Shown here: in pieces, positions 1-64,000 of the stretch | Layout of the letters: each line of letters opens with the position of its first letter | Position numbering within the stretch: the stretch's first letter is position 1 | Source: Deltaproteobacteria bacterium | GTDB lineage: Bacteria; Desulfobacterota; Binatia; Binatales; Binataceae | DNA: 64,000 nt | Direction of reading: 5' to 3' | NCBI GenBank assembly: GCA_021817345.1 | Contig: JAKAVC010000099.1 | Location: 18,338 to 82,337, forward strand | Made by a program: the position numbers and the translations under genes | The notes under the pieces: generated by a model | Database searches by the model: none | Seen by the model: only the letters and a program-made list of their open reading frames with translations | What the model was told of the DNA's origin: nothing

Positions 1-630
1 TCGCGGACCGGCTCGTCGAACAACGTGCTTACGCATCCGATCGATCCCGCCGAATGGGAATCGCTTCCGGCGACCTCGGCGATGCCGAGAATCCGCGCGA
101 CGCGCAGCGCGAACAGATTCTCTTCTTCGGAGCACGCGCCGTTCAGGACCTCGATCGCATCGACCATTTCGAAGATGGGCAGTTTCGCGGCGCGCTCCGG
201 ATGCTCGGGGTCGATCGGCTCCTGGTCGGGATTGATGAACGAGAAGCGCGCATCGAGCTTGTAGCGGAAGGGATGATTGGCGATGAGAATGCCGCCCTCG
301 GCGTTGACGATCTTGCGAAGCTCGCCGAGCTTGTAGATCCCGCCGATATAGCGCTGCAGGCCGAAGACGCCGATATGCCCCATGTCGGTCGTGACTTCCA
401 TTCCGCGCAGGAAACGCACGTCGGAAGCCTCGGCGACCTCGGGCGTCTCCTTGAGGTCCCACATGTTGTCGTGCTCGGTGATGCAGATTGCGCCGATCCC
501 GATCGAGCGCGCGCGCTCGAGCATCGCCACGGGCGAAAGATTGGAGTCCGAGCTGCCGCGGCTCGTGTGCAGATGAAGATCAACGGTGAAGTAGGGCCCC
601 GTCGGGTGCCCGCTTCGCGACTGCGGCATG
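1..630 (-). CDS. PHP-domain metal-dependent phosphoesterase (histidinol-phosphatase-like), C-terminus runs off the window edge
   Basis: The minus-strand frame starts at ATG 628-630 and reads MPQSRSGHPTGPYFTVDLHLHTSRGSSDS..., which carries the PHP DLHxHT motif. It is absent from the ORF track because it is truncated at position 1. The track ORF 54..1364(+) is its antisense. Confidence 0.6.
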
Positions 631-641
631 ACGGTCGAAAC

Positions 642-1214
642 CTACCTGGGAAGTTCCGAGCTGAGCGTGATTTTCTTCATGTGGTCGCCGACCTTGATTT
701 TGTCGACGACGTCCATCCCTTCGACCACGCCGCCGAAAATCGTGTACTGGCCGTCGAGTCCCGGCTGCGGCTCGAGGCAGATGTAGAACTGGCTGCCGCT
801 GGAGCGGCGCTCGGGATTGACCTGGTCGCTCTTTCGCGCCATCGCGACCGTGCCGCGCAGGTGATGCTCCTTGGGATCGATCTCGGCCGGCAGGTCGTAG
901 CCCGGGCCGCCCATCCCGGTGCCGTCGGGATCGCCGCCCTGGACGACGAAGCCCGGGACGACGCGATGGAAAGTCAGGCCGTTGTAAAAGCCCTTTCGCA
1001 CCAGCGTCTCGAAGTTCTCGACGGTCTTGGGAGCAACCTTCGGATAGAGCTCGATTACGAAAGTTCCCCGCTCGGTTTCGACTATCGCGTAATGTCCTGT
1101 GTTGCGCACCGGCACTCCGTCAAGCCTCGGCCCCGCTCCATGGCACGCGGACGCGAACAGTCCCATCGTCATCGTGACGGCAAGGCAGGCGGCCAGATAG
1201 ATTTTGTTCCTCAT
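642..1214 (-). CDS. Cyclophilin-type peptidyl-prolyl cis-trans isomerase, lipoprotein
   Basis: Cyclophilin motifs FHRVVPGFVVQGGDP and GGPGY are present. The start was chosen at MRNKIYLAACLAVTMTMGLFASAC (signal peptide plus lipobox, ATG at 1212-1214). The track ORF extends further upstream to 1349. Confidence 0.8.
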   Translation of the reverse strand: MRNKIYLAACLAVTMTMGLFASACHGAGPRLDGVPVRNTGHYAIVETERGTFVIELYPKVAPKTVENFETLVRKGFYNGLTFHRVVPGFVVQGGDPDGTGMGGPGYDLPAEIDPKEHHLRGTVAMARKSDQVNPERRSSGSQFYICLEPQPGLDGQYTIFGGVVEGMDVVDKIKVGDHMKKITLSSELPR

Positions 1215-1348
1215 CTGAAATGCCGCGCCCTTGCGCGGCTCCCATTGAACTATTCGACCGAGGCAGTCGCGCGCAAGTATTTTCATCGCGCGGCGCCCGG
1301 GCAAAATCCGAAACGCGGTGGTGGACATCGCGATACCGAGGCGGCACA

Positions 1349-2602
1349 ATGCGCCTCGCGATGACGCAATGGTTCGATACGGCGCGTTTCGGAATGTTCA
1401 TCCACTGGGCGCCCGCGAGCCAGCGCGGATGGGAACTATCGTGGCCGCTGACCGGCGGGCTCGGCGCGCTGCCGCATTGCGAGAGCGTTGCGGTCGCCGA
1501 GTATCATTCGGCCGCGCGCACTTTCAATCCCGTCCGTTACGACCCTCGTGCGTGGGCGCGGCTCGCGCGGCGGGCCGGGATGAAATACGCGGTGCTGACG
1601 TCGAAGCATCACGACGGCTACGCGATGTTCCATACCGCCAGCTCCGAGTACTCAGTCGAGCACTCGCCGTTTCACCGCGACATCGTCGGCGAGTTCGCCG
1701 AGGCGTTTCGCGCCGAGGGACTTCGCGTCGGCCTCTATTTCTCGCTCATCGACTGGCATCATCCCGACTACCCGCCGTTCACCGACGCTGACAAGCCGTA
1801 CCGCTTCGACTCGATACGCCGGCCGTCTGCCGATAAGTGGGAGCGGTTCATCGCCGCGATGTTCGCGCAGGTGCGCGAACTGCTTACGAACTACGGCCGG
1901 ATCGATCTTTTGTGGTTCGACGGCGGATGGGAACGGACCGCCGAGGAATGGCATGCGCGCGAGCTGGTCGCGATGATCCGATCGCTCCAGCCCGAAATCC
2001 TTATCAACGATCGCCTGCCCGGCTTCGGCGATTTCGCGACGCCCGAGCAGGCGGTGCCGCCAAGGCCGCCCGAAGGCCCCTGGGAAACCTGCCTGACGAT
2101 CAACGATAGCTGGGGCTACAACCCCTCCGATCGCAATCTGAAGTCGCCGCGTTCGCTCATCCATACGCTGTGCGAAGTGGCGGGCAAGGGCGGAAATCTG
2201 CTTCTCAACGTAAGCCCGACGGGAGATGGCGCGCTCCCGCCCGAGCACGTCGAGCGGCTTGAAGCGTTCGCGCGATGGATGGAACAAAACGGCGAGAGTA
2301 TCGCGGACACCGCGCCGGGACTCGAACCGTGGCAGTTCTACGGTCCCTCGACGCGCCGCGGCAACCGCCTGTACTTGCATCTGCTGATGCGCCCGTATGA
2401 GGCCGTATCGGTGCGCGGCGTGCGCGTCAGGCAGGTCAAATCCGTCCACGCGCTCGGCTCGGGCGAAGAGCTTCGCTTCACGAAACGAGTCGCCGCGGTG
2501 GACGCGCTGTTCAACTCCGATCCGAGCGGCGAGTTGGTGATCGATGTTCCCGAGCGCGTTCTGGACCCGGATGCGACCGTGCTTGCGCTCGATTTCGCCT
2601 AG
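1349..2602 (+). CDS. Alpha-L-fucosidase (GH29)
   Basis: GH29 hallmarks FGMFIHWAP, KHHDGYAMF and DLLWFDGGW are present. The start is MRLAMTQWF at ATG 1349. No signal peptide is evident. Confidence 0.8.
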   Translation: MRLAMTQWFDTARFGMFIHWAPASQRGWELSWPLTGGLGALPHCESVAVAEYHSAARTFNPVRYDPRAWARLARRAGMKYAVLTSKHHDGYAMFHTASSEYSVEHSPFHRDIVGEFAEAFRAEGLRVGLYFSLIDWHHPDYPPFTDADKPYRFDSIRRPSADKWERFIAAMFAQVRELLTNYGRIDLLWFDGGWERTAEEWHARELVAMIRSLQPEILINDRLPGFGDFATPEQAVPPRPPEGPWETCLTINDSWGYNPSDRNLKSPRSLIHTLCEVAGKGGNLLLNVSPTGDGALPPEHVERLEAFARWMEQNGESIADTAPGLEPWQFYGPSTRRGNRLYLHLLMRPYEAVSVRGVRVRQVKSVHALGSGEELRFTKRVAAVDALFNSDPSGELVIDVPERVLDPDATVLALDFA

Positions 2603-2656
2603 CGTCGAGACATCCGTACGAGAGTCCGGCCCGCACGGAACGAGAACCGCGCGACT

Positions 2657-3688
2657 TCAGGCCAAATCCCAGTATTTGCCGACGCTCTGAAGCGCCCGCT
2701 CGATTATCGGCATCACGCGGTCGCCTCGCGGCGGATTCTGAAGGGGTTCGTCGGCCTCGCGCCCGAATTCCTCGAGCACCGCCCTGCCCGAGTTGGCGAG
2801 CGCTTCGAGATCGTAGCCGCCTTCGAGCACCGCGACGACCTTGCCGCCGCAGCTCTCAGCGGCAAGCCGCCTGACCCGGCGCGCCATCTGCTCGAAGCCC
2901 GTCTCCGTCACCTCCATCGCGCCGAGCGGGTCGCGGAAATGGCAATCGAATCCTGCCGACACCAGGATGAACTCGGGCTTGAAGGCACGCCCGATCGGCA
3001 GGATCAGCTCGTCGAAAACGCGAAGATATTCGGGGTCGCCGAACCCCGCGGGCATCGGCGCATTGACCGTGTAGCCGATACCCTCGCCCGCGCCCATATC
3101 GTAAAGCGAACCGGTTCCGGGGTAGTGCGGATACTGATGGGTCGAGACGTAGAGCAGGTTTTTTGACTTGTAGAAGATGTCTTGCGTGCCGTTGCCATGA
3201 TGGAGGTCCCAATCGACCACCATCACCCTCTCAAGCCCTCTCTTGAGCAGCCACGAGGCGGCTATCGCGACGTTGTTGAAGAAGCAGAAGCCCATCGCGC
3301 GATTGGGAAGCGCGTGATGCCCGGGCGGACGGACGATCGCAAAGGCATTGTCGGCTCCGCCTTCGAACACCGCCTCGACCGCTGTAAGCGCGCCGCCCGC
3401 GGCGAGCAACGCGGCGCTGTACGTGTCGCGCGAGGTGTGAGTGTCGGCGTCGAAATCGTAGCGGTCCACGTGCGAGGTCTTCTCGACCAGCGCGATATAG
3501 TCGCTGGTGTGGCATAGCGCGATTTCCTCGAGCGTGGCTTCGCGCGGCGGGCAGAAGTCAAGTCCGGCGCGCTCGAGGCTTTCCGCCATCTCAATCATAA
3601 CTCTCACACGCTCGGGGCGCTCGGGATGGGCCCGGCCGGCAAAATGCTTCAGATAACGGCGGTCGGTTACGATTGCGGTTTTAACCAT
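2657..3688 (-). CDS. Histone deacetylase / acetoin-utilization AcuC family amidohydrolase
   Basis: HDAC motifs GFCFFNNVAIAA, HHGNGTQ and YPGTG are present. The track start at 3697 is GTG; the ATG (MVKTAIV) at 3688 is more likely. Confidence 0.8.
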   Translation of the reverse strand: MVKTAIVTDRRYLKHFAGRAHPERPERVRVMIEMAESLERAGLDFCPPREATLEEIALCHTSDYIALVEKTSHVDRYDFDADTHTSRDTYSAALLAAGGALTAVEAVFEGGADNAFAIVRPPGHHALPNRAMGFCFFNNVAIAASWLLKRGLERVMVVDWDLHHGNGTQDIFYKSKNLLYVSTHQYPHYPGTGSLYDMGAGEGIGYTVNAPMPAGFGDPEYLRVFDELILPIGRAFKPEFILVSAGFDCHFRDPLGAMEVTETGFEQMARRVRRLAAESCGGKVVAVLEGGYDLEALANSGRAVLEEFGREADEPLQNPPRGDRVMPIIERALQSVGKYWDLA

Positions 3689-3776
3689 CGTTGACACCCC
3701 GACGGGCGATCATGTTTGATTATAGACGGGAGCTGCGTCGACAGGCACGCGCGCCGTCGCTTTCAGGAAGCGGAAT

Positions 3777-4058
3777 TTGGGCATTACCGAAATAATACTG
3801 ATTCTTGTCGTGGCGCTGATTGTCGTGGGCCCCGAGGGCCTGCCCGATTTCCTGCGGGCCGCTGGCAAGATAGTGCGCGAGTTGCAATCCGCCGGAAACA
3901 CCGTGATGCGCGAATTGACCGAGGCGGTCGATGAGCCGCGCCGCGCGCTCAACGAACTCAATCCTCTTGCTCCTAATTCCGGCACGCGAAGTCCGAAGCA
4001 GAACAACTCCGGGCCGGAGCCGGAGAAGAGTCCGGAAGATACGCCAGAGCAACACTAA
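3777..4058 (+). CDS. tatA: Twin-arginine translocase TatA/TatB-family protein
   Basis: The N-terminus MGITEIILILVVALIVVGPEGLP is an N-terminal TM helix plus hinge typical of TatA/B. The start is TTG, preceded by AGGAAG, and the C-tail is amphipathic/acidic. Confidence 0.75.
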   Translation: MGITEIILILVVALIVVGPEGLPDFLRAAGKIVRELQSAGNTVMRELTEAVDEPRRALNELNPLAPNSGTRSPKQNNSGPEPEKSPEDTPEQH

Positions 4059-4067
4059 ACTCTGTTT

Positions 4068-4919
4068 GTGACAGACGAGGAAACGAATCTCCCGACGGAA
4101 TTGCCGGAGGGCGTGGAACTCCCGGACCCCGAGCATATTCCCGACGGCCCCGACGAAGCGCGGATGCCGATAATCGAGCATCTGCGCGAACTCCGCACCC
4201 GCCTGATCCGCGCGCTTATCGCCTTGGTGGTCGGCTTTGCGGTCGCCTATCTGATTTCGGACCAGCTCTTCGCGGCGCTGACCTGGCCGATTCGCGAAGT
4301 CTCGCACGGCAAGGTAATGCTGATCGGAACGGGCGTCGGCGAGGCGTTTTTCACCAAGATAAAGGTGGCGCTGGTCGCCGGGCTGTTCATCGCCAGTCCT
4401 GCGGTATTTTACGAAATCTGGAAGTTCATCGTCCCCGGCCTCTACAAGTCCGAACGGAGGATGGCGGCGCCGTTCATCATCTCGGCGACGATATTCTTCA
4501 TCCTTGGCGGATATTTCTGCTGGGCGGTTGTGTTCAAGGTCGGCTACACGTTCTTCCTGTCGGAGTACGCGAGTATCGGCGTCACCCCCACGATTCGGAT
4601 TAGCGAGTATCTGGCGTTCTCCACGAAGCTGATGCTCGCCTTCGCGCTCACCTTCGAGATGCCCATTTTCGCATACTTCCTGACCCGGCTCGGGATCATC
4701 GACCATCGCATGATGCTGCGCCAGGTCAGCTACGCGGTTCTCGGCATCTTCGTGGTGGCCGCGATGCTGACGCCGCCGGACATGGTCTCGCAGTTCCTGC
4801 TCGCGATACCGCTTTTGCTCCTGTACGCGCTGAGCGTCGGCGTGTCGTATTTGTTCCGGCTGCCTCACGAAGAACCGGCGCCGGCCGCCGAAGGTTCCGA
4901 CGGTCCCGAAGTTTCCTGA
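4068..4919 (+). CDS. tatC: Twin-arginine translocase subunit TatC (copy 1)
   Basis: The sequence MPIIEHLRELRTRLIRALIALVVGFAVAY... has the six-TM TatC architecture and an acidic N-terminal extension. Confidence 0.9.
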   Translation: MTDEETNLPTELPEGVELPDPEHIPDGPDEARMPIIEHLRELRTRLIRALIALVVGFAVAYLISDQLFAALTWPIREVSHGKVMLIGTGVGEAFFTKIKVALVAGLFIASPAVFYEIWKFIVPGLYKSERRMAAPFIISATIFFILGGYFCWAVVFKVGYTFFLSEYASIGVTPTIRISEYLAFSTKLMLAFALTFEMPIFAYFLTRLGIIDHRMMLRQVSYAVLGIFVVAAMLTPPDMVSQFLLAIPLLLLYALSVGVSYLFRLPHEEPAPAAEGSDGPEVS

Positions 4920-5055
4920 GCGTCTCGTCGTTCCCCGGAAAAGCCATAACGCCCTTAAGATGAGCGAGCATGAGCGGGCGCGACAAGCGCAAGCGCCCGT
5001 CGCGGACCGAATCTGGCTTACCCACAGGGCCGGGCGTAACATTTACCTTGGGTAA

Positions 5056-5090
5056 GGGAATTTGGGGCATTTTCGAAAATGGTGCTGAAC
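5056..5090 (+). pseudogene. Vestigial tatA 5' end (RBS plus first codons) left between the tatC paralogs
   Basis: gggaatttggggcattttcgaaaatggtgctg matches cggaatttgggcattaccgaaataatactg at 3770-3803 (the tatA RBS and start). The reading frame is lost immediately after. Confidence 0.4.
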
Positions 5091-5133
5091 CCTCCCCAGA
5101 TCTGAACTCGAAAGCGCAGTAACGCTTCAGCCC

Positions 5134-5973
5134 GTGGAGAACGAGGAAAGCAACCAGACCGAGCCTGCGGAGAACGTCGAGTTCCTCGAAGGCGAGCAAT
5201 CACCCGACGGTCCCGACCTGGCGCGCATGCCGATACTCGAGCATCTGCGCGAACTCCGCACCCGCCTGATCCGCTCGCTTATCGCGCTGGCGGCCGGCTT
5301 TGCGGTCGCCTATGCGATCTCCGATCAACTGTTCGCCGCGCTCACTCTGCCGCTTCGCGAAGTCGCGCACGGCAAGCTGCTCCTTATCGGAACCGGCGTC
5401 GGCGAGGCGTTCTTCACCAAGATAAAAGTGGCGCTGATAGCCGGCCTGTTTATCGCAAGCCCGGCGGTCTTCTACGAGGTCTGGAAATTCATCGCGCCCG
5501 GACTTTACAAGTCCGAGCGCCGGATGGCGGCGCCGTTCATCCTGTTCGCCACGGCTTTCTTCATCCTGGGCGGCTATTTCTGCTGGGCGGTGGTGTTCAA
5601 AGTCGGCTACGCGTTTTTCATCCACGAATACGCCACGATTGGCGTGACGCCCACGATTCGAATCAGCGAATACCTGGCGTTCTCGGCCAAGCTGATGCTC
5701 GCCTTCGGGGTCACGTTCGAGATGCCTATCTTTGCCTACTTCCTGACCCGCCTGGGCATGATCGACCATCGGATGATGGTGCACTACTTCAAATATGCAT
5801 TTCTTGGCATCTTTGTCGTGTCCGCGATTCTGACCCCGCCCGGGTTCGTCGCGCAGTTCCTGCTCGCGATACCACTTCTCCTCCTGTACGCGGTCAGTAT
5901 AGGAGTCGCCTACGTGTTTCGTTTGCCCGAGGGCGAAACCGAACCGGCCGCCTTGGGACCGGGAGTCTCCTGA
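5134..5973 (+). CDS. tatC: Twin-arginine translocase subunit TatC (copy 2, tandem paralog)
   Basis: It is about 85% identical to copy 1 across the TatC core (MPILEHLRELRTRLIRSLIALAAGFAVAY...). The N- and C-terminal tails differ. Confidence 0.9.
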   Translation: MENEESNQTEPAENVEFLEGEQSPDGPDLARMPILEHLRELRTRLIRSLIALAAGFAVAYAISDQLFAALTLPLREVAHGKLLLIGTGVGEAFFTKIKVALIAGLFIASPAVFYEVWKFIAPGLYKSERRMAAPFILFATAFFILGGYFCWAVVFKVGYAFFIHEYATIGVTPTIRISEYLAFSAKLMLAFGVTFEMPIFAYFLTRLGMIDHRMMVHYFKYAFLGIFVVSAILTPPGFVAQFLLAIPLLLLYAVSIGVAYVFRLPEGETEPAALGPGVS

Positions 5974-6007
5974 ATCCTGCGGCACTGAACCTTCGAAAGG
6001 GAAAAGA

Positions 6008-8404
6008 ATGGCCATTATAGATGAGTTTCCGAAGGCATACGGCGCTCCTGGTATTCCCCCTCGGTGGACCCGTAGCGCAAAGGATATCGTCGGCACCGCC
6101 TATTCGACCTCGAGTCGCGTGTGGTTCACGGCTTCCAAGGGCGTCTTGAACGAAATTTATTTCCCGACGATCGACATGCCGCAGGTGCGTGACGTCCAGT
6201 TCCTGGTGACCGACGGCGAAACCTTCTTCCACGAGGAACGCCGCAACCTCGAAAGCCGCACCGAGTATATCGGCGAGTACGGACTTGGCGTGCGCGTCAC
6301 CATGAACGACCCGGAGGGCCGCTACAGCTTCATCAAAGAAGTTATCTCCGACCCGCACAACTCGTGCGTTTTGATCGACGCGCGGCTCGAAGGCGACCCG
6401 GCTTTCCTCGCGCGTCTTCAACTGTACGTGCTGGTCGCCCCGCATCTTGGGGTCGGCGGATGGGGCAACAACGGCAACTTCGCGCGAATCCACGGGCGCG
6501 AGTTCCTGACCGCGCACAAGGAGGGCGTATGGCTGTCGGTCGCGGCCACGGTTCCGTTCGCCAAGCGTTCATGCGGATACGTGGGTACGACCGACGGATG
6601 GCAGGATCTCGCGACCAACTTCAGGCTCGACCATGAATTCGCCTCGGCCACCGACGGCAATATCGCTCTAATCGGCCAGTTGGACCTGAGCGAAACGCGT
6701 TCGTTCACGCTCGGACTTGGCTTCGGCCGCACCCTCCATCGCTCGGTCACAACCCTGTTCCAAGCGCTCGGAATTCCGTTCGGCAACCATCGCGCGCGTT
6801 TCCTTGAGCAATGGAGCCGCGCCTGCATGCATTTCCTGCCGCTCGAGCGCTTTTCCAGCGACGGCGGATGCCTTTACCGGCGAAGCCGCGAACTGTTGCT
6901 CGCGCATGAGGACAAGAGCTACCCGGGCGCGATGATCGCCTCGCTAAGTATCCCGTGGGGCGAGGCCAAGGGCGACGAGGATCTCGGCGGCTACCACCTG
7001 GTATGGACGCGCGACATGGTCAACAGCGCGACCGGCTTGCTTGCCGCCGGCGACCCGCAGACCGGGGTCCGCGCGCTCATCTACCTGGCCTGTTCGCAGA
7101 AGCCCGACGGCGGTTTCCCGCAGAACTTCTGGATCGACGGCGAGCCCTACTGGAACGGGATACAACTCGACGAGGTCGCCTACCCGATAATGCTGGCCTG
7201 GCGGCTGCATCGGTACGAGGCGCTCCGGGAGTTCGACGCGTACCCGATGGTCAGGATGGCGGCGCGCTACCTGATTGAAAACGGCCCGGCCACGCCGCAG
7301 GAACGATGGGAGGAAAACAGCGGCTATTCGCCCTCGACGCTTGCCTCCAATATCGCCGCGCTGATCTGCGCCGCCTCCCTGGCGCTGGAACGCGGCGACG
7401 AGGCAACCGCGCAATATCTCGGCGAATACGCGGATTTCCTCGAGTCGCACGTCGAGGCCTGGACCGTCACCAATAACGGCACGCTGGTTCCCGGCATCAA
7501 GCGCCATTACGTGCGCATCAACCCGGTAGACCCAAACAATCCCGAACCCGACGAAGATCTCGACCGCGCGACGGTCCTTATCCACAACCGACCGCCCGGA
7601 ACGCAATCGGTCTTTCCCGCGGCCGAGATCGTCGATGCTGGTTTTCTCGAACTGGTCCGCTACGGAATCCGCAAGGCCGGCGACCCGCTGATAGAGGACT
7701 CGCTCAAGGTGATCGATGCGGCGCTGCGCGTGGATTTTCCCGCCGGCCCGTGCTGGCGGCGCTACACACACGACGGCTACGGCCAGCGTGACGACGGCGG
7801 ACCGTACCTGGGATGGGGACGGGGACGGCCGTGGCCGCTTCTGACCGGCGAGCGCGGGCATTACGAACTAGCCGCGGGGCGCGACCCGAAGCCTTATATC
7901 CGCGCGATGGAGGCGTTTGCGAATCATACCCAGCTTCTGCCCGAGCAGATCTGGGACCAACCCGACATCCCCGATCAGCTCCTCTTCTATGGGATGCAGA
8001 CCGGAGCGGCGACGCCGCTTATGTGGGCGCACGCGGAGTATATCAAGCTGCTCCGCTCGGCCGCCGACGGCAAAACTTTCGACCTGATTCCCGAAGTCGC
8101 CGAGCGCTACCAGTCGCGTCGGCGGCGCAAGACTATCGAGTTCTGGAAGTTCAACCGCCATGTCCGTTCGCTCGCGCCCGGCACGACGCTCAGAATCCAG
8201 GCCGGGGCGCCGTTCATCCTGCATTGGACGCGCGACGACTGGCGCTCGAGTATCGACACCTCCGCGACCATGACTCCGCTCGGGATCGGCCACGTCGATA
8301 TCGAGGTATCGCGCTCGCAGCGCGCGCCGATCCGCTTCACATTCTACTGGAAGGAAACCGGCCAGTGGCAGAATCAGGATTTCGCCGTCGAAGTCATGGC
8401 ATAG
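6008..8404 (+). CDS. Glycoside hydrolase family 15 (glucoamylase / glucodextranase-like), 798 aa
   Basis: WTRDMVNSATGLL, QKPDGGFPQNFWIDGEPYWNGIQLDEVAYPI and the (alpha/alpha)6 catalytic region are present, with an N-terminal beta-sandwich region. ATG 6008 has an RBS and there is no signal peptide. Confidence 0.85.
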   Translation: MAIIDEFPKAYGAPGIPPRWTRSAKDIVGTAYSTSSRVWFTASKGVLNEIYFPTIDMPQVRDVQFLVTDGETFFHEERRNLESRTEYIGEYGLGVRVTMNDPEGRYSFIKEVISDPHNSCVLIDARLEGDPAFLARLQLYVLVAPHLGVGGWGNNGNFARIHGREFLTAHKEGVWLSVAATVPFAKRSCGYVGTTDGWQDLATNFRLDHEFASATDGNIALIGQLDLSETRSFTLGLGFGRTLHRSVTTLFQALGIPFGNHRARFLEQWSRACMHFLPLERFSSDGGCLYRRSRELLLAHEDKSYPGAMIASLSIPWGEAKGDEDLGGYHLVWTRDMVNSATGLLAAGDPQTGVRALIYLACSQKPDGGFPQNFWIDGEPYWNGIQLDEVAYPIMLAWRLHRYEALREFDAYPMVRMAARYLIENGPATPQERWEENSGYSPSTLASNIAALICAASLALERGDEATAQYLGEYADFLESHVEAWTVTNNGTLVPGIKRHYVRINPVDPNNPEPDEDLDRATVLIHNRPPGTQSVFPAAEIVDAGFLELVRYGIRKAGDPLIEDSLKVIDAALRVDFPAGPCWRRYTHDGYGQRDDGGPYLGWGRGRPWPLLTGERGHYELAAGRDPKPYIRAMEAFANHTQLLPEQIWDQPDIPDQLLFYGMQTGAATPLMWAHAEYIKLLRSAADGKTFDLIPEVAERYQSRRRRKTIEFWKFNRHVRSLAPGTTLRIQAGAPFILHWTRDDWRSSIDTSATMTPLGIGHVDIEVSRSQRAPIRFTFYWKETGQWQNQDFAVEVMA

Positions 8405-8687
8405 CGGCCGAGCCGGACGAGTCGATTTCGCGGATGGAAAATCGTCCGCGCAGCGAATTGAGCATCGCGCGCACCTCGGGCTCGGTTTCGGCGGAAAAGT
8501 ACAGGCACAGGTGATGGCGCTGGGGATCTTCCGTACGGAGCGTCACGAGGTTGTCGTAGGACTCGACGATGGCCTTGAAGAGCGCGATATCGCGGGGCGC
8601 GAGCGCAAAAATGATCTTCGCGATCCCGCCCGGCGGGGCCGGCATTTTGGCGGTGTTCGTGCGGCGCTCGTCCGTTTCCATGCTCAT
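8394..8687 (-). CDS. Small conserved protein, DUF4911-like
   Basis: It is 97 aa. The core IIFALAPRDIALFKAIVESYDNLVTLRT...RAMLNSLRGRF resembles the DUF4911 family from memory. It is divergent from the ArsA-like pair with only 15 bp between the track starts, so an internal start (MPAPPGG at 8645) is possible. Confidence 0.45.
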   Translation of the reverse strand: MSMETDERRTNTAKMPAPPGGIAKIIFALAPRDIALFKAIVESYDNLVTLRTEDPQRHHLCLYFSAETEPEVRAMLNSLRGRFSIREIDSSGSAAMP

Positions 8688-8702
8688 GCTACATTCTAGA
8701 CG

Positions 8703-9590
8703 ATGAAGCTTGCGCGGCTAGTCTTCGTAACCGGCAAGGGCGGCACGGGCAAGAGCACCGTTTCGGCGGCGCTCGCGCTCGGGCTTGCCCGCGGATGCGA
8801 CGTCACGCTCGCCGACCTTGATCAGAAGCTTTCCGCCGCGCGATTGCTCGGTGTCCAGCTCAACGGCGGCGAACCGGTTCGCGCATCCTCGCGCCTTCAA
8901 GTAATGGCGCTCGACCCGCGCCTCGAACTGGAAGCCTTTCTTGAGAGAATCGTGCCGATCAAGGCGATCTCGCGCCGGATGCTGCGCAGCCGCACGTTCG
9001 GCTACGTAAGCGCCGCGCTTCCCGGCCTAGAGGCATTCCTGATGCTCGAACGGCTAAGGCTCATGACGGGAGAAAGCGCCGGGCACGGCGGCTATCTGGT
9101 CGTCGACGCACCCGCCTCCGGCAACGCCCTCGAGATGCTTTCCGTCGCCCGCGGGGTCAAGGGAATCGCGCCGCTCGGCACGCTCAACCGGCTCGCTTCC
9201 GAGGTCGAATCGTTCCTCGGCGATCCCGCGCGGTTCTGCGTGCTCCTGACGGTTACGCCCGAGGAGATGGCGATACGCGAGGCGATCGAGACGGCCAAGC
9301 TTCTCAGGGCGAGGCTCGGCATCAGCTCGATCGGCGCGGTTCTCAACGGCGCCGTCCCTCCATTGTTCGACGCCGCCGAACTCGCGGCGCTCTCCGCGAT
9401 GGAAGAGCACGCGCGGCTCGCGCTCAGGAGAAACGCTCTAGCTGAGCATACGGTCGGCGCGCGAGAGCAACTTGCCGCCGGCGGAGTCCGGGTTGTCGAA
9501 CTCCCGATGCTCTTCAGGCCGGCGCTTGGCAAGGCCGAGCTGAGAAGCCTCGGCCTTCGGCTCGCCGAGGGATTTGCGCGTCATACATGA
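8703..9590 (+). CDS. ArsA/Get3-family P-loop ATPase (half-size), variant P-loop
   Basis: The P-loop VFVTGKGGTGKSTVSAALA is a deviant Walker A of the ArsA/ParA class. It is 295 aa and overlaps the next gene by 4 bp (ATGA). Confidence 0.75.
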   Translation: MKLARLVFVTGKGGTGKSTVSAALALGLARGCDVTLADLDQKLSAARLLGVQLNGGEPVRASSRLQVMALDPRLELEAFLERIVPIKAISRRMLRSRTFGYVSAALPGLEAFLMLERLRLMTGESAGHGGYLVVDAPASGNALEMLSVARGVKGIAPLGTLNRLASEVESFLGDPARFCVLLTVTPEEMAIREAIETAKLLRARLGISSIGAVLNGAVPPLFDAAELAALSAMEEHARLALRRNALAEHTVGAREQLAAGGVRVVELPMLFRPALGKAELRSLGLRLAEGFARHT

Positions 9591-10696
9591 AGCATCCGCT
9601 TGACCTGGATGGGCGCCGGCTCATGATCTGCCTCGGACCCGGCGGCGTCGGCAAAACCACGCTATGCGCGGCGCTTTCGGTGTACGCCGCGGCCGCTGGA
9701 AACGCGGTTGACGTGATGACGGTCGATCCGGCGCCGCGCCTGCTCGACGCGCTCGGCCTCGACCCGGCGCGCGCCGATCTGCAGGAAGTCCCGCTCGACA
9801 GAGTCGTCCCGGAAACCCCCGCGCGCGGCCGGGCGAATGCGCGGCTTCGCGCGCTCCGGCTCGATCCCAAGCATACTTTCGACACGCTGGTGCGCCGCCA
9901 TGCGCCCAGCGCTTCGGCGCGCGACGCGATCCTGGACAACCGCATCTATCAGAACCTGTCGAGCGCGCTCTCCGGCGTGGGCGAATACATGGCGATGGAG
10001 AAGCTTCTCGATCTCGTCGCCGAGCGCACCACTGATCTGGTCGTGATCGACACGCCGCCCGCCGCCCAGGCGCTGGATTTCCTGGACGCGCCGCGCCGGC
10101 TTCTCGACCTGCTCAACTCGCGCGCGCTCTCGCTGCTCGCAAGCCCGCGCGGCCTGATGCGCGGAGGTCTCAGGATGTTCGACATGGCGGCGCGCGCGGT
10201 GCTGAGCGCCTTCGATCGGGTCACCGGACTTCATCTGCTCGCCGACGTGCAGTCGTTCGTCACCAGTTTCGAGGGAATGTACGCGGGATTCGCCGAACGC
10301 GCTGAAATCGCCGGGCAATTGCTGCGCGCGCCGGAAACGATGGTGGTGCTGGTCACGGCGCCCGAGTCGGAGCGCCTGGAGCAGACGCGGGAATTCGCTC
10401 GCGCCCTTGCGGAGTCGGGACTCGGAGTTGACGCGCTGGTGGTGAATCGCGTGATGCCGCGAATGCCGAAGGCTGCGGAAATCGAGAGCGCCCGGATTCC
10501 GGCCGCTCTAAAGCGCAAGCTCGCGCGCAATCTCAAGGATTTCTCGGCGCTCAAGGCACGCGAGGAGCGCGCGCTTGCGAAACTGAAGACCGATCTCCCG
10601 GCGGATGTGCGTATAATGGTCGCGCCGGATCTCGGGCGCGAGCCGCGCTCGCTGGCGGATCTCCTTGAGATTGCCCGTCGGCTCGAAACGCGCTGA
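9587..10696 (+). CDS. ArsA/Get3-family P-loop ATPase (half-size), canonical P-loop
   Basis: LMICLGPGGVGKTTLCAALS, DTPPAAQALDFLDAP and VVLVTAPESERLEQTRE are ArsA signature blocks. It is 369 aa. Confidence 0.8.
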   Translation: MKHPLDLDGRRLMICLGPGGVGKTTLCAALSVYAAAAGNAVDVMTVDPAPRLLDALGLDPARADLQEVPLDRVVPETPARGRANARLRALRLDPKHTFDTLVRRHAPSASARDAILDNRIYQNLSSALSGVGEYMAMEKLLDLVAERTTDLVVIDTPPAAQALDFLDAPRRLLDLLNSRALSLLASPRGLMRGGLRMFDMAARAVLSAFDRVTGLHLLADVQSFVTSFEGMYAGFAERAEIAGQLLRAPETMVVLVTAPESERLEQTREFARALAESGLGVDALVVNRVMPRMPKAAEIESARIPAALKRKLARNLKDFSALKAREERALAKLKTDLPADVRIMVAPDLGREPRSLADLLEIARRLETR

Positions 10697-10701
10697 CGGG
10701 G

Positions 10702-11064
10702 CTACTGCGTGCCGCCCGCGCCGCGCCGTCGCGCCCCGGCCTTCGGCGCGGGCTTCGTCTTGGGCGCTTCCCTGGCGATGAGCCGGTCCACCTTGATGCT
10801 AAGGTTGAGGAGCTGGCTGCTCAGATGGTCGATTCGAGCCTTGAGTTCGCGAACGTCCTTCTTGGACGGGATATTGACGAAGTCGAGCACGGTCTCGACA
10901 TTGCGATCGAAGCTGCGCTTGTTTTCCATGAAGCGCTCGCCCGCACGGGCCATCCCCTTGCGCAGGCGTTCGTTGCTCATGACCTCGTTGAAGAAGCTCG
11001 AAATCCCCTCTTCGCTCATCTGCCTGAGTTTGGAAACCAGGCTGCCCGCGTCGCGTCTTGCCAT
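10702..11064 (-). CDS. Phasin / PHA granule-associated protein family (TIGR01837-like) with basic Ala/Lys/Pro tail
   Basis: NVETVLDFVNIPSKKDVRELKARIDHLSSQL matches the phasin family core. The C-terminal tail KTKPAPKAGARRRG resembles the histone-like tail of PhaF-type proteins. Confidence 0.6.
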   Translation of the reverse strand: MARRDAGSLVSKLRQMSEEGISSFFNEVMSNERLRKGMARAGERFMENKRSFDRNVETVLDFVNIPSKKDVRELKARIDHLSSQLLNLSIKVDRLIAREAPKTKPAPKAGARRRGAGGTQ

Positions 11065-11099
11065 GGTTCAAACTATATATATTTGACGCCGCTGAGACC

Positions 11100-11390
11100 A
11101 TGAACACGATGGCAACCGTGCTGGGCTTCATGTCGGGTTTCGCCCTGATGGGGTATCATCAGGGGCCGCTCGACCTGATCGCGACTTCGCTCGCAATCGA
11201 CGCGACGCTGGCGCCCTTGACCGCGATCATCGCCTCACGCCACGGCCGCAGCACGGCGCTGTGGGCCATACTCGGCTTTGCCTTTGGAATGTGGGCGCTT
11301 GCCGTCATCCTTATCGCGACGCGCCGCTCCGAACCGCCCTACCCTCCACCGTCGCCGCATCGCTCGTCGCCGCCTTCCGATGCCGCCTGA
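11100..11390 (+). CDS. Hypothetical small membrane protein (2-3 TM)
   Basis: MNTMATVLGFMSGFALMGY...ALWAILGFAFGMWALAVILIA has a hydrophobic profile and a Pro-rich tail. Its 3' end overlaps the converging hydrolase gene by about 80 nt, so it is uncertain. Confidence 0.3.
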   Translation: MNTMATVLGFMSGFALMGYHQGPLDLIATSLAIDATLAPLTAIIASRHGRSTALWAILGFAFGMWALAVILIATRRSEPPYPPPSPHRSSPPSDAA

Positions 11391-12510
11391 GCCATCTGAG
11401 CGCGGGCGCATACACCCTGGCTTCGGCTTTCGTTCCGCTTAGCACGTCCAGATGACCCCATCCGGGAAGATTCGTGACGGTTACGTCGCGGCTTGCGGTC
11501 GAATGCGCCGACTCCGCCACCATCGCGGGCCATCCCGGCGCTATATTGCTGCTGCTGAAGGCGATTACCGGGATCTTCGACGCGTGGAGCCGGGCGAGCC
11601 GCGCGGGGGTGAACGGGTTTTCGGTATCCTGCACGGCCGGCCAGTAGCGATCGTAGGTCGCAAGCACCCGCGCAAGCACCTCCACGTTGGAGAATCCGCC
11701 CTGGGGATTGGCAAGACCGCCGTGCCCGCCGAAACCGGCCGAATGGTACAACACGAATTCCAGGTTCTCCCGCGCGGTCTTGAATTTCGCCAGCGGCGCG
11801 GGTCCGTCGGGATCCTTGATTACGCGCTCAAGAAGCGCCTTTCGCTTCTCCCAGGTAAGATGGCGTCCGCCAAGGTCGTCGGCGTACCGCTCAGGCGCCG
11901 GACGCGAGGGTCGGCGTGGGATGAATCCGTCGAGCGCGATTAGCCCCTCGACGCGCTCCGGGTATATCGACGCGTAGAGATACTCGAACTCGACGCCACG
12001 GCTGAATCCCGCAACGAAGATCTTCGCCTGCCCGGTTTCCCGCCGGATAAAATTCGCCGCCGCCGCGATATCCGAGACGAAGAGTTCGCTCGTCCATCCC
12101 CGAAGCTCCGCGAGCTGCGCCATCGGCGTCCCGGGCGGGATGAAGTGAGTGCGATAGTCCATCGTCCATACGTCCACGCCGTTCGCCGCCAGATACAGCG
12201 GGAACGAGTAGCGCGGGTCGTCGGGCGCAACCTCGCCGTTCATGTTGGTGCCGGGAAGAAAGAGCACCACGATTGCCGGATGACGCGGCGCGGCCGCGCC
12301 ATGATAGAGATGATGAAGCCCGATTCGGTCGAATTGCGACGGTCCGCGTGTCGCAACGAAATACGTTTCGCGGACATCGGGCGCCTTCGCAAACGTTCGC
12401 GGCCTGCCTACCTCCGAAAATCCCGACGCCCACGCGGGTACGGCCCAAAGCGCCGCCACAATCGCAAGCGCGCTCAATCGTGCCACGAGGGAAATGTCTT
12501 TGCGCCACAT
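11311..12510 (-). CDS. Secreted alpha/beta-hydrolase (lipase/esterase-like, GFSRG nucleophile elbow)
   Basis: A signal peptide MWRKDISLVARLSALAIVAALWAVPAWASG is present. The GxSxG motif appears in FVAGFSRGVEF. Confidence 0.7.
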   Translation of the reverse strand: MWRKDISLVARLSALAIVAALWAVPAWASGFSEVGRPRTFAKAPDVRETYFVATRGPSQFDRIGLHHLYHGAAAPRHPAIVVLFLPGTNMNGEVAPDDPRYSFPLYLAANGVDVWTMDYRTHFIPPGTPMAQLAELRGWTSELFVSDIAAAANFIRRETGQAKIFVAGFSRGVEFEYLYASIYPERVEGLIALDGFIPRRPSRPAPERYADDLGGRHLTWEKRKALLERVIKDPDGPAPLAKFKTARENLEFVLYHSAGFGGHGGLANPQGGFSNVEVLARVLATYDRYWPAVQDTENPFTPARLARLHASKIPVIAFSSSNIAPGWPAMVAESAHSTASRDVTVTNLPGWGHLDVLSGTKAEARVYAPALRWLRRHRKAATSDAATVEGRAVRSGASR

Positions 12511-12692
12511 GAGTCAGTATTACCCCGTTGAGGAGCGCGACACCTTCGCCGCGCGCGCGGATTCTCCGCCGCAGGCGGGCGCGCAACCTATATATCATGT
12601 CCCGGCCGGGCACGTATCGGCGGTTGACCATGCCGCTTGCGCCGTGCGAAACAGTTTCTTTCGGACCTCATCCGCAAAACGGGAGACTACCG

Positions 12693-13613
12693 ATGAGCTC
12701 GAAGGTTGAATTTGCCGTGTTTTCCCCGCAGGTCGGACTTCCCGCCAAGGCGTTGCTCGATCGCGCAAGCCTGTGCGAGAAGCTCGGATACCATTCGTTC
12801 TGGCTCGTGGACCATTTCTTTCAGCGCGGGATGACCGACATCGATTGCCTCGAGGCGCTCACCATGATGAGTGCAATCGCGGCGCGCACGGAAAAAATCC
12901 GCATCGGAACCCTGGTGCTCTGCAACTCCTACCGAAACCCCGCGCTCCTCGCCAAATCGCTCACGACTATCGACCAGATAAGCGGCGGAAGGCTCGAGGT
13001 CGGGATGGGCGCCGGGTGGATGGACGAGGAGTATCGCGCCTACGGTTATGAGTTTCCCGCGATGGGCGTTCGGCTGAAGCAGCTCGAAGAGGGCCTTCAA
13101 ATCCTCAAGCTGATGTTCACCGAGAGGCGCGCCTCCTTCAAAGGCCGCTACTATTCGATCGACGATGCGCCGAACAATCCCAAGCCCGTCCAGAAGCCCC
13201 ATCCTCCCATCACGATCGGCGGCAGCGGCGAGAAGGTGATGCTCCGCCTGGTCGCGAAATACGCCGACCGCTGGAACTGCCCCGCCGGCTACGACAACTT
13301 CGGGCGCAAGTACAATGTCCTCAAGGAACACTGCAAGGCGATCGGCCGCAATCCGTCGGAAATCAACGTCTCCGAGCAGCTCCTGGTATGTATCGGCAGG
13401 ACCGAGTCCGAAGTCGAACAGAAATGGAAAATGGCGGAGCGCCTGAAGCCGTTTTCAATCACCGGCATCAAGGGCACGCCGACCCAGCTCGTCGAGCAGC
13501 TACGCAAACGCGTCGCGATGGGGATCACGTTCTTCACCATCTTCTTCAGCGACTTCGCTCCGCCCGACACCCTGCAACTGTTCGCAAACGAGGTCGCATC
13601 CGCGTTCAAGTAA
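12693..13613 (+). CDS. LLM-class (luciferase-like) flavin/F420-dependent oxidoreductase
   Basis: KLGYHSFWLVDHF, LDQISGGRLEVGMGAGW and GITFFTIFF are present. The start was taken at ATG 12693 (MSSKVEFAVF) with GGGAGA upstream; the track ORF begins earlier at 12528. Confidence 0.8.
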   Translation: MSSKVEFAVFSPQVGLPAKALLDRASLCEKLGYHSFWLVDHFFQRGMTDIDCLEALTMMSAIAARTEKIRIGTLVLCNSYRNPALLAKSLTTIDQISGGRLEVGMGAGWMDEEYRAYGYEFPAMGVRLKQLEEGLQILKLMFTERRASFKGRYYSIDDAPNNPKPVQKPHPPITIGGSGEKVMLRLVAKYADRWNCPAGYDNFGRKYNVLKEHCKAIGRNPSEINVSEQLLVCIGRTESEVEQKWKMAERLKPFSITGIKGTPTQLVEQLRKRVAMGITFFTIFFSDFAPPDTLQLFANEVASAFK

Positions 13614-13635
13614 CAGACCGAAGAGCGCCGTCACG

Positions 13636-14355
13636 ATGCACTCGCGAATCGGCACAGGACTGCTTTTCATATTCGCGGCGATTCTCGCCGTGACGCTCGG
13701 AGCCTGTTCGAATGCGGCGCATTTCACGACCGAGCTCGACGCGCCCGGCAGTCTCGCGCCCGGAAACGCGGTGACCTATCAGGGCGCCCAAATCGGCCAG
13801 GTAACCAGCCTCAGCCCCGCTCCGCTCGGCGGTTCGGAAGTCGATTTCGAGGTGCGGCAGGCGAACGCCGACGACGTGCATCGGGATTCGCTCGTCGTGC
13901 TGCAGAGCGGCGGCGACTCGGCGTGGCTGGAGCTTCGCAACCCGAACGCCTACAGCCCGGCCGCCCAGCCTGGCTCGCGAATCCAGGGCGCGGACTCGGA
14001 AGCACAGGCGCGCATGATTCTCGCGAGCCGCGGCCTGGGCGCGACGCTCGGTGGACTCGCGCAATTCCTGGGCTCCGCGCCTTCGGGCGCATCCCCGCTC
14101 AACGCGCTCACCCGCGAGCTGGCCGCGATGCAACAAAACCTGGCCGCAAACGCCTCCGTGAATCAGGCCGTCGCGCGCGCGCAACTCGACCGCCTGGTCG
14201 CCCAGGGCCAGGCGCTCGAACAGGAGCTTATCCGCCAGGGCCACACCGCCGAGGCGCGGCGCCTGCGCCGCCAGGTCGAAGGGTTGATACGCTCGTTTTC
14301 TCCGCCGCCGCCGAGTTCATCAGGCACGCTGGTTACGCCGAAGGTCTATCATTGA
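13636..14355 (+). CDS. MCE/MlaD-like lipoprotein with coiled-coil tail (putative)
   Basis: A signal peptide plus lipobox (LAVTLGAC) is present. GNAVTYQGAQIGQVTSL resembles the MlaD/MCE core and the C-terminal half is coiled-coil. Confidence 0.4.
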   Translation: MHSRIGTGLLFIFAAILAVTLGACSNAAHFTTELDAPGSLAPGNAVTYQGAQIGQVTSLSPAPLGGSEVDFEVRQANADDVHRDSLVVLQSGGDSAWLELRNPNAYSPAAQPGSRIQGADSEAQARMILASRGLGATLGGLAQFLGSAPSGASPLNALTRELAAMQQNLAANASVNQAVARAQLDRLVAQGQALEQELIRQGHTAEARRLRRQVEGLIRSFSPPPPSSSGTLVTPKVYH

Positions 14356-14371
14356 CGCCGCCGGAGCGACG

Positions 14372-15376
14372 ATGGATACACGAAGACTCACCGACTACCT
14401 GAGGCGCAAGATGCCCCAAGCGCGTGAGCTTGGCGTGACCGATCTCAAGCGCATCTCGGGCGGTTCCTCGCGCGAGACCTACTCTTTCGACCTCGAATGG
14501 AGCGAAGACGGCGAGCGCCATTCCCGCCCGCTCATCGGACGGCGCGATCCGACCGGCGGCCTGCTCAAGACCGAGCGCGAGCGCGAGTTCCGCGTACTGG
14601 ACGCGATGTTCCGCGCGGGTATCAAGGTGCCGGAACCGCTTTTCCTGGAGCTCGATCCGTCGGTGATGGACCGCCCTTTCTTCATCATGCATCGCGCCTC
14701 GGGCCGGGTCTCGATGGGCGCGTTTCCCGCCGAGGAGCCGGCTGAGCTGCGCCAGCGCGTCGCCGACGATTTTCTCAACGAACTCATCCGTATCCAATCG
14801 CTCGACTGGCGCGCGCTCGGCCTTGACTTCCTCGGCGTTCCCGAGAACCTCGACGCGCCGGCGCGCATCCAGGCCGCGCACTGGTCGGAAATTTACGAAC
14901 GCGACCGGATGGGCGAGCATTACCCGGTTCTCGACGCCGCCTTCGCATGGCTCAAGGCGAATCCCGTAGTCGCCGACCGCATAACCGTTGTCCACGGCGA
15001 CTACCGCTCGGGCAACTACCTCTACGACGAGAGCGGAATCGTCGCGATGCTCGATTGGGAGATGACCCATCTGGGCGACCCGATGGAGGATCTCGGATGG
15101 GCCTCGATGCTGTTCTGGGGGCGCGGCGAACTCGCCGCCGGCCTGATGGAGCGCGAGGCGTTCTATCGTCTTTACGAAGAGAAGAGCGCGACGCGAATCG
15201 ATCGCAGGCGGCTGTTCTTCTATCAGGTGCTCGGCAACGCGAAGATGGCGGTAATCTGCCTGACCGGAATGTGCGACTTCACGCAGGGGCGAACGTCGGA
15301 CGCGGTGATGCCGTTCCTGCAGGTGCTCCTGCCCGCGCTGCTCGAAGACCTCGCAAACCAGCTCGAACTCGTTTGA
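14372..15376 (+). CDS. Phosphotransferase enzyme family (APH/choline-kinase-like) protein
   Basis: VVHGDYRSGNYLY and LDWEMTHLGDPMEDLGW give the Brenner motif and DxxxxN-type catalytic loop of APH-family kinases. Confidence 0.75.
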   Translation: MDTRRLTDYLRRKMPQARELGVTDLKRISGGSSRETYSFDLEWSEDGERHSRPLIGRRDPTGGLLKTEREREFRVLDAMFRAGIKVPEPLFLELDPSVMDRPFFIMHRASGRVSMGAFPAEEPAELRQRVADDFLNELIRIQSLDWRALGLDFLGVPENLDAPARIQAAHWSEIYERDRMGEHYPVLDAAFAWLKANPVVADRITVVHGDYRSGNYLYDESGIVAMLDWEMTHLGDPMEDLGWASMLFWGRGELAAGLMEREAFYRLYEEKSATRIDRRRLFFYQVLGNAKMAVICLTGMCDFTQGRTSDAVMPFLQVLLPALLEDLANQLELV

Positions 15377-15392
15377 GGGTGGGAGGCTTCAG

Positions 15393-15845
15393 ATGCTCAG
15401 GCCAACGCTCAAGGAAATGCTCGCCGGGATGCAGCGGACCATCCTCGAATCGCTTCTGCCCGAACTAAGCTCGCCCTACGCGCAGTATCAGGCAACCACG
15501 ACCGTCGGGATGCTCACGTTTCTCACCAACTGGCTCGACGCGCTTCCCGCCTATGACGCCGGCGAGATCGCCGATCTCAGGGAAACGTTCAACTCCCTGC
15601 ACGCGCTAATCGACAGCCAGGAACTCAAGGGCGCGGGTCTCGCCGAGACGGCGAAACGCGCATTCGCCGCCGCCAATTTCACTCCGCCGGACCGCCGCGC
15701 GATGGAGTCGGCGATGGGCGAGATGGCGGCCGCGCTCGTGCTGAAGCGACTTGCCGGACCGGGCGCGGAGATTGTCCGCGGCTACATGCGGCGGCATCTG
15801 GAACGGATGCGCACGCTCGGCGGCGGCATGATTCCCGGCGCCTGA
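15393..15845 (+). CDS. Hypothetical protein (150 aa) co-oriented downstream of the APH-family kinase
   Basis: The ORF MLRPTLKEMLAGMQRTILESLLPEL... has an RBS GGGAGG at 15378-15383. I recognise no domain in it. Confidence 0.4.
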   Translation: MLRPTLKEMLAGMQRTILESLLPELSSPYAQYQATTTVGMLTFLTNWLDALPAYDAGEIADLRETFNSLHALIDSQELKGAGLAETAKRAFAAANFTPPDRRAMESAMGEMAAALVLKRLAGPGAEIVRGYMRRHLERMRTLGGGMIPGA

Positions 15846-15886
15846 CGCGCGACTGAGGGGTCGCCGCAAATGCGAAGGCATCTCTG

Positions 15887-16729
15887 ATGGGCAAGCTCGA
15901 CGGCAAAGTCGCAATCGTAACCGGCGCAAGCCGCGGTATCGGCGAGGCGATCGCCCGGATGTTCGCAAAGGAGGGCGCGCGCGTCGTGTGCGCCGCCCGC
16001 ACGATGAGCGAAGGCGGGCATCCGTTCCCCGGCTCCCTTGAAAACACGGTCGCCGAGATAAAACGCGAAGGCGGCGAAGCGGTCGCACTCGCGTGCGACG
16101 TCTCCTCGGAGGAAAGCTGCGAGCGCCTGGTCGCCGAGACGCGGCGCATCTACGGGCCGTGCGACGTTCTCGTGAACAACGCCGTGCTGAGCTACCCCGG
16201 CAGGATACAGGAACTCCCGGTCAAGCGATGGGTTCGCTCGTTCGCGGTCAACGTTCACGGCCCCTTCATGATGAGCCGGATGGTCCTCGCCGACATGACT
16301 TCGCGGCGCTCGGGCGCGATCATCAATCTTTCATCATGGATCGCGATCGGCCCGGGGCGTGGTCCTTATCGCCGTCCGGGGCGAGGCGGCACGCCCTATG
16401 GTGCGCAAAAAGCGGCGCTCGAGCGTTTCACCCAGGGCCTGGCCGAAGAAGTTTACCAGCATGGAGTTTCGGTAACCTGCGTGTCTCCCTCGCAGGTGAT
16501 CGCAACTCCGGGCACCGTCTTCCACGGCCTGGTCAAGGAAGGCTCGACGCGGGATACCGAACCGGTAGAATATTTGGCGCGGGCCGTCTTGCTTCTCGCC
16601 ACCGAGCCTCTCGACAAAGTCACCGGGCGTGTCACCTACAGCCAGCAGCTACTCAAGGAATACGGGCTTATCGACGACGCGCGCGGCTACGGCGTGGACC
16701 TTCCCGGCAGCGGCTACAGCATGATCTAG
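15887..16729 (+). CDS. SDR-family NAD(P)-dependent oxidoreductase
   Basis: VAIVTGASRGIGEAIA is a TGxxxGxG Rossmann motif. NNAV, S...Y..xK pattern. Confidence 0.85.
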   Translation: MGKLDGKVAIVTGASRGIGEAIARMFAKEGARVVCAARTMSEGGHPFPGSLENTVAEIKREGGEAVALACDVSSEESCERLVAETRRIYGPCDVLVNNAVLSYPGRIQELPVKRWVRSFAVNVHGPFMMSRMVLADMTSRRSGAIINLSSWIAIGPGRGPYRRPGRGGTPYGAQKAALERFTQGLAEEVYQHGVSVTCVSPSQVIATPGTVFHGLVKEGSTRDTEPVEYLARAVLLLATEPLDKVTGRVTYSQQLLKEYGLIDDARGYGVDLPGSGYSMI

Positions 16730-16771
16730 TACGCGCCCCCATTAATAATTTTACAGCGAACGCCGGTGGCA

Positions 16772-16859
16772 TGAGATTCTTCGCTTCGGCAGCCTTCGCT
16801 CAGAATGACCAACAACCGTGCGCGCGCCTGTCATTCTGAGCGAAGCGAAGAATCTCATT
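16772..16859. repeat. Palindromic repeat element (REP/MITE-like) between convergent genes
   Basis: ATGAGATTCTTCGCTTCG...GCTCAGAATGAC at 16772-16809 is the reverse complement of GTCATTCTGAGCGAAGCGAAGAATCTCAT at 16831-16859, with a 9-nt bulge and a 21-nt loop. The unit is flanked by direct copies of TAGTACGCGCC at 16727 and 16909. The GTCATTCTGAGCGAAGCGAAG core is, as far as I recall, a widespread dispersed repeat often mis-called as an ORF of the ...SERSEES.. / ..ILSEAK.. type. Confidence 0.5.
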
Positions 16860-16978
16860 CCACCGAGCGACATCCCATCAACTTATCTGCCGGACACCAC
16901 ACTATTATAGTACGCGCCGCGCGCTCTTTGCGGCTCGCGCTCGGCTCCTTCGCGACACCGCTCGCGCCGGCCGATTCC

Positions 16979-17692
16979 CTACGCGGGCGCGGAGGTTGCG
17001 ATATAAAGCCCGCGGCCCATCAGGCCGTCCTCGTCGTGCAAAACCTCCAGTCCCGCCGCCGAGAACGCTTGAAGGTAGTCTTCATGGGAAAACAGCCCGC
17101 CCTCGTGACGCTCGGTGAAATATTCGATCCCGTCCGGCGTGCCCACCATCATGTGAAACTTGATTGACCAGAGTCCGTTGCGCGTCCGAGGAATCGTCAT
17201 CCGCGCAATCTTGAGCTCGGGCCGGTTGACGTAGAGCGCGTCCACGCCGCCTGGGTGGAAAGTTTCCGGGCCGAAGAACGGCTCGACTATCAGCACTCCG
17301 CCGGGCGCAAGATGGCGGCTCATGTTCAGGATCGCCGCGCCGAGCCGCCGGCGCGTCTTCATGTAGGCAATCGCGCTGAACAGGCATACGACGGCGTCGA
17401 ACCTGCGCCCGAGCGCGAATTTCGCCGTGTCGCCGCGATGGAAGACGATTTCCGGATGGCGAGTGCGCGCGACCGAGAGCATCTCCTCGCTAAGGTCCAC
17501 ACCCTCGACCGCATAGTATTTTTTAAGGAACGAGATATGCCCGCCGGTGCCGCAGGCAACGTCGAGAAGCGCGTTGCCCGCCGACTTCTTGTGCGCCGAG
17601 ACGAGCGCGTGGACGGTCTCGGCTTCGCGCTCGTAATTCTTGAAACTGTAGAGCGCGTCGTAAATCCTGGCGAATTTTTTGTAGTGCGGCAT
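16979..17692 (-). CDS. Class I SAM-dependent methyltransferase
   Basis: LLDVACGTGGHISFL (motif I) and AVVCLFSAIAYM are present. Confidence 0.8.
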   Translation of the reverse strand: MPHYKKFARIYDALYSFKNYEREAETVHALVSAHKKSAGNALLDVACGTGGHISFLKKYYAVEGVDLSEEMLSVARTRHPEIVFHRGDTAKFALGRRFDAVVCLFSAIAYMKTRRRLGAAILNMSRHLAPGGVLIVEPFFGPETFHPGGVDALYVNRPELKIARMTIPRTRNGLWSIKFHMMVGTPDGIEYFTERHEGGLFSHEDYLQAFSAAGLEVLHDEDGLMGRGLYIATSAPA

Positions 17693-17740
17693 TCGTGAAC
17701 CGGGCGGCTGCGCGAACCGCTCGCCCGGCCGATCTCGCGC

Positions 17741-18595
17741 TTACGCTGCGATTCCCCAATCGAGCGCATTGCGAAGGAGCCGCGCGAACGCCTCGGTCTC
17801 CCACGATCCGCGAAACACAAGCGGCGTCACGCCCGCCGGATCGACGCTCGTGTCCACAAACGGCTGCACGTTCGAGTCCGGCGAATGGCAGTGCCCGAGC
17901 GCGATGTACGCAACGGCTCCCGCGCCGACCTTGCGGGTGAATCCGAGCGCGCGGGTCTTCCCGTCCGGCAGAAGCGACGTGTCGCGCTCGTAAACGAAGC
18001 CGAACCCCGGCGCGGGATCCGTCGCGAGTTCGGTTGTCAGGAAAATCTCCGTGTGCGCGGGATCGAGCAGTTCAAGCATGTAAAGCTCGTCGCTCGTCTC
18101 GAACGAAGCCGGCAGGCCCGCGGCGAGCGGATGCTCCGCGTTCACGTCCACGCGGAATTTTCTGACCGGCGGATGATTGAGAAAGAAGCATCCGAGCGTT
18201 TCATGATGGCCCATCTTTACCATCCTGCGCGCGCGCCGCGATTCGCCGACCGGAGCCGCTTTGCCGCCGCTCGTGCCGTGAAGCGCGAGCCATCTTCCGC
18301 CCGCCGTCAGCCATCCGCGCAGCGCCGCGTTCTCCTCGTCGCTGGGATAGGGCCCGGCCACGTAAGTGATAAGCAGGCGCGCCCGCTCCAGCCATCGCGT
18401 GAGATCGCGGAAGTCGTTCGATACCGTGACGCGCGCGCGCCCCGTCTCGTGCAGCGCTTCGAGGAGTCGAAGCCGCGCGTAATCCATGTCGTGGCCGGCG
18501 GGCTCTCCAGGCGGAAACCCGCCCACGATCAGATGAACGCGGACTGGCTTATCGTTGCTCACTGCGGCAACCTCCCTCAACCGGCGCTCCGGCAC
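17741..18595 (-). CDS. ThuA-like (class-I glutamine-amidotransferase-like) domain protein, putative
   Basis: VRVHLIVGGFPPGEPAGHD...LITYVAGPYP...WLALHGTSGG follows a ThuA/DJ-1-like layout. Assignment is by pattern only. Confidence 0.45.
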   Translation of the reverse strand: MPERRLREVAAVSNDKPVRVHLIVGGFPPGEPAGHDMDYARLRLLEALHETGRARVTVSNDFRDLTRWLERARLLITYVAGPYPSDEENAALRGWLTAGGRWLALHGTSGGKAAPVGESRRARRMVKMGHHETLGCFFLNHPPVRKFRVDVNAEHPLAAGLPASFETSDELYMLELLDPAHTEIFLTTELATDPAPGFGFVYERDTSLLPDGKTRALGFTRKVGAGAVAYIALGHCHSPDSNVQPFVDTSVDPAGVTPLVFRGSWETEAFARLLRNALDWGIAA

Positions 18596-18776
18596 TTATT
18601 ACGTCTGTTAAGGCTGCGCGAGTTTTATCAAATCGCCGGTCCACTTGAAAAATTGAAATTCCGCCGCGGGCGCCGCGTACGATTTCGTCCCTCCGCCTCT
18701 GCGCGCCCGTGCTTGACAGTTCCGCGGGCGCGGCGGTACGTGGATTGCTGAATCCAGGGGCAAGGGGGTCCGTTAC

Positions 18777-20216
18777 ATGGACGGCGAAAAGGTTGCGCGC
18801 GTACGCGCGCTTCGCGCCCGGCTCGACCATCCGGTTATCGACGGCGACGGCCATCTGATCGAACCCGCGCCGCTCTATCAGCATTACCTGCGAAAGCTCG
18901 GCGGCAGGGATCTCGTCGAGCGCTACCAGCGCGAACTTAGCGAGCATCCCACCGGCTCGCGCGGGAATCGCGACACGGGCGACATGCGCGGCGCATGGTG
19001 GGGCGTCGGCAACAACGCCTACGACCTTGCCACCGTGATGGCGCCCAGGCTGCTCCATCAGAGACTCGAGGAAATCGGAATCGACTTCGCGGTGATGTAC
19101 CCGACGCTCGGCCTTGCGCTGCCCACGATTTACGACCGCGACGTGCGGCGCGCGGCGGTCCGCGCGCTCAACAGGATGAACTCGGAGATCTGCGGGCCAT
19201 ATCGCGATCGCCTTGCGCCAGCCGCGGCAATCCCGATGCATACGCCCGAGGAGGCGCTCGAGGAACTCGACTTCGCGCACGCGCAGGGTTTCAAGGTCGC
19301 GATGATCCCGCCCGGAGTCGCGCGCCCGATCCCCTCGCTCGAACGGTCGCATCCTGAGGCGTTCCCTGCCGCCGCCTACTTCGACTGCTACGGGCTCGAC
19401 AGCTTTTACGACTACGATCCGGTGTGGCGCAAATTCGAGGAAGTCGGATTCGCCGTGACCTCGCACGGCGGCGTGGGACTTCGCTATCTGCCGCTCGGAC
19501 GGCGCTCGCCGAGTAATTACATGTTCAACCATATCGGCGGGCACGCCTATCAGCAGGGCGAACTGTGCCGCTCGCTGGTGTTCGGCGGAGTGCCCGCGCG
19601 CTTTCCGAACCTCGCCTTCGGATTCCTCGAATGCGGCGCGGGATGGGCCGTGGATTTGCTCCATTCGCTCGAAGAGCACTGGGAGAAGCGCAACCTCGAA
19701 GGGCTCAAGAACTACGACCCGCGCCTGCTCGATCGCGCGCGGCTCAACCAGTTGCTCGTCGAGTACGGAGGCGGGGAATTCGTCGCCGCGCCCTCGGGCG
19801 AACGGCTTGGCCGCGCCTACGACGAGGGAATCGCGCGCCATGACCGCGAGGCGGATCGCGACGAGTGGGCGCGATGCGGCGTCAGGGAGGAACGCGATTT
19901 TGCGCGGCTCTTCTCGAACTTCTTCTTCGGATGTGAAGCCGACGACCCGAGCGTTTATCGCGCGCTCGACTCGCGCGCCAATCCGTTCAAGCACCGTTTC
20001 CAGGTGGTCTTCAGTTCCGATATCGGCCATTGGGACGTTCCCGATATCAAGACCGTGCTGCTCGAGAGCCATCGCCTGGCGGACAAGGGACTTATCAGCG
20101 ACGCCGACTATCGCGACTTCGTGTTCACCTATCCGGCGCGCCTGCACATGAAGGCGAATCCGGGTTTCTTCAAGGGCACTGTCGTCGAAGGCGCGACCTC
20201 GAAGCTTGCCGCATGA
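18777..20216 (+). CDS. Amidohydrolase-2 family (TIM-barrel metal-dependent hydrolase/decarboxylase)
   Basis: IDGDGHLIEP at the N-terminus and VVFSSDIGHWDVPD give an HxH...D metal-ligand pattern. Confidence 0.75.
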   Translation: MDGEKVARVRALRARLDHPVIDGDGHLIEPAPLYQHYLRKLGGRDLVERYQRELSEHPTGSRGNRDTGDMRGAWWGVGNNAYDLATVMAPRLLHQRLEEIGIDFAVMYPTLGLALPTIYDRDVRRAAVRALNRMNSEICGPYRDRLAPAAAIPMHTPEEALEELDFAHAQGFKVAMIPPGVARPIPSLERSHPEAFPAAAYFDCYGLDSFYDYDPVWRKFEEVGFAVTSHGGVGLRYLPLGRRSPSNYMFNHIGGHAYQQGELCRSLVFGGVPARFPNLAFGFLECGAGWAVDLLHSLEEHWEKRNLEGLKNYDPRLLDRARLNQLLVEYGGGEFVAAPSGERLGRAYDEGIARHDREADRDEWARCGVREERDFARLFSNFFFGCEADDPSVYRALDSRANPFKHRFQVVFSSDIGHWDVPDIKTVLLESHRLADKGLISDADYRDFVFTYPARLHMKANPGFFKGTVVEGATSKLAA

Positions 20217-20266
20217 ACCGGCGGCGCGTCCTCGCGCAATGGGCGGCGAAGGTTTACCGTTAACTC

Positions 20267-21811
20267 ATGAACGGAGCCGAGAGTCTGATTCGTACCGCGC
20301 TTCAGGCGGGCGTCGAGGTGTGCTTCGCCAACCCCGGAACCACTGAGATGCCGCTGGTTGCGGCGCTCGACGCGGTTGACGGGATGCGCGCCGTGCTCGG
20401 GCTTTTCGAAGGCGTGTGCACGGGCGCGGCCGACGGTTACGCGCGGATGGCCGACAAGCCCGCGCTCACGCTGCTTCATCTCGGACCCGGTTTCGCCAAC
20501 GGAATCGCGAACCTTCATAACGCGCGCCGCGCGCGCTCGCCGGTCGTCAATCTGATCGGCGACCACGCGACCTGGCACGCCGGCGCAGACGCTCCGCTTA
20601 CGTCAGATATCGTCTCGCTCGCGCGTCCCGTCTCGGCGTGGATCAGAAGCGTCAGCGACTCGCGTTCGCTCGCCTTTGACACGGCGCAGGCGATCGCGGC
20701 GGCGAAAAAATACCCTGGCCGCGTATCGACGCTGATAATTCCGTCGGATTGCCAATGGGGTCCCACCGAAGGCCCCGCCGCACCGCTCGCCGCCGAAGGT
20801 CCCGCTCCCGTCGAGGCAGCGCAAATAGAGCGCGCGGCGCGGCTGCTCCGCGACGGTGAAAAGACCGCGCTTCTGCTCGGCGGCCGGGCGCTTCGCGAAC
20901 CTGCGCTCATCGCCGCCGGACGAATCGCGGCGACGACCGGATGCCGGCTTTTGTGCGAGACGTTCCCGGCGCGACTTGAACGCGGCGCCGGGATGCCCGT
21001 GGTCGAACGGCTGCCGTATTTCCCCGAGCAGGCGATAGAGACGCTCGCGCCGCTGCGCTCGCTCATTCTTGCCGGCGCGACGAGCCCGGTCGCGTTCTTC
21101 GGCTATCCGAACACGCCGAGTTCGCTCGTGCCCGACGGCGTTGAAGTCGCGGCGCTGGCCGCGCCCGAGCAGGACGCGGCGGGCGCGCTGGAAGCGCTCG
21201 TGCACGAACTCAAGCTCGGACGGACGGAACCGTCGATGGCGCCGCTTTCGCCGCCGCCCAAACCTTCCGGCGCGCTTAACCCGATCACGGTCGGGGCGGC
21301 GCTGGCCGCGACGCTGCCCGCTAATGCAATCGTGATGGACGAAGCCGCCACCACCGGGTTTCCGTTCTTCGCCGTCTCCTCATCGGCGCCGCGCCACAGC
21401 TACCTTGCGCTGACCGGAGGCGCGATCGGGCAGGGACTTCCGTGCGCGACCGGAGCCGCGATCGCCTGTCCGGAGCGCCGCGTCGTCGCATTTCAGGCCG
21501 ACGGCAGCGCGATGTACACGGTGCAGGCGCTATGGACGCAGGCGCGCGAGAGCCTGAACGTCACAACGCTGCTCTGCAACAACCGCAGCTATCGAATCCT
21601 GCAGGTCGAACTCGCGCGTTCGGGAGTGACCGAGCCGGGACGCAAGGCGAAGTCGCTGATGAGCCTCGCCTCGCCGGACCTCGACTGGGTCGCGCTCGCC
21701 AGGGGGATGGGCGTTGCGGCGGTTCGCGTTCAGAACGCCGACGAGCTGGTCGCCGCGCTCGAGCGCTCGTTCTCGCAGCAGGGACCGAACTTTATCGAGA
21801 TGATGCTTTGA
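20267..21811 (+). CDS. Thiamine-pyrophosphate enzyme (acetolactate-synthase / benzoylformate-decarboxylase-like)
   Basis: The N-terminal PYR domain [21 protein letters not shown] and the C-terminal TPP-binding GDGS/NN-type region ([15 protein letters not shown]...LCNN) are present. Confidence 0.8.
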
Positions 21812-22454
21812 CAGCGGGCGCGATTCGAGGATCCGCGGAATCGAGCCGCGCGAGGGCTGCGTCCAATTCTCCGAGCGTCGCGATACGGTGGCGATGCTCC
21901 ACGCGAGCGCCAACCGCAAGGAACCCGACGCCAGCCGCTTGCGCGGCTTCGCGATCGATCGGACTGTCGCCGAGGTAGAGGGCTCGCTCGGGCGCGACGC
22001 CCGCGCGCTTGAGGCATAGCGCAAGGATGTCCGGCGCGGGCTTGGGGCGCACCTTGTCGTGTGCGCTCGCGATCGCGTCGAACACGTCGGCAAGTCCAAG
22101 ATGCGCCACGAGCGGAGCGACCGTCGCCGAGCGGTTGGTTGCAAGCCCGAGCCGGTAGCGGCGCTTCAGTTCGAGCATGAAGGGGCGCAGATCGAAGGGC
22201 GGTCTCAGCAGCTTGAAAAACGGCGTCGAATCCAGGTTACGCGCAATTTCGTACATCCGCGAAAGCATTTCACGCCTTCCCCCCGCGCGCATCTCGAAGA
22301 CCTGGCCGGCCGCGTAAGAGATGCTCGCGGCGCGCTCCTCGGCATCCAGCGGCGGCTCGCCGATACGGGCGAAGATCGCGTTGTAATACGCGATATTGGA
22401 TTCGTATGAATCGAACAGGACGCCGTCGGCGTCGAACATCACAAATTCTATCAA
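21792..22454 (-). CDS. HAD-superfamily hydrolase (subfamily IA)
   Basis: [13 protein letters not shown] (motif I DxDGV), LATN (motif II) and YLGDSPID (motif IV) are present. Confidence 0.8.
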
Positions 22455-22466
22455 TTTACCGAAGGT

Positions 22467-22979
22467 TTATTCTGACCGACGCGGAGGATTGAGGCGAGTG
22501 CGCGCCTTCGAAGCGCCGCCCCGGCGTTGCGCCGGTATCGCGCGTATCACCGGTGTGGTTGTCCGGGCGTCGATTTTACTTCCGCAGTGCGAGCACACCA
22601 GCGTCGGACGGGTCTTGTAGCCGCACTCGCGATGGACCAGTTCGACCGGCGGACCGCCTTCGCACGCCATCCACTTGTCGCCCCATCGGAGCATCGCAAC
22701 CAGTATCGGATACAGGTCGAGTCCCTTGGCCGTGAGCCAGTATTGGACGTGATCGCCAGGCGGCGCGTTCTCGATTCGTTCGAAAATTCCGTTACGCACC
22801 AGCGCCCTGAGCCTCGCGCTCAGAATATTGCGCGCAACCCCTGTGCGAGCCTGGAATTCATCGAAGCGGCGGCGGCCCAAAAACGCCTCGCGCAGTATGA
22901 GCATCGTCCATCGCTCGCCCACGACCGAAAGCGCCCGCGCAACCGAGCAGGTCGTTTCGCCGACCGATTCCCAGCGCAT
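22467..22979 (-). CDS. HxlR-family winged-helix transcriptional regulator with C-terminal Cys-rich (zinc-ribbon-like) tail
   Basis: CSVARALSVVGERWTMLILREAF...RTGVARNILSARL is the HxlR core. The tail is ...ECGYKTRPTLVCSHCGSK. The start was chosen at MRWESVGE (ATG 22979). It is divergent from the quinone oxidoreductase gene. Confidence 0.7.
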   Translation of the reverse strand: MRWESVGETTCSVARALSVVGERWTMLILREAFLGRRRFDEFQARTGVARNILSARLRALVRNGIFERIENAPPGDHVQYWLTAKGLDLYPILVAMLRWGDKWMACEGGPPVELVHRECGYKTRPTLVCSHCGSKIDARTTTPVIRAIPAQRRGGASKARTRLNPPRRSE

Positions 22980-23197
22980 CGCAGTTCCCTGATCCAGCCG
23001 CCCGAGGTCCGCTGAAAAGCGGCGCTCACGCGAGCTTCGCGCTCCATCGTTTTTATAGTTGCATTTCGAAACCGTGGGCGCTAGGTCTCGAAACTGCTGT
23101 CCCGCGCCGATCCAACGTGGTGAATGCCCCTGCGCGACAAACACAATCCGCGCGGGGACGCTGATTCTTACGACGCCGCGCGCGGGAGGAGGAAAAC

Positions 23198-24169
23198 GTG
23201 AAAGCGATCCAATTCGACAGGCTCGGCGGAGCCGAGGTGCTGAAACTGGTTGAAACCGCGATTCCCGAAGTGAGGCCGGGGACCGTTCTCGTGAAAAATC
23301 ACGCGATCGGCGTCAATTTCGCCGATACGCTGTTCAGGCAGGGACAGTACGCGATGGCGCCGAAGCTGCCGGATACGCCGGGCTTCGAATCCGCCGGCGT
23401 AATCGAAAAGGTCGGCGACGGCGTTGGCGCCGAACTCAGGCTCGGGATGCGGGTCGCGGCAATCGGCGTGCAAGCTTACGCGGAGTACTCGCTCGCGCGC
23501 GCGTCAACGGTGATACCCCTGCCCGACTTCGTAAGTTTCGAGGAAGGCGCGGCGTTTCCAATCCAGGTGCTGACCGCGTGGCACCTGCTGCACTCATGCC
23601 ATCAGACGCGCGCGGGCGAGACCGTGGTCGTGCATTCCGCCGCGGGCGGAGTCGGGCTTTCCGCAATCCAGATCGCCAAGGCGGCCGGCGCGCGGGTTAT
23701 CGGCACGGTTTCGAGCGAATCGAAGGCCTCGCTCGCGCGGGAATACGGCGCCGACGAGGTCATCAATTACGCGACAAGCGATTTCTCCGCGGAAGTGATG
23801 AAGCTGACCGGACGGCGCGGCGCCGATCTGGTTCTCGACGCCGTGGGCAAGCCCACCTTCGAGAAGGGACTCGCGTGCCTCGCTCCGATGGGCCATCTGG
23901 TGCTTTACGGACGCGCGGGCGGACCGCCCGAGCCGCTCAACGTCTTCAGGCTGTTCGAGAAATCGACCAAGGTCAGCGGCTTCATGCTCAACCAGGCGCA
24001 TACCGGCGCGGAGCGATGGCGGCGCGGAATCGATGATTCGTTTCGCCTGATGAAGGAAGGCAAGCTTAGACTGCTCATCGGAAAAACTTTTCCGCTCGCG
24101 AACGCCGCCGAGGCGCATCGCTTCATGGAGTCGCGCGCGTCGGTGGGAAAACTGATTCTCAAGCCCTGA
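23198..24169 (+). CDS. NADPH:quinone oxidoreductase / zinc-type alcohol dehydrogenase-like (MDR family)
   Basis: MKAIQFDRLGGAEVLKLVE..., AAGGVGLSAIQIAKAAGARVIGTVSS. Confidence 0.85.
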   Translation: MKAIQFDRLGGAEVLKLVETAIPEVRPGTVLVKNHAIGVNFADTLFRQGQYAMAPKLPDTPGFESAGVIEKVGDGVGAELRLGMRVAAIGVQAYAEYSLARASTVIPLPDFVSFEEGAAFPIQVLTAWHLLHSCHQTRAGETVVVHSAAGGVGLSAIQIAKAAGARVIGTVSSESKASLAREYGADEVINYATSDFSAEVMKLTGRRGADLVLDAVGKPTFEKGLACLAPMGHLVLYGRAGGPPEPLNVFRLFEKSTKVSGFMLNQAHTGAERWRRGIDDSFRLMKEGKLRLLIGKTFPLANAAEAHRFMESRASVGKLILKP

Positions 24170-24398
24170 CAACGAATACGTATCGAAGGGCAAGCTTATG
24201 GAATCGGGAAGGAGCGGCCGGTCGCCGCTCGGAGTCGGACCGGGGTTTGGGTGCGGCGCTCGCCGAAGGATACGCCGTCGCGTTGGTCGTGCGTCCGCGC
24301 CTCCGTTCGCTTGGATAGCCGCGCGAGCGTGCAGTAAACGACCCTGCTCACCGGACCCACCGCCGGAAACGAACTTGAAAATCCTTTTTTCCCGCGGC

Positions 24399-25823
24399 CT
24401 ATTGTAGGGTGCTCAGCGCAAACGTGCTGCTCGTGCCGCGCTCCCACCCGTCCCATAGGAAGTCCCGCTCTGTGCCGTCGGCGATCACGCGCAGCGCGTA
24501 GCGCACTTGCTCTTGATAGAACTCGCAGAAGCCGCCCATGCTGGCGACCGAGCCGTTCATCGCGTGCGCCTCGGCGGGGCAGGGCGCCCCGCAGAAATGG
24601 CGAATTGCGCATTCCTTGCAGGCTTCGATGTCTTCGACGCGTCGGCTCGTGACCGACTTGCACGCCTCGCTTTCGAGAATTACCGCAAGATCATCCTCGA
24701 AGATATTACCCGCGCGGAAGACCGGCAGGCCGACGAACTCGCTGCACGGAAACACGTCGCCGTTGGCCGCCACGGCGAAGAAGCAACGGCCCGCACCACA
24801 GGGTGAAATGTCGCACATCAGCCGCCGCGCCGTCGGGGCGAGGATGGCAGTCAGCGTATTGGCGAAGTTTGCAATCACAAGCTTGCGCCCGGTCCGCGCA
24901 TAGAGCTCGTGAGCACGGTCGATCGCGGCGAGGAAATGCGAAGCCGCGGCGCGGTCTGGCGGCTTGATTGCGCGGGAGGCAGGCATCGTGCAGCGAAGCA
25001 CGTTCAGCATCGCGGCAGGGACATGATGCGCATGGAGAAACTCGACCATCCCCGGCAGATGGCGCATGTTCTCGCGCGTGATGGTCGTAATGACGCTCCA
25101 TCTCGGGTAATCCCTGAGGCGCTCCATCGCCGATACAACGGTCGCGTAAGCGCCTTTGCCGGCCCACGAATGCCGCGTGCGATCCGCGATCTCTGCGATC
25201 GGAGCGTCGAGCGATATCCCGATGCCGACGTCGCGCGAGAGCAGGAAGTTCCGCGCGTTCTCGTCCAGCAATGTCGCGTTGGTTTGAATGCCGAAGCGGA
25301 AAACTCCGGCAAAAGCGTCGATGCCGGCGAATACCGCGTCGCGGTTCAGCAGTGGCTCCGCCCCATGGAAGACCATTTGCGGCGGCGGCGCGCCGGGGGG
25401 CTGCGTGTCCTTGAAAAAATGCGCGAGCCGCCCGAGGGCGTCAAGCAACCTGGACGCCGACATGTGCCGGCCGCGCCGGCGAGTCGTTGGCGGAATATAA
25501 CAGTAGGTACAGTTCAGATTGCAGCGGTCGGTCGGGTTGAAGTAGACGGCCGACGGCTTGATGCCGAATCGCAGCGCCTCGACCTCCTGGGTGAAAGCCG
25601 GCAACTTGCGAAGGTAGCGGTCGAGGAGCTTGCGGCCGCTCAGCGCCTCGGCCAGCTTCTCCTTACGCACCAAAGCCCAGAAGGCTGTCTCGGGAGCGAG
25701 CACGGCCATGTAGCGTTCGTGCCCGATATCAAGAACCTGAAATGTCGAGTCGGCGCCGGTGTTCGGATAGGAGCCCCGCAAAAGCGGCTCATGACGGGTC
25801 CGGCCCGTCGCTTTGGCAGCCAT
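24399..25823 (-). CDS. Radical SAM enzyme with C-terminal SPASM domain and N-terminal PqqD/RRE-like extension (putative peptide/cofactor maturase)
   Basis: The radical-SAM CX3CX2C motif is CNLNCTYC, at about residue 103-110. The SPASM motif Cx2Cx5Cx3C is CKECAIRHFCGAPC, with further Cys (CDISPCGAGRC, CEFY). The roughly 100-aa N-terminus contains YMAVLAPETAFWALV, reminiscent of the PqqD/RRE wHTH. Confidence 0.85.
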   Translation of the reverse strand: MAAKATGRTRHEPLLRGSYPNTGADSTFQVLDIGHERYMAVLAPETAFWALVRKEKLAEALSGRKLLDRYLRKLPAFTQEVEALRFGIKPSAVYFNPTDRCNLNCTYCYIPPTTRRRGRHMSASRLLDALGRLAHFFKDTQPPGAPPPQMVFHGAEPLLNRDAVFAGIDAFAGVFRFGIQTNATLLDENARNFLLSRDVGIGISLDAPIAEIADRTRHSWAGKGAYATVVSAMERLRDYPRWSVITTITRENMRHLPGMVEFLHAHHVPAAMLNVLRCTMPASRAIKPPDRAAASHFLAAIDRAHELYARTGRKLVIANFANTLTAILAPTARRLMCDISPCGAGRCFFAVAANGDVFPCSEFVGLPVFRAGNIFEDDLAVILESEACKSVTSRRVEDIEACKECAIRHFCGAPCPAEAHAMNGSVASMGGFCEFYQEQVRYALRVIADGTERDFLWDGWERGTSSTFALSTLQ

Positions 25824-26822
25824 GGGCGTTTACCGAATGAGGCCAATTCGGCCGGGGAGTGTCTGCGACCGTATGCTCGCGTGCATCGAGCTTCGAGCTA
25901 CGCTTCGGCCCAACGGGAACGCCGGCGAGTCGTTGGGGATTTGGCCGACGACCTCGATGCTCCATCGAGGAGAATATAGTGGGTAAGGCCGGTGCCGCCT
26001 GGCGTGCAACGCCTGCGCGTCGCGATCACGTCCTGACCCCTGTGGTTCTGGCTTGAATCCCTACGCTTCATGAGCACGCCCTTCCCGTTCCCTGTCATCC
26101 TCTGGATTTCGTATTGGCGGAAGCGGCGTTTCCGGCAATCAACGCGTCGGAATGACTCATCTGAAATTCCCGTTTCGGAAATTTCAAACACGCGATTTCT
26201 ACCTCGGTGGCCGCACCGGTGTCAACTCGCCGCCCGCTTCGAGCCCTTTCAGTTGCTTTGCAAAACCAGTGTCGCGCCGACCCTCGCCATTATCCGCGTT
26301 GACACGGCGCGGTTGGCGCGATAGCAGAGGATTGAAGCGGGCGAGATGGCAGCAAGGCCCGTAATAATCTTGCGGTCTGAAATCCCGAGTATGCCCAGCG
26401 ACTTCACAATTAAGCGCCGCCGCGGGCGGGTTTCCGAGCCATGAGGACATCTTCCGCCACCGGACGCGGTCCTGCCAGACACGCGAGGCGACCTGCCAAG
26501 GTGATTCCCCTGCCCACGCCGAAGTTCGTGCGACGCAAGCGACTGATTAGGCTTGCGGTTGCACTGGCGGTGGCACTGCTTGCCATCGCGATGGCGGCAA
26601 GGCTCTTCATCGCGCGAGCGACCTTATCGCATTCGTATCGCGTGCAGGAACCGAGTGAACGCGGCCCGGGAATCCTCCCGATGGCCTACCACGCATTGCG
26701 CGCGGTTCCGCACGGCGGAGCCGGAATCCGGGCGTTGTCCGGCGTCTGACCTTTCGAACGTCTTGCCGTCCGACGACAAAAACGCGCTGCCGCCAACGCT
26801 TGGTTTTGCGCAAATCGCGGCG

Positions 26823-27797
26823 ATGGCGGCGGGGCACGCGGAGGCGCGCGCGCTTCAGACCGCGCTCAAGCTTGGAGTTTTCGAGGCGCTGGCCAGGAGC
26901 GACGCGAGCGCCGACGCTCTAGCGCACGCGCTCGGCTGCGACGCCCGGGCAACCGGTCTTCTTGCCAACGCGATGGTGGCAATGGGCCTTCTCGCCAAGA
27001 GCGACGGGCGTTTTCGGCTCGGCGAACCGGCGCGCCGTTATCTGCTCCGGTCTTCACCCGAATACCTGGGCGGCATGATCCTGTTCGACGAAGCGCTGTG
27101 GGACGTATGGGGTCGGCTCGACAAATCGGTCCGAAGCGGCAGGCCGGCGCGCACGCCCGACATGTTTCAGAGCAGACCCGAGGAGACGTTTCGCTTCATA
27201 AGCGCGATGGACAGCCTGGTCCGGGCGCGCGGCGATGCGTGCTACCTTGCGGATAATCTCGATCTCGGCGGCGTAAGCAGAATCATGGACGTGGGCGGAG
27301 GGCCGGGAACTTACGTGGCGGCGATGCTTCGGCGATGGCCCGGGATGCGCGGCGTGATATGCGACCTTCCCGCGACGCTTGCAGTCGCGCGGCAAATCCT
27401 TGCCGAGCGCGAGCCCGACGTGACGGACCGGATCGAACTGGTCGCGCTCGATTACCGCCGCGATGAACTTCCCGGACCGTGCGACGCGCTCTTCATGTCG
27501 AACATCATCCACAGCGAGCCGCCGGAAACCAACCGGATGCTGATGGGCAAGTGCTTTCGCGCGCTCGCGGCGTGCGGGCGCGTGATCATCAAGGATCACA
27601 TCATGAACGCGGAGATGACCGAGCCGCGCGCGGGCGCGATCTTCTCGTTGTACCTGCTGCTCACCACCCACGGGCGCGATTACAGCCTTGACGAAGTGCG
27701 GCGATGGCTCGAAGACGCCGGTTTCACCGCGATCAGGGAGCTTGCGATGAAGGGCGGACCATTCACTTCTTCGCTGGTCGTCGGGGAAAAACCCTGA
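26823..27797 (+). CDS. Class I SAM-dependent O-methyltransferase (family-2 O-MT with N-terminal dimerisation/wHTH domain)
   Basis: LKLGVFEALA...ADALAHALGCDARATGLLANAMVAMGLL is the dimerisation domain. MDVGGGPGTYVAAM is motif I and VICDLP follows. The ORF is open from 26553; ATG 26823 was chosen, so the start is uncertain. Confidence 0.75.
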   Translation: MAAGHAEARALQTALKLGVFEALARSDASADALAHALGCDARATGLLANAMVAMGLLAKSDGRFRLGEPARRYLLRSSPEYLGGMILFDEALWDVWGRLDKSVRSGRPARTPDMFQSRPEETFRFISAMDSLVRARGDACYLADNLDLGGVSRIMDVGGGPGTYVAAMLRRWPGMRGVICDLPATLAVARQILAEREPDVTDRIELVALDYRRDELPGPCDALFMSNIIHSEPPETNRMLMGKCFRALAACGRVIIKDHIMNAEMTEPRAGAIFSLYLLLTTHGRDYSLDEVRRWLEDAGFTAIRELAMKGGPFTSSLVVGEKP

Positions 27798-27852
27798 CAG
27801 AAACATCGGCGCCCGGCCTTGCGCCATCGGGCGCGCCGCGATCTGCTATGGT

Positions 27853-28779
27853 ATGGAGTTCGAGGACCAACTCGCGCGGAGAAAACACCAGCCGATGCAC
27901 AACTCATCCGCGTTCGCTCCGGTTGCGTGGCCCGATGAGCGGCTGACCGTCGCCAACCTCGGCCATGCGACGCTTCTTATGAATTTTTTCGGGGTCCGGC
28001 TGATAAGCGATCCGACGCTGTTCGAGAGGATTGGCGTTTCGCTGAATCCTTTTTTCACGCTGGGACCGAAGCGGATCGTCGCGCCTCCGCTTTCACCGCC
28101 CGAACTCACCCCTGTCGATGTCATCCTGATCACCCACGCGCACATGGACCATCTCGACATCCGTTCGCTCAAGGCGCTCCCGCGAAAAGCGGTCGTGGTC
28201 ACCGCCCGGGGATGCTCGCGGATAATCGGCCCGCTCGGTTACGGCGATGTGAGGGAACTCAGGTGGGGGGAAAGCACCGAGGTTTCAGGCCTCAGGATTA
28301 CCGCGATGGGCGCGCGCCATTGGGGCAAGCGATGGCCGCCGTTTGGAGCGGACTACGGGTTTGCGAGCTACGTACTCGAAAAGCAGGGCCGTCGGATGCT
28401 GCTCGCGTGCGACAGCGCGTACACGGAGCTTTTCAGCGAGCTCTCGCGCAAGCCGCCCGACGTTGCGGCGTTTTCGATAAGCGCGTACAACCCCTTCATC
28501 TGGAATCACGCCAATCCCGAGGAAGTCTGGCGGATGTTCGTAGAGAGCGGCGCCAACCACCTGATTCCGATCCACTGGGGCACGTTCCGGCTGTCGAGGG
28601 AACCGATGCACGAACCGATGGCGCGGCTGATGGCGGCGGCCGGCGACGAAGAGGAGCGAATCGTTATCAGAAAAATCGGCGGCGCATGGAGCCTGCCGAA
28701 AGCGCACGGCGCGAGAGTGCTCGCGCCCGAGGCTGCGCCCGGCGGCGAGCCGCGGACCTCGACGCGAGAAACTCGATGA
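27853..28779 (+). CDS. MBL-fold metallo-hydrolase
   Basis: ILITHAHMDHLD (HxHxDH), followed by distal His/Asp ligands (IPIHWGTF). Confidence 0.75.
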   Translation: MEFEDQLARRKHQPMHNSSAFAPVAWPDERLTVANLGHATLLMNFFGVRLISDPTLFERIGVSLNPFFTLGPKRIVAPPLSPPELTPVDVILITHAHMDHLDIRSLKALPRKAVVVTARGCSRIIGPLGYGDVRELRWGESTEVSGLRITAMGARHWGKRWPPFGADYGFASYVLEKQGRRMLLACDSAYTELFSELSRKPPDVAAFSISAYNPFIWNHANPEEVWRMFVESGANHLIPIHWGTFRLSREPMHEPMARLMAAAGDEEERIVIRKIGGAWSLPKAHGARVLAPEAAPGGEPRTSTRETR

Positions 28780-28796
28780 GCCGGCGGGACGGGGGG

Positions 28797-30389
28797 TCAG
28801 ACCCGCTTTCGCTTTCGGGCGAGATAATCGACCAGCATGTACTCGCCCAGATGGTCGGGACGGGTGTAAAGCGCGCGTCCGCGATTGATCTGGGTCATTT
28901 TCTCCACGAACGCGCGCAGGCTCGGCGAATCGTCGAGCATGAAGGTGTTGATCGTGATGCCGCGGCGCGTGACCCGTTCGACCTCTTTGAGGGTTTCCTG
29001 CGCGGCCCGCATGCTGATACCGCCGAAAGACAGCGGCCACTCGCAGTAAAGACGCTTGTTGAGGAAGTAGGCGGTCGGCTGGCCGTCCGTGATCACGATA
29101 ACGTGCTGGTTGCGCGAGGGATGGCGCGACAGCAGGTCAGCGGCCAGGCGTAGTCCGTCTTGCAGATTGGTGAACGGGTCGCCCATGTTCCACGAGGCTT
29201 CGGGCAGGTCCTTGAGCTTCAACTCGACGGCGCGAGTGAAAAATCCCACTATCGAAAAGTAGTCGCGCGGGAATTTGGAGCGAATCAGCGTCTCCATCGC
29301 CATCGCGACCTTCTTCGCCGCGGCAAACCGCCCCTCCCAGCTCATCGACCACGACATGTCCAGGCACAGCACGGTCGACGACGAGGTGCCGAAATCGTTT
29401 TCGTAAATTTCGAAATCGTCGGGTCCAAGCTCCAGCGGCACGCCCGCCTTGCGCGTGAGCGCGTGCTTCAGCGTGCCGACCAGATTGATATTGAGCGGGT
29501 CGCCGTAGGTGTAGCGCTTGGTTTCGTCCGGACGAATCTCGGTTGTACCGCGATAATCCGTCGCATGGCCGCCGGCGCGATCCTTGAACAGGCTCTGGTA
29601 GATGTCGCGCAGCGCGAGCTGGCCGATTCGCCGCACGCCCTTGGGCGAGAGCTGGAAATGGTCGCCCTTGGGCATCACGTACCCGGACTCGCTCAGCAGC
29701 ACCATCACCTGCTTCAAGTTCTGGAAGTCCTGCAGCGCCTGCTGTCCGAGGATCTGCTGCAAGTCCTCGAGCGAGATGGTCTCGAAGTTGCCCGACATCA
29801 GGTCCTGTTCGAGCTGGCGCATCCGTTCCATCTCGCGCATGAGGTCGAGCGCCTCCTGGTAGCCGAGGCTCTTCGGCCCGTGGAACAGGTGTTGGTTGCG
29901 GTCGCGGAAATTTTCGAGGTCGCGGATATTCTCGTACTCGGAGAGCAGTTCGTCGAAGTCGGCCTTGGCCTGCTGGTCCTCGAACTGGTAGCTCTCGAGC
30001 TTGCGGATGGCCTCGGAAAGGCGGCGAGGGATGCGCTGAAGCTGGCGCTGCTTGTCCTCGACGCCGGGCTTTTTGTCGCGCAGCGAGTCGAGGGTCTGGC
30101 GCTCGCGGTTCAGAAGATCCTCGAGCTTGCGCTCCATCTCGGAGAGCGCGCCCTTCAGATTGAAATCGCGGTAGCGCTGGCGCATCTCCTGGCGAAGCTG
30201 CTCGATAAACTCGTCGAGCCCCATCACGCGCATCCCGTCGAAGTCCATCCCCTGGCGCATCATCCAGTCCATCGCCTGGCGGATGTCGTCGGTGTACGAC
30301 AGGTACTCAGCGAGCTTCTCGAAGACCTTGTCGGCATCGAGCCGTATCCGCTGGGTGCCGTCCCACTGGGTGTAGCGCGTGGTCGCCAT
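28797..30389 (-). CDS. VWA-domain protein with long acidic coiled-coil N-terminal region (ChlD C-terminal-half-like)
   Basis: The C-terminal VWA domain TVLCLDMSWSMSW...VIVITDGQPTA has the MIDAS DxSxS motif. The roughly 400-aa N-terminus is helical and rich in E/R/Q. The start was chosen at MATTRYTQWDG (30389) to avoid a 214-nt overlap. Confidence 0.7.
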   Translation of the reverse strand: MATTRYTQWDGTQRIRLDADKVFEKLAEYLSYTDDIRQAMDWMMRQGMDFDGMRVMGLDEFIEQLRQEMRQRYRDFNLKGALSEMERKLEDLLNRERQTLDSLRDKKPGVEDKQRQLQRIPRRLSEAIRKLESYQFEDQQAKADFDELLSEYENIRDLENFRDRNQHLFHGPKSLGYQEALDLMREMERMRQLEQDLMSGNFETISLEDLQQILGQQALQDFQNLKQVMVLLSESGYVMPKGDHFQLSPKGVRRIGQLALRDIYQSLFKDRAGGHATDYRGTTEIRPDETKRYTYGDPLNINLVGTLKHALTRKAGVPLELGPDDFEIYENDFGTSSSTVLCLDMSWSMSWEGRFAAAKKVAMAMETLIRSKFPRDYFSIVGFFTRAVELKLKDLPEASWNMGDPFTNLQDGLRLAADLLSRHPSRNQHVIVITDGQPTAYFLNKRLYCEWPLSFGGISMRAAQETLKEVERVTRRGITINTFMLDDSPSLRAFVEKMTQINRGRALYTRPDHLGEYMLVDYLARKRKRV

Positions 30390-30403
30390 CGCATGCGCCC
30401 GTC

Positions 30404-31819
30404 TCAGGCGTGGTAGGAGAAGCGCCCTCCTTCGCGATCCTTGTTGAGCTTCTGATGAAGATGCAGGCCCTCGAAGATAAACTCGCTCGCCGCCGCCATC
30501 AGGCCCGGCGTCTCGAGCGGGCCGATCGAATCGATCGCCTCCCTGAGTCCGGCAATCTCGCGGATCGGCTCCATGTACTCGGAGGCGGGCGCGGTATCGG
30601 AAACCTCGACGCCCCATCCCTGCTCGAAGTAGCCGATCACCTGCTTCAGATTGGCATCGTCGAGCTTGAAGTGATGGTCGAAGACCTTGAGCACGGCGCG
30701 GTTGACGAGGCGCTCGATCAGGTCCTCCTCCTTCTTGTCCTCGCCGACGTATTCGAGTTCTATCTTGCCGGCGGTCGAGGCGTACAGCGAATGCAGGTCG
30801 GAAAGGCGCGGGACGATCTCGTGCTCGCCGTTTATGACCGCGCGCTTCTCCGCGTTGGAGAGCACCGACTCGAAATTGTTGATCGTGACCCTGACGGAGA
30901 CGCCTGAATTCTGGTTGATCTCGTTGGAGGCGCGCGCCTCGAAGGTTATCTGCGCGACGATCTCCTTCATGAACTGAGGCACCCGAAGCGCCATCGCCTC
31001 CGGCGCCGGATAGGCCGCCTCCTGCTCCATGATCGTGATCTCGTGCTCGCGGGTCTTCGGGTAATGGGTCCGGATTTGGACGTCGAAGCGATCCTTGAGC
31101 GGGGTGATGATGCGCCCGCGCGAGGTGTAGTCCTCCGGATTCGCGCTGGCCACGAAAATCATGTCTATCGGGAGCCGGATCTTGTAGCCCTTTATCTGGA
31201 CGTCCTTTTCCTCCATCAGGTTGAACAGCCCGACCTGCACCTTCTCGGTGAGGTCGGGAAGCTCATTGATGGCGAAAATTCCGCGATTGGTGCGCGGGAT
31301 GAGTCCGTAATGGATGGTCTCCTCGTCGGCCAGATAGCGCCCCTCGGCCACCTTGATCGGATCGATTTCGCCGATCAGGTCGGCAACCGAAACGTCGGGA
31401 GTCGCAAGCTTTTCGGCGTAGCGATGCTCGCGGCCGATCCAGACGATCTCGAGTTCGTCGCCCTTCTCGGCAAGTTTCCGCTTGCAGCCCTGGCAGATCG
31501 GCTCGTATGGATTATCGTTGACCTCGCATCCCTTGACCGCCGGAACATATTCGTCGAGCAGCAGGGCAAGCGAGCGGATAATTCGCGACTTGGCCTGTCC
31601 GCGTTCTCCGAGGAAGACCATGTGATGGCCGGCCAGGATACCGTTTTCGATCTCGGGCAGAACCGTGTCGTCGTAGCCGACGACGCCCGCGATGGCTCTT
31701 TCGCGCCGGCGCAGGCGGTCGAGCAGATTGTCCCGCATCTCGAGACGCACCGGCTTGACCTTGTAGCCGGACCGCTTGAGATCCCCGAGTGTATGTAGAT
31801 TCAGCAGCGTTTGGTCCAT
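30404..31819 (-). CDS. ChlI/BchI-family (Mg-chelatase-like) AAA+ protein with deviant Walker A/B
   Basis: It is collinear with BchI: VKGCEV resembles VEGCPV, and VSVADLIGEIDP...LIPRTNRG resembles VVDLPLGVSEDR...LLARANRG. The sensor-1 motif is ASANPED and the Arg-finger is PLKDRF. Walker A reads GERGQAKS (A replaces the second Gly) and Walker B reads FAINE (Asn instead of Asp). A CQGC insert is present. Confidence 0.75.
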   Translation of the reverse strand: MDQTLLNLHTLGDLKRSGYKVKPVRLEMRDNLLDRLRRRERAIAGVVGYDDTVLPEIENGILAGHHMVFLGERGQAKSRIIRSLALLLDEYVPAVKGCEVNDNPYEPICQGCKRKLAEKGDELEIVWIGREHRYAEKLATPDVSVADLIGEIDPIKVAEGRYLADEETIHYGLIPRTNRGIFAINELPDLTEKVQVGLFNLMEEKDVQIKGYKIRLPIDMIFVASANPEDYTSRGRIITPLKDRFDVQIRTHYPKTREHEITIMEQEAAYPAPEAMALRVPQFMKEIVAQITFEARASNEINQNSGVSVRVTINNFESVLSNAEKRAVINGEHEIVPRLSDLHSLYASTAGKIELEYVGEDKKEEDLIERLVNRAVLKVFDHHFKLDDANLKQVIGYFEQGWGVEVSDTAPASEYMEPIREIAGLREAIDSIGPLETPGLMAAASEFIFEGLHLHQKLNKDREGGRFSYHA

Positions 31820-31844
31820 GTGGGATTCCGCCGGGTGTCACTAT

Positions 31845-32387
31845 TTAGGATATTGCAGTTCGGATCCCTTTGAAAAGCGGGGCAAGCGTTCTGAAGCTTT
31901 CCGTAAGGTGCTGCGAGATAACGCGCGTCCCGCTGAGCACCGGCATGAAATTCGTGTCGCCGTCCCATCTCGGGACGACGTGCCAATGCAAATGCTCGGC
32001 GAATCCGGCTCCCGCAATGCGGCCGATATTGGCCCCGACGTTGAAACCGGCGGGGGAAAGCGCCTTTCTAAGCCGCTCGATCGAAGAGGAAACCAGTTCG
32101 GCGAGCAGCGCCCGCTCGGCCTCGGTGAGCAGCTCGGGCGTGGCGAGATGACGGCGGGGCGCCACCATCAGATGGCCGTTGTTGTAGGGGTAGCGATTCA
32201 GCATCACGAGCGCGTCGGCGTCCTGATGAAGGACGAGCCGGCTCCTGCGCTCGGCGGCGCTCAGCTTGCCCACGCAGAAAATGCATCGCTGGCCGCCCGA
32301 GACCGCGCGGCGGATATAGGCGGAACGCCACGGCGCCCACAGTTCAAGGGCGCTGCGTTCGCTACCGTGCCCGCCGCTCCGCGCCAT
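31845..32387 (-). CDS. HIT-family (histidine triad) hydrolase
   Basis: The HIT motif is HLHWHVVPRW and the N-terminus is ..WAPWR..Y..CIFC. Confidence 0.75.
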   Translation of the reverse strand: MARSGGHGSERSALELWAPWRSAYIRRAVSGGQRCIFCVGKLSAAERRSRLVLHQDADALVMLNRYPYNNGHLMVAPRRHLATPELLTEAERALLAELVSSSIERLRKALSPAGFNVGANIGRIAGAGFAEHLHWHVVPRWDGDTNFMPVLSGTRVISQHLTESFRTLAPLFKGIRTAIS

Positions 32388-32658
32388 TTACCTCTGTCCG
32401 GAGTTCCTTGCCCGGGCGAAAGAATGGAAATCTCTTGGCTTCAACGCGCACCGATTCGCCGGTTTTGGGGTTGCGTCCCTGGCGGGCCGCGCGGGGTTTT
32501 ACCCCGAAGGTTCCGAATCCGCGAATTTCTATCCGATCGCCGCGCGCCAGCACCTCCGCCATCGCGTCGAACATCGCATTGACGATGGTTTCCGACTCAC
32601 GATGCGAAAACTTCCGGCACCGGTTGAGAAGCTCCTCGATGATCCCCCGTTTGGTCAT
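32362..32658 (-). CDS. ihfB: Integration host factor / HU-family DNA-binding protein (ihfB by position after rpsA)
   Basis: MTKRGIIEEL...RIEIRGFGTFGVKPRAARQGRNPKTGESV is present. The cmk-rpsA-ihfB synteny is conserved. The start was taken at MTKRG (32658). Confidence 0.75.
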   Translation of the reverse strand: MTKRGIIEELLNRCRKFSHRESETIVNAMFDAMAEVLARGDRIEIRGFGTFGVKPRAARQGRNPKTGESVRVEAKRFPFFRPGKELRTEVNGAERRAR

Positions 32659-32701
32659 CGACAGCGAACCATCCGAATCGTCGCCGCTCGGGCGGGCGCG
32701 C

Positions 32702-34456
32702 CTAGCGGTCGCGTCCGCGTCCCGCACGTGATGCTCCGCGCTCGCCGCCGTTCTCGTCGCGGTCGAGCCTTAACTCCTCATTAAGAATGTCTTCCATCGA
32801 AAAGCGCGCCGCTTCGCGCTCGCGGCGCAGGTAGGCCTGCATCTCCTCGCGCTCCTCGTGCTGCTTGAGCGCCTTGATCGAGAGGCCGATACGCCGTTCC
32901 TTGGGTTCGACCTGCACCACCAGGGCCTCGACCTCGTCTCCGACCTTGAACAGCGACGACGGCTTGTCGACCCGCTCCGAACTCAACTGGGAAATGTGGA
33001 TCAGGCCCTCGATCCCTTCCTCGAGTTCCACGAACACGCCGAAGTCCGCGATCGAGCTAACCTTGCCCTTGACCCTGGTATTGAGCGGATAGCGCTCGGC
33101 GATAGTGTCCCACGGATCGGAGCCGAGCTGTTTCACGCCCAGGCTGACGCGCTCGTTCTCGACGTCGATGCCGAGTACGACCGCCTCGATCTCGTCACCC
33201 TTCTTCGCCACTTCGGAGGGGTGACGGACTTTCTTGGTCCAGGAAAGATCCGAGATGTGAACCAGGCCATCGATCCCGGGCTCGATCTCGACGAATATTC
33301 CGAAGTCGGTGATCGACTTGACCTTGCCCTTGACCCTGCTGCCCACCGGATGCACCTGGGCGAGCGCCTGCCACGGATTGGGCTCGGTCTGCTTGAGCCC
33401 GAGCGAGATGCGCCGGTTGGCTTCGTCGACCCCAAGCACCTGGACTTCCACCTCGTCGCCGGGATTGACCAGCTTGGAGGGATGAACCGTGCGCTTGCTC
33501 CAGGTCATCTCGGATACGTGGATGAGCCCCTCGACGCCTTTCTCCAGCTCGACGAAGGCGCCGTAGTCGGTCACGCTGACGACCTTGCCCTTTATCCGCG
33601 CGCCCGGCGGATAGTTGTCGGCGACCTTGGTCCACGGGTCGGGCATGATCTGTTTCATCCCGAGCGAGACGCGCTCGCGCGACTGGTCGTACTTGAGAAC
33701 CACGACCTTGACCTTGTCGCCGACCTTGAGAACTTCGGAGGGATGCTGGATGCGCCCCCACGACATGTCCGTGATGTGAAGCAGGCCGTCGATTCCGCCG
33801 AGATCGATGAACGCGCCGTAATCGGTGATGTTCTTGACGGTGCCTTCGAGGATGACGCCCTCTTCGAGAACCCGAAGCGTCTGCTCCTTGAGTTCGGCGC
33901 GCTCGTGCTCCAAAACGCTGCGGCGCGACACGACCACGTTGCCGCGCGCGCGGTTGAACTTCAGTATCTGGAAGCGCCCGCGCTGACCGATATAGCGGTC
34001 AAGGTTGCGGGCGGGACGAACGTCGACATGGGAGCCGGGCAGAAAAGCCGGCACCCCGATATCCACCTTGAGGCCGCCTTTGACCTTGCCGAGGATGATT
34101 CCCTCGACCGGAGTCTCGGTTTGAAACGCGCGCTCCAGTTCCCGCCAGACCTTGAACTTCTCGGCCTTGGCGTGCGAGAGCATCACGGTGCCGCTTTCGC
34201 CCTCGGTGCCCTCGAAAAAGACATCGACCTCGTCGCCTTCCTTGACGGTGACGTTTCCTTCCGCGTCAAGGAACTCGACGAGCGGGACGCGGCCCTCGCA
34301 CTTGTAGTTGATATCCACAATGACGCTGTCGCGCGTGACGAGCAGGACCTTTCCGACCAGGACATCGCCGGGCCGGGGAGCCGTCAAACTCTCTTCGATC
34401 AACGACTCGAATTCATTGTCGCCTCCGCTCAACTTGTCAGGCAAAGCTTTCTCCAT
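32702..34456 (-). CDS. rpsA: 30S ribosomal protein S1
   Basis: There are six tandem S1 domains and it is 584 aa. Confidence 0.95.
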   Translation of the reverse strand: MEKALPDKLSGGDNEFESLIEESLTAPRPGDVLVGKVLLVTRDSVIVDINYKCEGRVPLVEFLDAEGNVTVKEGDEVDVFFEGTEGESGTVMLSHAKAEKFKVWRELERAFQTETPVEGIILGKVKGGLKVDIGVPAFLPGSHVDVRPARNLDRYIGQRGRFQILKFNRARGNVVVSRRSVLEHERAELKEQTLRVLEEGVILEGTVKNITDYGAFIDLGGIDGLLHITDMSWGRIQHPSEVLKVGDKVKVVVLKYDQSRERVSLGMKQIMPDPWTKVADNYPPGARIKGKVVSVTDYGAFVELEKGVEGLIHVSEMTWSKRTVHPSKLVNPGDEVEVQVLGVDEANRRISLGLKQTEPNPWQALAQVHPVGSRVKGKVKSITDFGIFVEIEPGIDGLVHISDLSWTKKVRHPSEVAKKGDEIEAVVLGIDVENERVSLGVKQLGSDPWDTIAERYPLNTRVKGKVSSIADFGVFVELEEGIEGLIHISQLSSERVDKPSSLFKVGDEVEALVVQVEPKERRIGLSIKALKQHEEREEMQAYLRREREAARFSMEDILNEELRLDRDENGGERGASRAGRGRDR

Positions 34457-34533
34457 GTGGTGGAACCTTCCGGGAAACTTCAGGACAGTAGCGATACTTA
34501 CAACCGGGATTCACCCGTTTCAAGTCCTTCTAA

Positions 34534-35211
34534 CTAAACCGCGGACCTGGACCGCACGCGGGTTCTGAGTTCTTCGACCACTTCCGTTATCGAAAGACCC
34601 GTCGTGTCGATCACTATCGCGTCATCGGCGCGCCGAAGCGGTGCGAGTTCCCGAGCGGTGTCGCGCCGGTCACGCTCGATAAGCTGGCTTAGCACTTCGC
34701 CACGATCGGCGGCGACACCTTTTTTTCGCAGTTCAGCCCATCGGCGCTCCGCGCGAACCTCAACCTGCGCATCGAGGTAAAACTTGAACTCCGCATCCGG
34801 AAACACCGCGGTGCCGATATCCCTTCCCTCCATCACGACCCCGCCCTTCTCTCCAGCCGCGCGCTGCAATTCGCGCATCCGCGCCCGCACCGGAGCAAGC
34901 GCGGAGAAACGTGAAGCAAGGTCACTGACTTCGGGATCTGAAATGATATTGGAAATATCGCGACCGTTGAGCGTTATCCGCTCGCCATCAATTTCGACGT
35001 GAACGGATTGTAACACAGACTCGACCCTTTTCTCCACACCTGGAGCGTCGGCTTTCACTCCCGCGTCGCGCAACGCGACCGCGACCGCCCGATACATCGC
35101 GCCCGTGTTCAGGTAGGTGAAGCCGAGCGCGCGCGCCAGTTCGCGCGCCACGGTTGACTTGCCCGCTCCGACCGGGCCGTCGATCGCGATTACCGGCCGC
35201 GTCCGTTTCAC
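34534..35211 (-). CDS. cmk: Cytidylate kinase
   Basis: IAIDGPVGAGKSTVARELARALGFTYLNTGAMYRA. Confidence 0.9.
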   Translation of the reverse strand: MKRTRPVIAIDGPVGAGKSTVARELARALGFTYLNTGAMYRAVAVALRDAGVKADAPGVEKRVESVLQSVHVEIDGERITLNGRDISNIISDPEVSDLASRFSALAPVRARMRELQRAAGEKGGVVMEGRDIGTAVFPDAEFKFYLDAQVEVRAERRWAELRKKGVAADRGEVLSQLIERDRRDTARELAPLRRADDAIVIDTTGLSITEVVEELRTRVRSRSAV

Positions 35212-36071
35212 TTGAGCCGCTCCCTCATCGCGCGCCCGCGCTCGAAAAGCGCGACCAGGCCGTCGGCGTCGCCCGCTTCGACCAGCCGCTCGAATTCGGC
35301 GAATTCGCGCCCGAACAGCCTCATCGCCGCAAGAATCGCCTCGCGATTGGTTAGACAGATATCACGCCACATCTCGGCGGACGACGCCGCGATACGGGTC
35401 GTGTCGCGAAGTCCGCCCGCCCCGAACTCCACCACCGGACGGCCCGCGACCCGCTCCCCGGCAAGCGCCGCCGCAAGGGCGCTTGCGACGAGCTGCGGCA
35501 GATGGCTTGCGCGCGCCAGTATCTGATCATGCACGCCGGGCTCCATCCGCTCGACCCTTGCGCCGGTCGCGCGCCACAACTCTTCCACCTTCGCGAGCGC
35601 TTCGGGCGTGCTGCGCGCCGAAGGCGTGACAATCACGCGGCGCTCGACGAACAGATCGCGCGTCGCCGCCGCAGCGCCGGTCGTCTCCTTGCCGGCCACC
35701 GGATGCACCGCGACGAGCGCCATCCCCGGCCTGAGCATCGGCTCCAGCTCGCGCACCACCCATCCCTTGACGCTTCCGACGTCGGTCACGACCGCGTCAT
35801 CGGGCAGATACGGAAGCATCGCGGCCAGCGTCTCGGGCATCGTGCGTATCGGCACCGCGAGCATGACCAAATCCGCTCCGCGCGCCGCCTCGGCGGGTTC
35901 GCGCGTTGCCGCATCGAGCATCCCGCGCTCCATCGCGACGTCGAGGTTCGGCTGGGTGCGGCCAAGCCCGACGATCCGTTCGACGAGCTTTTTCTCGCGC
36001 GCGACCATCGCGAGCGAGCCGCCAATCAGGCCCACGCCGCAAATCGTCATCTGTTTGAAGAGCGTTTTCAT
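35208..36071 (-). CDS. tyrA: Prephenate/arogenate dehydrogenase
   Basis: The NAD-binding N-terminus is ICGVGLIGGSLA. Its stop overlaps the cmk start by 4 bp. Confidence 0.8.
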   Translation of the reverse strand: MKTLFKQMTICGVGLIGGSLAMVAREKKLVERIVGLGRTQPNLDVAMERGMLDAATREPAEAARGADLVMLAVPIRTMPETLAAMLPYLPDDAVVTDVGSVKGWVVRELEPMLRPGMALVAVHPVAGKETTGAAAATRDLFVERRVIVTPSARSTPEALAKVEELWRATGARVERMEPGVHDQILARASHLPQLVASALAAALAGERVAGRPVVEFGAGGLRDTTRIAASSAEMWRDICLTNREAILAAMRLFGREFAEFERLVEAGDADGLVALFERGRAMRERLK

Positions 36072-36125
36072 CGAAAGCGCGGAAAAGCCGCGCGCGATGC
36101 GAGGCTCAAGCCTCCGTCGCGCCGC

Positions 36126-37220
36126 CTAAAGAACCTTCTTCAGCGCGGCGACGAGCTTGCGGTTTTCCTCGGGTAGCCCGACGCTTATCCGCACGTGACG
36201 CGGGTAGCCGTAGCCGTCCATCGGACGCACGATCACCCCCGCGCGAAGAAGTTTTTCGTACACGGCGCGCCCGCTGCCGACGTCGGCAAGGATGAAGTTC
36301 GCGTGACTCGGGACGTATGGGATTCCAAGCCGCTTGAACTCGCCTTCGAGGTAGCGAATCCCTTCGCTGTTGACCGCGAGCGTCCTGCGCACGTGCTCCT
36401 CGTCGTCCATCCCCGCCATCACCGCTATCTGCCCGAGCGAAGTGACGTTGAACGGCTGGCGCACCTTGTTGAGCAGGCTGATTATGTCCGGGCGCGCGAC
36501 CGCGTAGCCGACTCGAAGCCCCGCAAGGCCGAAAATCTTCGAAAAGGTGCGCAGCGTGACGAGCATGCGCGTGTCGTCATGATCCTCGAGCGAGTCGGGA
36601 TAGTCGGGATCGCTGACGAACTCGAAGTACGCCTCGTCCGCGACGATCACCATGCGCTCGGGAATCTGCTTAAGGAAACGCTTCCATTCGGCGCGCCCGT
36701 AGATGGTGCCGGTGGGATTGTTCGGGTTGCCGAGGAACACGATACGGGTGTTGTCATCGACAGCCGTCGCGATCGCGTCGAGGTCGAATGTGTACCCGTC
36801 GCGCATCGGGACAGCCTTGAGCGAGCCGCCGGCCGCCGCCGACGCGAGTTGATAGATGACGAACGCGTGCTCCGAGGAAACCGCGTTCAGCCCCGGCCGC
36901 AGGAACAGAAAGGCCAGCAGGTTGATTATCTCGCACGAGCCCGAGCCGATGAAGATGCGGTTGGGGTTGACCTTGTGGCGCGCCGCGATCTTGTGGACGA
37001 GCGCCCAGCTCCCGCCGTCGGGATAGCGGTTGAGTTCCGAAAGCGCGTCGCGAATCGCGCGCACGGCGAGCGGAGACGGTCCGATCGGGTTTTCGTTGGA
37101 GGCAAGCTTGACCGGCTCGGCAATTCCGAGTTCGCGCTGAACCTCCTCGATCGGCTTTCCCGGTTCGTACGGATGAATCGCCGCAACGCCGGGTTGAACG
37201 AGATCTTCGGGTTTAAACAA
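36126..37220 (-). CDS. hisC: Histidinol-phosphate aminotransferase
   Basis: LASNENPIGPSP and the class-II aminotransferase fold are present; the PLP Lys lies in FSKIFGLAGLRVGY. Confidence 0.85.
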   Translation of the reverse strand: MFKPEDLVQPGVAAIHPYEPGKPIEEVQRELGIAEPVKLASNENPIGPSPLAVRAIRDALSELNRYPDGGSWALVHKIAARHKVNPNRIFIGSGSCEIINLLAFLFLRPGLNAVSSEHAFVIYQLASAAAGGSLKAVPMRDGYTFDLDAIATAVDDNTRIVFLGNPNNPTGTIYGRAEWKRFLKQIPERMVIVADEAYFEFVSDPDYPDSLEDHDDTRMLVTLRTFSKIFGLAGLRVGYAVARPDIISLLNKVRQPFNVTSLGQIAVMAGMDDEEHVRRTLAVNSEGIRYLEGEFKRLGIPYVPSHANFILADVGSGRAVYEKLLRAGVIVRPMDGYGYPRHVRISVGLPEENRKLVAALKKVL

Positions 37221-37248
37221 GTTAAGAAACGGCCCTTTAGTCAGCCAT

Positions 37249-38340
37249 CTATCTGGCTTCAGGATACGATCCCAGGACTTTGAGGAAAAGCGTTTTCCGT
37301 TCGAGCGACGCGAGCGCGCGCTTGACGCGCGGATCGTTGCGATGGCCCGCCAGATCGACGAAGAACAGGTATTCCCACGGACGGCCGCGAAGCGGGCGCG
37401 ACTCGATCTTGGTCACATTGATCCGGTTTCGCGCGAACAGGCCGAGCGCCTGGTTGAGCGCGCCGACCCTGTCCGGCACCGCGAACAGCACCGTGGTCTT
37501 GTCGCGGCCGCTGCGCTCCACCGGACGCGCTCCGAGAACCAGAAAGCGCGTCGTGTTCTGCGCGACGTCCTGGATATTCTCCGCGATTATCCTGAGCCCG
37601 TAGGGCTCTGCAGCACTGGCCGAGGCGATAGCCGCGCACGCGGGATCCTCGGCCGCGCGCTGCGCCGCAAGCGCGTTGGAGGCGACCGCTTCGAGTTCGC
37701 ATCCGGAAAAATTCTGCGCGATATATCCCCGGCACTGCCCCAGCGACTGCTGATGCGACACGATCCGGCGCACCGCCGAGCGTTCGCCCGTCCGCGACAG
37801 CATCGCATGACGGATCGGCAGCAGGATTTCGCCGATTATCACCAGCGCGGTGTCGATCAGGAGATCGAGCGTCAGCGTAACCGAACCTTCGGTCGAGTTT
37901 TCGATCGGCACCACGCCGAAATCGGCCCGCCCGCTGCCGGCCGCCTCGAAAACCCCGGCTATCGACGGCTCGGGCACAAACTCAACGCTTGAGCCGAAAC
38001 GGGCGCGCGCCGCCTCGTGCGAATAGGTATGTTCCGGACCGAGGAAGGCGACCCGCGGCATGTGCTCCAGCGAGCGGCAGGCCGAGATTATCTCGGTGAA
38101 GATGCGCGTCAGATGCTCGGCGGAAAGCGGACCGGGGTTTTCCGCGAGGATTCGCTCGATCACCTCGCGCTCGCGCGCCGGATGGTAAACGACGGCGTCC
38201 ATCGAATGCTTGAGCCGGCCGATCTCGACCGCGACCTCGGCGCGTTCGGAGACGAGCCTCAAGATCTCGAGATTGAGCTCGTCAATCCTGGCCCTCAGCG
38301 TTTCGATTGAGTCGGGTTTCCTGGCCGCCTTGGATGACAT
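37249..38340 (-). CDS. pheA: Bifunctional chorismate mutase / prephenate dehydratase (P-protein)
   Basis: An N-terminal CM domain (LRARIDELNLEILRLVSERAEVAVEIGRLK), a PDT domain and a C-terminal ACT domain are present. Confidence 0.85.
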   Translation of the reverse strand: MSSKAARKPDSIETLRARIDELNLEILRLVSERAEVAVEIGRLKHSMDAVVYHPAREREVIERILAENPGPLSAEHLTRIFTEIISACRSLEHMPRVAFLGPEHTYSHEAARARFGSSVEFVPEPSIAGVFEAAGSGRADFGVVPIENSTEGSVTLTLDLLIDTALVIIGEILLPIRHAMLSRTGERSAVRRIVSHQQSLGQCRGYIAQNFSGCELEAVASNALAAQRAAEDPACAAIASASAAEPYGLRIIAENIQDVAQNTTRFLVLGARPVERSGRDKTTVLFAVPDRVGALNQALGLFARNRINVTKIESRPLRGRPWEYLFFVDLAGHRNDPRVKRALASLERKTLFLKVLGSYPEAR

Positions 38341-38354
38341 GCAAGTGCAAATGG

Positions 38355-39272
38355 CTAACTGATTGATTCGCCGTTTTCAACGCGCCGCGACACCAGGAAC
38401 GCCGAGCCCATCGCGGCGAACTTCCGCTCGCGCGCACGGCGAAGCTCGGCCGGAGCGAGCTTCATGAGCCGCTCCAGATGGCGTCTTATCGCGTTGCCCA
38501 GGGTGTGCGCGGCCTGCTCGGGCGCGGTATGGGCGCCGCCCTCGGGCTCGGTTACGATCTCGTCAACCACGCCGAGCGCGAGCAGGTCGGGCGCGGACAG
38601 TTTCAGGACTTCGGCCGCGCGCGTCACGTTTTCCTCGGTCGCTTCGCGCCACAGAATCGCCGCGCATCCTTCGGGCGTTATTACCGAATAGCAGGCGTTC
38701 TCCTGGATCAGCACCGTATTGGCGACACCGAGCGCGAGCGCGCCGCCCGAGCCGCCCTCGCCTATCACGCATGCGACGACCGGGACGCCAAGCCGCACCA
38801 TCGCCTCGAGGTTATGCGCTATCGCCTCGGCCTGGCCGCGTTCCTCGGCGCCCACGCCCGGCTCCGCGCCCTGGGTGTCGATAAAAGTGATGAGCGGAAG
38901 GCCGAAACGGTCGGCCAGCTCGTAAACCCGCGCCGCCTTGCGATAGCCCTCGGGATGCGGCTTGCCGAAGTTGCGCCGGATACGCTCGGCGGTCGAACGG
39001 CCGCGCTGCTGGCCGACGATCGCGACCGGAGTGCGGCCGAGATGCGCAAGTCCGGCGACGATCGCGCCGTCGTCGCCGTAGCGGCGATCGCCGTGAATTT
39101 CGAAGAAATCCTTGAACAAATAATTGACGTAATCGAGCGTCTGCGGACGCGCGGGATTTCTTGCAAGCCGCACCCGCTCGATGGCGCTCGGAGCGGCGGG
39201 CGATTGCGCCGCCCCCCGATGCGATACGGGATCGGCGTGGCGTTCCTTATGATTTCGCGCTTTTGCGGCCAT
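38355..39272 (-). CDS. accA: Acetyl-CoA carboxylase carboxyltransferase subunit alpha
   Basis: ARNPARPQTLDYVNYLF...PLITFIDTQGAEPGVGAEERGQAEAIA. Confidence 0.9.
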   Translation of the reverse strand: MAAKARNHKERHADPVSHRGAAQSPAAPSAIERVRLARNPARPQTLDYVNYLFKDFFEIHGDRRYGDDGAIVAGLAHLGRTPVAIVGQQRGRSTAERIRRNFGKPHPEGYRKAARVYELADRFGLPLITFIDTQGAEPGVGAEERGQAEAIAHNLEAMVRLGVPVVACVIGEGGSGGALALGVANTVLIQENACYSVITPEGCAAILWREATEENVTRAAEVLKLSAPDLLALGVVDEIVTEPEGGAHTAPEQAAHTLGNAIRRHLERLMKLAPAELRRARERKFAAMGSAFLVSRRVENGESIS

Positions 39273-39278
39273 TTCGCT

Positions 39279-40277
39279 TCAGTTCCTTTCCATCGACGGG
39301 GCGGCGAAGAATTCCTCGAATGCACAAGCGGCGCGTTCGCGCGCCTGCTTGTCCTCGACCCACACGACCTCCGGCTCGCGCCGAAACCAGGTGAGCTGGC
39401 GCTTGGCAAGCCGCCGGCTCTCGCGCTTCGCGGCTTCGACCGCCTCTTGAAGTTCCATCTCGCCGCGGACAAAAGCCGCGACCTCGCGGTATCCGATCGT
39501 GCTGAGCGGAGGACGATCGGGATTGTAGCCGCGCGCGAGCAGGGCGCGCACCTCGTCCACCAGTCCCGCTTCGAGCATCGCGTCAAAGCGCCGTTCGATA
39601 GCCTCGTACAGGCGTTTTCGCTCGACGTCGATTCCCACCGTCAGCGTCTCGTACTCGCCCGCGGCGAAGCGATGGCGCTCCTGATGGACGCTTATGGGGA
39701 CTCCGGTCAGCCGGTAAACTTCGAGGGCGCGGGTGATCCGGTAAAGATCGTTGCGCTGGATACGCGACGCGGCCACGGCGTCGACCTCGGCGAGCCGGTC
39801 GTGCAGGAAGCCGATTCCGCGCTCGGCCGCAAGCGCCTTAAGTTCGCGCCTGAGTTCAGGCGAGGCCGGCGGCCCGCTGAAAATCCCTTCGCGCAGCACG
39901 CGCAGATAAAGCCCGCTTCCGCCGACAACCAGGATTCGCCTGCCACGCCCGGCGATATCCGCTATCGCCTCGCGCGCCATCGCAACGAACGCGGCCACGT
40001 CGACCGGCTCGTCCGGCGAGCGAACGTCTATAAGATGATGCCTCACGCGGCGGCGCTCTTCGGGCGAGGGCTTCGCCGTTCCGATATCCATCCCGCGGTA
40101 GAGCTGGCGCGAGTCGGCATTCACGATTTCGGCGCCGATTCGCTCCGCCACGTCGAGCGCAAGCGCGGTTTTGCCCGAGCCGGTCGGGCCCACGATGAAT
40201 CCCACGCGAAGTCGCGCCCCTGCGCCCGCACGCTCGCGGGCCGCGCCGGGTTCCGCCGTCGCCAGAGACCCTTTCAC
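39279..40277 (-). CDS. miaA: tRNA dimethylallyltransferase
   Basis: GPTGSGKTALALDVAERIGAEIVNADSRQLYRGMDIGTAKPS. Its stop overlaps the mutL start region. Confidence 0.85.
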   Translation of the reverse strand: MKGSLATAEPGAARERAGAGARLRVGFIVGPTGSGKTALALDVAERIGAEIVNADSRQLYRGMDIGTAKPSPEERRRVRHHLIDVRSPDEPVDVAAFVAMAREAIADIAGRGRRILVVGGSGLYLRVLREGIFSGPPASPELRRELKALAAERGIGFLHDRLAEVDAVAASRIQRNDLYRITRALEVYRLTGVPISVHQERHRFAAGEYETLTVGIDVERKRLYEAIERRFDAMLEAGLVDEVRALLARGYNPDRPPLSTIGYREVAAFVRGEMELQEAVEAAKRESRRLAKRQLTWFRREPEVVWVEDKQARERAACAFEEFFAAPSMERN

Positions 40278-42151
40278 CGCCGGAACATCCGTTCGATCTG
40301 TCCGCGTGCGAACCTGATGTGGACCGGGCGGCCGTGCGGGCAGTTGGTCTTGAACTCGGTGCGGTCGAGTTGCGCGAGCAGTTCGCGCATCTCGCGCTCC
40401 TCAAGCGCGCGGCCGACTCTGACCGAACCGTGGCAGGCCATCTGCTTCAGGAGATCCTCGAACGCGCCGTCGCGTCCGGGACGAAACCCGCTCTCGCCCA
40501 TGCCGTCGATCATATCAGATAGCAGGCGCGCGCCGCCTTCGGCCGCGAAGACCGCGGGTACTCCCTTGAGCACCAGAGTTGCCGGACCGAACGGTTCGAC
40601 GTCGAAGCCGATCGCGTGCAACTCCGAAAGCGAAGCCTGAACCGCCGAGGCGCGCGCCGGGTTGAGTTCCACCGTAACCGGCGCGAGCATCGCCTGGACC
40701 TGGATTCCGCCGTTTTTGAACTCCGCGCGAAGCTTTTCGAACGTCACCCGCTCGTGCGCCGCATGCTGATCAACCAGCAGTATGCCGTCCTCGTCTTCGA
40801 GCGCGATATAGCCGGCGAAGACCTGTCCAAGTATCCGAAGCTCGGAATAAACCGGAATGGCGCGCTCGCGCGGCGAATCGAGCTCTGGACGATTCGCGTA
40901 GCCGAGATTGAGCGGCCGTTGGCTCGCAAACGTGGCGGAGGGCGAATCGGCGACCAGCCGAAGCGGCCGGTCCACGGCGTCGACGGTATCTCCCGTCGGC
41001 CGATACGCGGTGGCCTCAGGCGGCCTCGGAGCTTCGGATTGAGCCGCTACCGCGCTTGCGCCCTGAGCGGCGCCGGCCGTATCGGGCTCGAGTGCCGACC
41101 CGGACGCGGCGGGCGCCGACCCGCCTGACAACGACGGGCGCGACTCGCGCCGCGAGGTCTGGTCGGCAAGCCGCTCGCGAAGGGCGTGATAGACCACCTC
41201 GAACAACGCGCCGGGATTTCGGAACCGGACCTCGGTCTTCATCGGATGAACGTTCACATCGACATCCTCATGGCGGATTTCGACGAACAGGAAGACCGCG
41301 GGATGGCGTCCGCGCGGGATTGTGGTCTCGTAGGCCTGCGCGATCGCGCGCGCGAGCATCTTGTCCCGCACCCATCGCCCGTTGACGAACGCGAAGATCA
41401 TCCGCGCGCTCGCGAACGACTCCTGGCTCGTTATCGCAAACCCGCTCACCCTGATTCCCGGGCGCGACGCCTCAAACGGCAGCATCGCGGCCGCAAGCTT
41501 CGGCCCGAACACCTGGCGGATGCGTTCGAGCGAATTGCTCGCGCGGGTCAGCGAGAGAAGTTCGCGCCCGTCGGCGGTGAGCGTAAACGAAATCGAATGG
41601 TTGGCGAGCGCGAGCCGCTGTATCACTTCGGCCACCGCGCTCTTCTCGGCCGCCTCGCTCTTCATGAACTTGAGCCGGGCGGGAGTGTTGAAGAAAAGGT
41701 CGCGCGCCTCGATTCGGGTGCCCGCCGCGATCGCGCACGCCCGCTCCTCCTGGATATCACCGCCGCTCAGCAGCAGCTCGACGCCGCCTGGATCTTCAGG
41801 ACGGCGGGTCTTGAGCGCGAGATGCGACACGCTTGCGATCGAGGCCAAGGCCTCGCCGCGAAAGCCGAGCGTGCGGATCGCAACCAGGTCCGAAGCGCCG
41901 CGAATCTTCGAGGTCGCGTGACGCCTGACCGAGAGAATCGCGTCTTCGCGGCCCATCCCGCATCCGTCGTCAACCACCGAGATGAGGCCGAGGCCGCCGC
42001 GCTCGATCTCGACCGCAATCGAACGCGAGCCGGCGTCGAGCGAATTCTCGACCAGTTCCTTGACCGCGGAGGCGGGACGCTCCACGACTTCGCCCGCGGC
42101 AATCTGGCTTGCGACCTGCTCGGGCAGAATGTGGATGAATCGCTCAGCCAT
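40274..42151 (-). CDS. mutL: DNA mismatch repair protein MutL
   Basis: The GHKL ATPase N-terminus is IHILPEQVASQIAAGEVVERPASAVKELVENSLDAGS, followed by the C-terminal dimerisation domain. The start was chosen at MAERFIHIL (ATG 42151). Confidence 0.9.
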   Translation of the reverse strand: MAERFIHILPEQVASQIAAGEVVERPASAVKELVENSLDAGSRSIAVEIERGGLGLISVVDDGCGMGREDAILSVRRHATSKIRGASDLVAIRTLGFRGEALASIASVSHLALKTRRPEDPGGVELLLSGGDIQEERACAIAAGTRIEARDLFFNTPARLKFMKSEAAEKSAVAEVIQRLALANHSISFTLTADGRELLSLTRASNSLERIRQVFGPKLAAAMLPFEASRPGIRVSGFAITSQESFASARMIFAFVNGRWVRDKMLARAIAQAYETTIPRGRHPAVFLFVEIRHEDVDVNVHPMKTEVRFRNPGALFEVVYHALRERLADQTSRRESRPSLSGGSAPAASGSALEPDTAGAAQGASAVAAQSEAPRPPEATAYRPTGDTVDAVDRPLRLVADSPSATFASQRPLNLGYANRPELDSPRERAIPVYSELRILGQVFAGYIALEDEDGILLVDQHAAHERVTFEKLRAEFKNGGIQVQAMLAPVTVELNPARASAVQASLSELHAIGFDVEPFGPATLVLKGVPAVFAAEGGARLLSDMIDGMGESGFRPGRDGAFEDLLKQMACHGSVRVGRALEEREMRELLAQLDRTEFKTNCPHGRPVHIRFARGQIERMFRR

Positions 42152-42307
42152 CGTGGCGCGCCTGCTCGGATAGACAATGCAGCCTTCGGGCGTGATACTC
42201 AAGCGTTCCGGGGCGCGCGGCCGGATCGGGTTTGGGGCGTTTCGTGAGCCGGACACCGGCCGAAATGGAATCAATCGGGGTTCTGCGAGACGCGGAGTTT
42301 CCTAACG

Positions 42308-43546
42308 ATGAAGAACGGGTTGGTTGCGATGCTGGTCGCGGCGGCGGCGCTTGCGATTCTGGCGTCGTCGGCTGCGGTTGCCGGCGAGATCCGGATTGGA
42401 GTCGGTTCGGTCGGCCCGATCTCGCCCGAGGGCGAATACCGGATACAGCGGGTGGTCGGATCGATTCCCAATATCGACGTGGTGCCTATCGTGCCGCCCG
42501 GCGGAATCGATGCGTGCGTAAAGAGGTTCGTCGCGGGCGAGGCGGACGACAGGCTCGATGGGGTGCTGGTCGTCAGCGTGCCGACGGGATCGTTCAAGGC
42601 GGTGCGCGGCAGCAGGGAGGCCACCTTCAGCGGGACCTACCGAATCTGGCTGCTCAACCTGTCAACGCTTGAGGAAGACAGCCATGAATTCACCTTCCAG
42701 GACGAGGAGCCGGTGGTGAGCGGACTCTCGGCGGTCTTCGCGATGCCGGCCGACCTGCTCTCGGAGCGCTCGGGGCACGGCAGGCTCGTTTCGAGCAATG
42801 TCTACCAGGCCTACGAATCAATTCAGTCGCGGGTTGAAGGAAAAATGGTCGCCGCAACCAGGCTCTATCTCGCGACCTCGCCAATCCGGCAGATTGGACC
42901 GCTCAATGCGCTCGAATGCGCCCATAGGCTGGTCGAACGCGGAGACGCCGAGACCGCGATGGCGGTGTTCAAGAGCATGGGCGTCGATAATCCGCAGGTG
43001 AAGGCGATGATGGCAAGGGCGCGCGAGAAGCTGCTGCGCGCCGAGGCGCAAAAGCTGCTCGGCCAGAGCCTGGGCGCGCTCGCAGGCGGCAATCCCGAGC
43101 AGGCGCGCACGCTCGTCGAGGCGTATGCCAAGGCGCCAGCCGCCGATCCGTCGCAGGCACAGGCGGTGCGAGAGGCGCTCGCGTCTTTCTCGCCGCCCGC
43201 CGCGAAGACCTCGCTCGATACGCTGCTCAAACACGACGTTCCCGCCCTAGACCACGCCGCGTTCGTCGCGATGATCGAACAAATATTCAGCGACGGGACC
43301 GGAACCAGGGCTCCCATCGTGCAAACCGGCGCCTCGCAGGTCAGCGTGGAGGACGGCGGAGCGCCGAGCGGCCTCAAAACCCAGCTTGACGCCTACGCGC
43401 ACGCGATTGGAGAAAGCGCTCGGCTGATGAGCCTTAGATGCGGCTGCGCGGCGACCGCCGTCCTGACGGGTCAGGAGGCCGGGCAACCGCTGCTGAGGGC
43501 GCGCTTCCAATCCTCTTTCAAGAGGCCTGAGGTCGGGCTACCCTAG
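42308..43546 (+). CDS. Secreted hypothetical protein (signal peptide, helical Ala-rich C-terminal half)
   Basis: A signal peptide MKNGLVAMLVAAAALAILASSAAVAGE is present. It is 412 aa and I recognise no catalytic motif. Confidence 0.5.
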   Translation: MKNGLVAMLVAAAALAILASSAAVAGEIRIGVGSVGPISPEGEYRIQRVVGSIPNIDVVPIVPPGGIDACVKRFVAGEADDRLDGVLVVSVPTGSFKAVRGSREATFSGTYRIWLLNLSTLEEDSHEFTFQDEEPVVSGLSAVFAMPADLLSERSGHGRLVSSNVYQAYESIQSRVEGKMVAATRLYLATSPIRQIGPLNALECAHRLVERGDAETAMAVFKSMGVDNPQVKAMMARAREKLLRAEAQKLLGQSLGALAGGNPEQARTLVEAYAKAPAADPSQAQAVREALASFSPPAAKTSLDTLLKHDVPALDHAAFVAMIEQIFSDGTGTRAPIVQTGASQVSVEDGGAPSGLKTQLDAYAHAIGESARLMSLRCGCAATAVLTGQEAGQPLLRARFQSSFKRPEVGLP

Positions 43547-43576
43547 AGGGCTCATTCAAAGCCGAGAGATTGACCA

Positions 43577-43768
43577 ATGAGACAGTGTGCCATCTGCGGA
43601 AAGCATAACTCGACCGGCAACAACGTCAGCCACGCAAACAACAAGACCAAGCGGCGATGGCAGCCGAACCTGCAGGAAGTGCGCGCGGCTACCGAGGGCG
43701 GCGGCGTGAAGCGGATTCTGGTCTGCACGCGATGCCTTAGAAGCGGCAGGGTGAAGAAAGTCGCCTGA
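43577..43768 (+). CDS. rpmB: 50S ribosomal protein L28
   Basis: [33 protein letters not shown] matches the bL28 N-terminal consensus. Confidence 0.85.
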
Positions 43769-44020
43769 CACCGGGGGCGCAACGCTCGTACCGCTTCGCC
43801 GGTTCGCCCACCTGGCTATCGCGGGCGCGATTCCATCGCTTTCAGTGTAACGTTGCGGAATAAGCTCGGCGTTTCGGATGCCGCGCCTGGTTCTCGCGCG
43901 CACTCCTGGTCCAAGTGAACGGGTGCGGGCTTTGGTTCCGGTTCTCCAGGAACCGAGTATTTTCCCGTTCCAGGTGGGGGACCAGATGCGATGCTTCGCG
44001 GCGCGGAACTTCTCGCGTCT

Positions 44021-46780
44021 CTAATCGCCCGCCGAGTCCGGCGCGCCCTGCCCGAGCTTGTTGCCAAGCTTTTGCATCTCGCTGCCAAAGGTGGACCAGT
44101 CGCCAGCCTTGAGCGCCTCGATCGCTCGATTGTAGTAACCGGCCGCCTCCCGCAGGTCCGCGGGAGGCGGCGCGCTGCGGGCAATCGCCTTCGGTGTCGT
44201 GGGCGCAACCTTCGCTATCGTCGGCGCAGCCGGCCCCGCCGGCATTGTGAACAGCGCGTTAAGCGTCGAACTGAGCGTCTGACCCATGACCACCTGGTCG
44301 CTGTATGACGCGATTACACGCTGAAGCTCGGGCAATTGCCCGTTCTCGGCGCGCAGGTAAAGCGGCTCAACATAGAGCAGCGAATCCTCGATGGGAATGA
44401 CGAGCAGGTTTCCCAGCACCACCTTGGAACCCATCTGGTTCCACAGCGAGAGCTGGCGCGAGATGTCGGGACTCTGATTGATGCGCGCCTGGATCTGATA
44501 GGGACCGTAAAACAGCCGGTCCTTCGAGAATTCGTATTCGAACAGATGGCCGTAGTCGCTCCCGTCGCATCGCGCCGCCAGCCACGCGATCATGTTGTCG
44601 CGTCCCTGCGGCACCATCGGAAGCATCAGCATGTACTCTTCATGCTTCTCCCCGGGCAGCCGCATGATCACGTAATACGGCTGCATCGGGACCGTTTCGC
44701 CCTGGTAATTCTCGCGCGGGAAATTCCACTGGTCCTCTCGGTTATAGAAGACCTGCGGATCGGTCATGTGGTAGATGCGGTAGATGTCGGCCTGGACGAG
44801 AAACATGTCCTCGGGGTAGCGGATATGCGCGCGCAACCCGTCGGGCATCATGGCGAGCGGCTTGAACAGGGTCGGGAAGATCCGCTCCCAGGTCTGGATT
44901 ATCGGGTCGGTCGGGTCCGCGACGTAAAGGGTGACCGTGCCGTTGTAGGCATCCACGACCGCCTTGATGGAGTTGCGGATATAGTTGATACCGTCGGGAT
45001 TGCGCTGCGAATAGGGATACTCGTTGCTGGTCGTGTAGCCGTCCACGATCCAGAACAGCCGTCCGCCGATGGTCACGATATACGGGTCGTGGTCCAACGT
45101 CAGGAACGGCGCAAGCGTGGAGACGCGCTCCATTATATTGCGCCGTATCATGATGCGGCTTTTGGCGATGATATTCCCGGTGAGGAGAAGATTGATGTCG
45201 CGATAGTAGTACGAAAAGAGCAACCTGCGGAAAAATCCGCTGACCGGCACTCCGCCCGTGCCCTTGTAGAACGCGAACGCGTTGTCGGCGCCGATCGGAT
45301 AGTCGAACTCGGGCGTCGCCCCGTCAACCACGCAGTATACCGGGCTTCCCTCGCCGAAATAGATCGCGGGTTGCTTTATCTTGATACCCACGTCGGAGTC
45401 GGCCGGAATATCCTTTACATAGAAGATCGGCAGGCCTTCGGAGTCCTTCTTGTTGACCGGACTCATCACGATCCCGCTTCCGTGGGTGAACTTGAGATGG
45501 CGGTTAACCCAGGTCTGCGCGTTCTGCGGGAGCAGGTCCACGTTGAGCTCGCGCGCCGACAGCATCACCTCGGTGTACTGTCCGTTTATCCAGTAGCGGT
45601 CGATGTCAACGTCCTTGAAATTGTAGTAGAGGCGGATTTCCTGGAGCTGGCGATAAGTCGCAAGCAGCGGCCGGGGATCCCAGAGCCGGATGTTCTTGAT
45701 GGTCGGCTCGTCTTGCGTGAGCGAGGTGGGCGTGAGCTTTCCTTTCCCGCCAAAGCTCTTCACGTCGAACTTGTTGACGTCGTAGGCTTGCCGCGTCATC
45801 TGGATATTGCGCTCGATATAGGGCTTTTCGATCCGAAGCTCGTCCGGCTTGACCCATAGCCTCTCGATAACCGGCGCGGCGAAGCTCAGCAGCAGAGACG
45901 GCCCGAAGACGATCACGAAAGCCAGCGCCGGAAGCCTGATCCCGCGCTCTCTTACGTTTGCGACGCATAACCCGGCGGCGACGATCGAGAGCGCGATCAG
46001 CACCCACAATCCCGGTTGCCACAATACGTGATCGACGTAGCGCAGTCCGAAGACCACCCCGTTGCCGTGCAGCAGAAGGTCGTAGCGCGAGATCCAGTAG
46101 CTCATCGCGCGCTGCAAAAAGAAAATTCCGACCAGCACCGAAAGATGCGCCGCCGCGCCCGAGCCTATCCGCGGGGGCGACTCGCGAAAATCAAGCGCCC
46201 CGCGTATCCAGTAGATTCCTCCCGCCATCGCGGCCGCCAGAAACAGGATGAGCAGGAAGAGATCGCGCAGATCGCCAAGCAGCGGAAGCGCAAATACATA
46301 AAATCCGACGTCGCGGCCGAAGGCGTGATCGCTCACGTGAAACGGCAACGCGTAAAACGCCTTCAGATACGTGGCCCATCCCGCGGCTTCGCCCTGCGCC
46401 GGCAGGATCGCGAGCACCGCCGCGATTATCAGCGCGAGCAGCCGCCACGGAATCCGATCGCTGAACGCGCGAATCAGCTCGGGCAGGTTTATCTCGGTCA
46501 CCTCGTCGTGCCGGCGCACGACGTGGAGCCTTTCGCGCTCCTGGCTCTGCCCAAGCGCGACCAGCGCGTTTACAGCGATCGTCACGAACGCGACCACCCA
46601 TACCACGGTGAAGATCGAGACCTGGGCGGCGACGATTCGCTTGAAGACGTCGCGATAGCCGAGCGAAGTAAACCACAGAAAATCGACGAAGAACTGATCC
46701 GCGGTGCCAAGGACGATGAGCGCGGCGATTACAATCGCCGCGATTCCGAACAGGATAAGCCGCGAGCGCATCCGTGTCAT
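44021..46780 (-). CDS. UPF0182-family large integral membrane protein
   Basis: It is 919 aa, with an N-terminal multi-TM region (FFVDFLWFTSLGYRDVF) and a large extracytoplasmic domain, matching the UPF0182 layout. Confidence 0.8.
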   Translation of the reverse strand: MTRMRSRLILFGIAAIVIAALIVLGTADQFFVDFLWFTSLGYRDVFKRIVAAQVSIFTVVWVVAFVTIAVNALVALGQSQERERLHVVRRHDEVTEINLPELIRAFSDRIPWRLLALIIAAVLAILPAQGEAAGWATYLKAFYALPFHVSDHAFGRDVGFYVFALPLLGDLRDLFLLILFLAAAMAGGIYWIRGALDFRESPPRIGSGAAAHLSVLVGIFFLQRAMSYWISRYDLLLHGNGVVFGLRYVDHVLWQPGLWVLIALSIVAAGLCVANVRERGIRLPALAFVIVFGPSLLLSFAAPVIERLWVKPDELRIEKPYIERNIQMTRQAYDVNKFDVKSFGGKGKLTPTSLTQDEPTIKNIRLWDPRPLLATYRQLQEIRLYYNFKDVDIDRYWINGQYTEVMLSARELNVDLLPQNAQTWVNRHLKFTHGSGIVMSPVNKKDSEGLPIFYVKDIPADSDVGIKIKQPAIYFGEGSPVYCVVDGATPEFDYPIGADNAFAFYKGTGGVPVSGFFRRLLFSYYYRDINLLLTGNIIAKSRIMIRRNIMERVSTLAPFLTLDHDPYIVTIGGRLFWIVDGYTTSNEYPYSQRNPDGINYIRNSIKAVVDAYNGTVTLYVADPTDPIIQTWERIFPTLFKPLAMMPDGLRAHIRYPEDMFLVQADIYRIYHMTDPQVFYNREDQWNFPRENYQGETVPMQPYYVIMRLPGEKHEEYMLMLPMVPQGRDNMIAWLAARCDGSDYGHLFEYEFSKDRLFYGPYQIQARINQSPDISRQLSLWNQMGSKVVLGNLLVIPIEDSLLYVEPLYLRAENGQLPELQRVIASYSDQVVMGQTLSSTLNALFTMPAGPAAPTIAKVAPTTPKAIARSAPPPADLREAAGYYNRAIEALKAGDWSTFGSEMQKLGNKLGQGAPDSAGD

Positions 46781-47094
46781 TCGCCGTGCGCGATTCTGGC
46801 CACGTGCTCGCGGACCACGTCAGGAGGGCATAACCACACGAACAGCTTGAGCGCCAGGTAGCCGGCAAGCAGCCAGTCGAGTTCGCCGATAACAGGTACG
46901 AAATCCAGTTCAATCGCGGGTGGTGTGAACATCAGCATCAGGCACAGGAACGGAACCATCTTGGTGACGAGCGATACCCGCTCGTCCTTCATCAGGCGGT
47001 AGAAGACGCGGGCGAACTGCGGCAGATACGCGACCAGCCCGCCAATGCGCGCGGGCGTAAGCAGTTGCATCCGCAGAATCGATCGGAACATCAA
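46777..47094 (-). CDS. DUF1232 (YkvA-like) small membrane protein
   Basis: DFVPVIGELDWLLAGYLAL is the characteristic DUF1232 motif. An ATGA overlap joins it to the upstream gene. Confidence 0.6.
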   Translation of the reverse strand: MMFRSILRMQLLTPARIGGLVAYLPQFARVFYRLMKDERVSLVTKMVPFLCLMLMFTPPAIELDFVPVIGELDWLLAGYLALKLFVWLCPPDVVREHVARIAHGE

Positions 47095-47213
47095 TTTGCC
47101 CTTCGGACGCCCATTCTAGCACAGCACCACTTGCACTTTGCCAGACTTGGACAAAGACGCGACGCCGCGTTTTTCTGGTAAAGTGAATTCAGCACACGGG
47201 GAGGCCGGTTATC

Positions 47214-48902
47214 TTGAAGCGACACATGACACTCGGCGACTTCCTGGTCGCCTACCTGCGCAAAATTGACACGCGGTGCGTCTTCGGCATCCCGGGCGAT
47301 CTCGCGCTCAAGCTCTTCTTCGCGCTTGGACGCAAGCAGGGCCTCGACATAAAGACCTTCTCCCACGAGCCGGGCGTGGGCTTCGCCGCCGACGGATACG
47401 CGCGCGCGACCGGCAAAATCGGCGTCGTATGCGTGACCTACGGCGCGGGCGGCCACAACATGGTCAATCCCGTGGCAGGCTCGTTCTCCGAGCGCGTGCC
47501 ACTGCTGATCTTCTCCGGCGGTCCCGGCGAGGAGGAGCGCAAGCTTGGAACGCTTATCCATCATCAGGCGCGCGAGATCGAATCGCAACTGCGCATCTAC
47601 CAGGAAGTCACCTGCGCCGCGCGGGTTCTGACCGATCCGTTGCGCGCCGCCGAGCAGCTCCACGAAGTGGTATGCACGGTATGGCGCGAGCAGCGCCCCG
47701 GCTATATCGAAATCCACCGCGACATGGTCGACCGCGAAATCGAAGTTCCCGACGAATTGCTCGAATGGGACGGACGGCTGCATTTCCGCGGTTCGGACCC
47801 TGCCAAGGCCGAGGAAGCGGCGCGCGAGGCCGCCGCGATGTTCAACGGGAGCAGGCATCCCGTGCTCATCGTCGGAATCGAAATTCACCGTTACCGGCTT
47901 TCGCACGAGTTGCTCGAGCTGGCCGAGGCGCTCGGTGCTCCGGTGTTCGCGACCGTGCTTGGCAAGGGCGCCTTCCCGATGGACCATCCGCTCTACATGG
48001 GCGTGCACGTCGGACCAATCAGCCCGCCGCCGATCGTCGCGCGGATGGACCAGGCGGATCTCGTGATGAATCTCGGATGCCTCAAGACGGACATGAATTT
48101 CGGCAACCGGCCGCCGCGCATAATCCAGGGCCGCACCGTATGGGCCGTCGATCGCCGGGTGGACATCAAGTATCACACCTATACCGACGTCGGGATTCGC
48201 GACTTCGTGCGCGCGCTGCTCAAGCAGAAGCTCAAGCGCCATCACGAGACCGTCCAATACGCCGACAATCTTCCTCCGTCCGGCGCCGACGCCCACAAGC
48301 TGATCAAGGTCGCGGACATCCTGCGCATCGTCAACGAGTTTCTCGCGGCGCATCGCCGTTATATGGTTGTCGCCGAGTCGGGAGACATGCTGTTCGGAGG
48401 ATTGGATATCCGCGTGCCGCACGGCGGAACTTATCTTGCCCAGGGTTTTTACGCCTCGATGGGTTTCGCGGTGCCGGCCGCGATCGGGGCGCAGATAGGC
48501 TCGGGGCTGAGACCGCTCGTGCTGTGCGGCGACGGCGGCTTCCAGATGACCGGCACCGAAATATCGCACGCGCCAAGACTTGAAGTGAATCCGATCCTCC
48601 TGGTGGTAAACAACGGCGGATGGGGCATCTTCAGGCCGGTCACCGAACGGCTCGACCTGTTGGAGATCCCGCCGTGGCCGTATGCGCAACTGGCGCGCGA
48701 CTTCGGCGGCGCGGGCTTCGAGGCGCGCACCCCGGACGAGCTGAGGCGCGCGCTCGAAGAGGCGCATCAGGCAAAAACCTTTTCGATAATCGACGTCCGC
48801 GTGGAGCGCGACGACCTTTCGCCCGTGACCGTCAAATACATCAAGGCCGCGGCGAAACATTCGCAGGCCCCGGGCGCGAAACCCGGACGCGCCACGATGT
48901 GA
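47214..48902 (+). CDS. TPP-dependent 2-keto-acid decarboxylase (indolepyruvate/phenylpyruvate decarboxylase-like)
   Basis: LGDFLVAYLRKIDTRCVFGIPGDLAL...FSHEPGVGFAADGYAR is the PYR domain. The C-terminal TPP motif is GDGGFQMT...NNGGWG. A TTG start is possible. Confidence 0.8.
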   Translation: MKRHMTLGDFLVAYLRKIDTRCVFGIPGDLALKLFFALGRKQGLDIKTFSHEPGVGFAADGYARATGKIGVVCVTYGAGGHNMVNPVAGSFSERVPLLIFSGGPGEEERKLGTLIHHQAREIESQLRIYQEVTCAARVLTDPLRAAEQLHEVVCTVWREQRPGYIEIHRDMVDREIEVPDELLEWDGRLHFRGSDPAKAEEAAREAAAMFNGSRHPVLIVGIEIHRYRLSHELLELAEALGAPVFATVLGKGAFPMDHPLYMGVHVGPISPPPIVARMDQADLVMNLGCLKTDMNFGNRPPRIIQGRTVWAVDRRVDIKYHTYTDVGIRDFVRALLKQKLKRHHETVQYADNLPPSGADAHKLIKVADILRIVNEFLAAHRRYMVVAESGDMLFGGLDIRVPHGGTYLAQGFYASMGFAVPAAIGAQIGSGLRPLVLCGDGGFQMTGTEISHAPRLEVNPILLVVNNGGWGIFRPVTERLDLLEIPPWPYAQLARDFGGAGFEARTPDELRRALEEAHQAKTFSIIDVRVERDDLSPVTVKYIKAAAKHSQAPGAKPGRATM

Positions 48903-48911
48903 GCGGAGGAT

Positions 48912-50531
48912 GTGATGGCTGACTACGAAAAAGTCTATCGCGAGTTCCGATGGAACACGCCCGGGCAGTTCAACTTCGGCGACGTGATCGATTCCTTCGC
49001 CGCCGATCCCTCGCGCGTCGCGCTGCTGTGGGAGGATCAGGAGGGCAATCGCGCCCGGCTCACATTTGCCGATATCAAGGAGCAATCGAATCGAGCCGCC
49101 AACGTGCTCGCGGGCCTCGGAATCAGGCGCGGCGATCCGATCCTGTTAGTTCTGCCGCGAATCCCGCTGTGGCAGTCGGCGTATATCGGCGCGCTCAAGG
49201 CGGGTGCGATGGTTATCCCGTGCACTTCGATGCTGCGCGAGAAGGACCTGGTGTATCGCGCCAACCACTCGGGCGCGAAGGCGATTGTCGCCTCGGTGGA
49301 GAGCGCCGCGATGGTCTCGGACCTGAGGAACCAGTGCCCTTCGATCGAACACTACCTTATCGCGGGCAGTTCGCGCAGCGGATGGGTCGGACTGCCGGAG
49401 GCGATGCAGCGTGCGTCGGACCGTTTCGCCACCGTCAAGACCGCGGCGACCGATCCGGCGATCTGCTACTACACGTCGGGCACCACGCGTGAGCCGAAAG
49501 CGGTCCTGCACGCTCACGCCTACTGCTATAGCCACAAATTCACGGGCCTCAACTGGCTCGACCTCAAACCGAGCGACGTTCACTGGACGACGTCGGACAC
49601 GGGATGGGCCAAGGCCGCCTACGGGGTGCTGTTCGGGCCGTGGATGAACGGCATCACGGTCTTCATGTACAACGGCCGCTTCGAGCCGAAAAAGGAACTG
49701 GAACTGCTCCAGCGCCACGGCGTCACTACGTTCTGCGCGCCGCCGACCGAGTACCGGATGCTGGTCAAGGAAGACCTGTCGAAGTATCGGCTGCCGAAGC
49801 TGCGCCATTGCACGGCCGCGGGCGAGCCGCTCAATCCCGAAGTGATCGAGGTCTGGCGAAGGGACTTCGGGCTTACGATCGCCGACGGGTACGGGCAGAC
49901 CGAAACCATCATCGTGGCGTGCAACATGCCCGGGATGGAGATACGGCCGGGCTCGATGGGGCGTCCGTTTCCGGGCCACGACGTCAGAATCGTCGATGAA
50001 GACCTGAACGAGTGCAAGACGGGCGAAGCCGGGCAGATCGCGGTGCGCGTAAAGCCCGACAAGCCGCCTTCCATCATGGTCGAATACTGGAAAAATCCCG
50101 AGGAAAACGCGGCCGTATTCCGCGGCGATTATTATCTCACCGGCGATCAGGCCTATCGCGACGCCGACGGGTATCTATGGTTCGTCGGACGCGCCGACGA
50201 CGTGATCAACTCGGCCGGTTATCGGATCGGCCCGTTCGAGGTCGAAAGCGCGCTGCTTGAGCACCCCGCGGTGATGGAATCGGCGGTGGTTGCAAGCCCC
50301 GACCCCGAGCGCGGCCATATCGTCAAGGCGTTCGTCAGGCTTAAGCCCGGTGTCGCGGGCAACGAGGCGCTCACGCGCGAACTGCAGGAGCATTGCAAGC
50401 GCGTGACTGCGCCGTACAAGTACCCGCGCGAGATCGAGTTCGTTGCCGACCTGCCCAAGACCGTGAGCGGCAAGATCCGCCGCGTCGAGTTGCGCAAGCT
50501 CGAGGAGCAGCGCAAACCCAGCGCCCGCTGA
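48912..50531 (+). CDS. AMP-forming acyl-CoA synthetase (medium-chain/aryl-CoA ligase-like)
   Basis: The AMP-binding motifs are YYTSGTTREPKAV, YGQTE and GDQAYRDADGYLWFVGRADDVIN, with the terminal K at GKIRR. The ATG at 48915 is the likely true start. Confidence 0.85.
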   Translation: MMADYEKVYREFRWNTPGQFNFGDVIDSFAADPSRVALLWEDQEGNRARLTFADIKEQSNRAANVLAGLGIRRGDPILLVLPRIPLWQSAYIGALKAGAMVIPCTSMLREKDLVYRANHSGAKAIVASVESAAMVSDLRNQCPSIEHYLIAGSSRSGWVGLPEAMQRASDRFATVKTAATDPAICYYTSGTTREPKAVLHAHAYCYSHKFTGLNWLDLKPSDVHWTTSDTGWAKAAYGVLFGPWMNGITVFMYNGRFEPKKELELLQRHGVTTFCAPPTEYRMLVKEDLSKYRLPKLRHCTAAGEPLNPEVIEVWRRDFGLTIADGYGQTETIIVACNMPGMEIRPGSMGRPFPGHDVRIVDEDLNECKTGEAGQIAVRVKPDKPPSIMVEYWKNPEENAAVFRGDYYLTGDQAYRDADGYLWFVGRADDVINSAGYRIGPFEVESALLEHPAVMESAVVASPDPERGHIVKAFVRLKPGVAGNEALTRELQEHCKRVTAPYKYPREIEFVADLPKTVSGKIRRVELRKLEEQRKPSAR

Positions 50532-50580
50532 GCGCGCCGTTCATCTGCCGCCCGCGTTCGGCGCGCGAGCGGCTGCTCCC

Positions 50581-51141
50581 TCAGCGCGAAGGCGCTTTGA
50601 AATCGCCGAGCAGGTTTATCTTGCCGGCGAATTCCTCGAGTTCGACCTCGGTGGTTTCGAGCAGGCGCGCAACCAGCCCCCAGAATCCGATCGACAGGAT
50701 CGGCTCGACGATTTCGGCCGGCCCGAGATGTTTCTTGAGTTCGGCGAGCGTCTCGGGACTGCCCTTGACGTTGCGCGCGACCTGCTCAGTGAAGTCGAGC
50801 ACGAGACGCTCGATCGGGTTGAAGCATCCGGCCGCCCGCGGATTGTCCATCGCGGCGATTTGCTCCTCGGTCACCCCGCACGCGCGCGCGATCGGAACGT
50901 GCTGGGTCCACTCGTAGAGCGAGCCGCTCACCCTGGCGGTGCGCAGGATCGCAATCTCGCGGAGCTTCGCGTCGAGCTTCGCGCGGGTCATCAGCGAATT
51001 TCCCATCTTCGAGAACGGATAAAAGGCCGCCTCCGAATTCGCGACCATCCGGGCGATATTCAGGGTGACGCGGCCCCGATGCAGCAGCTTGCGCGATTCT
51101 TCGGAAAGCGTGCTCTCGTCGACATAAGGAATGAGCGGCAT
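50581..51141 (-). CDS. Carboxymuconolactone-decarboxylase/AhpD-like family protein
   Basis: The CMD domain pattern is EIAILRTARVSGSLYEWTQHVPIARACGVTEEQIAAM. Confidence 0.7.
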   Translation of the reverse strand: MPLIPYVDESTLSEESRKLLHRGRVTLNIARMVANSEAAFYPFSKMGNSLMTRAKLDAKLREIAILRTARVSGSLYEWTQHVPIARACGVTEEQIAAMDNPRAAGCFNPIERLVLDFTEQVARNVKGSPETLAELKKHLGPAEIVEPILSIGFWGLVARLLETTEVELEEFAGKINLLGDFKAPSR

Positions 51142-52018
51142 TCCTGTTCCCTCCGGCTCGGCTGTTTGAATCTTCGAAGAGCGAAACGTTAGTATTGATT
51201 TGTCTTCGCGTGCAAACGAGCGGGCCGTCGCTCACGCCAGCGCCAAGGATGCTTCCGCGCGAGACCTCGGACGTTGTAGCGGGCGACGAGTCCCGGGCGG
51301 AAACGCGCCCGAAGATAGGCAACCGACGGCCAAGCCGCTTGGCTGCGGTGCCCCGGTTCGAGCGAAGCGATGCCTCTGGGGAAACGTCCGTTCATTGTTT
51401 CGCCGGTGTCCGACATTTGTGGCAACGCTTCGAATGCCAGTCGCCCCCGCGCCTCGTCGTGCGGGGCTGAGTCCTCAGCTCGGGCGTCACAAGTGCTGCG
51501 CCTGAGGTGAACATAAAGCGAATCCGGCGCGGACATGGCTCAAGCCGGATAGGTGAATGCCCGACGAGGGTTAGTGAATTTTCGCCGCAGATGCATCGTC
51601 GAAAGACTCAGCGCTGAGCCGACAGTAGTATTATGACCCGCTCCAGGAACCATCTCGGGACGAGGCACCTTTCGGGCGTCTCCGTTCGAGTCGCCTTGGT
51701 GCTGGGGCTGATTCTGCTCAAGCTTTCCCTGCATCGCGTCCACGCCGGTTTTCAACATAGATGGAGACCGAGCACGGTTAGCGGCAAGCAACACACCGCG
51801 ATGGATGTTCCACGCGACGCACTGGCCGACCCACGGGGACAAGGTAACGGGGACACGTTTCAAGTCGCATTGCTTCGCTTGGCTGAACAGGCTAAGCGTC
51901 CCGTGGATTTGCGTGCGGGGTTGGAACGCTCAACATTCTTGCCGAACCTGCCGCGATGGCTGGTGGTCACCGGCTTCTGGCATCCGCCGCCGCCCCGTGC
52001 GTTCGAGCCGACCTGAAT

Positions 52019-52042
52019 CGGGCGCCCTCGTTGCGAGGGCGC
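52019..52042. promoter_or_regulatory. Perfect 10-bp stem hairpin/palindrome upstream of the RND pump gene
   Basis: GGCGCCCTCG-ttg-CGAGGGCGCC lies 92 nt upstream of the RND ATG. No T-tract follows, so it is either an operator-type palindrome or an RNA structure. Confidence 0.3.
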
Positions 52043-52133
52043 CACTGTCGAAAATTCAGCATTCAAAGCCAAGCTGCGGTTGCGCGGCGAGGGCGCGGCG
52101 CGCGCGCATGGCGTGTGCTGAGGTTGTTAGGCC

Positions 52134-55100
52134 ATGCCAAGTTTCTCGTTAAGAAATCCCTACCTAATAGTGGTGGGGGCACTGTTGATCGTTCTGCTCG
52201 GCGTCTCGGCTTTCTCCCGGATGCCCGTGGATGTGTTTCCCCGGCTGCATATCAAGGCGGCCGTGGTGGCGACCTTCTATCCAGGCTACGCGCCATTGGC
52301 GATGGAGCAGGATATCACCAGCCGGTATGAGCGATTCTTCACCCTGGGGAGTGGAATTGAACATATCGAGTCGCGCTCGCTGCCGGGCGTCAGCCTGATT
52401 ACCGTTTATTTCCACAGCAACGTGAACATGGACGCCGCAGCGGCAAACCTGGCCACTTTGGCGATGGGCGATCTGGGTCTGATGCCGCCGGGAACGCTGC
52501 CGCCGCTGGTGCTCAAATACAACGCGTCATCGTCGATTCCGGTCATCCTGGTTACGGTGACCGGTCCTTACGGCCAGACTGAGTTGCAGAATCAGGCGCG
52601 CTACAACGTGCGTAACTTCATGGCGACGGTGCAGGGCGCCTCGGTGCCATATCCCTTCGGCGGCAAGATTCGCCAGATTATGGCTTACGTGCATGGCAGG
52701 GCGTTGCAGGCGCTGGGAATGACGCCGATGGCTGCGGTCCGCGCGATCAATGCGACCAATCAGATTCTGCCGGCGGGCGACGCCAAAATCGGCAATTACG
52801 ATTATTACATCTACGCCAACGCCGAGGTTCCCAAACCCAAGGATATCGACAACGTACCCATCGAACTGGGTCCCGGACGCGCACCGGTGCTGTTTCGCGA
52901 GATTGGCAAAGCCAAACAGGCAGCCGAGATCCAATACAACCTGGTTCTGATTAACGGCAAGCCGGCCGTCTATGTGCCCATCTTCAAGCAGACGGGCGCG
53001 AACACGCTTTCCGTGATCGAAGGAATAAAGAAAGCGGTTCACGAGGTCACCGGCCTGAGCAGCGGCGAGAAGGTGCATACGCTGTTTAGCCAGGAGGATA
53101 CGATTCTCGACGCGGTACACGCGCTCGAGCATGAGGCGGCTTCGGGAGCGGTGCTGGCCTCGTTGATGATTCTGATCTTCCTGGGCAACTTCAAATCCAC
53201 TTTCGCGATTTTTCTCTCAATTCCGCTTTCGATCCTGGCCGGAGTACTCGGGCTGTACTTCTCGAACGCCACCATCAACATCATGACTCTGGGCGGCTTC
53301 ACCCTAGCCATCGGACGCCTGGTGGACGATTCAACGGTGGTGTTGGAAAACATCAATCGACATTTGGCCGCCGGCGAGGAGCCCGAGGTGGCCGCACGCA
53401 CGGGCGCCGAGGAGGTTACGTACGCCGTGCTGGCCTCGACGGTGAGCACGATCGTCGTGTTTTTGCCCGTGGTATTCCTGTTTGGCGTGGCCAAATACCT
53501 GTTCAGCGCACTCGCGCTGGCGGTGGTCTTTTCGATGGCCGCGTCATACGTGGTTTCGATGACGATCATCCCGCTCTACTGCGCGCGTTATCTGACCGCC
53601 GAGGATGCGCAGGAGAATTACGAGGAGCAGCGCGGACTGTTGGCCGCTTTCAACCGCGGGTACGAGCACTTCGCGGACCGCTTTGCCCTGCTGCTGGACC
53701 GGGTGCTGGACCACAAGGGAATCCTCATCGGTGCCGTGACGGCGGTCTTTGTTGGTTCAATGATGATGTTTCCGCGGCTGGGCGAGCGCCTGTTTCCGCG
53801 CACCGACGCCGGCAAGTTCGTCATCGACATCCGCACCCCGGTCGGCACCCGCATCGAACTGACACAGGCTGCGGCCGAAAAAATCAATCGCATCATCCAT
53901 CAGGTCATCCCGCCAGCCGATCTTAAGACCGTGGTCGCCAATATCGGCGTGGTCCCGAACGTTTCGGCGATTTACACCACCAACTCGGGCGAGGACACCG
54001 CCGAGGTGATGGTGTCGCTCAAGGAGGGCCACCACCGCTCGACGTTCTACTACGAGCGAAAGCTGCGCCAGGCGCTCGCGCAACGGATGCCCGAGCTCAA
54101 AACCTTCTTCGTCTCCGGCAGCATCGTGGACGCGGTGCTCAACTTCGGCGCTCCCGCTCCCATCGACGTGCAGCTCAGCGCGCCGATGACGGAGCCTTTC
54201 CCCAGGATTTTCCATTTCGCGCGCGAGATCCGCGAAAATCTCGAGAGCAAGCCCTATGTGAGTCAGACCGAACTCAAGGAGATCTCGGGCTATCCGACCC
54301 TCGTCATCAAGGTGGATCGCGCTCGCGCGGCCCGCATGGGCGTGACCGAGCACCAGGTGGTCACGAACCTGATCACCGCAATCGACAACAACGAAATGAT
54401 CAAGCCGTCGATCTGGATCGATCCGATTTCCGGCGACGACTACTATCTGAGCGTCCAGTACTTCGAGCCGGAGATCGAATCGCTCGAAGCGCTCAAGGAC
54501 ATTCCGGTCGCTCGGCGCGTCGATCCCAACTCGGTTTACCGCGGAACCTTTCTGCCGCGGCCCGGCATGCCCAGCACCGGCGAGGGCCATGAACAATCGG
54601 TGCTGCTGCGCGAAGTCGCCAGCATCAGTCACGCCTCGTATCCTTCCGAGGCCGACCATTACAACATCCAACGGGTGGTGGACGTGCTGGTTTCGCCGCG
54701 CACCAGCGACCTCGGCGGCACCTTGACCAAGATCCAGGCGCTCATCTCCCATCTCAAGGGCCACAAAAACATCAAAGTCTACTATCGTGGCTCCGTCGAA
54801 ATCATGGAGAAGGCCTTCGCCAGCTTCAAAAGCGGCTTTGTGCTCGCGGTGGTCGTGATATATCTGGTCGGCGTCGCTCAGGGCCGTTCGTGGCTCGACC
54901 CGTTCATTTTCCTGTTCTCAGTGCCGATGGGATTGATTGGCGTGGTCTGGATCCTGTGGGCGACCAACACGACCATTAACATCGAGTCGCTGATGGGCGT
55001 AATCGTCATGATTGGCATCGTCATTTCCAACGCGATACTGCTGATCGACTTTGCCAACGTACGGCGGCTGCAGGGGATGGAACTGCGCAAGGCGGCGGTC

Positions 55101-55322
55101 GAGGCCGCGCGTATCCGGATGCGGCCGATTCTGATGACGGCGCTGGCCACAGTCGCCGGGCTCTTGCCTGTCGCGATGAAGTTGGAGAGCGGTTCCTCGG
55201 CCGCCGCGCCACTGGCGCGCACGGTTATCGGCGGGCTTTCGGTGTCGACCGTGATGACGCTGTTCCTGGTCCCGGCCATGTGGGAGCTGTTCTATTCAAG
55301 GAAGAAAGAAAAGGCGTCTTAA
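52134..55322 (+). CDS. RND-superfamily efflux transporter permease (AcrB/HAE-type), 1062 aa
   Basis: It has 12 TM and two large periplasmic loops. The N-terminus is MPSFSLRNPYLIVVGALLIVLLGVSAFSRMPVDVFP. Confidence 0.9.
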   Translation: MPSFSLRNPYLIVVGALLIVLLGVSAFSRMPVDVFPRLHIKAAVVATFYPGYAPLAMEQDITSRYERFFTLGSGIEHIESRSLPGVSLITVYFHSNVNMDAAAANLATLAMGDLGLMPPGTLPPLVLKYNASSSIPVILVTVTGPYGQTELQNQARYNVRNFMATVQGASVPYPFGGKIRQIMAYVHGRALQALGMTPMAAVRAINATNQILPAGDAKIGNYDYYIYANAEVPKPKDIDNVPIELGPGRAPVLFREIGKAKQAAEIQYNLVLINGKPAVYVPIFKQTGANTLSVIEGIKKAVHEVTGLSSGEKVHTLFSQEDTILDAVHALEHEAASGAVLASLMILIFLGNFKSTFAIFLSIPLSILAGVLGLYFSNATINIMTLGGFTLAIGRLVDDSTVVLENINRHLAAGEEPEVAARTGAEEVTYAVLASTVSTIVVFLPVVFLFGVAKYLFSALALAVVFSMAASYVVSMTIIPLYCARYLTAEDAQENYEEQRGLLAAFNRGYEHFADRFALLLDRVLDHKGILIGAVTAVFVGSMMMFPRLGERLFPRTDAGKFVIDIRTPVGTRIELTQAAAEKINRIIHQVIPPADLKTVVANIGVVPNVSAIYTTNSGEDTAEVMVSLKEGHHRSTFYYERKLRQALAQRMPELKTFFVSGSIVDAVLNFGAPAPIDVQLSAPMTEPFPRIFHFAREIRENLESKPYVSQTELKEISGYPTLVIKVDRARAARMGVTEHQVVTNLITAIDNNEMIKPSIWIDPISGDDYYLSVQYFEPEIESLEALKDIPVARRVDPNSVYRGTFLPRPGMPSTGEGHEQSVLLREVASISHASYPSEADHYNIQRVVDVLVSPRTSDLGGTLTKIQALISHLKGHKNIKVYYRGSVEIMEKAFASFKSGFVLAVVVIYLVGVAQGRSWLDPFIFLFSVPMGLIGVVWILWATNTTINIESLMGVIVMIGIVISNAILLIDFANVRRLQGMELRKAAVEAARIRMRPILMTALATVAGLLPVAMKLESGSSAAAPLARTVIGGLSVSTVMTLFLVPAMWELFYSRKKEKAS

Positions 55323-55378
55323 CCGCCAGGCGGCGGTTGAACTCGTCGAACCGACTGCCCTCGGTGCCCGCGCCGGAG

Positions 55379-56167
55379 CTACGGATGCTCCGGCGCGGGC
55401 GAGGGTTCGGCCGTTGCGGAAGGTCGCGGCGCGGCCGAGGCGGCCAGCGGCAAAAACCGCTTCATCTCGGGCTCGACAAAAAGGCTGCCGACCGCGCGCG
55501 ATAGCGCGACGGACAAAGATTCGGCGGGATCGGCCTCGAGCGGCAGGAAAACCTCGTGGCCAACCGGCAGCGGGGGTTCTTTTTCGGTGCCAAGGATTTC
55601 ACCCGCATAGAGCGTATCGCCAAGGCGGCTCAGCAGGGTGAATTTGAGCCTCACCCGTGAGTCCATCGTGAAGTACCGGCCGTGCACCGTCATCTTCGAG
55701 CCGAAATACTTGTTCACGCTCACCTGCTCCACGTCGCACGCGAGCATCAGATCGACACCGAACGGAAGCGCGCCTGGAGCCGAGCGGATCACAAGCGGCA
55801 CGGGCTTCAAACCGGCGTCCGACAGGCCCTTGAGTATCGATTGACGGACGAGGGCGCCGAAGTCCTTCACAAAAAGGGGGCGTTCAAGGGTCCCGTCAGC
55901 CTTGTACACTCCGCCGACTCGAAAGGTTCCGGCGGCGAATTTGCCGCCGACGGGAGGCACGCCAACTTTTGCGGGATAGAAAATGCTCTGCGAGCCGGGA
56001 ACGAAACCGGGCAGAAAATGAAGCCTCATCGGCTTGGGTTTTCCGCACCCGGCCACGAAAAGCGCGGCCAGCGCCGCAATCAAAAATGCAATCGCCCTAG
56101 GATTCAGGTTCCGAGGCGGCCGGCTGATGTCGTTCACGCCACCACAGCAAATAGAGCACAAGCGCAA
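55379..56167 (-). CDS. Hypothetical lipoprotein
   Basis: The lipobox is AIAFLIAALAALFVAGCGK. The 5' end as drawn overlaps the DedA stop by 70 nt, so the true start is probably a downstream or non-ATG codon. Confidence 0.45.
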   Translation of the reverse strand: MRLCSICCGGVNDISRPPRNLNPRAIAFLIAALAALFVAGCGKPKPMRLHFLPGFVPGSQSIFYPAKVGVPPVGGKFAAGTFRVGGVYKADGTLERPLFVKDFGALVRQSILKGLSDAGLKPVPLVIRSAPGALPFGVDLMLACDVEQVSVNKYFGSKMTVHGRYFTMDSRVRLKFTLLSRLGDTLYAGEILGTEKEPPLPVGHEVFLPLEADPAESLSVALSRAVGSLFVEPEMKRFLPLAASAAPRPSATAEPSPAPEHP

Positions 56168-56720
56168 TTACGCTTATCGCCAGCAAAGCCCACCGCGTCG
56201 CCGAATGCGCGAGCATCGCGACCCGGTACAGCTCGTCGCCGACCAGGTATCCCACCGTCACCACCAGCGTACACCATACGAGCGCCCCCAAAACATTCCA
56301 CGCAAGAAAGCGCAGGAACGGCATCCCCGCCGCACCCGCCATCGGACCCGCCAAAAATCTCGCGCCCGCGATAAAGCGCGCCATGAAGACCGCCTTGGAG
56401 CCGTGGATATGAAAAAATGTCTGCAGCCGGTCGTAACGATTGCGCACAAACGCAAACCGGTCGGCAAGCCTGGCTATTACCCGTTGCCCGCCGGTTCTTC
56501 CGAACAGAAACCCGCAGCAGTCGCCGACCACCGCGCTCACGAACACGACCGCGTACACTGCTTCGAGATTCAGGATTTCACGTCCCGCCAGGAACCCGGC
56601 CACCAGCATCACGGTTTCCTCGGGCACCGGGATTCCCAGGTTGCCGACAAAGACGCACGCAAAAATTCCAAGATATCCCCACGTATCCAGCCACTTAATG
56701 ATGGTCGCGGGGTCAAGCAT
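56097..56720 (-). CDS. DedA/SNARE-associated (TVP38) family membrane protein
   Basis: YLGIFACVFVGNLGIPVPEETVMLVAGFLAG plus a G-rich re-entrant motif (FIAGARFLAGPMAG) are present. Confidence 0.8.
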   Translation of the reverse strand: MLDPATIIKWLDTWGYLGIFACVFVGNLGIPVPEETVMLVAGFLAGREILNLEAVYAVVFVSAVVGDCCGFLFGRTGGQRVIARLADRFAFVRNRYDRLQTFFHIHGSKAVFMARFIAGARFLAGPMAGAAGMPFLRFLAWNVLGALVWCTLVVTVGYLVGDELYRVAMLAHSATRWALLAISVIALVLYLLWWRERHQPAASEPES

Positions 56721-56877
56721 CTCGTTTCCGGGTGCGATACGGCTAAGCGTTCGCCGTTTTTTCTAGCTTGTCGCATCGCGCCGGACAAGATAAGAGCCGA
56801 TTTCCCGAAAAGTCCGCCTCGTGGCGCGGAATCCCGGCCCGGGACCCGATTTGAAGGCACTAAACATCTGATGGGAC

Positions 56878-58254
56878 TCAGCCGCCCGCCGAGAACGTAG
56901 TCAGCTGTTCCTCCGGTGGATAGATGTTGCGGAAGAACATCCAGTACAGCAGGGTGTTCAACGCCTGCATCGCGGCGGCAAACTCGAGCGGCAGCCCGAG
57001 CGCGAAATTCTGCATGAAGTAGCCCGCCAGATACGGGCCGACCGCCGAGGTCACCTGCGAGGGAAAACTCGCCAGGCCCGCGGCGCTCGCGCGCTCGGAC
57101 GGATCGATCACCCCCATCAGGTACGACTGCCGCACCGGAATCGACAGCACATTGAAAATCATCCGCAGCGTGTAAACCGCCGCAGCGAGCAGAAACGTCG
57201 GCATCAGGACCACGGCGAAAAGCAGCACGGTTGCGATCGCCCGGGTTATCACCACGCTTCGCACCGAGCCGAACGCGAGCGCGATCCGGCCGGCCAACAG
57301 GTAGGGGATCGCGCTCACCAGGTTGAGCACGAAGAACAACTCCGCCAGCTCGGTCGAGGTCACGCCGAAGCGCCGATAGAACCAGTACACGACGAACGGA
57401 CCCAGCATCCCGATTGCCGCTCCGTTGGTCGCGTTGGTCACCATGAAGCGCCATATCAGGCTCCACGAGCGATCGGAGATGCCGAACAGGCGCCGTTCGG
57501 GCCGCGGTTCCGCCCCGCGTGCCGGCGGATCGATCGCGGCTTGCGTCACGCGATTGGCGCGGACGGTCGCGGAATGAAGCTCGCGCACCGGAAGAACCGC
57601 GAGCGCCATCGCGATACCGAACGGCCCCGTCAACAGGAACAGAGCCCGGTATCCGTCGAGCACCGGAATGGCAAACAGATGCTGGAAAAGATGCGGCATC
57701 GCCGCGAGCAGCGATCCGATCGCGGCCGAAGTGACGCCAACGAACGCGAGCGCGCCGAAGACCGTGGTGCGGCGCTCGTCGCTCGCCTGCTCGGCGATCA
57801 GCGCCTGGGCGGCCGGATAGAATGGACCCCAGGCCGCGCCGCCCAGCGCGCCACCGCGCCCGATCGAGCCCAGCGCTCCCGCCAGCACGATGAGGACGAA
57901 ACTCCGGGTCAGCGCGAACATCACGCCCCCCGCGCCCATCATCAGCGAGATCAGGATGAGAAAGGTCTTGCGCCCGAACCGATCAGCGAGAATTCCGATT
58001 GCGCCGGAAATCATCGCGCTCACCACGGCCGCCACCGCGAACAGGATCCCAAGATGGATCGCGTCGTATCCGAGCATCGCGATGTAAAGCGGCGTGATGA
58101 TCCCGAGAAAGCCCTGGGCGAAGCTCCGCAGCACGCGGAGCACGAACAGCCAGAACAGATCGCGGTTCAGCCAATCGAAGCCCAGAAGCCCTCCCGGCGC
58201 GCGTGACGCGGACCCGGCGGCGATGTCAGTTGCCCGTTCCTGCGTAAGCTTCAT
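56878..58254 (-). CDS. MFS transporter (12 TM)
   Basis: The MFS signature is DRFGRK. The start was chosen at MKLTQERA (ATG 58254) with an AAGGGGG RBS. Confidence 0.8.
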   Translation of the reverse strand: MKLTQERATDIAAGSASRAPGGLLGFDWLNRDLFWLFVLRVLRSFAQGFLGIITPLYIAMLGYDAIHLGILFAVAAVVSAMISGAIGILADRFGRKTFLILISLMMGAGGVMFALTRSFVLIVLAGALGSIGRGGALGGAAWGPFYPAAQALIAEQASDERRTTVFGALAFVGVTSAAIGSLLAAMPHLFQHLFAIPVLDGYRALFLLTGPFGIAMALAVLPVRELHSATVRANRVTQAAIDPPARGAEPRPERRLFGISDRSWSLIWRFMVTNATNGAAIGMLGPFVVYWFYRRFGVTSTELAELFFVLNLVSAIPYLLAGRIALAFGSVRSVVITRAIATVLLFAVVLMPTFLLAAAVYTLRMIFNVLSIPVRQSYLMGVIDPSERASAAGLASFPSQVTSAVGPYLAGYFMQNFALGLPLEFAAAMQALNTLLYWMFFRNIYPPEEQLTTFSAGG

Positions 58255-58320
58255 CCCCCTTGCTCGCACGCCACATCGCGTGTGAGGCTGCGCGGCCTGC
58301 CCGCGGAAGCCTCCAGCATA

Positions 58321-59913
58321 TCATTCGGTTTCGTGCTCGGAATCCGCGACGTAGCCCTGCGCGGGGAGCAGGAAAAGAAGCGGCAGCAGAAGCAAAAACA
58401 TTGGAACCACGGTAAAGAACGCGTCGTTGTACGCAAGCATCGTGGCATGGCGGTTGATCGTGTCGTTGAGCATCATCAGGCTTCGCCCTTTGAACCCGGC
58501 CGAATCAAGGCTCTGGCTTATCGTGCTCCTGGCGCCACTCTGGGCCTCGCGAAAGAGCGGATTCAGCGGTGAAGCGTAGTCGACCAGAACCGAGCGATGG
58601 TACTGCTCGCGCCGCGCAACCACGGTCGCAAGCACGGCGTAGGCCACGTTTCCCGCTTCGCGCCGGGCAAGAGTGTAGAGACTTGAGGCTCCGGTCATCG
58701 AGGGCCGAGGCACCGTGCTCAGCGAGACGGTCGCCAGCGTGACCATCGACGCGCCCATCCCGATTCCCGACATTATGAGGATGGGCGTGAAGTTCAAGAA
58801 ACCGACTTCGAGCGAGAAGTGGCATAGCTTCCAGTATGCGACCGCCAGCAGAACGACCCCACCGCCGACCAGAACCCGCGGACTCACGTAATTGTACGAG
58901 CGTCCGACTATCGGCATCGCGAACATCATCGCGAGCGCCCGTGGCATCAGCACCAGCCCCGCCCGGTAGGCCGGATAGCCCAGCAGGTCCTGCGTGAACT
59001 GAGGCAGAAGGAAGCTTCCGCCATATAGAGCGAAACCAACCACGGCTCCGAGGCTGCATCCAACGGCGAGCTGGCCATTGCGAAGCAGCCGGAGGTCGAC
59101 AATCGGTTCGTCATTGCGCAGTTCCCATATCACCAGCGCGGTCAGCGCCAGGGCAGCGACCACGGTGCCCATAACGATCCAGTTGTTGGCGAACCAATCG
59201 ACCTCCTCGCCGCGTTCGAGCACCACCTGCACGGCGGTCAGCCCGATCGTCATCAGGGTGATTCCGCCCCAGTCGATCCGGGTCACGCCGCGCTTCAGAT
59301 AGGGCGGATCGTGGACGAACGCGCTCACCATCATGATGCCCGCGATACAGAACGGCACGTTGATATAGAAGACCCATCGCCAGCCGTAATGATCGACGAG
59401 CCATCCGCCAATCACCGGGCCGATCGCGGGAGCAAGCACCACCCCCATGCTGTAGATCGCCATTGCCATCCCCTGCTCCGAGGGCGGGAACGTCTCGCGC
59501 GCTATCGCTTGCGAGCAGGGAATCAGGCTGCCGCCGCCGACCCCCTGTATCACCCGGTAGAAAATCAACTGGCCGAAGGTCCGCGACGTCCCGGCAAGCA
59601 CCGAGCCGACGATGAACAGCATCATCGAGAACAGGAACAGCCGCTTGCGTCCGAGCAAAGCCGTGAACCACGCGGCCATCGTGACCATGATTATCTCGGC
59701 GATACTGTAGGCGGTCGAAACCCAGGTGATCGTGAGCAGATCCTCGCCGAGCGATCCCATCATGTGCGGCATCGCGACATTGACCACTGTCGCGTCCATC
59801 ACGGACAGGAACGTGCCGAGCATCACCGAACCCGCAACCAGCCATTTGCCGGCCTGCGACGGCTCGTATGCCACCGACGAATTTGCTCCGACAGAAGACG
59901 CTGCGCCTGCCAT
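58321..59913 (-). CDS. MFS transporter, DHA2 (EmrB/QacA, 14 TM) family
   Basis: LSVMDATVVNVAMPHM and LLGRKRLF are present, with about 14 predicted TM. The start is at MAGAASS (ATG 59913) with a GGGGAG RBS. Confidence 0.8.
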   Translation of the reverse strand: MAGAASSVGANSSVAYEPSQAGKWLVAGSVMLGTFLSVMDATVVNVAMPHMMGSLGEDLLTITWVSTAYSIAEIIMVTMAAWFTALLGRKRLFLFSMMLFIVGSVLAGTSRTFGQLIFYRVIQGVGGGSLIPCSQAIARETFPPSEQGMAMAIYSMGVVLAPAIGPVIGGWLVDHYGWRWVFYINVPFCIAGIMMVSAFVHDPPYLKRGVTRIDWGGITLMTIGLTAVQVVLERGEEVDWFANNWIVMGTVVAALALTALVIWELRNDEPIVDLRLLRNGQLAVGCSLGAVVGFALYGGSFLLPQFTQDLLGYPAYRAGLVLMPRALAMMFAMPIVGRSYNYVSPRVLVGGGVVLLAVAYWKLCHFSLEVGFLNFTPILIMSGIGMGASMVTLATVSLSTVPRPSMTGASSLYTLARREAGNVAYAVLATVVARREQYHRSVLVDYASPLNPLFREAQSGARSTISQSLDSAGFKGRSLMMLNDTINRHATMLAYNDAFFTVVPMFLLLLPLLFLLPAQGYVADSEHETE

Positions 59914-60265
59914 CTCCCCAGCCCGATTCACGGAGATAAAACATCCTAACAGTCCCGGCGCAAGGCCGCGTAACCGCATCGCCTAATTGTAAAACCGACG
60001 GACGTGCGCGCGCGGCGGCACCCGGGCTCGCCGGCCACACCCCCCGCCGCAGGGAAAGCTCGAAGTCCCGAGGGCTCAAGCGAAATCATTTCCCGGCTCC
60101 AGGGTCAGATATGCCGACTCGCCGACGGAAGCCTATAACGGTCCGCGTCGCACGCGCCGGGCGAATCGGCGACCCGCCGGCTTTCCGATTGGGAAAAGAA
60201 TCAGGACCGCGGTGCCGTAGAATCGTTCGGCACCTCCGGCCAATCAACGCGCGCGTGAGACGCGA

Positions 60266-61084
60266 TTATTTTTTCGCGAACGGCCGATCGCGCTCGCTTA
60301 GCGCGCTCTTCAGCCCACGCTCGCGGCTCGCCTTCATCCAGTTGCGCACCGTGTCCGTCTGATGGGCGAGCGCGTCGATATCGGCCGACGACTGCTCGGC
60401 CGCGCGGATTCCAAGGATGTCGTAATAGCGGTTCACCGCCGCCTTATGCAGCATCAGCAGTTCCGCCGGCACCATCGCGACCCGCCGCGCATAGTTGAGC
60501 GTTTCCTCCTCAAGCTTGTCCTTGGGGTAAACGCGGTTGACGAGATGCCATTCGAGCGCTTCCGCGGCGCTCATATAATCGCCGGTGAAGAAGTACTCCT
60601 TGGTTTTGCGCGGACCCATCAGGACGGGCCACATCGAAAGCGTAGGCAAAATTCCGAGCGCGCGCCCCGCCGGATGGCCGAACTGGGCGTCCTCGCTGGC
60701 GAAGACGATATCGCAATGGCCTACCAGTTCGGTCGCGCCGGCCAGGCAGAATCCGTGGACCTGCGCGATGGTCGGCTTGTTCAGCGACCACAGCCGCTGC
60801 CAGCGCTCGATCGTCTTGTGCAGAGTGATACGGTCGTTGGTGACGGTGAAGGTTGACCCGGGATGCTGCGTGCCCTGAAGGTCGTAGCCGGCGGAAAAAG
60901 CGCGCCCGGCGCCGCGGATGATCAGCACGCTCGCCTCGGGATTGCCCTCGAACTCGTCCATCACGCCCTCGAACTCCTTGAGCAGCTTTTGAGAGAGGGC
61001 ATTGAGCTTCTCGGGGCGGTTGAGCGTGACCCGGAATATCCTGTCTTCGACCTGTTCGTAAATCAGCGTTTCGTAATCTGCCAT
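60266..61084 (-). CDS. Enoyl-CoA hydratase/isomerase (crotonase) family
   Basis: FRVTLNRPEKLNALS...ASVLIIRGAGRAFSAGYDL. Confidence 0.85.
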   Translation of the reverse strand: MADYETLIYEQVEDRIFRVTLNRPEKLNALSQKLLKEFEGVMDEFEGNPEASVLIIRGAGRAFSAGYDLQGTQHPGSTFTVTNDRITLHKTIERWQRLWSLNKPTIAQVHGFCLAGATELVGHCDIVFASEDAQFGHPAGRALGILPTLSMWPVLMGPRKTKEYFFTGDYMSAAEALEWHLVNRVYPKDKLEEETLNYARRVAMVPAELLMLHKAAVNRYYDILGIRAAEQSSADIDALAHQTDTVRNWMKASRERGLKSALSERDRPFAKK

Positions 61085-61102
61085 CGTAGTGCGACTCCGG
61101 AC

Positions 61103-61990
61103 CTATCTGAGGGTTTTGAGAAACTCTGTCGCGACGTGCGCCGCTTCCAGGGGCGCTTCCCAGAAAAACATATGACCGGCGTCTTTGATCGTATGGACTC
61201 TCGCGCCCGGAATTCCCTGGGCAAGAATCCGCGCGTTCTGATACGGAACGATCGCGTCGTCGTCGCCGTGGATTATCAGCGTCGGCGCCTTGATCTCGGA
61301 AAGCCGCGCATAAGTGTCGAATCCCTGTATTGCCGCGCCCTGGCGGGCAAATGTATGCAGCGGTGTTGCTGGGTATTTGCTCATGTCGGCAATCGCCTGG
61401 TCGAGAACCTGCCTGCCGCGCTCCGAGTTGAGGAACGCCTTGCCGCATGCGGCCGAGAATGCGCGCCGAGCCTGTTCCTCGGGTGTTGCACCGGGCAGCG
61501 GCATCAGGTTCGCCAGCACTTCGGGCGCCGCCTGCACGGAATGGCTCGCGCCACAATTGGTGCATCCCAGCACCAGGCCTCGCACCCGGCCGGGATACGC
61601 GAGCGCAAGCTCTTGCGCGATCATCCCGCCCATCGAGATGCCGTAGGCATGCGCTCGGGCAATCTTCGCGTGATCGAGCACCGATACGACGTCGCCCGCC
61701 ATGTCGGCGAGCGTCCACGGCCGGTCGGGCTTGTCGCTTTCGCCCGTGCCGCGGTTGTCGATCACGACAAGGCTGAAGTTGCGCTCGAGCGCCTGCAGGA
61801 ATGGCTCGCCCCAGGAGCGTCCCGAGCCGCTAAAACCCATGATGAGGGCAAGCGGGTCGCCACGACCGCGAATTTCGTAGCGGATTTTGAGCCCGTCACA
61901 GGTTTGCGCGTACTCTCTGATGGCCACGGCTATATCTTCTCCCCCAGGATATTTGCCCCTTGGGAGGGTGTTGAGAAAAGCGGAAAGCAC
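61103..61990 (-). CDS. Alpha/beta-hydrolase fold enzyme
   Basis: LALIMGFSGSGRSW, a nucleophile elbow HAYGISMGG, and a C-terminal IKDAGHMFFWE are present. The GTG start at 61990 is from the ORF track. Confidence 0.75.
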   Translation of the reverse strand: MLSAFLNTLPRGKYPGGEDIAVAIREYAQTCDGLKIRYEIRGRGDPLALIMGFSGSGRSWGEPFLQALERNFSLVVIDNRGTGESDKPDRPWTLADMAGDVVSVLDHAKIARAHAYGISMGGMIAQELALAYPGRVRGLVLGCTNCGASHSVQAAPEVLANLMPLPGATPEEQARRAFSAACGKAFLNSERGRQVLDQAIADMSKYPATPLHTFARQGAAIQGFDTYARLSEIKAPTLIIHGDDDAIVPYQNARILAQGIPGARVHTIKDAGHMFFWEAPLEAAHVATEFLKTLR

Positions 61991-62021
61991 AATCGGAATG
62001 GAATCATCGTCTCAACACCCT
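61966..62021. repeat. 11-bp perfect inverted repeat GGGTGTTGAGA / TCTCAACACCC (34-nt spacer), plus a third TTTCTCAACAG half-site at 62099
   Basis: Direct reading of the sequence. It overlaps the hydrolase start codon and lies just downstream of an IS630-family remnant. Confidence 0.45.
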
Positions 62022-62173
62022 GCGTAAAAAATCGCTTCTTTTCCCAATCTTCTCCCCCGGTCTTCTGCGGAGGAGACAAGAGAGGGAACAGGCTGTGATT
62101 TCTCAACAGCCGGCCCGTGTTGTGTCCCATTAATATCCGGCGCGGATCCCGAACTGGTGCGCAAAATCGACCG

Positions 62174-62351
62174 CTACGTCACCCAACACTCGACCCGGCT
62201 GAGCCATTCGGCGTAAGTCGGATGTAGTGAATGTAAAAGCGCGGGTGGCGGGCCGGCCAGGCTTTCACCCACGGGTGTTTGTGGGTGGCGTAGTCGTCCG
62301 CAATCAGATGAACCGCGGGTCCGGCCGGAATGCTGTGGTCGAGGTACAACA
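62174..62351 (-). pseudogene. IS630/Tc1-family DDE transposase C-terminal fragment, frameshifted
   Basis: The minus-strand translation gives ...LIADDYATHKHPWVKAWPARHPRFYIHYIRLTP. After a +1 frame shift it continues TYAEWLSRVECW (compare the family consensus DNYSTHKHPKVKAWLARHPRFHFHFTPTSASWLNQVE). The N-terminal two-thirds are missing. Confidence 0.5.
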
Positions 62352-63542
62352 CTAGCCCTTGGGAAGTCCCAGCACGCGCTCGCCGATGATGTTGTGCTGG
62401 ATCTCGCTGGTGCCGCCAGCGATAGTCAGCGCCCGTGACGCGAGCATCCGGTAGCTCCACTTCCCGCGATCGATCGCGAACGGAGCCTGATACTGGAACT
62501 GGCTATACGGTCCGAGCAACTCCATCGCGAACTTGTTCATCCTGAGGTTGAGTTCGCTGGTGCAGAGTTTCAGCACCGAGCCTTCGGGTCCGGGGGGCAA
62601 TCCCTTGAGGCGGCGGGTTATCTGGCGGTAGCCAGTGTACTTGATAGCCTGCGCCTCGCATTCGAACTGCGCGATCTTCTGCCGCACGTCGGCATCCTCC
62701 CACGCGCTCCGGCCGTCGCGCCGGACGCTTTGGGCGAGCTGCCTCAGTTCCTTCACCTGCCCGCTCAGGTCGCGGCCGCCGCCGATACCGGAACGCTCGA
62801 ACATCAGCGTGGTGATTGCGACCTGCCATCCCTGGTTCTTTTCGCCAACCAGGTTCTTCTTCGGCACCTTGACGTCCTCGAAGAACACCTCGTTGAAATT
62901 GGCATCGCCAGTAATCTGCACGAGCGGGCGCACGGTGACGCCGGGGCTGTGCATGTCGACCAGGATATAGCTGATACCCTTGTGCTTGGGCGCGTCGGGG
63001 TCGGTGCGCACGAGCAGGATGCACCAGTCGGCGTGATGGGCATCGGAGGTCCATACTTTCTGGCCGTTGACGATGAAGTAATCGCCTTCCTCGACCGCGC
63101 GGGTCTGCAGCGAAGCAACGTCCGAGCCCGAACCGGGTTCCGAATAGCCCTGGCACCAGATCTCCTCGGCGGAGAGGATCTTCGGAACGTAGCGCTTTTT
63201 CTGTTCCTCGGTTCCCCAATGCATCAGCGTCGGACCGACGAGCATGATTCCGAGCCCGTTGACGAGCTGTGGAGCGTTAACCTTTGCAAGCTCCTGCTGG
63301 TAGATGAGCTGTTGCGTCAGGCTCGCGCCGCGGCCACCGTACTCCTTGGGCCAGCTAATCCCGACCCATCCCGCGGCGTGCATCTTCTTGTGCCATTCAA
63401 GGCGCCGCCTCCAATCGCCGCTTCCTTCCTCGTGCATGAAGTCGACGTTGGGTTCCTGATTGCCCTTGGGCAGGTTCGCCGCAAGCCAACTGCTGAATTC
63501 CCGGCGAAACGCCTCATCCTCAGGGCTGAACCTGAAATCCAT
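62352..63542 (-). CDS. Acyl-CoA dehydrogenase
   Basis: The start is MDFRFSPEDEAFRREF (ATG 63542, RBS GGGAGAAGAG). YSEPGSGSDVASL is present, and the C-terminus is IGERVLGLPKG. Confidence 0.85.
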   Translation of the reverse strand: MDFRFSPEDEAFRREFSSWLAANLPKGNQEPNVDFMHEEGSGDWRRRLEWHKKMHAAGWVGISWPKEYGGRGASLTQQLIYQQELAKVNAPQLVNGLGIMLVGPTLMHWGTEEQKKRYVPKILSAEEIWCQGYSEPGSGSDVASLQTRAVEEGDYFIVNGQKVWTSDAHHADWCILLVRTDPDAPKHKGISYILVDMHSPGVTVRPLVQITGDANFNEVFFEDVKVPKKNLVGEKNQGWQVAITTLMFERSGIGGGRDLSGQVKELRQLAQSVRRDGRSAWEDADVRQKIAQFECEAQAIKYTGYRQITRRLKGLPPGPEGSVLKLCTSELNLRMNKFAMELLGPYSQFQYQAPFAIDRGKWSYRMLASRALTIAGGTSEIQHNIIGERVLGLPKG

Positions 63543-63730
63543 GTGCTCTTCTCCCGTGTCGAAGGCGCGTTTTCCCGTCACGAACGTCCGTCGCGGCGCT
63601 TCGGCATCACGCGCCCGAGTCGCGTATGCGATAGAGCGCCATAATCGTGCTCCGACGGCCCGTTGCCTAACGCATGTTATATAGACTTGCCCGTTTGATC
63701 CGCGCAAGAACCGGAACGCGCGTTCGCACT

Positions 63731-64000
63731 CTATCCCTTGGGCAGGCCGAGCACCCGTTCGCCGATGATATTGTGCTGGATCTGGTTGGTGCCGCCGTAG
63801 ATCGTCGGCGCGCGCGACGCGAGCATCCGGAAGCTCCATTTGCCGCGATCGATCGCGAACGGCGCGTCGGTTTCGAGCGGCGCGTACGGCCCGAGCAGCT
63901 CCATCGCGAACATCGCGACCTTGAGATTAAGCTCGGTGCCGGCCAGCTTCATCATCGAGCCTTCCGGTCCGGGCGGGAGTCCCTTCAACTGGCGCGTCAA
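63731..64000 (-). CDS. Acyl-CoA dehydrogenase paralog (C-terminal 89 aa only; gene continues beyond window)
   Basis: The C-terminus is near-identical to the neighbouring ACAD (..KGLPPGPEGS..ELNL..FAMELLGPY..APFAIDRGKWS.RMLASRA.TI.GGT..IQHNIIGERVLGLPKG). It is also conserved at nucleotide level. Confidence 0.7.
   Translation of the reverse strand: MTRQLKGLPPGPEGSMMKLAGTELNLKVAMFAMELLGPYAPLETDAPFAIDRGKWSFRMLASRAPTIYGGTNQIQHNIIGERVLGLPKG

Follow-up and report, generated by a model that had tools for sequence, protein, structure and literature searches.

The locus considered here raises the question of why a bacterium should carry two tatC genes side by side, and of whether the second is a young duplicate, a relic or a working gene. 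The window (the whole stretch of 64,000 nucleotides that was analysed) comes from an uncultured member of the Binataceae, a family in which the gene order HDAC–tatB–tatC–GH15 is found in ∼75 of 80 species, with a gap of 13–140 bp between tatC and the GH15 gene. A second tatC, or a gap widened to 270–430 bp, was seen only in a clade comprising the window's genome and L088, L082/83, L084, L085/86, L002, L087 and L027. This clade is a small, roughly genus-level group within the family. The features of the locus are listed in Table 1.

Table 1. Features of the tandem tatC locus, in window coordinates
Feature	Position	Strand	Description
tatB-like gene of the TatA/B family	3777–4058	+	93 aa, TTG start; no other small Tat subunit gene is intact here
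tatC1 (conserved copy)	4068–4919	+	283-aa ORF; begins 9 nt past the tatB stop codon
Spacer between tatC1 and tatC2	4920–5133	+	214 bp, without an intact gene
Candidate promoter or protein-binding motif	5010–5042	+	AATCTGG-N17-GCGTAACAT; conserved across the clade
tatB2 vestige	5057–5078	+	RBS-like purines, TTG at 5062–5064, ∼5 codons (GIFE..)
tatC2 (intact second copy)	5134–5973	+	279-aa ORF; 34 bp before the GH15 gene
Probable gene-conversion tract with tatC1	5212–5316	+	tatC1 counterpart 4149–4253; contains a 38-nt identical run
TatC2 codon Gly237	5842–5844	+	Position of E. coli D211, in the TM5–TM6 periplasmic turn

That the locus contains two tandem tatC genes, as the earlier note had read it, is borne out. 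Both ORFs are intact, and their products match PF00902 (TatC1, 230.4 bits, E = 2.6e-68; TatC2, 221.3 bits, E = 1.5e-65) and score above the TIGR00945 cut-off of 132.7 bits (197.6 and 190.0 bits, respectively). TatC2 could be aligned to residues 7–231 of Escherichia coli TatC and to residues 1–228 of Aquifex TatC, and the tandem pair is present in three independent assemblies. The 34-bp distance from tatC2 to the GH15 gene corresponds to the ancestral tatC–GH15 spacing. The GC content of tatC2 is 0.60, against 0.62–0.66 in its surroundings.

The small gene upstream of tatC1 had been labelled tatA, but it resembles tatB more. Its product matches the Pfam TatA_B_E superfamily model (PF02416, E = 7e-11), and the best of the NCBIfam models was that for TatB (TIGR01410), at 53.6 bits, short of its cut-off of 56.5; the TatA/TatE model TIGR01411 gave 37.1 bits, where 53.9 is required. 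The protein sequence also carries Glu5 and a GPEGLP motif. On these features the gene looks more TatB-like than TatA-like, and it is called tatB here. A TTG or GTG start is near-universal for the tatB-like gene across the Binataceae.

Full-length identity is 79% both for the two TatC proteins (217/276) and for their genes (663/840 bases), and it is 83.2% in core residues 33–264. These values are lower than the ∼85% that had been claimed, both over the full length and in the membrane core, and they lie above the 60% below which the earlier note would have given up its reading. Nucleotide identity is 0.57–0.65 at both ends of the genes and 0.72–0.95 in the core, in agreement with the divergence that had been described for the tails at both termini. 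Percent identity is a poor guide to age in this case, since TatC proteins throughout the family share 65–80% identity.

Synonymous divergence gives a clearer answer on age. tatC1 and tatC2 have diverged to a dS of 0.70 in the core and of 0.88 outside the tract of Table 1, and tatC1 is at dS 0.31–0.68 from its most distant orthologs in the clade; the genes of L027 lie at dS ∼1 from those of the window. Since the inter-copy dS equals or exceeds that of tatC1 orthologs within the clade, the duplication is not recent. In codons 28–62, dS between the copies is 0.149, against 0.877 elsewhere, and within this tract the distance from tatC2 to the tatC1 genes of the window and L083 equals the distance between those two tatC1 genes. 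The low-dS tract with its 38-nt run is probably the product of gene conversion between the tatC copies. The tandem arrangement, the 83% identical core and the long identical stretches, including this run, would suit a recent event caught in progress, with deletion of the second tatA as the first step of divergence, as the earlier note had it. This we find scarcely credible. A recent duplication would show an inter-copy dS far below that of sister orthologs, and sisters without the arrangement, but dS between the copies is 0.7–0.9, gene conversion best accounts for the local low-dS tract that contains the long identical run, all members of the clade already have a decayed tatB2, and seven relatives have tatC2 remnants (five sister genomes) or orthologs (intact in L027). 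The duplication is old, and the ongoing process is loss, not gain.

The losses can be read directly from the related genomes, seven of which have tatC1 orthologs of 85–99% identity in the same synteny. An intact tatC2 is found in the window's genome, in its 99% relative L088 and in L027. Five sister genomes have only fragments of it, located between tatC and the GH15 gene and showing four different deletion maps. The remnants correspond to residues 1–38 plus 266–278 in L082/83, 1–∼50 in L084 (tblastn HSP over residues 23–49), 206–236 plus the C-terminus in L087, and 176–212 in L085/L002; those of L083, L084 and L087 are closer to the window's tatC2 than to any tatC1. The 270–430-bp ‘intergenic’ gaps of the sister genomes are tatC pseudogene remnants, which is relevant to annotation. 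In an NJ tree of 232 columns, TatC2 grouped with L027b with a bootstrap of 0.75, against 0.24 for L027a with L027b, and the eight clade sequences were monophyletic with a bootstrap of 0.60. TatC2 and L027b also share R→K and D→G changes at columns that are otherwise 96–100% conserved, and the spacer of L027 is homologous to the window's and has the same bipartite motif. A single duplication shared with L027 has moderate support in this tree.

The second small gene can be followed in the spacer, where a match to the start of the upstream gene had been pointed out. GGAATTT-GGGCATTACCGAAA (3772–3792) and GGAATTTGGGGCATTTTCGAAA (5057–5078) agree at 19 of 22 bases with one indel, and the similarity fades past 5078. 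The frame of the vestige is broken by a 1-nt insertion, and the vestige agrees with the tatB-like family consensus TTGGGCATTTTCGAAATA. Taken alone, the match is marginal (p ∼0.005–0.007 within the spacer). Its local alignment score of 12 compares with 8.3 ± 1.0 for shuffled sequence and was reached by 7 of 1000 shuffles, and a 5′ DNA profile for tatA/B, drawn from 81 other Binataceae loci, gave it 4.0 bits, equivalent to E = 2.7 for the whole window and ∼0.005 for the spacer only. It becomes convincing because longer remnants stand at the homologous position in L085/L002 and in L027. In the former, a profile of the same kind with close relatives left out gave a 42-nt nhmmer match (14.7 bits, E = 0.0011) that is the best non-gene match in ∼57 kb. 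The L027 spacer holds a collinear remnant of TatB residues 16–68, ∼190 bp long (tblastn E = 7e-6), with a DNA local score of 17 against 10.4 ± 1.3 and a maximum of 16 in 500 shuffles. These longer remnants are also pseudogenes, and tatB2 has decayed in every member of the clade. The proposal that the ancestral block consisted of a small Tat gene plus tatC, with later loss of the second small gene, is in this way upheld.

The window's spacer is homologous to those of the relatives. Its first ∼137 bp showed no significant similarity to the flanks of the first unit or to the GH15 5′ end, and the 50-aa ORF at 4970–5122 had no Pfam match. Scans of 3600–6100 gave no promoter-like site for sigma-70, no RNA family of Rfam, and terminator-like hairpins only within coding sequence. 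The two blocks of the bipartite motif and the 17-nt spacing between them are nearly invariant in 8/8 clade genomes, including those that lack tatC2, and the 17 nt themselves are variable. The motif is a candidate promoter or protein-binding site that may serve tatC2 and the GH15 gene. The idea that the motif recurs as a regulatory site was rejected: it occurs once in the window, and 3-mismatch matches are at chance level. Rejected too was a GH15 5′ fragment at 4920–5056, picked out by eye (GCCCTTA-AGATGAG against GCCATTATAGATGAG), as the right-hand boundary of the duplication: the local alignments are at chance, with 309 (window), 141 (L083) and 679 (L027) of 1000 shuffles attaining the score, and a GH15 5′ DNA profile had no match in any spacer. 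A duplicated promoter, that is, homology of the spacer to the region upstream of tatB1, was not significant (p = 0.085–0.93), and a search of the spacers for pieces of HDAC or GH15 protein gave only weak matches (best E = 0.02), none repeated across relatives. A possible second tatA-like gene at ∼46,706–46,754 on the minus strand (nhmmer E = 0.29) is the N-terminal TM helix of a 919-aa membrane protein.

Selection on TatC2 was assessed from dN/dS values (NG86 estimates). Against its ortholog L027b, TatC2 has a dN/dS of 0.136 at dS ∼1.1; tatC1 against its own orthologs gave 0.06–0.10, making the TatC2 value ∼1.5–2.5-fold higher. Between the window and L088, codons 55–279 of tatC2 differ by 7 synonymous and 0 non-synonymous changes, and the N-terminal 54 codons by 10 non-synonymous and 2 synonymous. 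TatC2 deviates at 4 of 134 conserved columns, all in TM5–P3–TM6, the changes falling at E. coli TatC positions 194, 211, 212 and 214. The signal-binding residues and the buried Glu (E. coli E15, R17, P48, F94, E103 and E170) are identical in TatC1, TatC2, L027a, L027b and 85/85 other Binataceae TatCs. On these patterns, TatC2 looks to be maintained by selection.

One of the changes concerns the highly conserved Pro–Asp pair of the P3 turn (E. coli P210–D211; role taken from PMC3712464), which is Pro–Asp in TatC1 and Pro–Gly in TatC2, the PPG of TatC2 being aligned to PPD 209–211 of E. coli TatC (chain 9dzz_A). Asp occupies the D211 position in 164/167 database homologs and in 85/85 other Binataceae TatCs compared; L027b is the one sequence of this comparison that shares the Gly of TatC2. 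According to the passage of PMC3712464 that cites Buchanan et al. (2002), replacement of D211 by Ala in E. coli TatC abolishes function and destabilises TatBC. By comparison, the natural Asp→Gly change in TatC2 has persisted under purifying selection, and the same change is present in L089, of another Binataceae lineage, in a tatB-linked tatC that is the only tatC on its 8.4-kb contig. L089 suggests that Asp→Gly at this position is tolerated. The APPGPVPMF turn is identical in TatC2/L027b and the L089 TatC but encoded by different codons, so the resemblance is convergent. The idea that L089 is a lineage in which tatC2 replaced tatC1, or carries a chimera, was rejected, as its TatC is 66–71% identical to TatC2/L027b, against 72% to TatC1, and nowhere along the gene closer. 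In terms of the E. coli P3-loop and polar-cluster mutants, the TatC2 changes adjoin the polar cluster T208/Q215, at which the TatB/TatA TM helix docks.

We consider it probable that an old tandem tatB–tatC duplication was followed by decay of tatB2 and by loss of tatC2 in the sisters, and that tatC2 was kept as a working isoform in the window's species. In the clade's common ancestor, a block of tatB-like gene plus tatC was tandemly duplicated within HDAC–tatB–tatC–GH15. The second tatB was lost early, leaving ∼190 bp in L027, 42 nt in L085/L002 and ∼22 nt in the window, and at least three sister lineages lost the second tatC, each to internal deletions of its own. tatC2 stayed whole, under purifying selection, in the window's species and, as a separate case, in L027. 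The sequences themselves show the duplication and its age, the decay of tatB2, the losses in the relatives and the signature of selection. TatC2 has a complete twin-arginine signal-binding site, and its paralog-specific changes are in the TM5–P3–TM6 turn by the TatB/TatA docking site; it would have to work with the one TatB that serves TatC1, and likewise with a TatA encoded elsewhere. Its gene is probably transcribed by read-through from tatB–tatC1 or from the conserved motif in the spacer. TatC2 is most likely a still-working second TatC isoform, with expression and function that we infer from its sequence.

Several observations count against this account: tatC2 has been lost in most sister lineages and is thus dispensable; TatC2 lacks the Asp whose substitution by Ala inactivates E. 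coli TatC; its dN/dS is above that of the tatC1 orthologs, with mostly non-synonymous changes to L088 in the N-terminal 54 codons; the scans gave no promoter, and terminator-like hairpins only inside genes; and the tree backs a duplication shared with L027 only moderately. Independent loss in at least three related lineages, the missing near-invariant Asp and the fast-evolving N-terminal tail, together with the loss of the cognate tatB2, would fit a functionless relic, a neutral duplicate not yet disrupted and heading for the deletion seen in the sisters. We regard this as unlikely, although it is the strongest competitor, given a 279-codon ORF that is intact in three assemblies, the dN/dS of 0.136 maintained across dS ∼1.1 from L027b, recent changes in codons 55–279 that are all synonymous (7 to 0), just 4 of 134 conserved columns altered, and the sole tatC of the L089 contig with Gly at the same position, suggesting tolerance. 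Somewhat less likely again is that TatC2 is a distinct receptor, without the P3 Asp and with a remodelled docking turn, that either mixes with TatC1 into TatBC oligomers and alters their assembly or works with TatA only, without TatB. If so, TatC2 would be kept only in lineages needing that property, and the APPGPVPMF turn of L027b and L089 would be a recurrent alternative solution in the translocase.

In Bacillus subtilis, each TatC retains its own TatA and has distinct substrates. The earlier note had pointed to such substrate-dedicated translocases, and TatC2 could be the receptor of a second one, in the manner of TatAdCd/TatAyCy. Long-term retention under purifying selection in two lineages would be in keeping with this, as would the specialised roles proposed for extra tatC copies (PMC3827258). 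By analogy, the Binataceae genome has more than one TatC, and the unit that was duplicated originally paired a small subunit gene with tatC. The analogy fails in that the second small-subunit gene is dead, so that no second TatA/B gene stands alongside and only a ∼22-nt frameshifted vestige precedes tatC2; the signal-binding residues are the same in both copies, and the changes are concentrated instead in the TatB/TatA docking turn and the tails; tatC2 is dispensable in sister species; and a TatB-like gene with tatC is of the Gram-negative type. A dedicated translocase therefore seems improbable to us. More doubtful still, to the point of being very improbable, is insertion of tatC2 and the tatB2 remnant by horizontal transfer from another Binataceae lineage. 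The TatC2 core is 78–81% identical to some other Binataceae TatCs, not far from the 83% to TatC1, but the nearest sequences are TatC1 and its orthologs of the same clade, the eight clade sequences group together (bootstrap 0.60), the head-to-tail tandem preserves the ancestral tatC–GH15 junction, and the GC values of tatC2 and its surroundings mark no clear compositional break.

Duplication of tatC within a lineage has parallels elsewhere. Lineage-specific tatC duplications have been described in Geobacter lovleyi, Colwellia psychrerythraea, Cytophaga hutchinsonii, Ca. Solibacter usitatus and Ca. Nitrospira defluvii, where clustering of same-genome TatC paralogs in trees points to internal duplication; this is uncommon, at ∼5% of species overall and ∼2% outside the Bacilli (Simone et al. 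2013, PMC3827258). As in those cases, the two TatC paralogs of one genome group together; unlike them, the Binataceae copies lie directly in tandem, their duplicated partner gene can still be recognised as a pseudogene, sister species have repeatedly lost the second copy, and the copy that survives is without the conserved P3 Asp. The locus is an ordinary case of gene birth and death, not a system of a new kind; it is a clean natural example for a duplicated membrane-translocase receptor. For Tat specialists, a persisting TatC without the ‘essential’ P3 Asp and with an intact signal-binding site is a possible probe of the role of that residue in TatBC assembly. As with E. coli tatA/tatE, a Tat component was duplicated and the second copy is largely redundant and dispensable; unlike tatE, an unlinked small-subunit duplicate, here the TatC duplicate persisted and the small-subunit duplicate was lost.

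Feature coordinates at the tat locus of the window
Feature	Position	Strand	Remarks
Histone-deacetylase-family (HDAC) gene		-	upstream of the tatB-like gene
TatA/B-family gene, tatB-like	3777-4058	+	93 aa, TTG start
tatC1	4068-4919	+	283 aa; begins 9 nt past the stop codon of the tatB-like gene
tatC1-tatC2 spacer	between 4919 and 5134	+	214 bp
tatC2	5134-5973	+	279 aa
GH15 glucodextranase-like gene	6008-8404	+	34 bp past tatC2

Both TatC1 and TatC2 passed the Pfam and NCBIfam TatC models. The best model for the small Tat gene was TatB (TIGR01410, 53.6 bits, just missing the cut-off of 56.5; TatA/E gave 37.1), and its protein carries a TatB-like GPEGLP hinge, so that 'tatB-like' is the better name. 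Across the ∼80 Binataceae species (loci L002-L081 and window 3777) its start codon is nearly always TTG or, less commonly, GTG, ATG being very rare; a few loci, e.g. L067, L056 and L011, carry one more codon at the start. A protein identical to TatC1 is encoded on DAHVPY010000018.1 (assembly GCA_027318025.1), and the named homologs belong to metagenome-assembled genomes of Candidatus Binataceae. On the opposite strand, long ORFs of 440 and 298 aa at 3720-5042 (-) and 5200-6096 (-) overlap tatB/tatC1 and tatC2; they are probably no more than the antisense frames, poor in stop codons, that high-GC coding DNA typically has.

The two copies are 79% identical in protein (217/276) and in DNA (663/840), rising to 83.2% in the protein core (residues 33-264), lower than the ∼85% put forward in the earlier note. 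The N- and C-terminal tails are, as described there, diverged, both far more so than the core. The duplication had also been taken for a recent event, which the synonymous divergence contradicts: NG86 dS between tatC1 and tatC2 over the core is 0.70, compared with 0.31-0.68 between the window tatC1 and its clade orthologs. Between the two copies, dS is 0.149 in codons 28-62 and 0.877 elsewhere, and in codons 28-62 tatC2 is as near to the tatC1 genes of the window and of L083, a related locus, as those two are to one another. A short gene-conversion event is indicated, and it also accounts for the long identical run noted earlier. The species L027 has two intact tandem tatC genes, and in neighbour-joining its second copy, L027b, grouped with the window TatC2 with a bootstrap of 0.75, as against 0.24 for grouping with its own first copy, L027a, and 0.03 for TatC2 falling within the TatC1 clade. 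TatC2 and L027b also have in common an R→K and a D→G substitution, at columns whose conservation across 85 other sequences is 96% and 100%, and the window and L027 share a homologous spacer with the motif AATCTGG-N17-GCGTAACAT. Thus, the duplication is older than the split between L027 and the window clade, every comparison of an L027 gene with a window gene giving a dS of ∼1. The tandem pair is a derived trait of the clade, yet not a recent one.

The match between the spacer and the small gene's start, from which a duplicated block of small gene plus tatC had been proposed, does exist (5057-5078 against 3772-3792, 19/22 bases with one indel) but is marginal in the window itself, its score being reached by 7 of 1000 shuffles. 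A 5′-end DNA profile of the small gene, made from 81 other Binataceae loci, gave only 4.0 bits here (E = 2.7 against the whole window, ∼0.005 with the spacer alone as search space). The window by itself suggests the vestige without proving it; the relatives settle the matter. In L085/L002, a profile made without any close relative found a 42-nt match at the homologous point of the spacer (14.7 bits, E = 0.0011), the top non-gene match in ∼57 kb, covering the TTG, the four bases just before it and 12 codons (MCICEMALFLALA). The 358-bp spacer of L027 holds a start-like LGMLEII and, beyond it, the collinear remains of TatB residues 16-68 (tblastn with the whole locus as target, E = 7e-6; DNA local score 17, shuffles 10.4 ± 1.3, maximum 16 in 500). 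The window vestige is closer to the family start consensus (TTGGGCATTTTCGAAATA, MGIFEI) than to the window's own tatB (MGITEI). Together, the remnants and the consensus match show that the duplicated ancestral unit had a small gene, as the earlier note had proposed.

When one genome per GTDB species was scanned, 80 Binataceae loci came up, nearly all with a single tatB-tatC pair. The order HDAC (-)-tatB-tatC-GH15 (window 2657-8404) is kept across almost the whole family, with GH15 beginning mere tens of bases past tatC; this tight spacing suggests that the glycoside hydrolase is co-transcribed with the Tat receptor genes. The nearest orthologs of TatC1 (99, 94, 89, 88 and 86% identity) lie in loci of the same gene order as the window. 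An intact tatC2 is also present in L088, the 99% relative. L082/L083, L084, L085/L086, L087 and, from the species scan, L002 are without a second tatC ORF and show a gap of 270-430 bp ahead of GH15, against a tatC-GH15 distance of just 13-140 bp in ∼75 other species. These gaps are tatC2 wreckage. The L082/L083 gap aligns to the window spacer and tatC2 codons 1-38, then skips to codons 266-278; L084 retains the spacer and the first ∼50 codons, L087 codons 206-236 and the C-terminus, and L085/L002 codons 176-212. The L083, L084 and L087 remnants match the window tatC2 better than any tatC1. None of the four deletion maps is derivable from another, and given the TatC1 tree there were at least three independent inactivations. 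By eye, the L083 deletion junction (equivalent to window ∼5248/∼5921) seems to join sites with a 3-nt microhomology, TGC.

The window and L088 differ at 1-2 positions per 100 bp over ∼6.8 kb, with 67 differences within ∼4900-5300 (L088 3833-4230), a block comprising the spacer and the first 54 tatC2 codons. The window spacer resembles its counterpart in L083, a more distant relative, more closely (87%) than the one in L088 (80%), which suggests that a diverged lineage supplied this tract through recombination or conversion; alternatively, the MAG assembly may have mixed strains.

Several measures speak for maintenance of tatC2. dN/dS is 0.136 between the window tatC2 and L027b and 0.06-0.10 among tatC1 orthologs; against L088, codons 55-279 of tatC2 show seven synonymous and no non-synonymous changes. 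TatC2 deviates at only four of the 134 columns with a family conservation of 90% or more (median sequence 2, L027b 12). All four are within TM5-P3-TM6 and correspond to E. coli positions 194, 211, 212 and 214. When TatC2 is aligned to E. coli TatC structures, Gly237 falls on D211. The D211A substitution is cited in PMC3712464 (from Buchanan et al. 2002) as abolishing function in E. coli and destabilising TatBC, and the TatB/TatA helix docks at the polar cluster T208/Q215 close by (PMC10197872). Both copies retain the signal-peptide-binding residues E15, R17, P48, F94 and E103 as well as the buried E170. At the level of sequence, this argues against altered substrate recognition by TatC2 and favours an interface with the small subunit that is changed or relaxed, as would fit the loss of the second tatB. 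The L089 contig (JGI Ga0673045_0015833, 8.4 kb), from a different Binataceae lineage, carries a tatB-linked tatC (845-1666) as its sole tatC, with no GH15 downstream. Its product shares 66-72% identity with each of the four clade TatCs and has Gly at the D211 position and the turn APPGPVPMF exactly as in L027b, encoded by different codons, an apparent convergence on an Asp-less P3 turn. The Asp→Gly change is therefore probably tolerated in the family.

Extra tatC genes occur in ∼5% of bacterial species, and several Gram-negative cases have been put down to internal duplication (PMC3827258); the tandem pair is a further such case, its interest lying in a well-resolved loss history and a natural Asp-less TatC variant. 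The analogy once drawn with Bacillus TatAdCd/TatAyCy fails, since the defining feature of those systems, a cognate TatA per TatC, is absent for tatC2. Most probably, TatC2 acts as a second receptor subunit working with the single TatB. It would be partly redundant with TatC1, and this would explain why most sister lineages were able to lose it.

Scans of the tat locus revealed no sigma-70 promoter, no Rfam family and no convincing terminator. tatC2 is probably transcribed by read-through or from a conserved spacer motif. This motif, AATCTGG-N17-GCGTAAC(A/G)T, lies at window 5010-5042, L027 2381-2413 and homologous positions in L082-L088. It looks like a candidate promoter or protein-binding site, although it conforms to the consensus of neither sigma-70 nor sigma-54. 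Its blocks are nearly invariant and the 17-nt spacing is invariant in 8/8 clade genomes, while the intervening bases vary; in L087 it is retained despite deletion of the adjoining sequence.

Follow-up and report, generated by a model that had tools for sequence, protein, structure and literature searches.

A probable Binatota counterpart of the mycobacterial BagA/BagB ATPases, encoded divergently from a DUF4911 gene

ArsA of E. coli (R773; PDB 1F48) is a member of the deviant Walker A family in which one fused polypeptide carries two non-equivalent nucleotide-binding halves that work as a pseudo-dimer, together with a DTAPTGH motif, a three-cysteine metalloid site and an arsB/arsD/arsR gene context. 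Get3/TRC40, of the same fold family, is a zinc-bridged CxxC homodimer with equivalent sites; driven by ATP, this dimer switches between open and closed states, it binds clients through helical subdomains, and it has Get1/2 and Get4/5 as partners. The signature lysine of deviant Walker A ATPases works in trans, on ATP bound by the partner. BagA and BagB, which remain poorly understood, are Rv3679 and Rv3680 of Mycobacterium tuberculosis, where the type was first described. The PDB entries 6BS3, 6BS4 and 6BS5 contain BagA and BagB co-crystallised, as chains A and B. The phenotypes of bagAB mutants concern glycerol and NO toxicity, citrate tolerance and streptomycin survival (PMC10597346, PMC12216072).

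We analysed a 64-kb stretch of DNA (hereafter the window) from the uncultured soil phylum Binatota, in which 49 genes were called heuristically and 46 of them scanned against Pfam. The features of the locus are as follows:

8394-8687, minus strand: DUF4911 gene, 97 aa by longest ORF (Pfam PF16256)
8689-8699, no strand: near-palindromic promoter-like element, CTACATTCTAG
8703-9590, plus strand: ATPase 1, BagA-like, half-size ArsA/Get3-fold, 295 aa
9587-9590, plus strand: ATGA start/stop overlap of ATPase 1 and ATPase 2
9587-10696, plus strand: ATPase 2, BagB-like, half-size ArsA/Get3-fold, 369 aa
10702-11064, minus strand: phasin-like coiled-coil gene (context, not core)

Checking the open reading frames confirmed the coordinates of the two separate ArsA-like halves (295 and 369 aa) that a sequence-only reading had proposed: the DUF4911 gene is divergent from the two ATPase genes, which lie in different reading frames, the ATG of ATPase 2 overlapping the TGA of ATPase 1. 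The HMM searches proposed in the same reading assigned both large ORFs to PF02374, ArsA_ATPase (53.2 bits for ATPase 1 and 85.1 bits for ATPase 2), and the small one to PF16256, DUF4911 (53.6 bits, cutoff 29.3). The ATG of ATPase 1 sits 10 codons before GKGG, a position conserved among its relatives in a comparison of starts. The 4-bp overlap, which implies translational coupling of the two ATPases, is possible in some 43 of the 50 related pairs, and the mycobacterial bagA/bagB gene calls have it too.

The best NCBIfam models were BagA (NF053622) for ATPase 1, at 77.6 bits, and BagB (NF053621) for ATPase 2, at 248.4 bits, both below their equivalog cutoffs (400 and 521, respectively). ATPase 2 matches chain B of the BagAB structure (6bs3_B, E=7.9e-53) and is 40% identical to BagB over 292 aa. 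ATPase 1 matches 6bs3_A at E=2.5e-12 and is 27% identical to BagA; by plain pairwise comparison it is equally close to the ArsA halves and to BagA. In a neighbour-joining tree with the two ArsA halves as sole outgroups, ATPase 1 groups with BagA (71% bootstrap) and ATPase 2 with BagB (89% bootstrap), both ArsA halves being excluded in each case.

The mycobacterial locus (L148) has the same arrangement of adjacent, co-oriented half-size ArsA/Get3-fold genes, in which A precedes B and overlaps it by 4 bp; upstream of bagA lies a small gene on the opposite strand, transcribed divergently. The switch II motifs also agree, with the A-type DAPxxG in ATPase 1 (VVDAPASG) and the B-type DTPPxxxALDFLDAP in ATPase 2 (DTPPAAQALDFLDAP). 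Switch I of ATPase 2 is a canonical TVDPA (Asp47), whereas that of subunit A has Glu in BagA and Asp in ATPase 1 (Asp40). Further differences are the host phylum (Actinobacteria for BagA/BagB), the absence of whiB/ponA-type neighbours at the Binatota locus, and the small divergent gene itself, which is DUF4177-like in mycobacteria and shows no detectable sequence relationship to DUF4911. By sequence, ATPase 1 and ATPase 2 are probably distant orthologues of BagA and BagB, and we consider it likely that the pair is the Binatota version of this system, an operon of two genes whose products form a heterodimeric ATPase of the Get3/ArsA fold (SIMIBI class).

The P-loops were correctly given in the sequence-only reading as GKGGTGKST in the first ATPase (residues 11-19, nt 8733-8759) and GPGGVGKTT in the second (residues 17-25, nt 9635-9661), but its view of the first as unusual and the second as canonical has to be inverted. 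GKGGTGKST, identical to the P-loop of BagA, is an intact deviant Walker A motif in which all catalytic residues of KGGxGK[ST] are kept, including the signature Lys12 and the P-loop Lys17. GPGGVGKTT has Pro18 and no signature lysine, as is the case for BagB (GAGGVGKTT). This subunit-specific pattern, with the lysine in A and none in B, is kept in all 51 readable relatives. The obligate heterodimer with non-equivalent nucleotide sites that had also been suggested is very probable, because BagA and BagB, the likely orthologues, share the crystal structures 6BS3, 6BS4 and 6BS5 as their chains A and B.

Co-transcription and ATGA coupling of the two genes would supply the subunits in a 1:1 ratio, and these would dimerise across their nucleotide sites. 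With Lys12 present only in ATPase 1, the trans-acting lysine would reach only the site of ATPase 2, which, possessing the canonical GK[T], Asp47 and this lysine, would be a fully equipped catalytic site. The site of ATPase 1 would bind nucleotide without a trans-lysine and may be slow or regulatory. The net result would be one consensus and one degenerate site, resembling the unequal halves of ArsA.

Of 56 loci from species-representative Binatota genomes, 52 have the triad of divergent DUF4911 gene and ATPase pair; all triad loci come from one class, so that shared ancestry contributes to this conservation. The triad is contiguous in all 52, at 45-83% protein identity, and three of three look-ups anchored on the ATPase agree with it. 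Its flanks are variable: of 46 loci, 26 have the phasin-like gene adjacent to ATPase 2, 12 have it displaced and eight lack it, and a GH15 gene is adjacent in 13 of 49. The neighbourhood comparison that had been advised at the outset therefore shows a triad that is kept while its surroundings change.

The short region between the divergent genes contains the near-palindromic element, whose consensus is CTA[C/G]ATTCTAG and which ends 3 nt before the ATG of ATPase 1. On the top strand, TACATT (8690-8695) forms a -10 hexamer preceded by TGn (extended -10) and ending 7 nt before this ATG. On the bottom strand, TAGAAT (8698-8693) ends 5 nt before the DUF4911 ATG of the longest ORF, and the two -10 boxes face each other and overlap. 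Among the Binatota loci, the -10 box at 7-nt spacing is present in 33 of 46, the bottom-strand TAGAAT in 34 of 46, and a -35-like box at 16-18 nt in 34 of 46; a Shine-Dalgarno sequence within 20 nt of the ATPase 1 ATG is found in only one of 46. The motif occurs once in the window (chance expectation 0.01), and loci without the ATPases do not have it upstream of their DUF4911 gene. From the position of the -10 hexamer, a leaderless ATPase operon mRNA and overlapping divergent promoters are predicted. The operon would be transcribed leaderless from this conserved promoter, with the opposite-strand -10 box facing DUF4911, giving one shared control point.

The overlap of the DUF4911 and ATPase promoters had been anticipated and, at the level of predicted promoters, is borne out by this conserved element. 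The accompanying figure of a 15-bp intergenic gap stands with the longest DUF4911 ORF only; the starts of DUF4911 homologues mostly lie 16 or 26-28 codons before VESYDNL, and the alternative start that they support, Met15 (ATG at 8643-8645), yields a protein of 83 aa and a gap of 57 bp to ATPase 1.

The small ORF is not spurious, as it has 110 homologues in which the core IALFKAIVESYDNLxTLRTEDP is almost invariant. Its AlphaFold model (pLDDT of about 90 for residues 21-88) predicts a ferredoxin/ACT-like beta-alpha-beta-beta-alpha-beta domain after a disordered N-terminal tail, and structure comparison of the model returned generic fold neighbours only. The domain and an E-x-Y...T core motif are shared with other DUF4911 (PF16256) genes; the Binatota proteins differ from the rest of the family in their extra disordered tail and in their attachment to a BagAB-like operon. 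Small proteins that stand beside or act with an ArsA/Get3-fold ATPase are known from ArsD-ArsA and Get4/5-Get3, although for DUF4911 this is a functional analogy only: it has no sequence or specific fold similarity to ArsD or Get4/5 and no conserved cysteines.

Several other readings of the ATPase pair were weighed. It could be a split ArsA, in which two polypeptides make up the catalytic subunit of an arsenite or antimonite efflux pump, given that ArsA_ATPase is the best Pfam family and that ATPase 1 has its strongest plain PDB match in E. coli ArsA (E=2.4e-17). However, no ars-type gene (arsB/acr3, arsC, arsD or arsR) was found among the 46 scanned genes of the 49 in the window, nor in related loci, and neither ATPase 1 (VVDAPASGN) nor ATPase 2 (VIDTPPAAQ) has the DTAPTGH histidine in switch II. 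Likewise, no cysteines occupy the positions aligned with Cys113, Cys172 and Cys422 of E. coli ArsA, the sole cysteines being 32 and 179 in ATPase 1 and 15 and 27 in ATPase 2, and the scores against the arsen_driv_ArsA model (30.8 and 43.3 bits, respectively) are far below its cutoff of 650. Missing context, histidine and cysteines together with these low scores effectively refute a split ArsA, and they agree with two earlier statements, that arsR, arsB, arsC and arsD are not nearby and that the role is likely to be other than arsenite efflux. A Get3-like role in bacteria, in which a cytosolic chaperone-ATPase binds the hydrophobic C-terminal anchors of tail-anchored proteins and brings these proteins to the membrane, with DUF4911 as a loading factor like Get4/5, would fit the fold family and the helical insertions that alignments place in both subunits at the position of the Get3 client-binding subdomain; a title cited in PMC10597346 also speaks of mycobacterial 'Get3 homologues'. 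We regard this as unlikely, since neither ATPase has a CxxC zinc-bridge motif, both fall below the TIGR00345 (GET3_arsA_TRC40) cutoff of 135 bits (48.6 and 70.2), the predicted dimer is a heteromer with an asymmetric signature lysine rather than a homodimer, the locus has neither Get3-type partners nor a receptor or tail-anchored candidate, and the available text of PMC10597346 and PMC12216072 mentions no tail-anchored client for BagAB. A role at a storage granule or compartment with the phasin-like protein, such as placing or reshaping PHA or lipid granules in the way of ParA/MinD relatives, was suggested by the phasin-like gene, which follows ATPase 2 after 5 bp in the opposite orientation; this gene is near the pair in 38 of 46 loci and adjoins DUF4911 where the ATPases are missing. 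Against this, it is absent or displaced in 20 of 46 loci while the triad is never split, its family assignment is marginal (PF05597, 29.1 bits, cutoff 28.8; TIGR01837, 31.3 bits, cutoff 94.7), there is no PHA synthase, the neighbouring alpha/beta-hydrolase not being one (19.7 bits against PhaC, cutoff 365), and the mycobacterial bagAB has no phasin neighbour. The phasin-like gene is a frequent but dispensable, loosely linked neighbour, and the granule role proposed earlier now appears very improbable. The N-terminus of the hydrolase looks signal-peptide-like by eye.

A different question is whether DUF4911 belongs functionally to the BagAB-like pair at all. It may be an unrelated housekeeping gene whose adjacency is inherited Binatota synteny, perhaps frozen because both units share a compact promoter region; the two would then interact neither physically nor functionally, and the pair would still be BagAB-like. 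In distant loci outside Binatota, DUF4911 is flanked by adenylosuccinate lyase (purB; 63 of 80) and a MiaB-like radical-SAM gene (56 of 80), and none of the 80 has an ArsA-type gene within 6 kb, which makes the link to the ATPases lineage-specific. Four of the 56 Binatota loci, as well as L006 and L007, keep DUF4911 without the ATPases; taken with the distant loci, this indicates that its basic function is independent of them. The family-wide E-x-Y...T core is likewise suggestive of one ATPase-independent function, and the palindromic element goes with the ATPase operon, not with DUF4911. On the other hand, the adjacency is kept even where identity has dropped to about 45-50% and both flanks have turned over repeatedly, with ordinary neighbours such as the phasin-like gene and GH15 lost far more often; the facing, overlapping predicted -10 boxes would couple expression of both units, and the Binatota proteins form a distinct subfamily set apart by an E-value gap. 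We hold the housekeeping explanation to be a serious possibility, if somewhat short of an even chance.

A reading of the ATPase pair as a new type of system was rejected, since the architecture is the known one of BagAB, down to the 4-bp overlap and the small divergent gene. The novelty is a distant new example, in the uncultured soil phylum Binatota, of a known kind of system. In the BagA/BagB-like reading, ATP would drive the helical subdomains open and closed, and these movements would act on a client other than arsenite and, as far as present evidence goes, other than a tail-anchored protein of the Get3 type. DUF4911, as a small ACT/ferredoxin-like domain, would be a Binatota-specific co-regulated accessory and may serve the ATPase as an adaptor or regulator. 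By analogy with BagAB, the function of the pair is probably in stress protection or related to the envelope or lipids.

The DUF4911 gene lies divergent from the pair of ArsA/Get3-fold ATPase genes, with coordinates that match exactly those claimed in a sequence-only reading of this locus, as does the overlap of the ATG of ATPase 2 with the TGA of ATPase 1 (ATGA). Pfam searches identified the small open reading frame as DUF4911 and both large ones as ArsA_ATPase.

Genes of the triad and its immediate flanks, in window positions
6008-8404, (+), GH15 glucodextranase, flanking the DUF4911 gene
8394-8687, (-), DUF4911 gene, 97 aa (Pfam PF16256, 53.6 bits against a cutoff of 29.3)
8703-9590, (+), ATPase 1, 295 aa (Pfam ArsA_ATPase, 53.2 bits)
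9587-10696, (+), ATPase 2, 369 aa (Pfam ArsA_ATPase, 85.1 bits)
10702-11064, (-), phasin-like gene, 120 aa (Pfam Phasin, 29.1 bits, barely reaching the cutoff of 28.8)

Further flanking genes encode TatC, an alpha/beta-hydrolase, a luciferase-like oxidoreductase, MlaD and APH. The GH15 and DUF4911 genes converge and share 11 nt at their 3' ends (8394-8404), an overlap that recurs in the gene calls of the related locus L001. Two tandem tatC genes (4068-4919 and 5134-5973, both (+), 79% protein identity) stand where related Binatota loci have a single tatC plus tatA. The alpha/beta-hydrolase (11311-12510, (-), 399 aa) has an N-terminus that appears signal-peptide-like by eye, matches PhaC-III faintly (19.7 bits against a cutoff of 365) and is found together with the phasin-like gene in the majority of Binatota loci. 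Between these two genes sits an open reading frame of 110 aa (11058-11390, (+)), hydrophobic and membrane-embedded in look by eye, with no Pfam match; unannotated reading frames of 76-96 aa occupy its position in L001 and in the related loci L150-L153. Four successive high-GC3 reading frames at 38478-43546 (+) (720, 170, 186, and 412 aa) have no Pfam match at E<=1e-5, and the window contains no tRNA or Rfam match. The closest relatives are found in MAGs of Candidatus Binataceae and "delta proteobacterium", which belong to the phylum Binatota.

We found that the two ATPases are likely orthologous to BagA and BagB, Rv3679 and Rv3680 of M. tuberculosis, as judged from sequence. The best NCBIfam model for ATPase 1 is BagA (NF053622, 77.6 bits, with the equivalog cutoff of 400 far above), and for ATPase 2 it is BagB (NF053621), at 248.4 bits over the full length with the equivalog cutoff of 521 likewise far above. 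Among solved structures, ATPase 2 matches chain B of 6BS3, 6BS4, and 6BS5 (Rv3680, E=7.9e-53) and ATPase 1 hits their chain A (Rv3679, E=2.5e-12); BLASTP identity is 40% over 292 aa between ATPase 2 and BagB, and 27% over 236 aa between ATPase 1 and BagA. The P-loop of ATPase 1, VTGKGGTGKST, is that of BagA, and its switch II reads VVDAPASG against VVDAPPTG in BagA. ATPase 2 has the P-loop LGPGGVGKTT and the switch II DTPPAAQALDFLDAP, against CGAGGVGKTT and DTPPSRNALDFLDAP in BagB. Because both motifs match, we assign ATPase 1 to the A-type and ATPase 2 to the B-type. In a neighbor-joining tree (100 bootstraps), BagA falls with the Binatota ATPase 1 clade (71% support) and BagB with the ATPase 2 clade (89%), and the two ArsA halves lie outside both groups; these halves are the sole outgroups, a thin sampling for which we grade the orthology as likely rather than proven. 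The Mycobacterium bagAB locus (L148) has the same layout, with a 53-aa divergent gene followed by bagA and bagB, which share a 4-bp overlap, and differs in having whiB after bagB. A 4-bp start/stop overlap is possible in about 43 of 50 related ATPase pairs, and one subclade has a gap of 19-34 bp instead.

E. coli ArsA is a slightly better PDB match for ATPase 1 than Rv3679 (E=2.4e-17 vs. 2.5e-12). We nevertheless rejected ArsA proper, because the histidine of its DTAPTGH motif has no counterpart in either ATPase, the residues aligned with its Cys113, Cys172, and Cys422 are not cysteines, and the scores against the ArsA model (30.8 bits for ATPase 1 and 43.3 for ATPase 2) fall below the cutoff of 650. 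Each ATPase has only two cysteines, located elsewhere than the ArsA metalloid positions. Get3 proper was rejected on similar grounds: neither protein contains a CxxC motif, and their scores with the GET3/ArsA/TRC40 model (48.6 and 70.2 bits, respectively) do not reach its cutoff of 135. A Pfam scan that took in 46 of the 49 heuristically called window genes found no ars-type gene among them and, together with the missing ArsA motifs, bears out the earlier proposal of a role other than arsenite efflux.

The deviant Walker A consensus is GKGGxGK[ST][ST], in which the first lysine is the "signature" lysine; in MinD, Soj, NifH, and Get3-type ATPases it reaches the partner's nucleotide across the dimer. 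The sequence-only reading regarded the first P-loop as unusual and the second as canonical, and took this to suggest an obligate heterodimer with one degenerate site. The asymmetry between the two P-loops is real and, by sequence comparison, ancient, but its direction is reversed: ATPase 1 retains both the signature Lys12 and the P-loop Lys17, and the changes to Thr and Ser in its P-loop are conservative ones that constitute the BagA signature, whereas ATPase 2 has Pro18 at the signature-lysine position, where BagB has Ala. All 51 readable ATPase 1 relatives have GKGG, and among ATPase 2 relatives this position is occupied by Pro (46), Thr (3), or Ala (2), and never by lysine. The switch I aspartate is kept in both proteins (LADLD in ATPase 1, TVDPA in ATPase 2). 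In a dimer of the two, the ATPase 2 site would receive a lysine in trans and may thus be a fully equipped catalytic site; the ATPase 1 site would receive none and is probably slow or regulatory. The split into BagA and BagB and the one-sided signature lysine are ancient and present also in an unrelated uncultured phylum, which argues that the asymmetry is functionally essential.

Conservation of the neighborhood was assessed with one genome per species, giving 56 loci, all from Binatota. DUF4911 is directly divergent from the ATPase pair in 52 of them, the triad being uninterrupted in every case and its proteins 45-83% identical to those of the window. The surroundings vary: loci such as L010, L037, L047, L058, L004, and L064 keep the triad between entirely different flanks, GH15 adjoins DUF4911 in only 13/49 loci, and three ATPase-anchored look-ups all had DUF4911 in place, with a different gene beyond it each time. 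A link of the pair to a phasin and to granules had also been suggested. Such a link appears weak, as only 26 of 46 evaluable loci have the phasin-like gene directly beside ATPase 2, whereas 12 have it displaced and 8 lack it, and we down-weighted the granule reading accordingly.

DUF4911 also occurs without the ATPases in six Binatota loci, the four genome loci L059-L062 as well as L006 and L007. There, DUF4911 is immediately preceded on its own strand by the phasin-like gene, and in all but L060 tatC comes next on the opposite strand. This layout looks like a clean insertion or excision of the pair between the phasin-like gene and DUF4911.

The start of ATPase 1 is secure: nearly all loci have an ATG precisely 10 codons ahead of GKGG. 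That of DUF4911 is uncertain: in the window, ATGs occur 40, 38, and 26 codons ahead of VESYDNL, and the relatives favor 16 or 26-28. The 15-bp divergent gap reported earlier therefore holds for the longest DUF4911 reading frame and becomes 57 bp if the start is Met15. Alignment of 46 loci revealed a conserved element upstream of ATPase 1, GGTTTACTG-N17-CTA[C/G]ATTCTAG-CCG-ATG, in a gap where a generic sigma-70 scan had found nothing. A -10 hexamer TA[C/G/A]ATT ends exactly 7 nt before the ATPase 1 ATG in 33/46 loci, a -35-like box with 16-18 nt spacing is present in 34/46, TAGAAT is found on the opposite strand in 34/46, and a Shine-Dalgarno sequence lies within 20 nt of the ATG in a single locus of the 46. 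The window copy, CTACATTCTAG (8689-8699), is preceded by TG (extended -10), has no -35 box, and occurs only once in the 64 kb, against a chance expectation of 0.01. As the element was not found upstream of DUF4911 in loci lacking the ATPases, we attribute it to the ATPase operon. Together with the near absence of Shine-Dalgarno sequences, it leads us to predict that the ATPase mRNA is leaderless. The two facing -10 boxes are predicted to overlap within a near-palindrome, where RNA polymerase or a bound regulator would control both transcription units. Their conservation supports the overlapping divergent promoters proposed earlier, and the locus predicts a compact leaderless, bidirectional control region.

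We know of no literature on DUF4911, and no solved structure matching it by sequence was found. A profile search retrieved about 30 clusters of the Binatota type and some 400 distant ones. None of 80 distant loci had an ArsA-like gene within 6 kb, so that the association with the ATPases is a Binatota innovation; since DUF4911 occurs without them both in and outside Binatota, its basic activity is independent of the pair. In the distant loci, DUF4911 is instead preceded by adenylosuccinate lyase (63/80) and followed by a MiaB-like radical-SAM gene (56/80). These metagenome loci (L068-L147) have the order adenylosuccinate lyase, DUF4911, MiaB-like gene on one strand, with recJ further upstream in 31/80, and this purB/MiaB-like arrangement is a possible clue to the ancestral role of DUF4911. 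One protein of 1792 aa (P0260) has nine matches to DUF4911 profile positions 23-41 and may be a repeat protein or an artefact.

In the mycobacterial bagAB locus, the position of DUF4911 is taken by the 53-aa divergent gene (3744-3905, (-)), which is DUF4177-like (24.6 bits against a cutoff of 25); no similarity between the DUF4177 and DUF4911 profiles was detectable (hhalign probability 0.3%). A YjgF/RidA-family gene comes next to it, and TAGCAT, which resembles a -10 box, ends up 3 nt ahead of the annotated ATG of bagA.

Two papers that cite work on BagAB describe mutant phenotypes: according to one, loss of bagAB sensitizes M. tuberculosis to glycerol-derived and nitric-oxide toxicity, and bagAB insertions make M. 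smegmatis tolerant of citrate (PMC10597346); the other reports enhanced survival of bagAB mutants in streptomycin (PMC12216072). The former also cites a methylglyoxal link (PMC10597346), which we considered in view of the glycerol sensitivity and dropped, glyoxalase and methylglyoxal synthase (MGS) neighbors being too sporadic. Glyoxalase-family genes adjoin ATPase 2 in two loci (L003, 1-324; L037, 2986-3852), and in L006, L061, and L062 such genes are located some 3 kb away from DUF4911; MGS is found only in L006 and L007, and in the ATPase-less L006 glyoxalase and MGS genes (9056-9505 and 10201-10662) stand 3-4 kb from DUF4911.

Our best reading of these sequences is that the pair may form an asymmetric heterodimeric chaperone- or switch-type ATPase with a non-arsenic client, and that DUF4911 would be its lineage-specific, co-regulated accessory. 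A more general scheme, which we think improbable, is that BagAB-type ATPases generally function as three-part modules whose small alpha/beta partner (DUF4911 in Binatota, a DUF4177-like protein in Actinobacteria) is encoded divergently from the A subunit and serves as adaptor or ligand-sensing regulator, in the way that ArsD does for ArsA and Get4/5 does for Get3. Binatota would then have recruited their partner from a purB/miaB-like context, and DUF4911 would offer the first handle on the BagAB client.

The Binatota pair is thus a distant member of BagAB in a new phylum, where a small and likewise new partner gene is tightly linked to it, and not a new category of system; the original observation was confirmed and its interpretation was only partly right. 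The accurate annotation is "BagAB-like," in place of "ArsA family / anion-transporting ATPase," which refines the existing one and overturns nothing. BagAB is, to our knowledge, among the few bacterial Get3/ArsA-fold systems with both genetics and a crystal structure. Binatota offer a second, independent gene neighborhood in which to seek its partners, and the triad gives DUF4911 its first testable association.

Follow-up and report, generated by a model that had tools for sequence, protein, structure and literature searches.

The region from 25824 to 26822 of the window (the whole 64,000-nucleotide stretch of DNA analysed here) is flanked by two divergently oriented genes, one for a radical-SAM protein on the minus strand (24399-25823) and one for an O-methyltransferase (O-MT) on the plus strand. 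The open reading frame (ORF) listing holds no long ORF between the radical-SAM start at 25823 and the ATG at 26823, and the public gene calls on the same contig place nothing between the radical-SAM gene, hereafter cbpB, and the O-MT gene. GC content is 0.555-0.56 in 200-nt windows over 26000-26299 and approximately 0.61-0.69 in the flanks, which bears out the dip at about 26040-26210 described in an earlier interpretation made without database searches (the sequence-only reading). That reading also took the kilobase to be low-coding, but the comparative evidence assigns to coding sequence 174 nt of cbpA, 309 nt of ORF102, and about 60 nt of the O-MT N-terminus, out of 999 nt. The gap very probably comprises the control region and the first gene of a two-gene cbpA-cbpB operon, arranged back to back with a second small operon. 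The cbpA gene had gone unannotated and belongs to a known family that was defined computationally, and the gap also holds a regulatory region and a second small gene. The features are listed in Table 1.

Table 1. Features of the cbpAB locus and the adjoining divergent operon (positions are those of the window)
Feature	Position	Strand	Basis
cbpB, radical-SAM/SPASM peptide maturase, 474 aa	24399..25823	-	TIGR04163, Pfam Radical_SAM and SPASM
cbpA-cbpB intercistronic spacer, 74 nt	25824..25897	-	Sequence comparison, folding
cbpA, 57-aa precursor peptide MKRRDSSQNHRGQDVIATRRRCTPGGTGLTHYILLDGASRSSAKSPTTRRRSRWAEA	25898..26071	-	TIGR04164; conserved start and stop; position before cbpB
Predicted cbpA 5' leader, ~118 nt, AT-richer patch	26072..26189	-	From ~7 nt past the -10 box (predicted start) to the ATG
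Inverted repeat 11-3-11, TGAAATTCCCG-TTT-CGGAAATTTCA	26162..26186	-	Predicted 14-bp hairpin, pairs ~26189-26159, at ~+1..+31 of the predicted transcript
Candidate sigma-70-type promoter of cbpA, TTGACA-N18-TAGAAA	26196..26225	-	Hexamers conserved in relatives
Block directly upstream of the -35 box, AAAGGGCTCGAAGCGGGCGGCGAG(TTGACA)	26226..26249	-	Invariant in close relatives
Divergent sigma-70-like candidate promoter, TTGACA-N17-TAGCAG	26299..26327	+	Hexamers conserved in relatives
ORF102, small single-pass membrane protein, 102 aa	26441..26749	+	Conserved start, stop, and length; dN/dS
O-methyltransferase, revised start TTG 26763, 344 aa	26763..27797	+	Pfam domains; conserved N-terminal peptide

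The product of cbpB scores 659.6 bits against the NCBIfam model TIGR04163 (rSAM_cobopep; cut-off 375), matches both the Radical_SAM and SPASM domains of Pfam, and carries the radical-SAM motif CX3CX2C as CNLNCTYC. The protein consists of a ~95-aa N-terminal domain followed by a core that aligns with the sactisynthase CteB (5wgg) and with anSME (4k37), the nearest solved structures, of which CteB matches best (profile search, E 4.8e-29). At E<=1e-100, more than 2,030 homologues were found. The gene is intact and under purifying selection, with a dN/dS of 0.23.

For comparison, 31 related loci were gathered (numbered L001-L032, with L021 being the window's own record). Two of these, L011 and L020, are distant radical-SAM relatives only (22-24%), and L024-L027 are four near-duplicate places of one lineage; every other cbpB locus, together with L024, was inspected upstream of cbpB. 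The closest relatives are L028 (97% nucleotide identity) and L022 (88% identity in CbpB), and a metagenome scan added none closer. Because GC3 frame plots are too noisy for ORFs so short, coding was judged instead from codon phase and dN/dS in pairwise comparison with L022 and L028.

According to the sequence-only reading, this gap should hold a precursor peptide and the regulatory region of the radical-SAM gene. Both are present, but the precursor is none of the ORFs that it listed: it lies in the minus-strand ORF 25898-26191, in another frame that was missing from that list. The 57-aa product of cbpA scores 35.6 bits (E 4.6e-9) against TIGR04164 (cobo_pep, "modified peptide precursor CbpA"), whose cut-off is 35. 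The margin of 0.6 bits is narrow, and the 97-aa form of the ORF (25898-26191) falls 0.2 bits below the cut-off, at 34.8. Profile positions 1-22 of 25 align with CbpA residues 15-36 (block VIATRRRCTPGGTGLTHYILLD), and 21 more residues precede the stop. The two genes are co-oriented on the minus strand, with cbpA upstream. We place cbpA at 26071..25898 because its ATG and stop are identical in L028 and L022, whereas the upstream extension to 26191 is frame-broken in L022. A Shine-Dalgarno-like purine-rich run (GGGAAGGG) lies 7 nt before the ATG, and in the cbpA genes of the window's clade, defined below, a purine-rich ribosome-binding site is likewise followed by an M-(K/E)-R start.

The motif (I/V)IAxRKxCxxxGTGL(S/T)HY is encoded directly upstream of cbpB in all 26 related loci that have upstream sequence (L001-L010, L012-L019, L022-L024, and L028-L032). 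An alignment of 15 sequences shows R19, C22, G26, G28, L29, H31, and Y32 to be invariant and the N-terminal part to vary in both length and sequence. Against L022, dN/dS for cbpA is 0.81 from 18 substitutions, nearly all of them outside the conserved core, so that this value leaves selection on the flanks undemonstrated. Short forms of CbpA are already named "modified peptide precursor CbpA" by NCBI. The exact sequences of the cbpA product and of ORF102 are both absent from a collection of 15 billion proteins, and we take it from the absence of the peptide that the window's CbpA has never been called as a gene. CbpA-type peptides are seldom called as genes. When 1.84 billion representatives were searched for CbpA with phmmer, four small peptides were the only matches apart from low-complexity noise. 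The spacer between cbpA and cbpB has an identity of 100% to that of L028 and of 87% to that of L022; its fold is no better than that of shuffled sequence (z +0.24), and no terminator was found there on the minus strand.

The genes flanking cbpAB vary from locus to locus, and cbpAB is therefore a self-contained two-gene module. No regulator gene is conserved beside it in the loci compared. A nearby HxlR-type gene pairs with a quinone oxidoreductase.

Four ORFs had been listed for the gap in the sequence-only reading, 26070-26324(+), 26152-26364(+), 26441-26749(+), and 25789-25965(-), and each is present where it was placed. The first two are frame-broken in L022 and have no codon-phase bias. 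The 58-aa minus-strand ORF 25789-25965 reads through to 150 aa in L022, and it was rejected together with two further minus-strand ORFs, 26199-26450 and 26249-26482, on the grounds of broken frames, unconserved lengths, or absence of phase bias.

The third listed frame, 26441-26749(+), is ORF102. Its start, stop, and length are the same in L028 and L022, without indels despite the gappy alignment around it; its substitutions by codon position number 26/18/43, and dN/dS is 0.26 against L028 and 0.31 against L022. The predicted protein has an Arg/Lys-rich N-terminus with KFVRRKR, a hydrophobic stretch of ~24 residues (one helix), and a tail of ~45 aa. Homologues form only two clusters among 5.8 billion proteins, which makes ORF102 lineage-specific, and it matches no Pfam or NCBIfam family. 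Judged by this pattern of conservation, it is a real gene for a conserved small membrane protein. A public gene call in L022 (3..569, 188 aa) is antisense to ORF102, runs off the contig end, and is not conserved in the window.

Upstream of ORF102, by 114 nt, lies one of only nine TTGACA hexamers in the whole window, counting both strands together. The sequence-only reading had given this TTGACA-N17-TAGCAG pair as 26297-26325; the box exists, and its true position is 2 nt further on (Table 1). L028 and L022 have the same two hexamers, but in L022 many positions of the 17-nt spacer are changed, and for this reason we read the pair as a candidate promoter, even with a weak -10 box (3/6). It probably drives ORF102, with the O-MT gene after it.

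The start of the O-MT gene at 26823 had been questioned, rightly. The frame is open, as had been noted, from TTG 26553. In Pfam the protein matches Methyltransf_2 and also the Dimerisation domain, for which the match runs from residue 86 of the long frame. Both L022 and L028 conserve, upstream of ATG 26823, a TTG in frame and the peptide PPxLGFxxIA, and the orthologue in L024 begins 2 aa before the window's F85. Because of these two features, and because no O-MT coding signal extends over ORF102, we consider TTG 26763, which is 14 nt past the ORF102 stop, the most likely start on comparative grounds. Starts at 26553 and 26655 were rejected, since either would run into ORF102, and the coding signal there is in the frame of ORF102; the public call of 380 aa, made from GTG 26655, has this overlap and is probably too long. 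The proposal that the O-MT gene might run across the gap from 26553 is contradicted by the substitutions in 26553-26749, which follow the codon phase of ORF102 and not that of the O-MT.

The sequence-only reading had treated the radical-SAM and O-MT genes as one system. In its full form, this view holds that the precursor or regulatory product is encoded by the plus-strand ORF 26070-26324 or 26152-26364, or is a small RNA or riboswitch, and that the O-MT, possibly starting at 26553, is a tailoring enzyme of the same RiPP cluster (RiPPs being peptides made by the ribosome and modified after translation). O-methyltransferases are common RiPP tailoring enzymes, the listed ORFs do exist, and in L024, too, an O-MT orthologue lies within 3.5 kb of cbpB. 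The arrangement in L024 is a different one, however, and the O-MT is lacking in L001, L002, and the riboswitch-type loci described below, as it is in most cbpAB loci; in L022 each of the two plus-strand ORFs is truncated or has a broken frame, neither has codon-phase bias, and the 26553 frame has no coding signature where it overlaps ORF102. Covariance-model scanning, which had been proposed for the gap, gave no Rfam family match anywhere in the window: the whole window was scanned at gathering thresholds and 25600-27000 at E<=10, with three chance-level matches only and no riboswitch or small RNA family. We regard this view as most unlikely and already largely refuted. On the distribution among the loci compared, the O-MT is not a conserved partner of cbpAB. 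Searches for tRNA and tmRNA genes found none, and for tandem repeats none that were meaningful; the only terminator-like site, on the minus strand at 26799-26784, is within chance expectation.

Returning to the cbpA-cbpB operon, we identified a candidate sigma-70-type promoter for cbpA with counterparts in four other lineages: TTGACA-N17-TAGAAC in L022, TTGACG-N18-TAGAAG in L001, TTGACG-N18-TAGAAT in L002, and TTGACC-N17-TACGCT in L024. Hexamers and spacing are thus kept in five lineages including the window, and spacers and flanks have diverged. A strict sigma-70 consensus scan found no promoter in the gap, and it missed the cbpA candidate because the scanner demands T at the last -10 position. 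Both candidate promoter pairs in the gap have hexamers 16-18 nt apart that are conserved in relatives. The block directly upstream of the cbpA -35 box (26226-26249) is 100% identical in the window, L028, and L022, compared with 81% identity to L022 for the gap overall, and may be an activator or UP-like site.

The predicted cbpA leader is 81% identical in L022 and includes a 20-nt invariant block, CGGAAACGCCGCTTCCGCCA, at 26134-26115. As a whole it folds somewhat better than shuffled sequence (z -2.2), and it has no cobalamin or other Rfam match (25600-27000 scanned at E<=10). Just downstream of the -10 box, it contains an inverted repeat within the 39-nt string CTGAAATTCCCGTTTCGGAAATTTCAAACACGCGATTTC at 26161-26199. 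The sequence-only reading had noticed this string as direct repeats of GAAATT; the copies are there, but they are the arms of an inverted repeat. The GAAATT element was also weighed by eye as a sigma-54, sigma-32, or response-regulator direct-repeat site, and these readings were rejected because the consensus spacings did not fit. The repeat occurs once in 64 kb, where 0.02 would be expected by chance with <=3 mismatches. Folded as minus-strand RNA, it forms a predicted hairpin of -17.2 kcal/mol (z -4.9, equalled by 0/200 shuffles), whereas as plus-strand RNA it reaches only -7.9 kcal/mol. In L022, five positions have changed and 12/13 pairs are kept via G.U and U-A changes (-12.3 kcal/mol), while the DNA palindrome is down to 8/13 positions. 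Because L022 keeps the RNA pairing while the DNA symmetry decays, an RNA element on the cbpA transcript is favoured.

The hairpin is maintained in the close lineage only (the window, L028, and L022). In L001 and L002 the sequence TTGGAA..AAAnGGAnATTT is kept at the position of the repeat and the hairpin is not, and a protein-binding site over the start is therefore a serious alternative, which fits at least as well as an RNA structure. In one specific version, the repeat at 26162-26186 would be a DNA operator, and a dimeric repressor bound over +3..+27 would block cbpA transcription, standing in for the cobalamin riboswitch as the off-switch. An 11-3-11 palindrome directly after the -10 box is in the classic repressor position, and both its uniqueness in 64 kb and the retention of its sequence without the hairpin in L001 and L002 speak for this version. 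Against it stand the loss of DNA symmetry in L022 relative to RNA pairing that is preserved through G.U-compatible transitions, the strand asymmetry of hairpin stability, and the lack of any regulator gene conserved by cbpAB, the nearby HxlR-type gene belonging with its oxidoreductase. We judge the repressor version rather unlikely. The operator and RNA-hairpin readings can both hold.

The control of cbpA differs among lineages. In 18 loci with a short-tail CbpA (L003-L010, L012-L016, L018-L019, and L030-L032, some of them duplicate lineages), cbpA is immediately preceded by a cobalamin riboswitch (RF00174) on its own strand; in L030-L032 a terminator-like hairpin with a T-run comes after the aptamer, and the stop of cbpA overlaps the start of cbpB. 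CbpA of the riboswitch type ends 2-6 residues after HY(I/V)LxD, with the exception of L003 (11 residues). A second group of eight loci (the window, L028, L022, L001, L002, L029, L023, and L024), with CbpB 66-100% identical to that of the window, has a long-tail CbpA, extended by ~20-23 aa that are basic and Ser-rich, and cbpB follows after a spacer of 70-160 nt; no cobalamin riboswitch was found in any of the eight. RF00174 is absent from the window at gathering score, and from 25600-27000 at E<=10. One short-tail locus, L017, also has no riboswitch within its 300 nt of upstream sequence.

Both window proteins thus pass the equivalog cut-offs of the CbpA/CbpB family (TIGR04164/TIGR04163), and they share its organization: a precursor directly upstream of the maturase on the same strand, the R..C...G.GL.HY block, and a free-standing two-gene module. 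The window departs from the typical member in three respects. There is no cobalamin riboswitch, where the 18 short-tail loci have one, although this element is a common companion of the operon and does not enter into the HMM definition; the conserved block is not C-terminal, being followed by a basic tail of ~21 aa where typical members have 2-6 residues to the stop; and a 74-nt spacer separates the genes, where stop and start overlap in riboswitch-type loci. This variant architecture (no riboswitch, a tailed precursor, and uncoupled genes), which was sampled on ~20 lineages, is the sole novel aspect of the locus.

Quite possibly, although we put this forward as a tentative reading, the window belongs to a distinct CbpA/CbpB clade in which a constitutive-looking promoter, with a 5' hairpin or operator, has taken over from riboswitch control, a basic follower of ~21 aa has been gained, and translational coupling to CbpB has been lost. 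Another explanation of the same features is that the long-tail cbpA is a decaying or read-through copy, in which the ancestral stop was lost and the tail is meaningless, within an operon that has ceased to function or to be properly regulated. In favour of decay, conservation of the tail sequence between lineages is poor, TIGR04164 scores within the clade lie at the cut-off or under it (35.6, 35.0, 35.3, and 24.5 bits), and the riboswitch is missing. However, the length of the tail (~20-23 aa) and its basic, Ser-rich character are kept in six lineages whose CbpB identity is 66-88%, there is conservation of both promoter and ribosome-binding site, the core of cbpA does not vary, and cbpB is intact and under purifying selection (dN/dS 0.23). 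We judge decay very unlikely.

CbpB and its substrate resemble several characterized peptide-modifying systems. The SCIFF/CteB sactipeptide system (5wgg) and the PapA/PapB ranthipeptides share with them a radical-SAM/SPASM maturase with a ~95-aa N-terminal domain before the core, and a small Cys-containing substrate peptide encoded upstream. PapB is the best non-self NCBIfam match of CbpB, but CbpB falls far below the cut-offs of these models (129.7 vs 340 for PapB and 93.7 vs 425 for the SCIFF maturase), and CbpA has one Cys where SCIFF and PapA have several. In the established systems PqqA/PqqE and MftA/MftC, as here, a short peptide with an invariant core and variable N-terminus is paired with a SPASM radical-SAM enzyme and is widely distributed with no adjacent immunity or export genes. 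By contrast with these systems, cbpAB includes no separate PqqD/MftB-type chaperone gene, the motif differs, CbpB scores 60.8 bits against the mycofactocin maturase model (cut-off 265), and no redox partner genes are conserved nearby. By this analogy, an invariant core with a variable N-terminus would be the pattern of cofactor-type precursors (PqqA, MftA) rather than of bacteriocins or antimicrobial peptides.

These comparisons suggest the following working model. Transcription would start near 26189, so that the cbpA mRNA would begin with the inverted repeat folded into a 14-bp hairpin. Hairpins at the 5' terminus guard transcripts against 5'-end-dependent decay, and stabilising stem-loops of this kind are known in bacterial mRNAs, such as that in the ompA 5' UTR; the window shares with the ompA type a strong predicted hairpin a few nucleotides from the predicted 5' end of a structured leader. 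The hairpin may help the message for the short precursor to build up relative to that for the enzyme. The window's leader occupies the same position between promoter and cbpA as the RF00174 leaders but, unlike them, is unmatched even at E<=10 and has the predicted 5' hairpin instead. CbpB would then bind CbpA and, by 5'-deoxyadenosyl-radical chemistry, introduce a cross-link into the C...GxGL(S/T)HY block, which is invariant. The most likely and most economical guess would be a thioether formed from C22, the only Cys, a guess drawn purely by analogy with CteB and PapB. In most lineages sampled the cobalamin riboswitch would shut the operon off, whereas in the window's clade a plain promoter with a hairpin leader would take its place, so that expression would depend on the promoter together with the 5' hairpin or operator and the link to B12 would be gone.

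For the annotation of this genome, the analysis adds two missing genes, cbpA and that of the 102-aa membrane protein, corrects the start of the O-MT gene, and sets the O-MT outside the peptide system. CbpA/CbpB is widespread (more than 2,000 close CbpB homologues), yet a search of one literature library found no paper on CbpA/CbpB, TIGR04163/4, "cobopeptide", or a cobalamin riboswitch together with SPASM, and thus no published chemistry or function. In the sampled loci, cbpAB appears normally to be shut off by vitamin B12, which, together with the invariant core, points to a conserved small product tied to B12 scarcity; it is from riboswitch control elsewhere in the family that we infer a product made when B12 is scarce. 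If the distinct-clade reading is true, a B12-repressed, cofactor-like RiPP would have been rewired for a B12-independent role in the window's clade, or the tail would mark another route of processing or export. The clade offers a natural comparison, in which enzyme and core are the same but B12 control is lacking and a tail is present, and it could help to find the role of the product and the parts of the peptide that are important.

The predicted divergent promoter region between cbpA (the precursor-peptide gene) and ORF102 (a small membrane protein gene) is flanked on both sides by an inverted repeat. Both arms carry a GCCCGCTT core, which is retained in L022, one of the two closest relatives of this locus. 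The public gene call for the O-methyltransferase shares 95 nt with the conserved ORF102, which is read in a different frame, so the GTG start of that call is probably wrong. The neighboring HxlR-family regulator and zinc-type quinone oxidoreductase genes, also kept in L022, form a typical regulator–target pair without relation to cbpAB.

Features of the window and of other cbpAB loci
Locus	Feature	Coordinates	Strand	Details
Window	HxlR-family regulator; zinc-type quinone oxidoreductase	22467-24169	minus; plus	divergent
Window	inverted repeat CGCCCGCTTCGAGCC / GGATTGAAGCGGGCG	26231-26245 and 26329-26343		arms 87% complementary, 83 nt apart
Window	O-methyltransferase, public gene call	26655-27797 (L021, the window's own record, 2027-3169)		start GTG 26655, 380 aa
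L031	two cobalamin riboswitches	2-148; 1095-1275	minus; plus	divergent, within ~1.1 kb
L003	nitroreductase (BluB-like)–CobT phosphoribosyltransferase	3082-5270		fused in a single gene
L024	B12-binding radical-SAM gene	587-2194		~2.8 kb upstream of cbpAB
L029	tRNA-Sec gene	814-905		71.8 bits; ~350 nt upstream of cbpA
L006	mmgR/suhB-family sRNA match	8997-9073	minus	76.1 bits; ~1.6 kb downstream of cbpB

One of the two riboswitches of L031 serves cbpAB, and the other an unseen gene past the contig end. The fusion gene of L003 adjoins, just upstream, the riboswitch that precedes cbpA, and is a direct neighbor from B12 lower-ligand synthesis. The cbpAB genes of L024, from a lineage of 66% identity, are riboswitch-less, and the proximity of a B12-binding radical-SAM gene there may be coincidence. 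A tRNA-Sec gene lies near the long-tail cbpA of L029 (a Deltaproteobacteria MAG contig), and an sRNA match near cbpB in an alphaproteobacterial MAG (L006).

Divergence along the locus is uneven when segments 24399-26230 and 26441-26822 of the window are each compared with L028 and L022, the closest relatives. Against L028, identity is 99.4-100% for cbpB (the maturase gene), cbpA, and the predicted cbpA leader, compared with 92% for ORF102 and 86% for segment 26750-26822. Against L022, synonymous divergence is 0.13 for cbpA and 0.25 for cbpB, compared with 0.53-0.77 for QOR, HAD, and ORF102. From these sequence comparisons, the cbpAB module looks either younger than its surroundings or under more constraint; this unevenness could stem from recombination events among relatives or from constraint acting on the RNA.

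Follow-up and report, generated by a model that had tools for sequence, protein, structure and literature searches.

A 64,000-nucleotide stretch of a Binataceae genome, referred to here in its entirety as the window, carries two neighboring genes that encode an AAA+ protein related to the ChlI/BchI subunit of magnesium chelatase and a protein with a VWA domain. What does such a pair do in a context that is not that of a chelatase? An earlier note on this DNA had recognized a ChlI-related AAA+ protein and a MIDAS-VWA protein outside a chelatase context, and this description was upheld; 1g8p and 8osf are matched by the former, a MIDAS site is present in the latter, and no CobN/BchH gene was detected among the larger open reading frames of the window. 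The further proposal that the two represent a ChlD split into separate polypeptides, with an inactive AAA+ module, did not survive the analysis: the AAA+ protein scores higher as ChlI than as ChlD, the other residues of its nucleotide site are invariant or nearly so, and the family had been catalogued. Judged by its domains and motifs, the pair is the Binataceae copy of a widespread, strongly conserved and already catalogued module, Rv0958/Rv0959 of M. tuberculosis.

Gene organization, family and distribution

Both open reading frames lie on the minus strand in the same orientation, with the gene for the AAA+ ATPase (30404..31819; 471 aa; Rv0958-type, helix-2-insert clade) followed downstream by that for the VWA partner (28797..30389; 530 aa; Rv0959-type, COG4867-like). 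The start of the latter was placed at 30389, and not at the upstream ATG of a 606-aa open reading frame, because a 530-aa database protein is 100% identical. As read directly from the sequence, a spacer of 14 nt (30390..30403, minus strand) separates the stop codon of the first gene from the start codon of the second. Tight coupling is also seen in other lineages, with an 8-nt overlap in Tsukamurella and gaps of 2-3 nt in Micromonospora and at locus L087; the two genes are real and operonic.

The identical database protein (P0289) has precomputed Pfam assignments to PF27532 (Mb0984_helical), PF13519 (VWA_2) and PF27098 (Rv0959_3rd). These three domains were present on all of the 120 homologues listed, and the same architecture is found in proteins of Micromonospora, L087 and Lapillicoccus/Nocardioidaceae; with the Micromonospora homologue, the VWA protein shares 30% identity over 543 aa (E=1e-63). 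The occurrence of the Mb0984_helical and Rv0959_3rd domains together with an invariant MIDAS identifies the pair as a member of the Rv0958/Rv0959 family. Over its full length, the AAA+ protein is 44-46% identical to orthologues from Micromonospora, Tsukamurella and Nocardia named 'magnesium chelatase', and it was through such other actinobacterial orthologues that the Rv0958-type assignment was made, the sequence of Rv0958 itself lying outside the alignments. The Tsukamurella locus is organized as purN-purH-...-AAA-VWA, which we take to be the arrangement of the Rv0956-Rv0959 region as well. The names 'magnesium chelatase', 'sigma 54-interacting regulator' and 'VWA domain protein' are database misannotations of Rv0958/Rv0959-type pairs.

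The pair was observed in Actinomycetota, Thermomicrobium and Binataceae, and also on planctomycete-like and Bacteroidota-like contigs. Its two genes are adjacent or no more than 3 kb apart at 8 of 12 diverse loci and at all Binataceae loci, and no further neighboring gene is shared among these same loci; neither is a second AAA+ gene a consistent companion across the loci compared. At three loci (L084, L088 and L089), the AAA+ gene has no VWA gene within 7 kb, and hence the ATPase may in several lineages also act by itself or together with a partner encoded elsewhere. The Pfam scan detected no CobN/BchH-type gene among the 32 larger open reading frames of the window, which include every one long enough to encode it, in agreement with the earlier note that the window holds no large chelatase subunit. 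Similarly, the CobN family was absent from the Pfam-annotated neighbors at 14 diverse loci (L086 being without Pfam data).

Within the Binataceae, the pair is conserved on a par with ribosomal protein S1; median identities across species are 80% (AAA+ protein), 86% (VWA protein) and 86% (S1), with other neighbors at 61-74%. It is single-copy and lies directly downstream of cmk-rpsA-HU/IHF-HIT in approximately 80 genomes, in a housekeeping gene block. A search of 50,697 phage records and 2.9 million viral contigs returned no relatives, and only four plasmid matches were obtained, all to chromosome-like, non-mobilizable replicons; the pair is absent from mobile elements. In M. smegmatis, the orthologue MSMEG_5512 is expressed and soluble.

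The AAA+ protein and its nucleotide site

The best PDB sequence matches of the AAA+ protein are to BchI/ChlI, and these are weak but significant (1g8p, E=1.4e-9; 8osf, E=3e-9); the family profile matched 8osf with E=1.1e-10 and the ATPase domain of LonB (4zpx), from Walker B to the sensor-2 region, with E=3e-9. The Pfam family Mg_chelatase (PF01078) was matched above its cut-off (30.4 against 20.3 bits), by aa 168-229 only. Scores against the equivalog models fell approximately 10-fold under their cut-offs, being 49.8 against 466.95 bits for TIGR02030 (BchI/ChlI), 32.3 against 499.55 for TIGR02031 (BchD/ChlD) and 46.7 against 779.45 for a third, and of the first two it is ChlI that scores higher. 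Membership of the MoxR family was not supported (AAA_3, 20.9 bits, below the cut-off of 27), the match to AAA_PrkA was weak (15.4 against 25), and the Pfam scan gave none to AAA_lid_2. The structural model places the protein in the MoxR/BchI/RavA/MCM/ComM helix-2-insert clade. Alignments with BchI/ChlI end near aa 276, and beyond them lies a family-specific alpha/beta domain (aa 341-471; 30407..30799, minus strand) that is absent from ChlI/BchI, is conserved family-wide and was modeled by AF2 with pLDDT values of mostly 83-96.

Motifs of the nucleotide site, all of them encoded on the minus strand, were surveyed in approximately 140 representatives of 50%-identity clusters, each count being limited to those in which the motif was found. 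The Walker A sequence GERGQAKS (aa 71-78; 31586..31609) aligns with GDRGTGKS of BchI/ChlI. G71, G74, Q75 and K77 do not vary in the family alignment and S/T78 is kept, such that the Lys and Ser/Thr of a catalytic site are both present; it is position 76 that varies, 64 of the 79 representatives having Ala there and 15 having Gly, and to call this motif degenerate, as had been done, was incorrect. Walker B is FAINE (aa 182-186; 31262..31276), with Asn185 for the canonical Asp and Glu186 retained. Both HMMER alignments paired it with Y(I/V)DE of BchI/ChlI, and paired the Walker A sequences as above, so the motif alignment made earlier by hand proved correct; N185 lies opposite the Walker B Asp of ChlI, BchI and LonB. 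In place of the Asp-Glu of a catalytic site there is thus N185-E186, and among 140 representatives with the motif, 136 have NE, one DE and one QE, the remaining two being spurious fragment matches. Of the two key-residue substitutions originally claimed, the replacement of the Walker B Asp is genuine, and that in Walker A is no degeneration, given its invariant Lys and Ser/Thr.

The candidate sensor-1 and Arg-finger regions align with those of subunit I. SANPED (N227; 31130..31147) aligns with GSGNPEE of BchI/ChlI, and [ST]ANP[ED]D occurs in each of the 126 representatives with a sensor-1 motif; LKDRF (31085..31099) aligns with LLDRFG, and its D243 and R244 are invariant, the latter being by homology the presumed Arg finger. 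SGVSVR (30890..30907), in which S308 and R310 are invariant, provides a candidate sensor 2 at R310, on account of its place in the lid domain. As indicated by the survey, the Walker B Asn is a fixed signature of the whole family and not a sign of decay, and a decaying pseudo-ATPase would not show a site that, Walker B Asp aside, is invariant or nearly so. The Cys-containing element noted earlier, including CQGC, is indeed present (C98, C109 and C112, in the insertion that follows the Walker A helix; 31484..31528) but limited to some lineages; many family members lack the triad, P104 and P107 being invariant nonetheless. On this distribution it is a lineage-specific feature, and a metal site is only putative.

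The VWA partner

Among the TIGR models, the VWA protein matched TIGR02442 only (26.1 bits), and TIGR02031 gave no match. Its N-terminal region (aa 1-235; 29685..30389, minus strand, as are all coordinates in this section) had been described as a coiled-coil or acidic linker; AF2 instead predicts a folded, all-helical domain (Mb0984_helical) of 11 helices with pLDDT values of about 84-95 (approximately 90 overall), and the net charge is -11 over the 235 aa. Short planctomycete-like homologues (365-420 aa) are without this domain. A helix/beta-hairpin/helix element follows (aa 236-272; 29574..29684) in the AF2 secondary structure, with L247, P249, K250, R253, A259 and L260 conserved, and its sequence pattern is possibly winged-helix-like.

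The linker that comes next (aa 273-335; 29385..29573) was modeled with low confidence (pLDDT 26-35), and has H275, G281, R286, D297, D325, F326 and E330 invariant and G273, G296, T306 and R313 nearly so. The low pLDDT may reflect no more than poor modeling from a shallow alignment, of 17 sequences from two clades. The NorD finger and the CobT shaft provide the analogy by which the linker is a candidate contact with the AAA+ ring or its pore. The VWA domain proper (aa 336-530; 28800..29384; Pfam VWA_2, E=2.3e-8) gave generic VWA/MIDAS matches with Foldseek and ends in a basic tail, RKRKRV, which together with a D521-Y522-L523 motif is kept in every lineage checked. The MIDAS site recognized by the earlier note was confirmed and is complete, with DxSxS (D344-M-S346-W-S348; 29346..29360), T407 (29169-29171) and D435 (29085-29087); none of the five residues changes in alignments that cover 30-92% identity, from the Binataceae to Actinomycetota and planctomycete-like homologues.

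Proposed function and relation to known systems

The two proteins, as Binataceae orthologues of the Rv0958/Rv0959 module, probably constitute a remodeling or assembly machine composed of an AAA+ ring and a MIDAS adaptor. By analogy with NorQD, CobST and MoxR-VWA systems, a hexameric ring with such an adaptor is the most likely form, and the chaperone or maturation role of MoxR-VWA type that had been suggested earlier was judged the most reasonable reading. The AAA+ protein would assemble into a ring, as its clade suggests, with inter-subunit ATP sites formed from K77/S78, N185/E186, N227, R244 and R310. With the Walker B Asp replaced by Asn family-wide, ATP is probably bound tightly and hydrolyzed slowly or only on a trigger; mutants of P-loop NTPases with this D-to-N change keep NTP binding and lose activated hydrolysis (PMC9599734). 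The co-translated VWA protein would then dock on the ring, likely through the linker at aa 273-335 and/or the basic C-terminus. A shaft is inserted into the ring in CobST, and in NorQD a finger of the VWA protein reaches into the pore, with the C-terminus of NorD touching the ring (PMC13036017). The MIDAS site could grip an acidic residue of a client, and nucleotide-driven motion of the ring, conveyed through the adaptor, would remodel this client or aid its assembly or metallation. Any such client is not encoded beside the pair and would probably be one of the cell's broadly conserved components.

The Walker B Asn could also mean zero hydrolysis, in which case the AAA+ protein would serve as an immobile platform, as the AAA module does in ChlD, with nucleotide bound or none, and a separate motor of ChlI or MoxR type would be needed. 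The loss of activated hydrolysis in D-to-N mutants (PMC9599734) is consistent with such a dead scaffold, as is the ChlD-like succession of an AAA+ module, a spacer and a MIDAS-VWA domain, but we consider it unlikely: over a range of 40-90% identity, no change is seen in the catalytic Glu186, in the Lys and Ser/Thr of Walker A or at the positions of sensor-1, Arg finger and sensor-2, which would not be expected of a site without a catalytic role. Moreover, ChlI is the better-scoring model, no second AAA+ gene regularly accompanies the pair, and an AAA-like module is missing from the VWA protein. Alternatively, the pair may act on ribosomes or RNA polymerase complexes, as eukaryotic Rea1/Mdn1 acts on pre-60S particles, and this would be one specific client within the favored explanation. 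MSMEG_5512 was enriched in formaldehyde cross-linked affinity purifications of RNA polymerase (PMC7092591), albeit lists of this kind are rich in bystanders and the FLAG-tagged protein recovered no DNA. The position downstream of cmk-rpsA-HU/IHF-HIT, the S1-level conservation, the winged-helix-like element and basic tail, and the location of the Tsukamurella pair 3 kb from an rpmB-rpmG-rpsN-rpsR cluster all point the same way; the rpsA linkage, however, is confined to the Binataceae and neighborhoods elsewhere differ, and we regard this client as quite improbable.

Mycobacteria have a separate ChlI/ChlD-type protein that serves CobN, which counts against the pair being the I/D-type subunits of a class-I Mg- or Co-chelatase with its large CobN/ChlH/BchH subunit encoded elsewhere. 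That reading is very unlikely in view also of the equivalog scores, the lack of CobN/BchH-type genes in the scanned window and of CobN among annotated neighbors at other loci, the presence of the family in non-phototrophs (Bacteroidota-like and planctomycete-like genomes included), and a VWA partner without the AAA-like N-domain that defines ChlD/BchD. In its favor are the best matches, which are BchI/ChlI and the 'putative cobaltochelatase' TIGR02442, and the B12 resistance conferred on a B12-sensitive M. marinum strain by a transposon at position -49 of the orthologue (PMC11237697). Conflict systems do contain AAA+/VWA pairs (PMC7159879), and bpMoxR was weakly matched (20.2 bits, below the cut-off of 27), but a role in a MoxR-VWA ternary anti-phage system, also floated in the earlier note, is extremely improbable for a single-copy, syntenic core-genome locus with S1-level conservation, no linked effector gene and neither viral relatives nor mobilizable plasmid matches; the sole PADLOC hit was marginal, a coiled-coil match to LmuB (E=0.004, 13.8 bits). 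The PGAP product name implies a sigma-54-dependent transcriptional activator, and this is almost certainly wrong. The match to Sigma54_activat (18.9 bits) is below its cut-off (20.2), Pfam detected no HTH_8 DNA-binding domain, and the lack of a GAFTGA-like motif effectively refutes the name; Actinomycetota, in which the family is abundant, are not known to have sigma-54. As identities for the pair, chelatase subunit, split ChlD, sigma-54 activator and defense system were all rejected.

The remodeling machine favored here has partial counterparts among known systems. PrkA-YeaH (YeaG-YeaH, with a DUF444 VWA-like partner) is another orphan AAA+/VWA-like pairing, and archaeal-type LonB resembles the AAA+ protein in the ATPase domain; in contrast to both, the protein has no protease or kinase-like domain. 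Magnesium chelatase likewise has an AAA+ component and a MIDAS-VWA component, and ChlI/BchI shares several blocks (LPLGATEDRVxGxxD against EKLATPDVxxADLIGxxD, the NPE of sensor-1, and DRF), but has DE and not NE in Walker B and lacks the extra C-terminal domain. Unlike ChlD/BchD, the VWA partner has neither an AAA-like module nor a Pro-rich or acidic linker, and the pair has no ChlH/BchH/CobN gene nearby and belongs to a family found also in non-phototrophs. With respect to the MoxR-type pairs (NorQ-NorD, CbbQ-CbbO and RavA-ViaA) and CobS-CobT, the AAA+ protein is not MoxR by sequence, having an additional C-terminal domain of approximately 130 aa, a long ChlI-like insertion and the Walker B Asn; the N-terminal domains of the VWA partners are unrelated, and no client operon (nor, cbb or cobN) is linked to the Binataceae pair. 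Rv0958/Rv0959, by comparison, is the same two-gene module, differing in its purN-purH neighborhood in Mycobacteriales (rpsA-HU-HIT in Binataceae), in the absence of the Cys triad from many members, and in a longer VWA protein (650-700 aa in actinobacteria, against 530), the Binataceae protein being shorter because its helical domain is without an insert of approximately 130 aa. Homology nevertheless extends end to end, with an AAA+ protein of approximately 460-510 aa that carries G-x-[R/K]-G-Q-[A/G]-K-[S/T] as Walker A and NELPDL at Walker B, followed by a VWA protein composed of a helical N-domain, an Rv0959_3rd region and a MIDAS-VWA domain.

The gene pair and its family

The AAA+ gene (30404-31819, minus strand) encodes a protein of 471 aa, and 14 nt separate its stop codon from the start codon of the VWA gene (28797-30389, minus strand). 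The mechanically called VWA ORF starts at 30617 and overlaps the AAA+ gene; the real start is the ATG at 30389 (MATTRYTQW...), since a 530-aa database protein is 100% identical and close homologues are all 529-545 aa in length. A HIT-family gene lies upstream, ending 25 nt before the AAA+ start, and the pair forms part of a minus-strand housekeeping block (mutL, miaA, accA, pheA, hisC, tyrA, cmk, rpsA, a HU/IHF-type gene, HIT, AAA+ and VWA), with an MBL-fold gene converging on the VWA gene from the opposite side. The G+C content of the window is 60-67%, with no compositional break at the pair, and close relatives place the source organism within Candidatus Binataceae. A promoter and terminator scan of positions 28400-34700 returned nothing above chance.

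Some other genes of the window deserve mention in their own right. The MBL-fold gene (27853-28779, plus strand) is found beside an O-methyltransferase gene with a dimerisation domain (26553-27797, plus strand), which adjoins a gene for a radical SAM protein with a SPASM domain (24399-25823, minus strand); together, these three genes (24399-28779) may constitute a small modification or RiPP-like cluster. A 919-aa membrane protein of the UPF0182 family (44021-46780; Pfam E=5.7e-283) is conserved and functionally unassigned, and a 412-aa ORF (42308-43546) has a coding-like GC3 and no Pfam match at E<=0.001.

A search of 1.84 billion cluster representatives with the AAA+ protein recovered 682 related clusters at E<1e-30 and 2,184 at E<1e-10; end-to-end alignments of full-length members show 40-68% identity. 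Members were recovered with their gene context from Micromonospora, an actinobacterial MAG, Tsukamurella and Thermomicrobium roseum, and others were found on planctomycete-like contigs and on Bacteroidota-like contigs with Por_Secre_tail neighbours; this wider taxonomy was drawn from cluster look-ups, contig look-ups and a plasmid collection, the scan of genome contigs having yielded close Binataceae relatives only. The downstream VWA proteins carry two recently defined Pfam domains, Mb0984_helical (PF27532) and Rv0959_3rd (PF27098), which are also present on identical and near-identical database copies of the window VWA protein. The window protein itself aligns with the Micromonospora protein over 543 residues (30% identity, E=1e-63); with a 365-aa planctomycete-like version, the match covers the last 290 residues of the window protein at 38% identity. 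The Tsukamurella pair comes after purN-purH, which we take to be the arrangement of Rv0956-Rv0959 in Mycobacterium tuberculosis. Given the shared Pfam domains, the VWA alignments and this purN-purH context, the window pair is assigned, by sequence, to the family of Rv0958 (AAA+) and Rv0959 (VWA). The family is known, although orphan in function, and the window carries an ordinary orthologue of it; the finding is hence not a novelty of the window.

The pair is named 'magnesium chelatase subunit I' and 'uncharacterized protein with vWA domain' by JGI, and 'sigma 54-interacting transcriptional regulator' and 'VWA domain-containing protein' by PGAP; the two names given to the AAA+ protein are wrong, and they have spread through thousands of genomes. 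At least one paper has taken Rv0958 literally as a Mg-chelatase making Mg-porphyrin in M. tuberculosis.

The nucleotide site of the AAA+ protein

Against Pfam, the AAA+ protein matched Mg_chelatase just over threshold, over aa 168-229 only, and AAA_5 was also just over its cut-off; scores for the MoxR, sigma-54, MCM and PrkA AAA families fell under theirs. With NCBIfam, it scored 49.8 bits to BchI-ChlI (cut-off 467), 46.7 bits to the putative cobaltochelatase model (cut-off 779) and 32.3 bits to BchD-ChlD (cut-off 500). Its top PDB sequence matches were BchI (1g8p, E=1.4e-9), ChlI (8osf, E=3e-9) and LonB. The hand alignment behind the earlier note was reproduced by HMMER, both with the single sequence and with an 18-sequence family profile: GERGQAKS of Walker A falls on GDRGTGKS, SANPED of the putative sensor 1 on GSGNPEE and LKDRF of the putative Arg finger on LLDRFG. 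As FAINE aligns on Y(I/V)DE of BchI/ChlI and on FIDE of LonB, the Walker-B Asp of these proteins is replaced by Asn.

Motifs were counted in the 150 best cluster representatives, using only positions where the region is present. Walker A retains the pattern G-x-[R/K]-G-Q-[A/G]-K-[S/T], position 76 being Ala in 64 and Gly in 15, while the Walker-B dipeptide is NE in 136, DE in one and QE in one (two further readings, in fragments, are spurious). Where the motif was found, the candidate sensor 1 ([ST]ANP[ED]D, 126/126), Arg finger (L[KR]DR[FILV], 115/115) and sensor 2 (SGVSxR, 62/62) were without exception, and the 18-sequence alignment shows no variation at K77, N185, E186, N227, R244 or R310. 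Active MCM proteins, too, can have Ala ahead of this Lys. From these counts, Walker A is not degenerate, contrary to the earlier note, and the Walker-B Asn appears to be a fixed, selected character of the family, the rest of the nucleotide site being fully maintained.

A comparative study of P-loop NTPases terms the Walker-B Asp 'strictly conserved' and summarises Asp-to-Asn mutants as keeping NTP binding and losing activated hydrolysis (PMC9599734). The simplest prediction is that ATP would be bound tightly and hydrolysed slowly or conditionally; the conserved Glu, Arg finger and sensors argue that the protein still needs to hydrolyse ATP, or at the least to sense its gamma-phosphate. It may be, and we put this forward only tentatively, that Rv0958-type proteins are a natural AAA+ family whose Walker-B Asp has permanently become Asn (rarely Gln) with the other catalytic residues under strong selection, and that they run a distinct nucleotide cycle on a housekeeping client common to Actinomycetota (including M. 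tuberculosis), Chloroflexota-related bacteria, Planctomycetota, Bacteroidota and Binatota. In such a cycle, ATP might latch the ring until the MIDAS-VWA partner or the client, and nothing else, triggers hydrolysis. A family-wide Asn at this position could also serve to test proposals that the Asp is the indispensable proton acceptor in all P-loop NTPases.

Two variants were observed at this site. An AAA+ relative of the P0415/P0157 lineage (7001-8395 of locus L085; 44% identical) has a canonical Walker B (DELPDL) and, at sensor 1, the altered motif TANPVD; immediately upstream of its gene is that of a genuine sigma-54 activator. This relative may represent a sister or ancestral-type lineage. 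In the lineage of protein P0167, Walker B reads QE. The Cys triad C98/C109/C112 is found in only some lineages of the 18-sequence alignment, and CQGC as a family-wide Zn-ribbon was dismissed because the cysteines are not conserved across the family.

The VWA partner and genomic constraint

The VWA protein has a complete MIDAS site, composed of DMSWS, a conserved Thr in FTNLQ, and ITDGQ. Its AF2 model (pLDDT 73), for which the alignment was built from database homologues, can be divided into four parts: a multi-helix domain predicted with confidence (aa 19-234); a helix/beta-hairpin/helix element (aa 236-272); a 63-residue stretch with pLDDT <35 that nevertheless holds the invariant residues H275, G281, R286, D297, D325, F326 and E330; and the VWA domain, at the end of which come a DYL motif, also conserved, and a basic tail. 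Where a coiled-coil, acidic linker had been proposed, the model predicts a folded helical bundle and no long coiled coil. Foldseek returned generic VWA/MIDAS domains for the model and nothing for the helical domain, and a marginal pilin VWA was the sole match in a PDB sequence search.

The order pheA-hisC-tyrA-cmk-rpsA-HU-HIT-AAA-VWA is kept in approximately 80 Binataceae species genomes. Among these relatives, median identity to the window protein is 80.3% for AAA+ and 86.2% for VWA, compared with 85.9% for S1, 61.4% for HIT, 63.4% for Cmk and 70.3% for TyrA; the pair is thus conserved like ribosomal protein S1. In two Binataceae genomes (L071, 9423-10890; L067, 5302-6513), insertions of 1.2-1.5 kb part the AAA+ gene from the VWA gene, and that of L071 carries DUF559-like and HNH-like endonuclease ORFs, which suggests a selfish element tolerated by the operon. 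At three other loci (L006-L008, 6000-8000), approximately 2 kb with PIN/VapC-like and rhodanese-like sulfurtransferase ORFs is inserted between HIT and AAA+, so the linkage of these two genes is not obligatory.

The Binataceae arrangement, with HIT upstream of the pair and the MBL-fold gene downstream, is not kept in other phyla, and when 17 flanking proteins from 11 loci were compared all against all by BLASTP, no shared neighbour emerged outside the Binataceae. The VWA gene is adjacent to, or within 3 kb of, the AAA+ gene in 8 of 12 loci; none was found within 7 kb in the Bacteroidota-like loci, in locus L088 or beside the DE-type relative of L085. The Tsukamurella pair (L092, 5134-15341) has an ArsR/SmtB metalloregulator gene as a neighbour, and 3 kb away is an rpmB-rpmG-rpsN-rpsR cluster together with a gene for a GTP-binding protein. 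This neighbourhood resembles a zinc-starvation alternative-ribosomal-protein locus, which could be coincidence or a hint at metal/ribosome biology.

Possible function and comparison with known systems

Literature searches on Rv0958, Rv0959 and MSMEG_5512 (the M. smegmatis orthologue of Rv0958) turned up screen hits and no functional study. MSMEG_5512 was enriched in cross-linked RNAP purifications, without DNA being brought down (PMC7092591). It binds ClpC1 with low-micromolar affinity and had been picked up by previous screens with ClpC1; ClpC1P1P2 does not degrade it in vitro (PMC10433963). A single transposon insertion 49 bp upstream of the M. marinum orthologue conferred B12 resistance (PMC11237697), and Rv0959 is present in a host-pathogen QTL list. 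In the genomes, a LON_substr_bdg-domain gene lies directly downstream of VWA at a planctomycete-like locus (L090, 10042-10674) and a ClpS-like gene adjoins the AAA+ gene of L088 (8730-8909); together with the ClpC1 interaction, these neighbours give a faint proteostasis theme. Links of the client to ribosome/RNAP, to proteostasis or to a metal cofactor each come from a single weak clue.

Given the tight operonic pairing, the invariant MIDAS and the placement in a clade with MoxR, ChlI, CobS and NorQ, the pair is probably a generic remodeller, an AAA+ ring with a MIDAS-VWA adaptor. That the AAA+ protein is instead a dead scaffold would suit the loss of activated hydrolysis in Asp-to-Asn mutants and is unlikely beside the conserved catalytic residues. 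A client in the ribosome or RNAP, to which the RNAP purifications point, is slightly less likely still. A true chelatase, as named by JGI, would fit the top PDB matches and is very improbable: the NCBIfam scores are far below cut-off and, as the earlier note had it, no CobN/BchH-type gene occurs among the larger window ORFs scanned, the three longest encoding an AcrB-type pump, the UPF0182 protein and a glucodextranase-like protein. The conflict system entertained in that note has little chance of being correct; PADLOC gave nothing credible for the pair, no relatives were found in 50,697 phage records or 2.9 million viral contigs, and the four matches in the plasmid collection were all on chromosome-like, non-mobilisable replicons. 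That the AAA+ protein is a sigma-54 activator, its PGAP name, is scarcely credible with a Pfam score under cut-off. These last three proposals were considered and rejected. Overall, the sequence-level observation of the earlier note largely stood, and its reading as a split ChlD with an inactive AAA+ domain was not supported.

The family is of moderate interest for its very strong conservation, its wide mis-annotation and the fixed Asn at a supposedly invariant Asp of P-loop NTPases; with S1-like conservation in Binataceae, occurrence in important pathogens and an orphan function, the pair is a reasonable functional target. For the ring and adaptor arrangement, two systems offer a guide. In NorQD, a finger of the VWA domain enters the NorQ pore, the C-terminus of NorD touches the ring, and an ATP-driven twist of the NorD linker enables metal insertion (PMC13036017); in CobST, the shaft of CobT is inserted into the CobS ring and CobN is bound on the far side of CobT. 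For the Rv0959-type protein, analogy with these systems suggests the linker, conserved though disordered, and the basic C-terminus as candidates for engaging the ring; its MIDAS site would hold the client.
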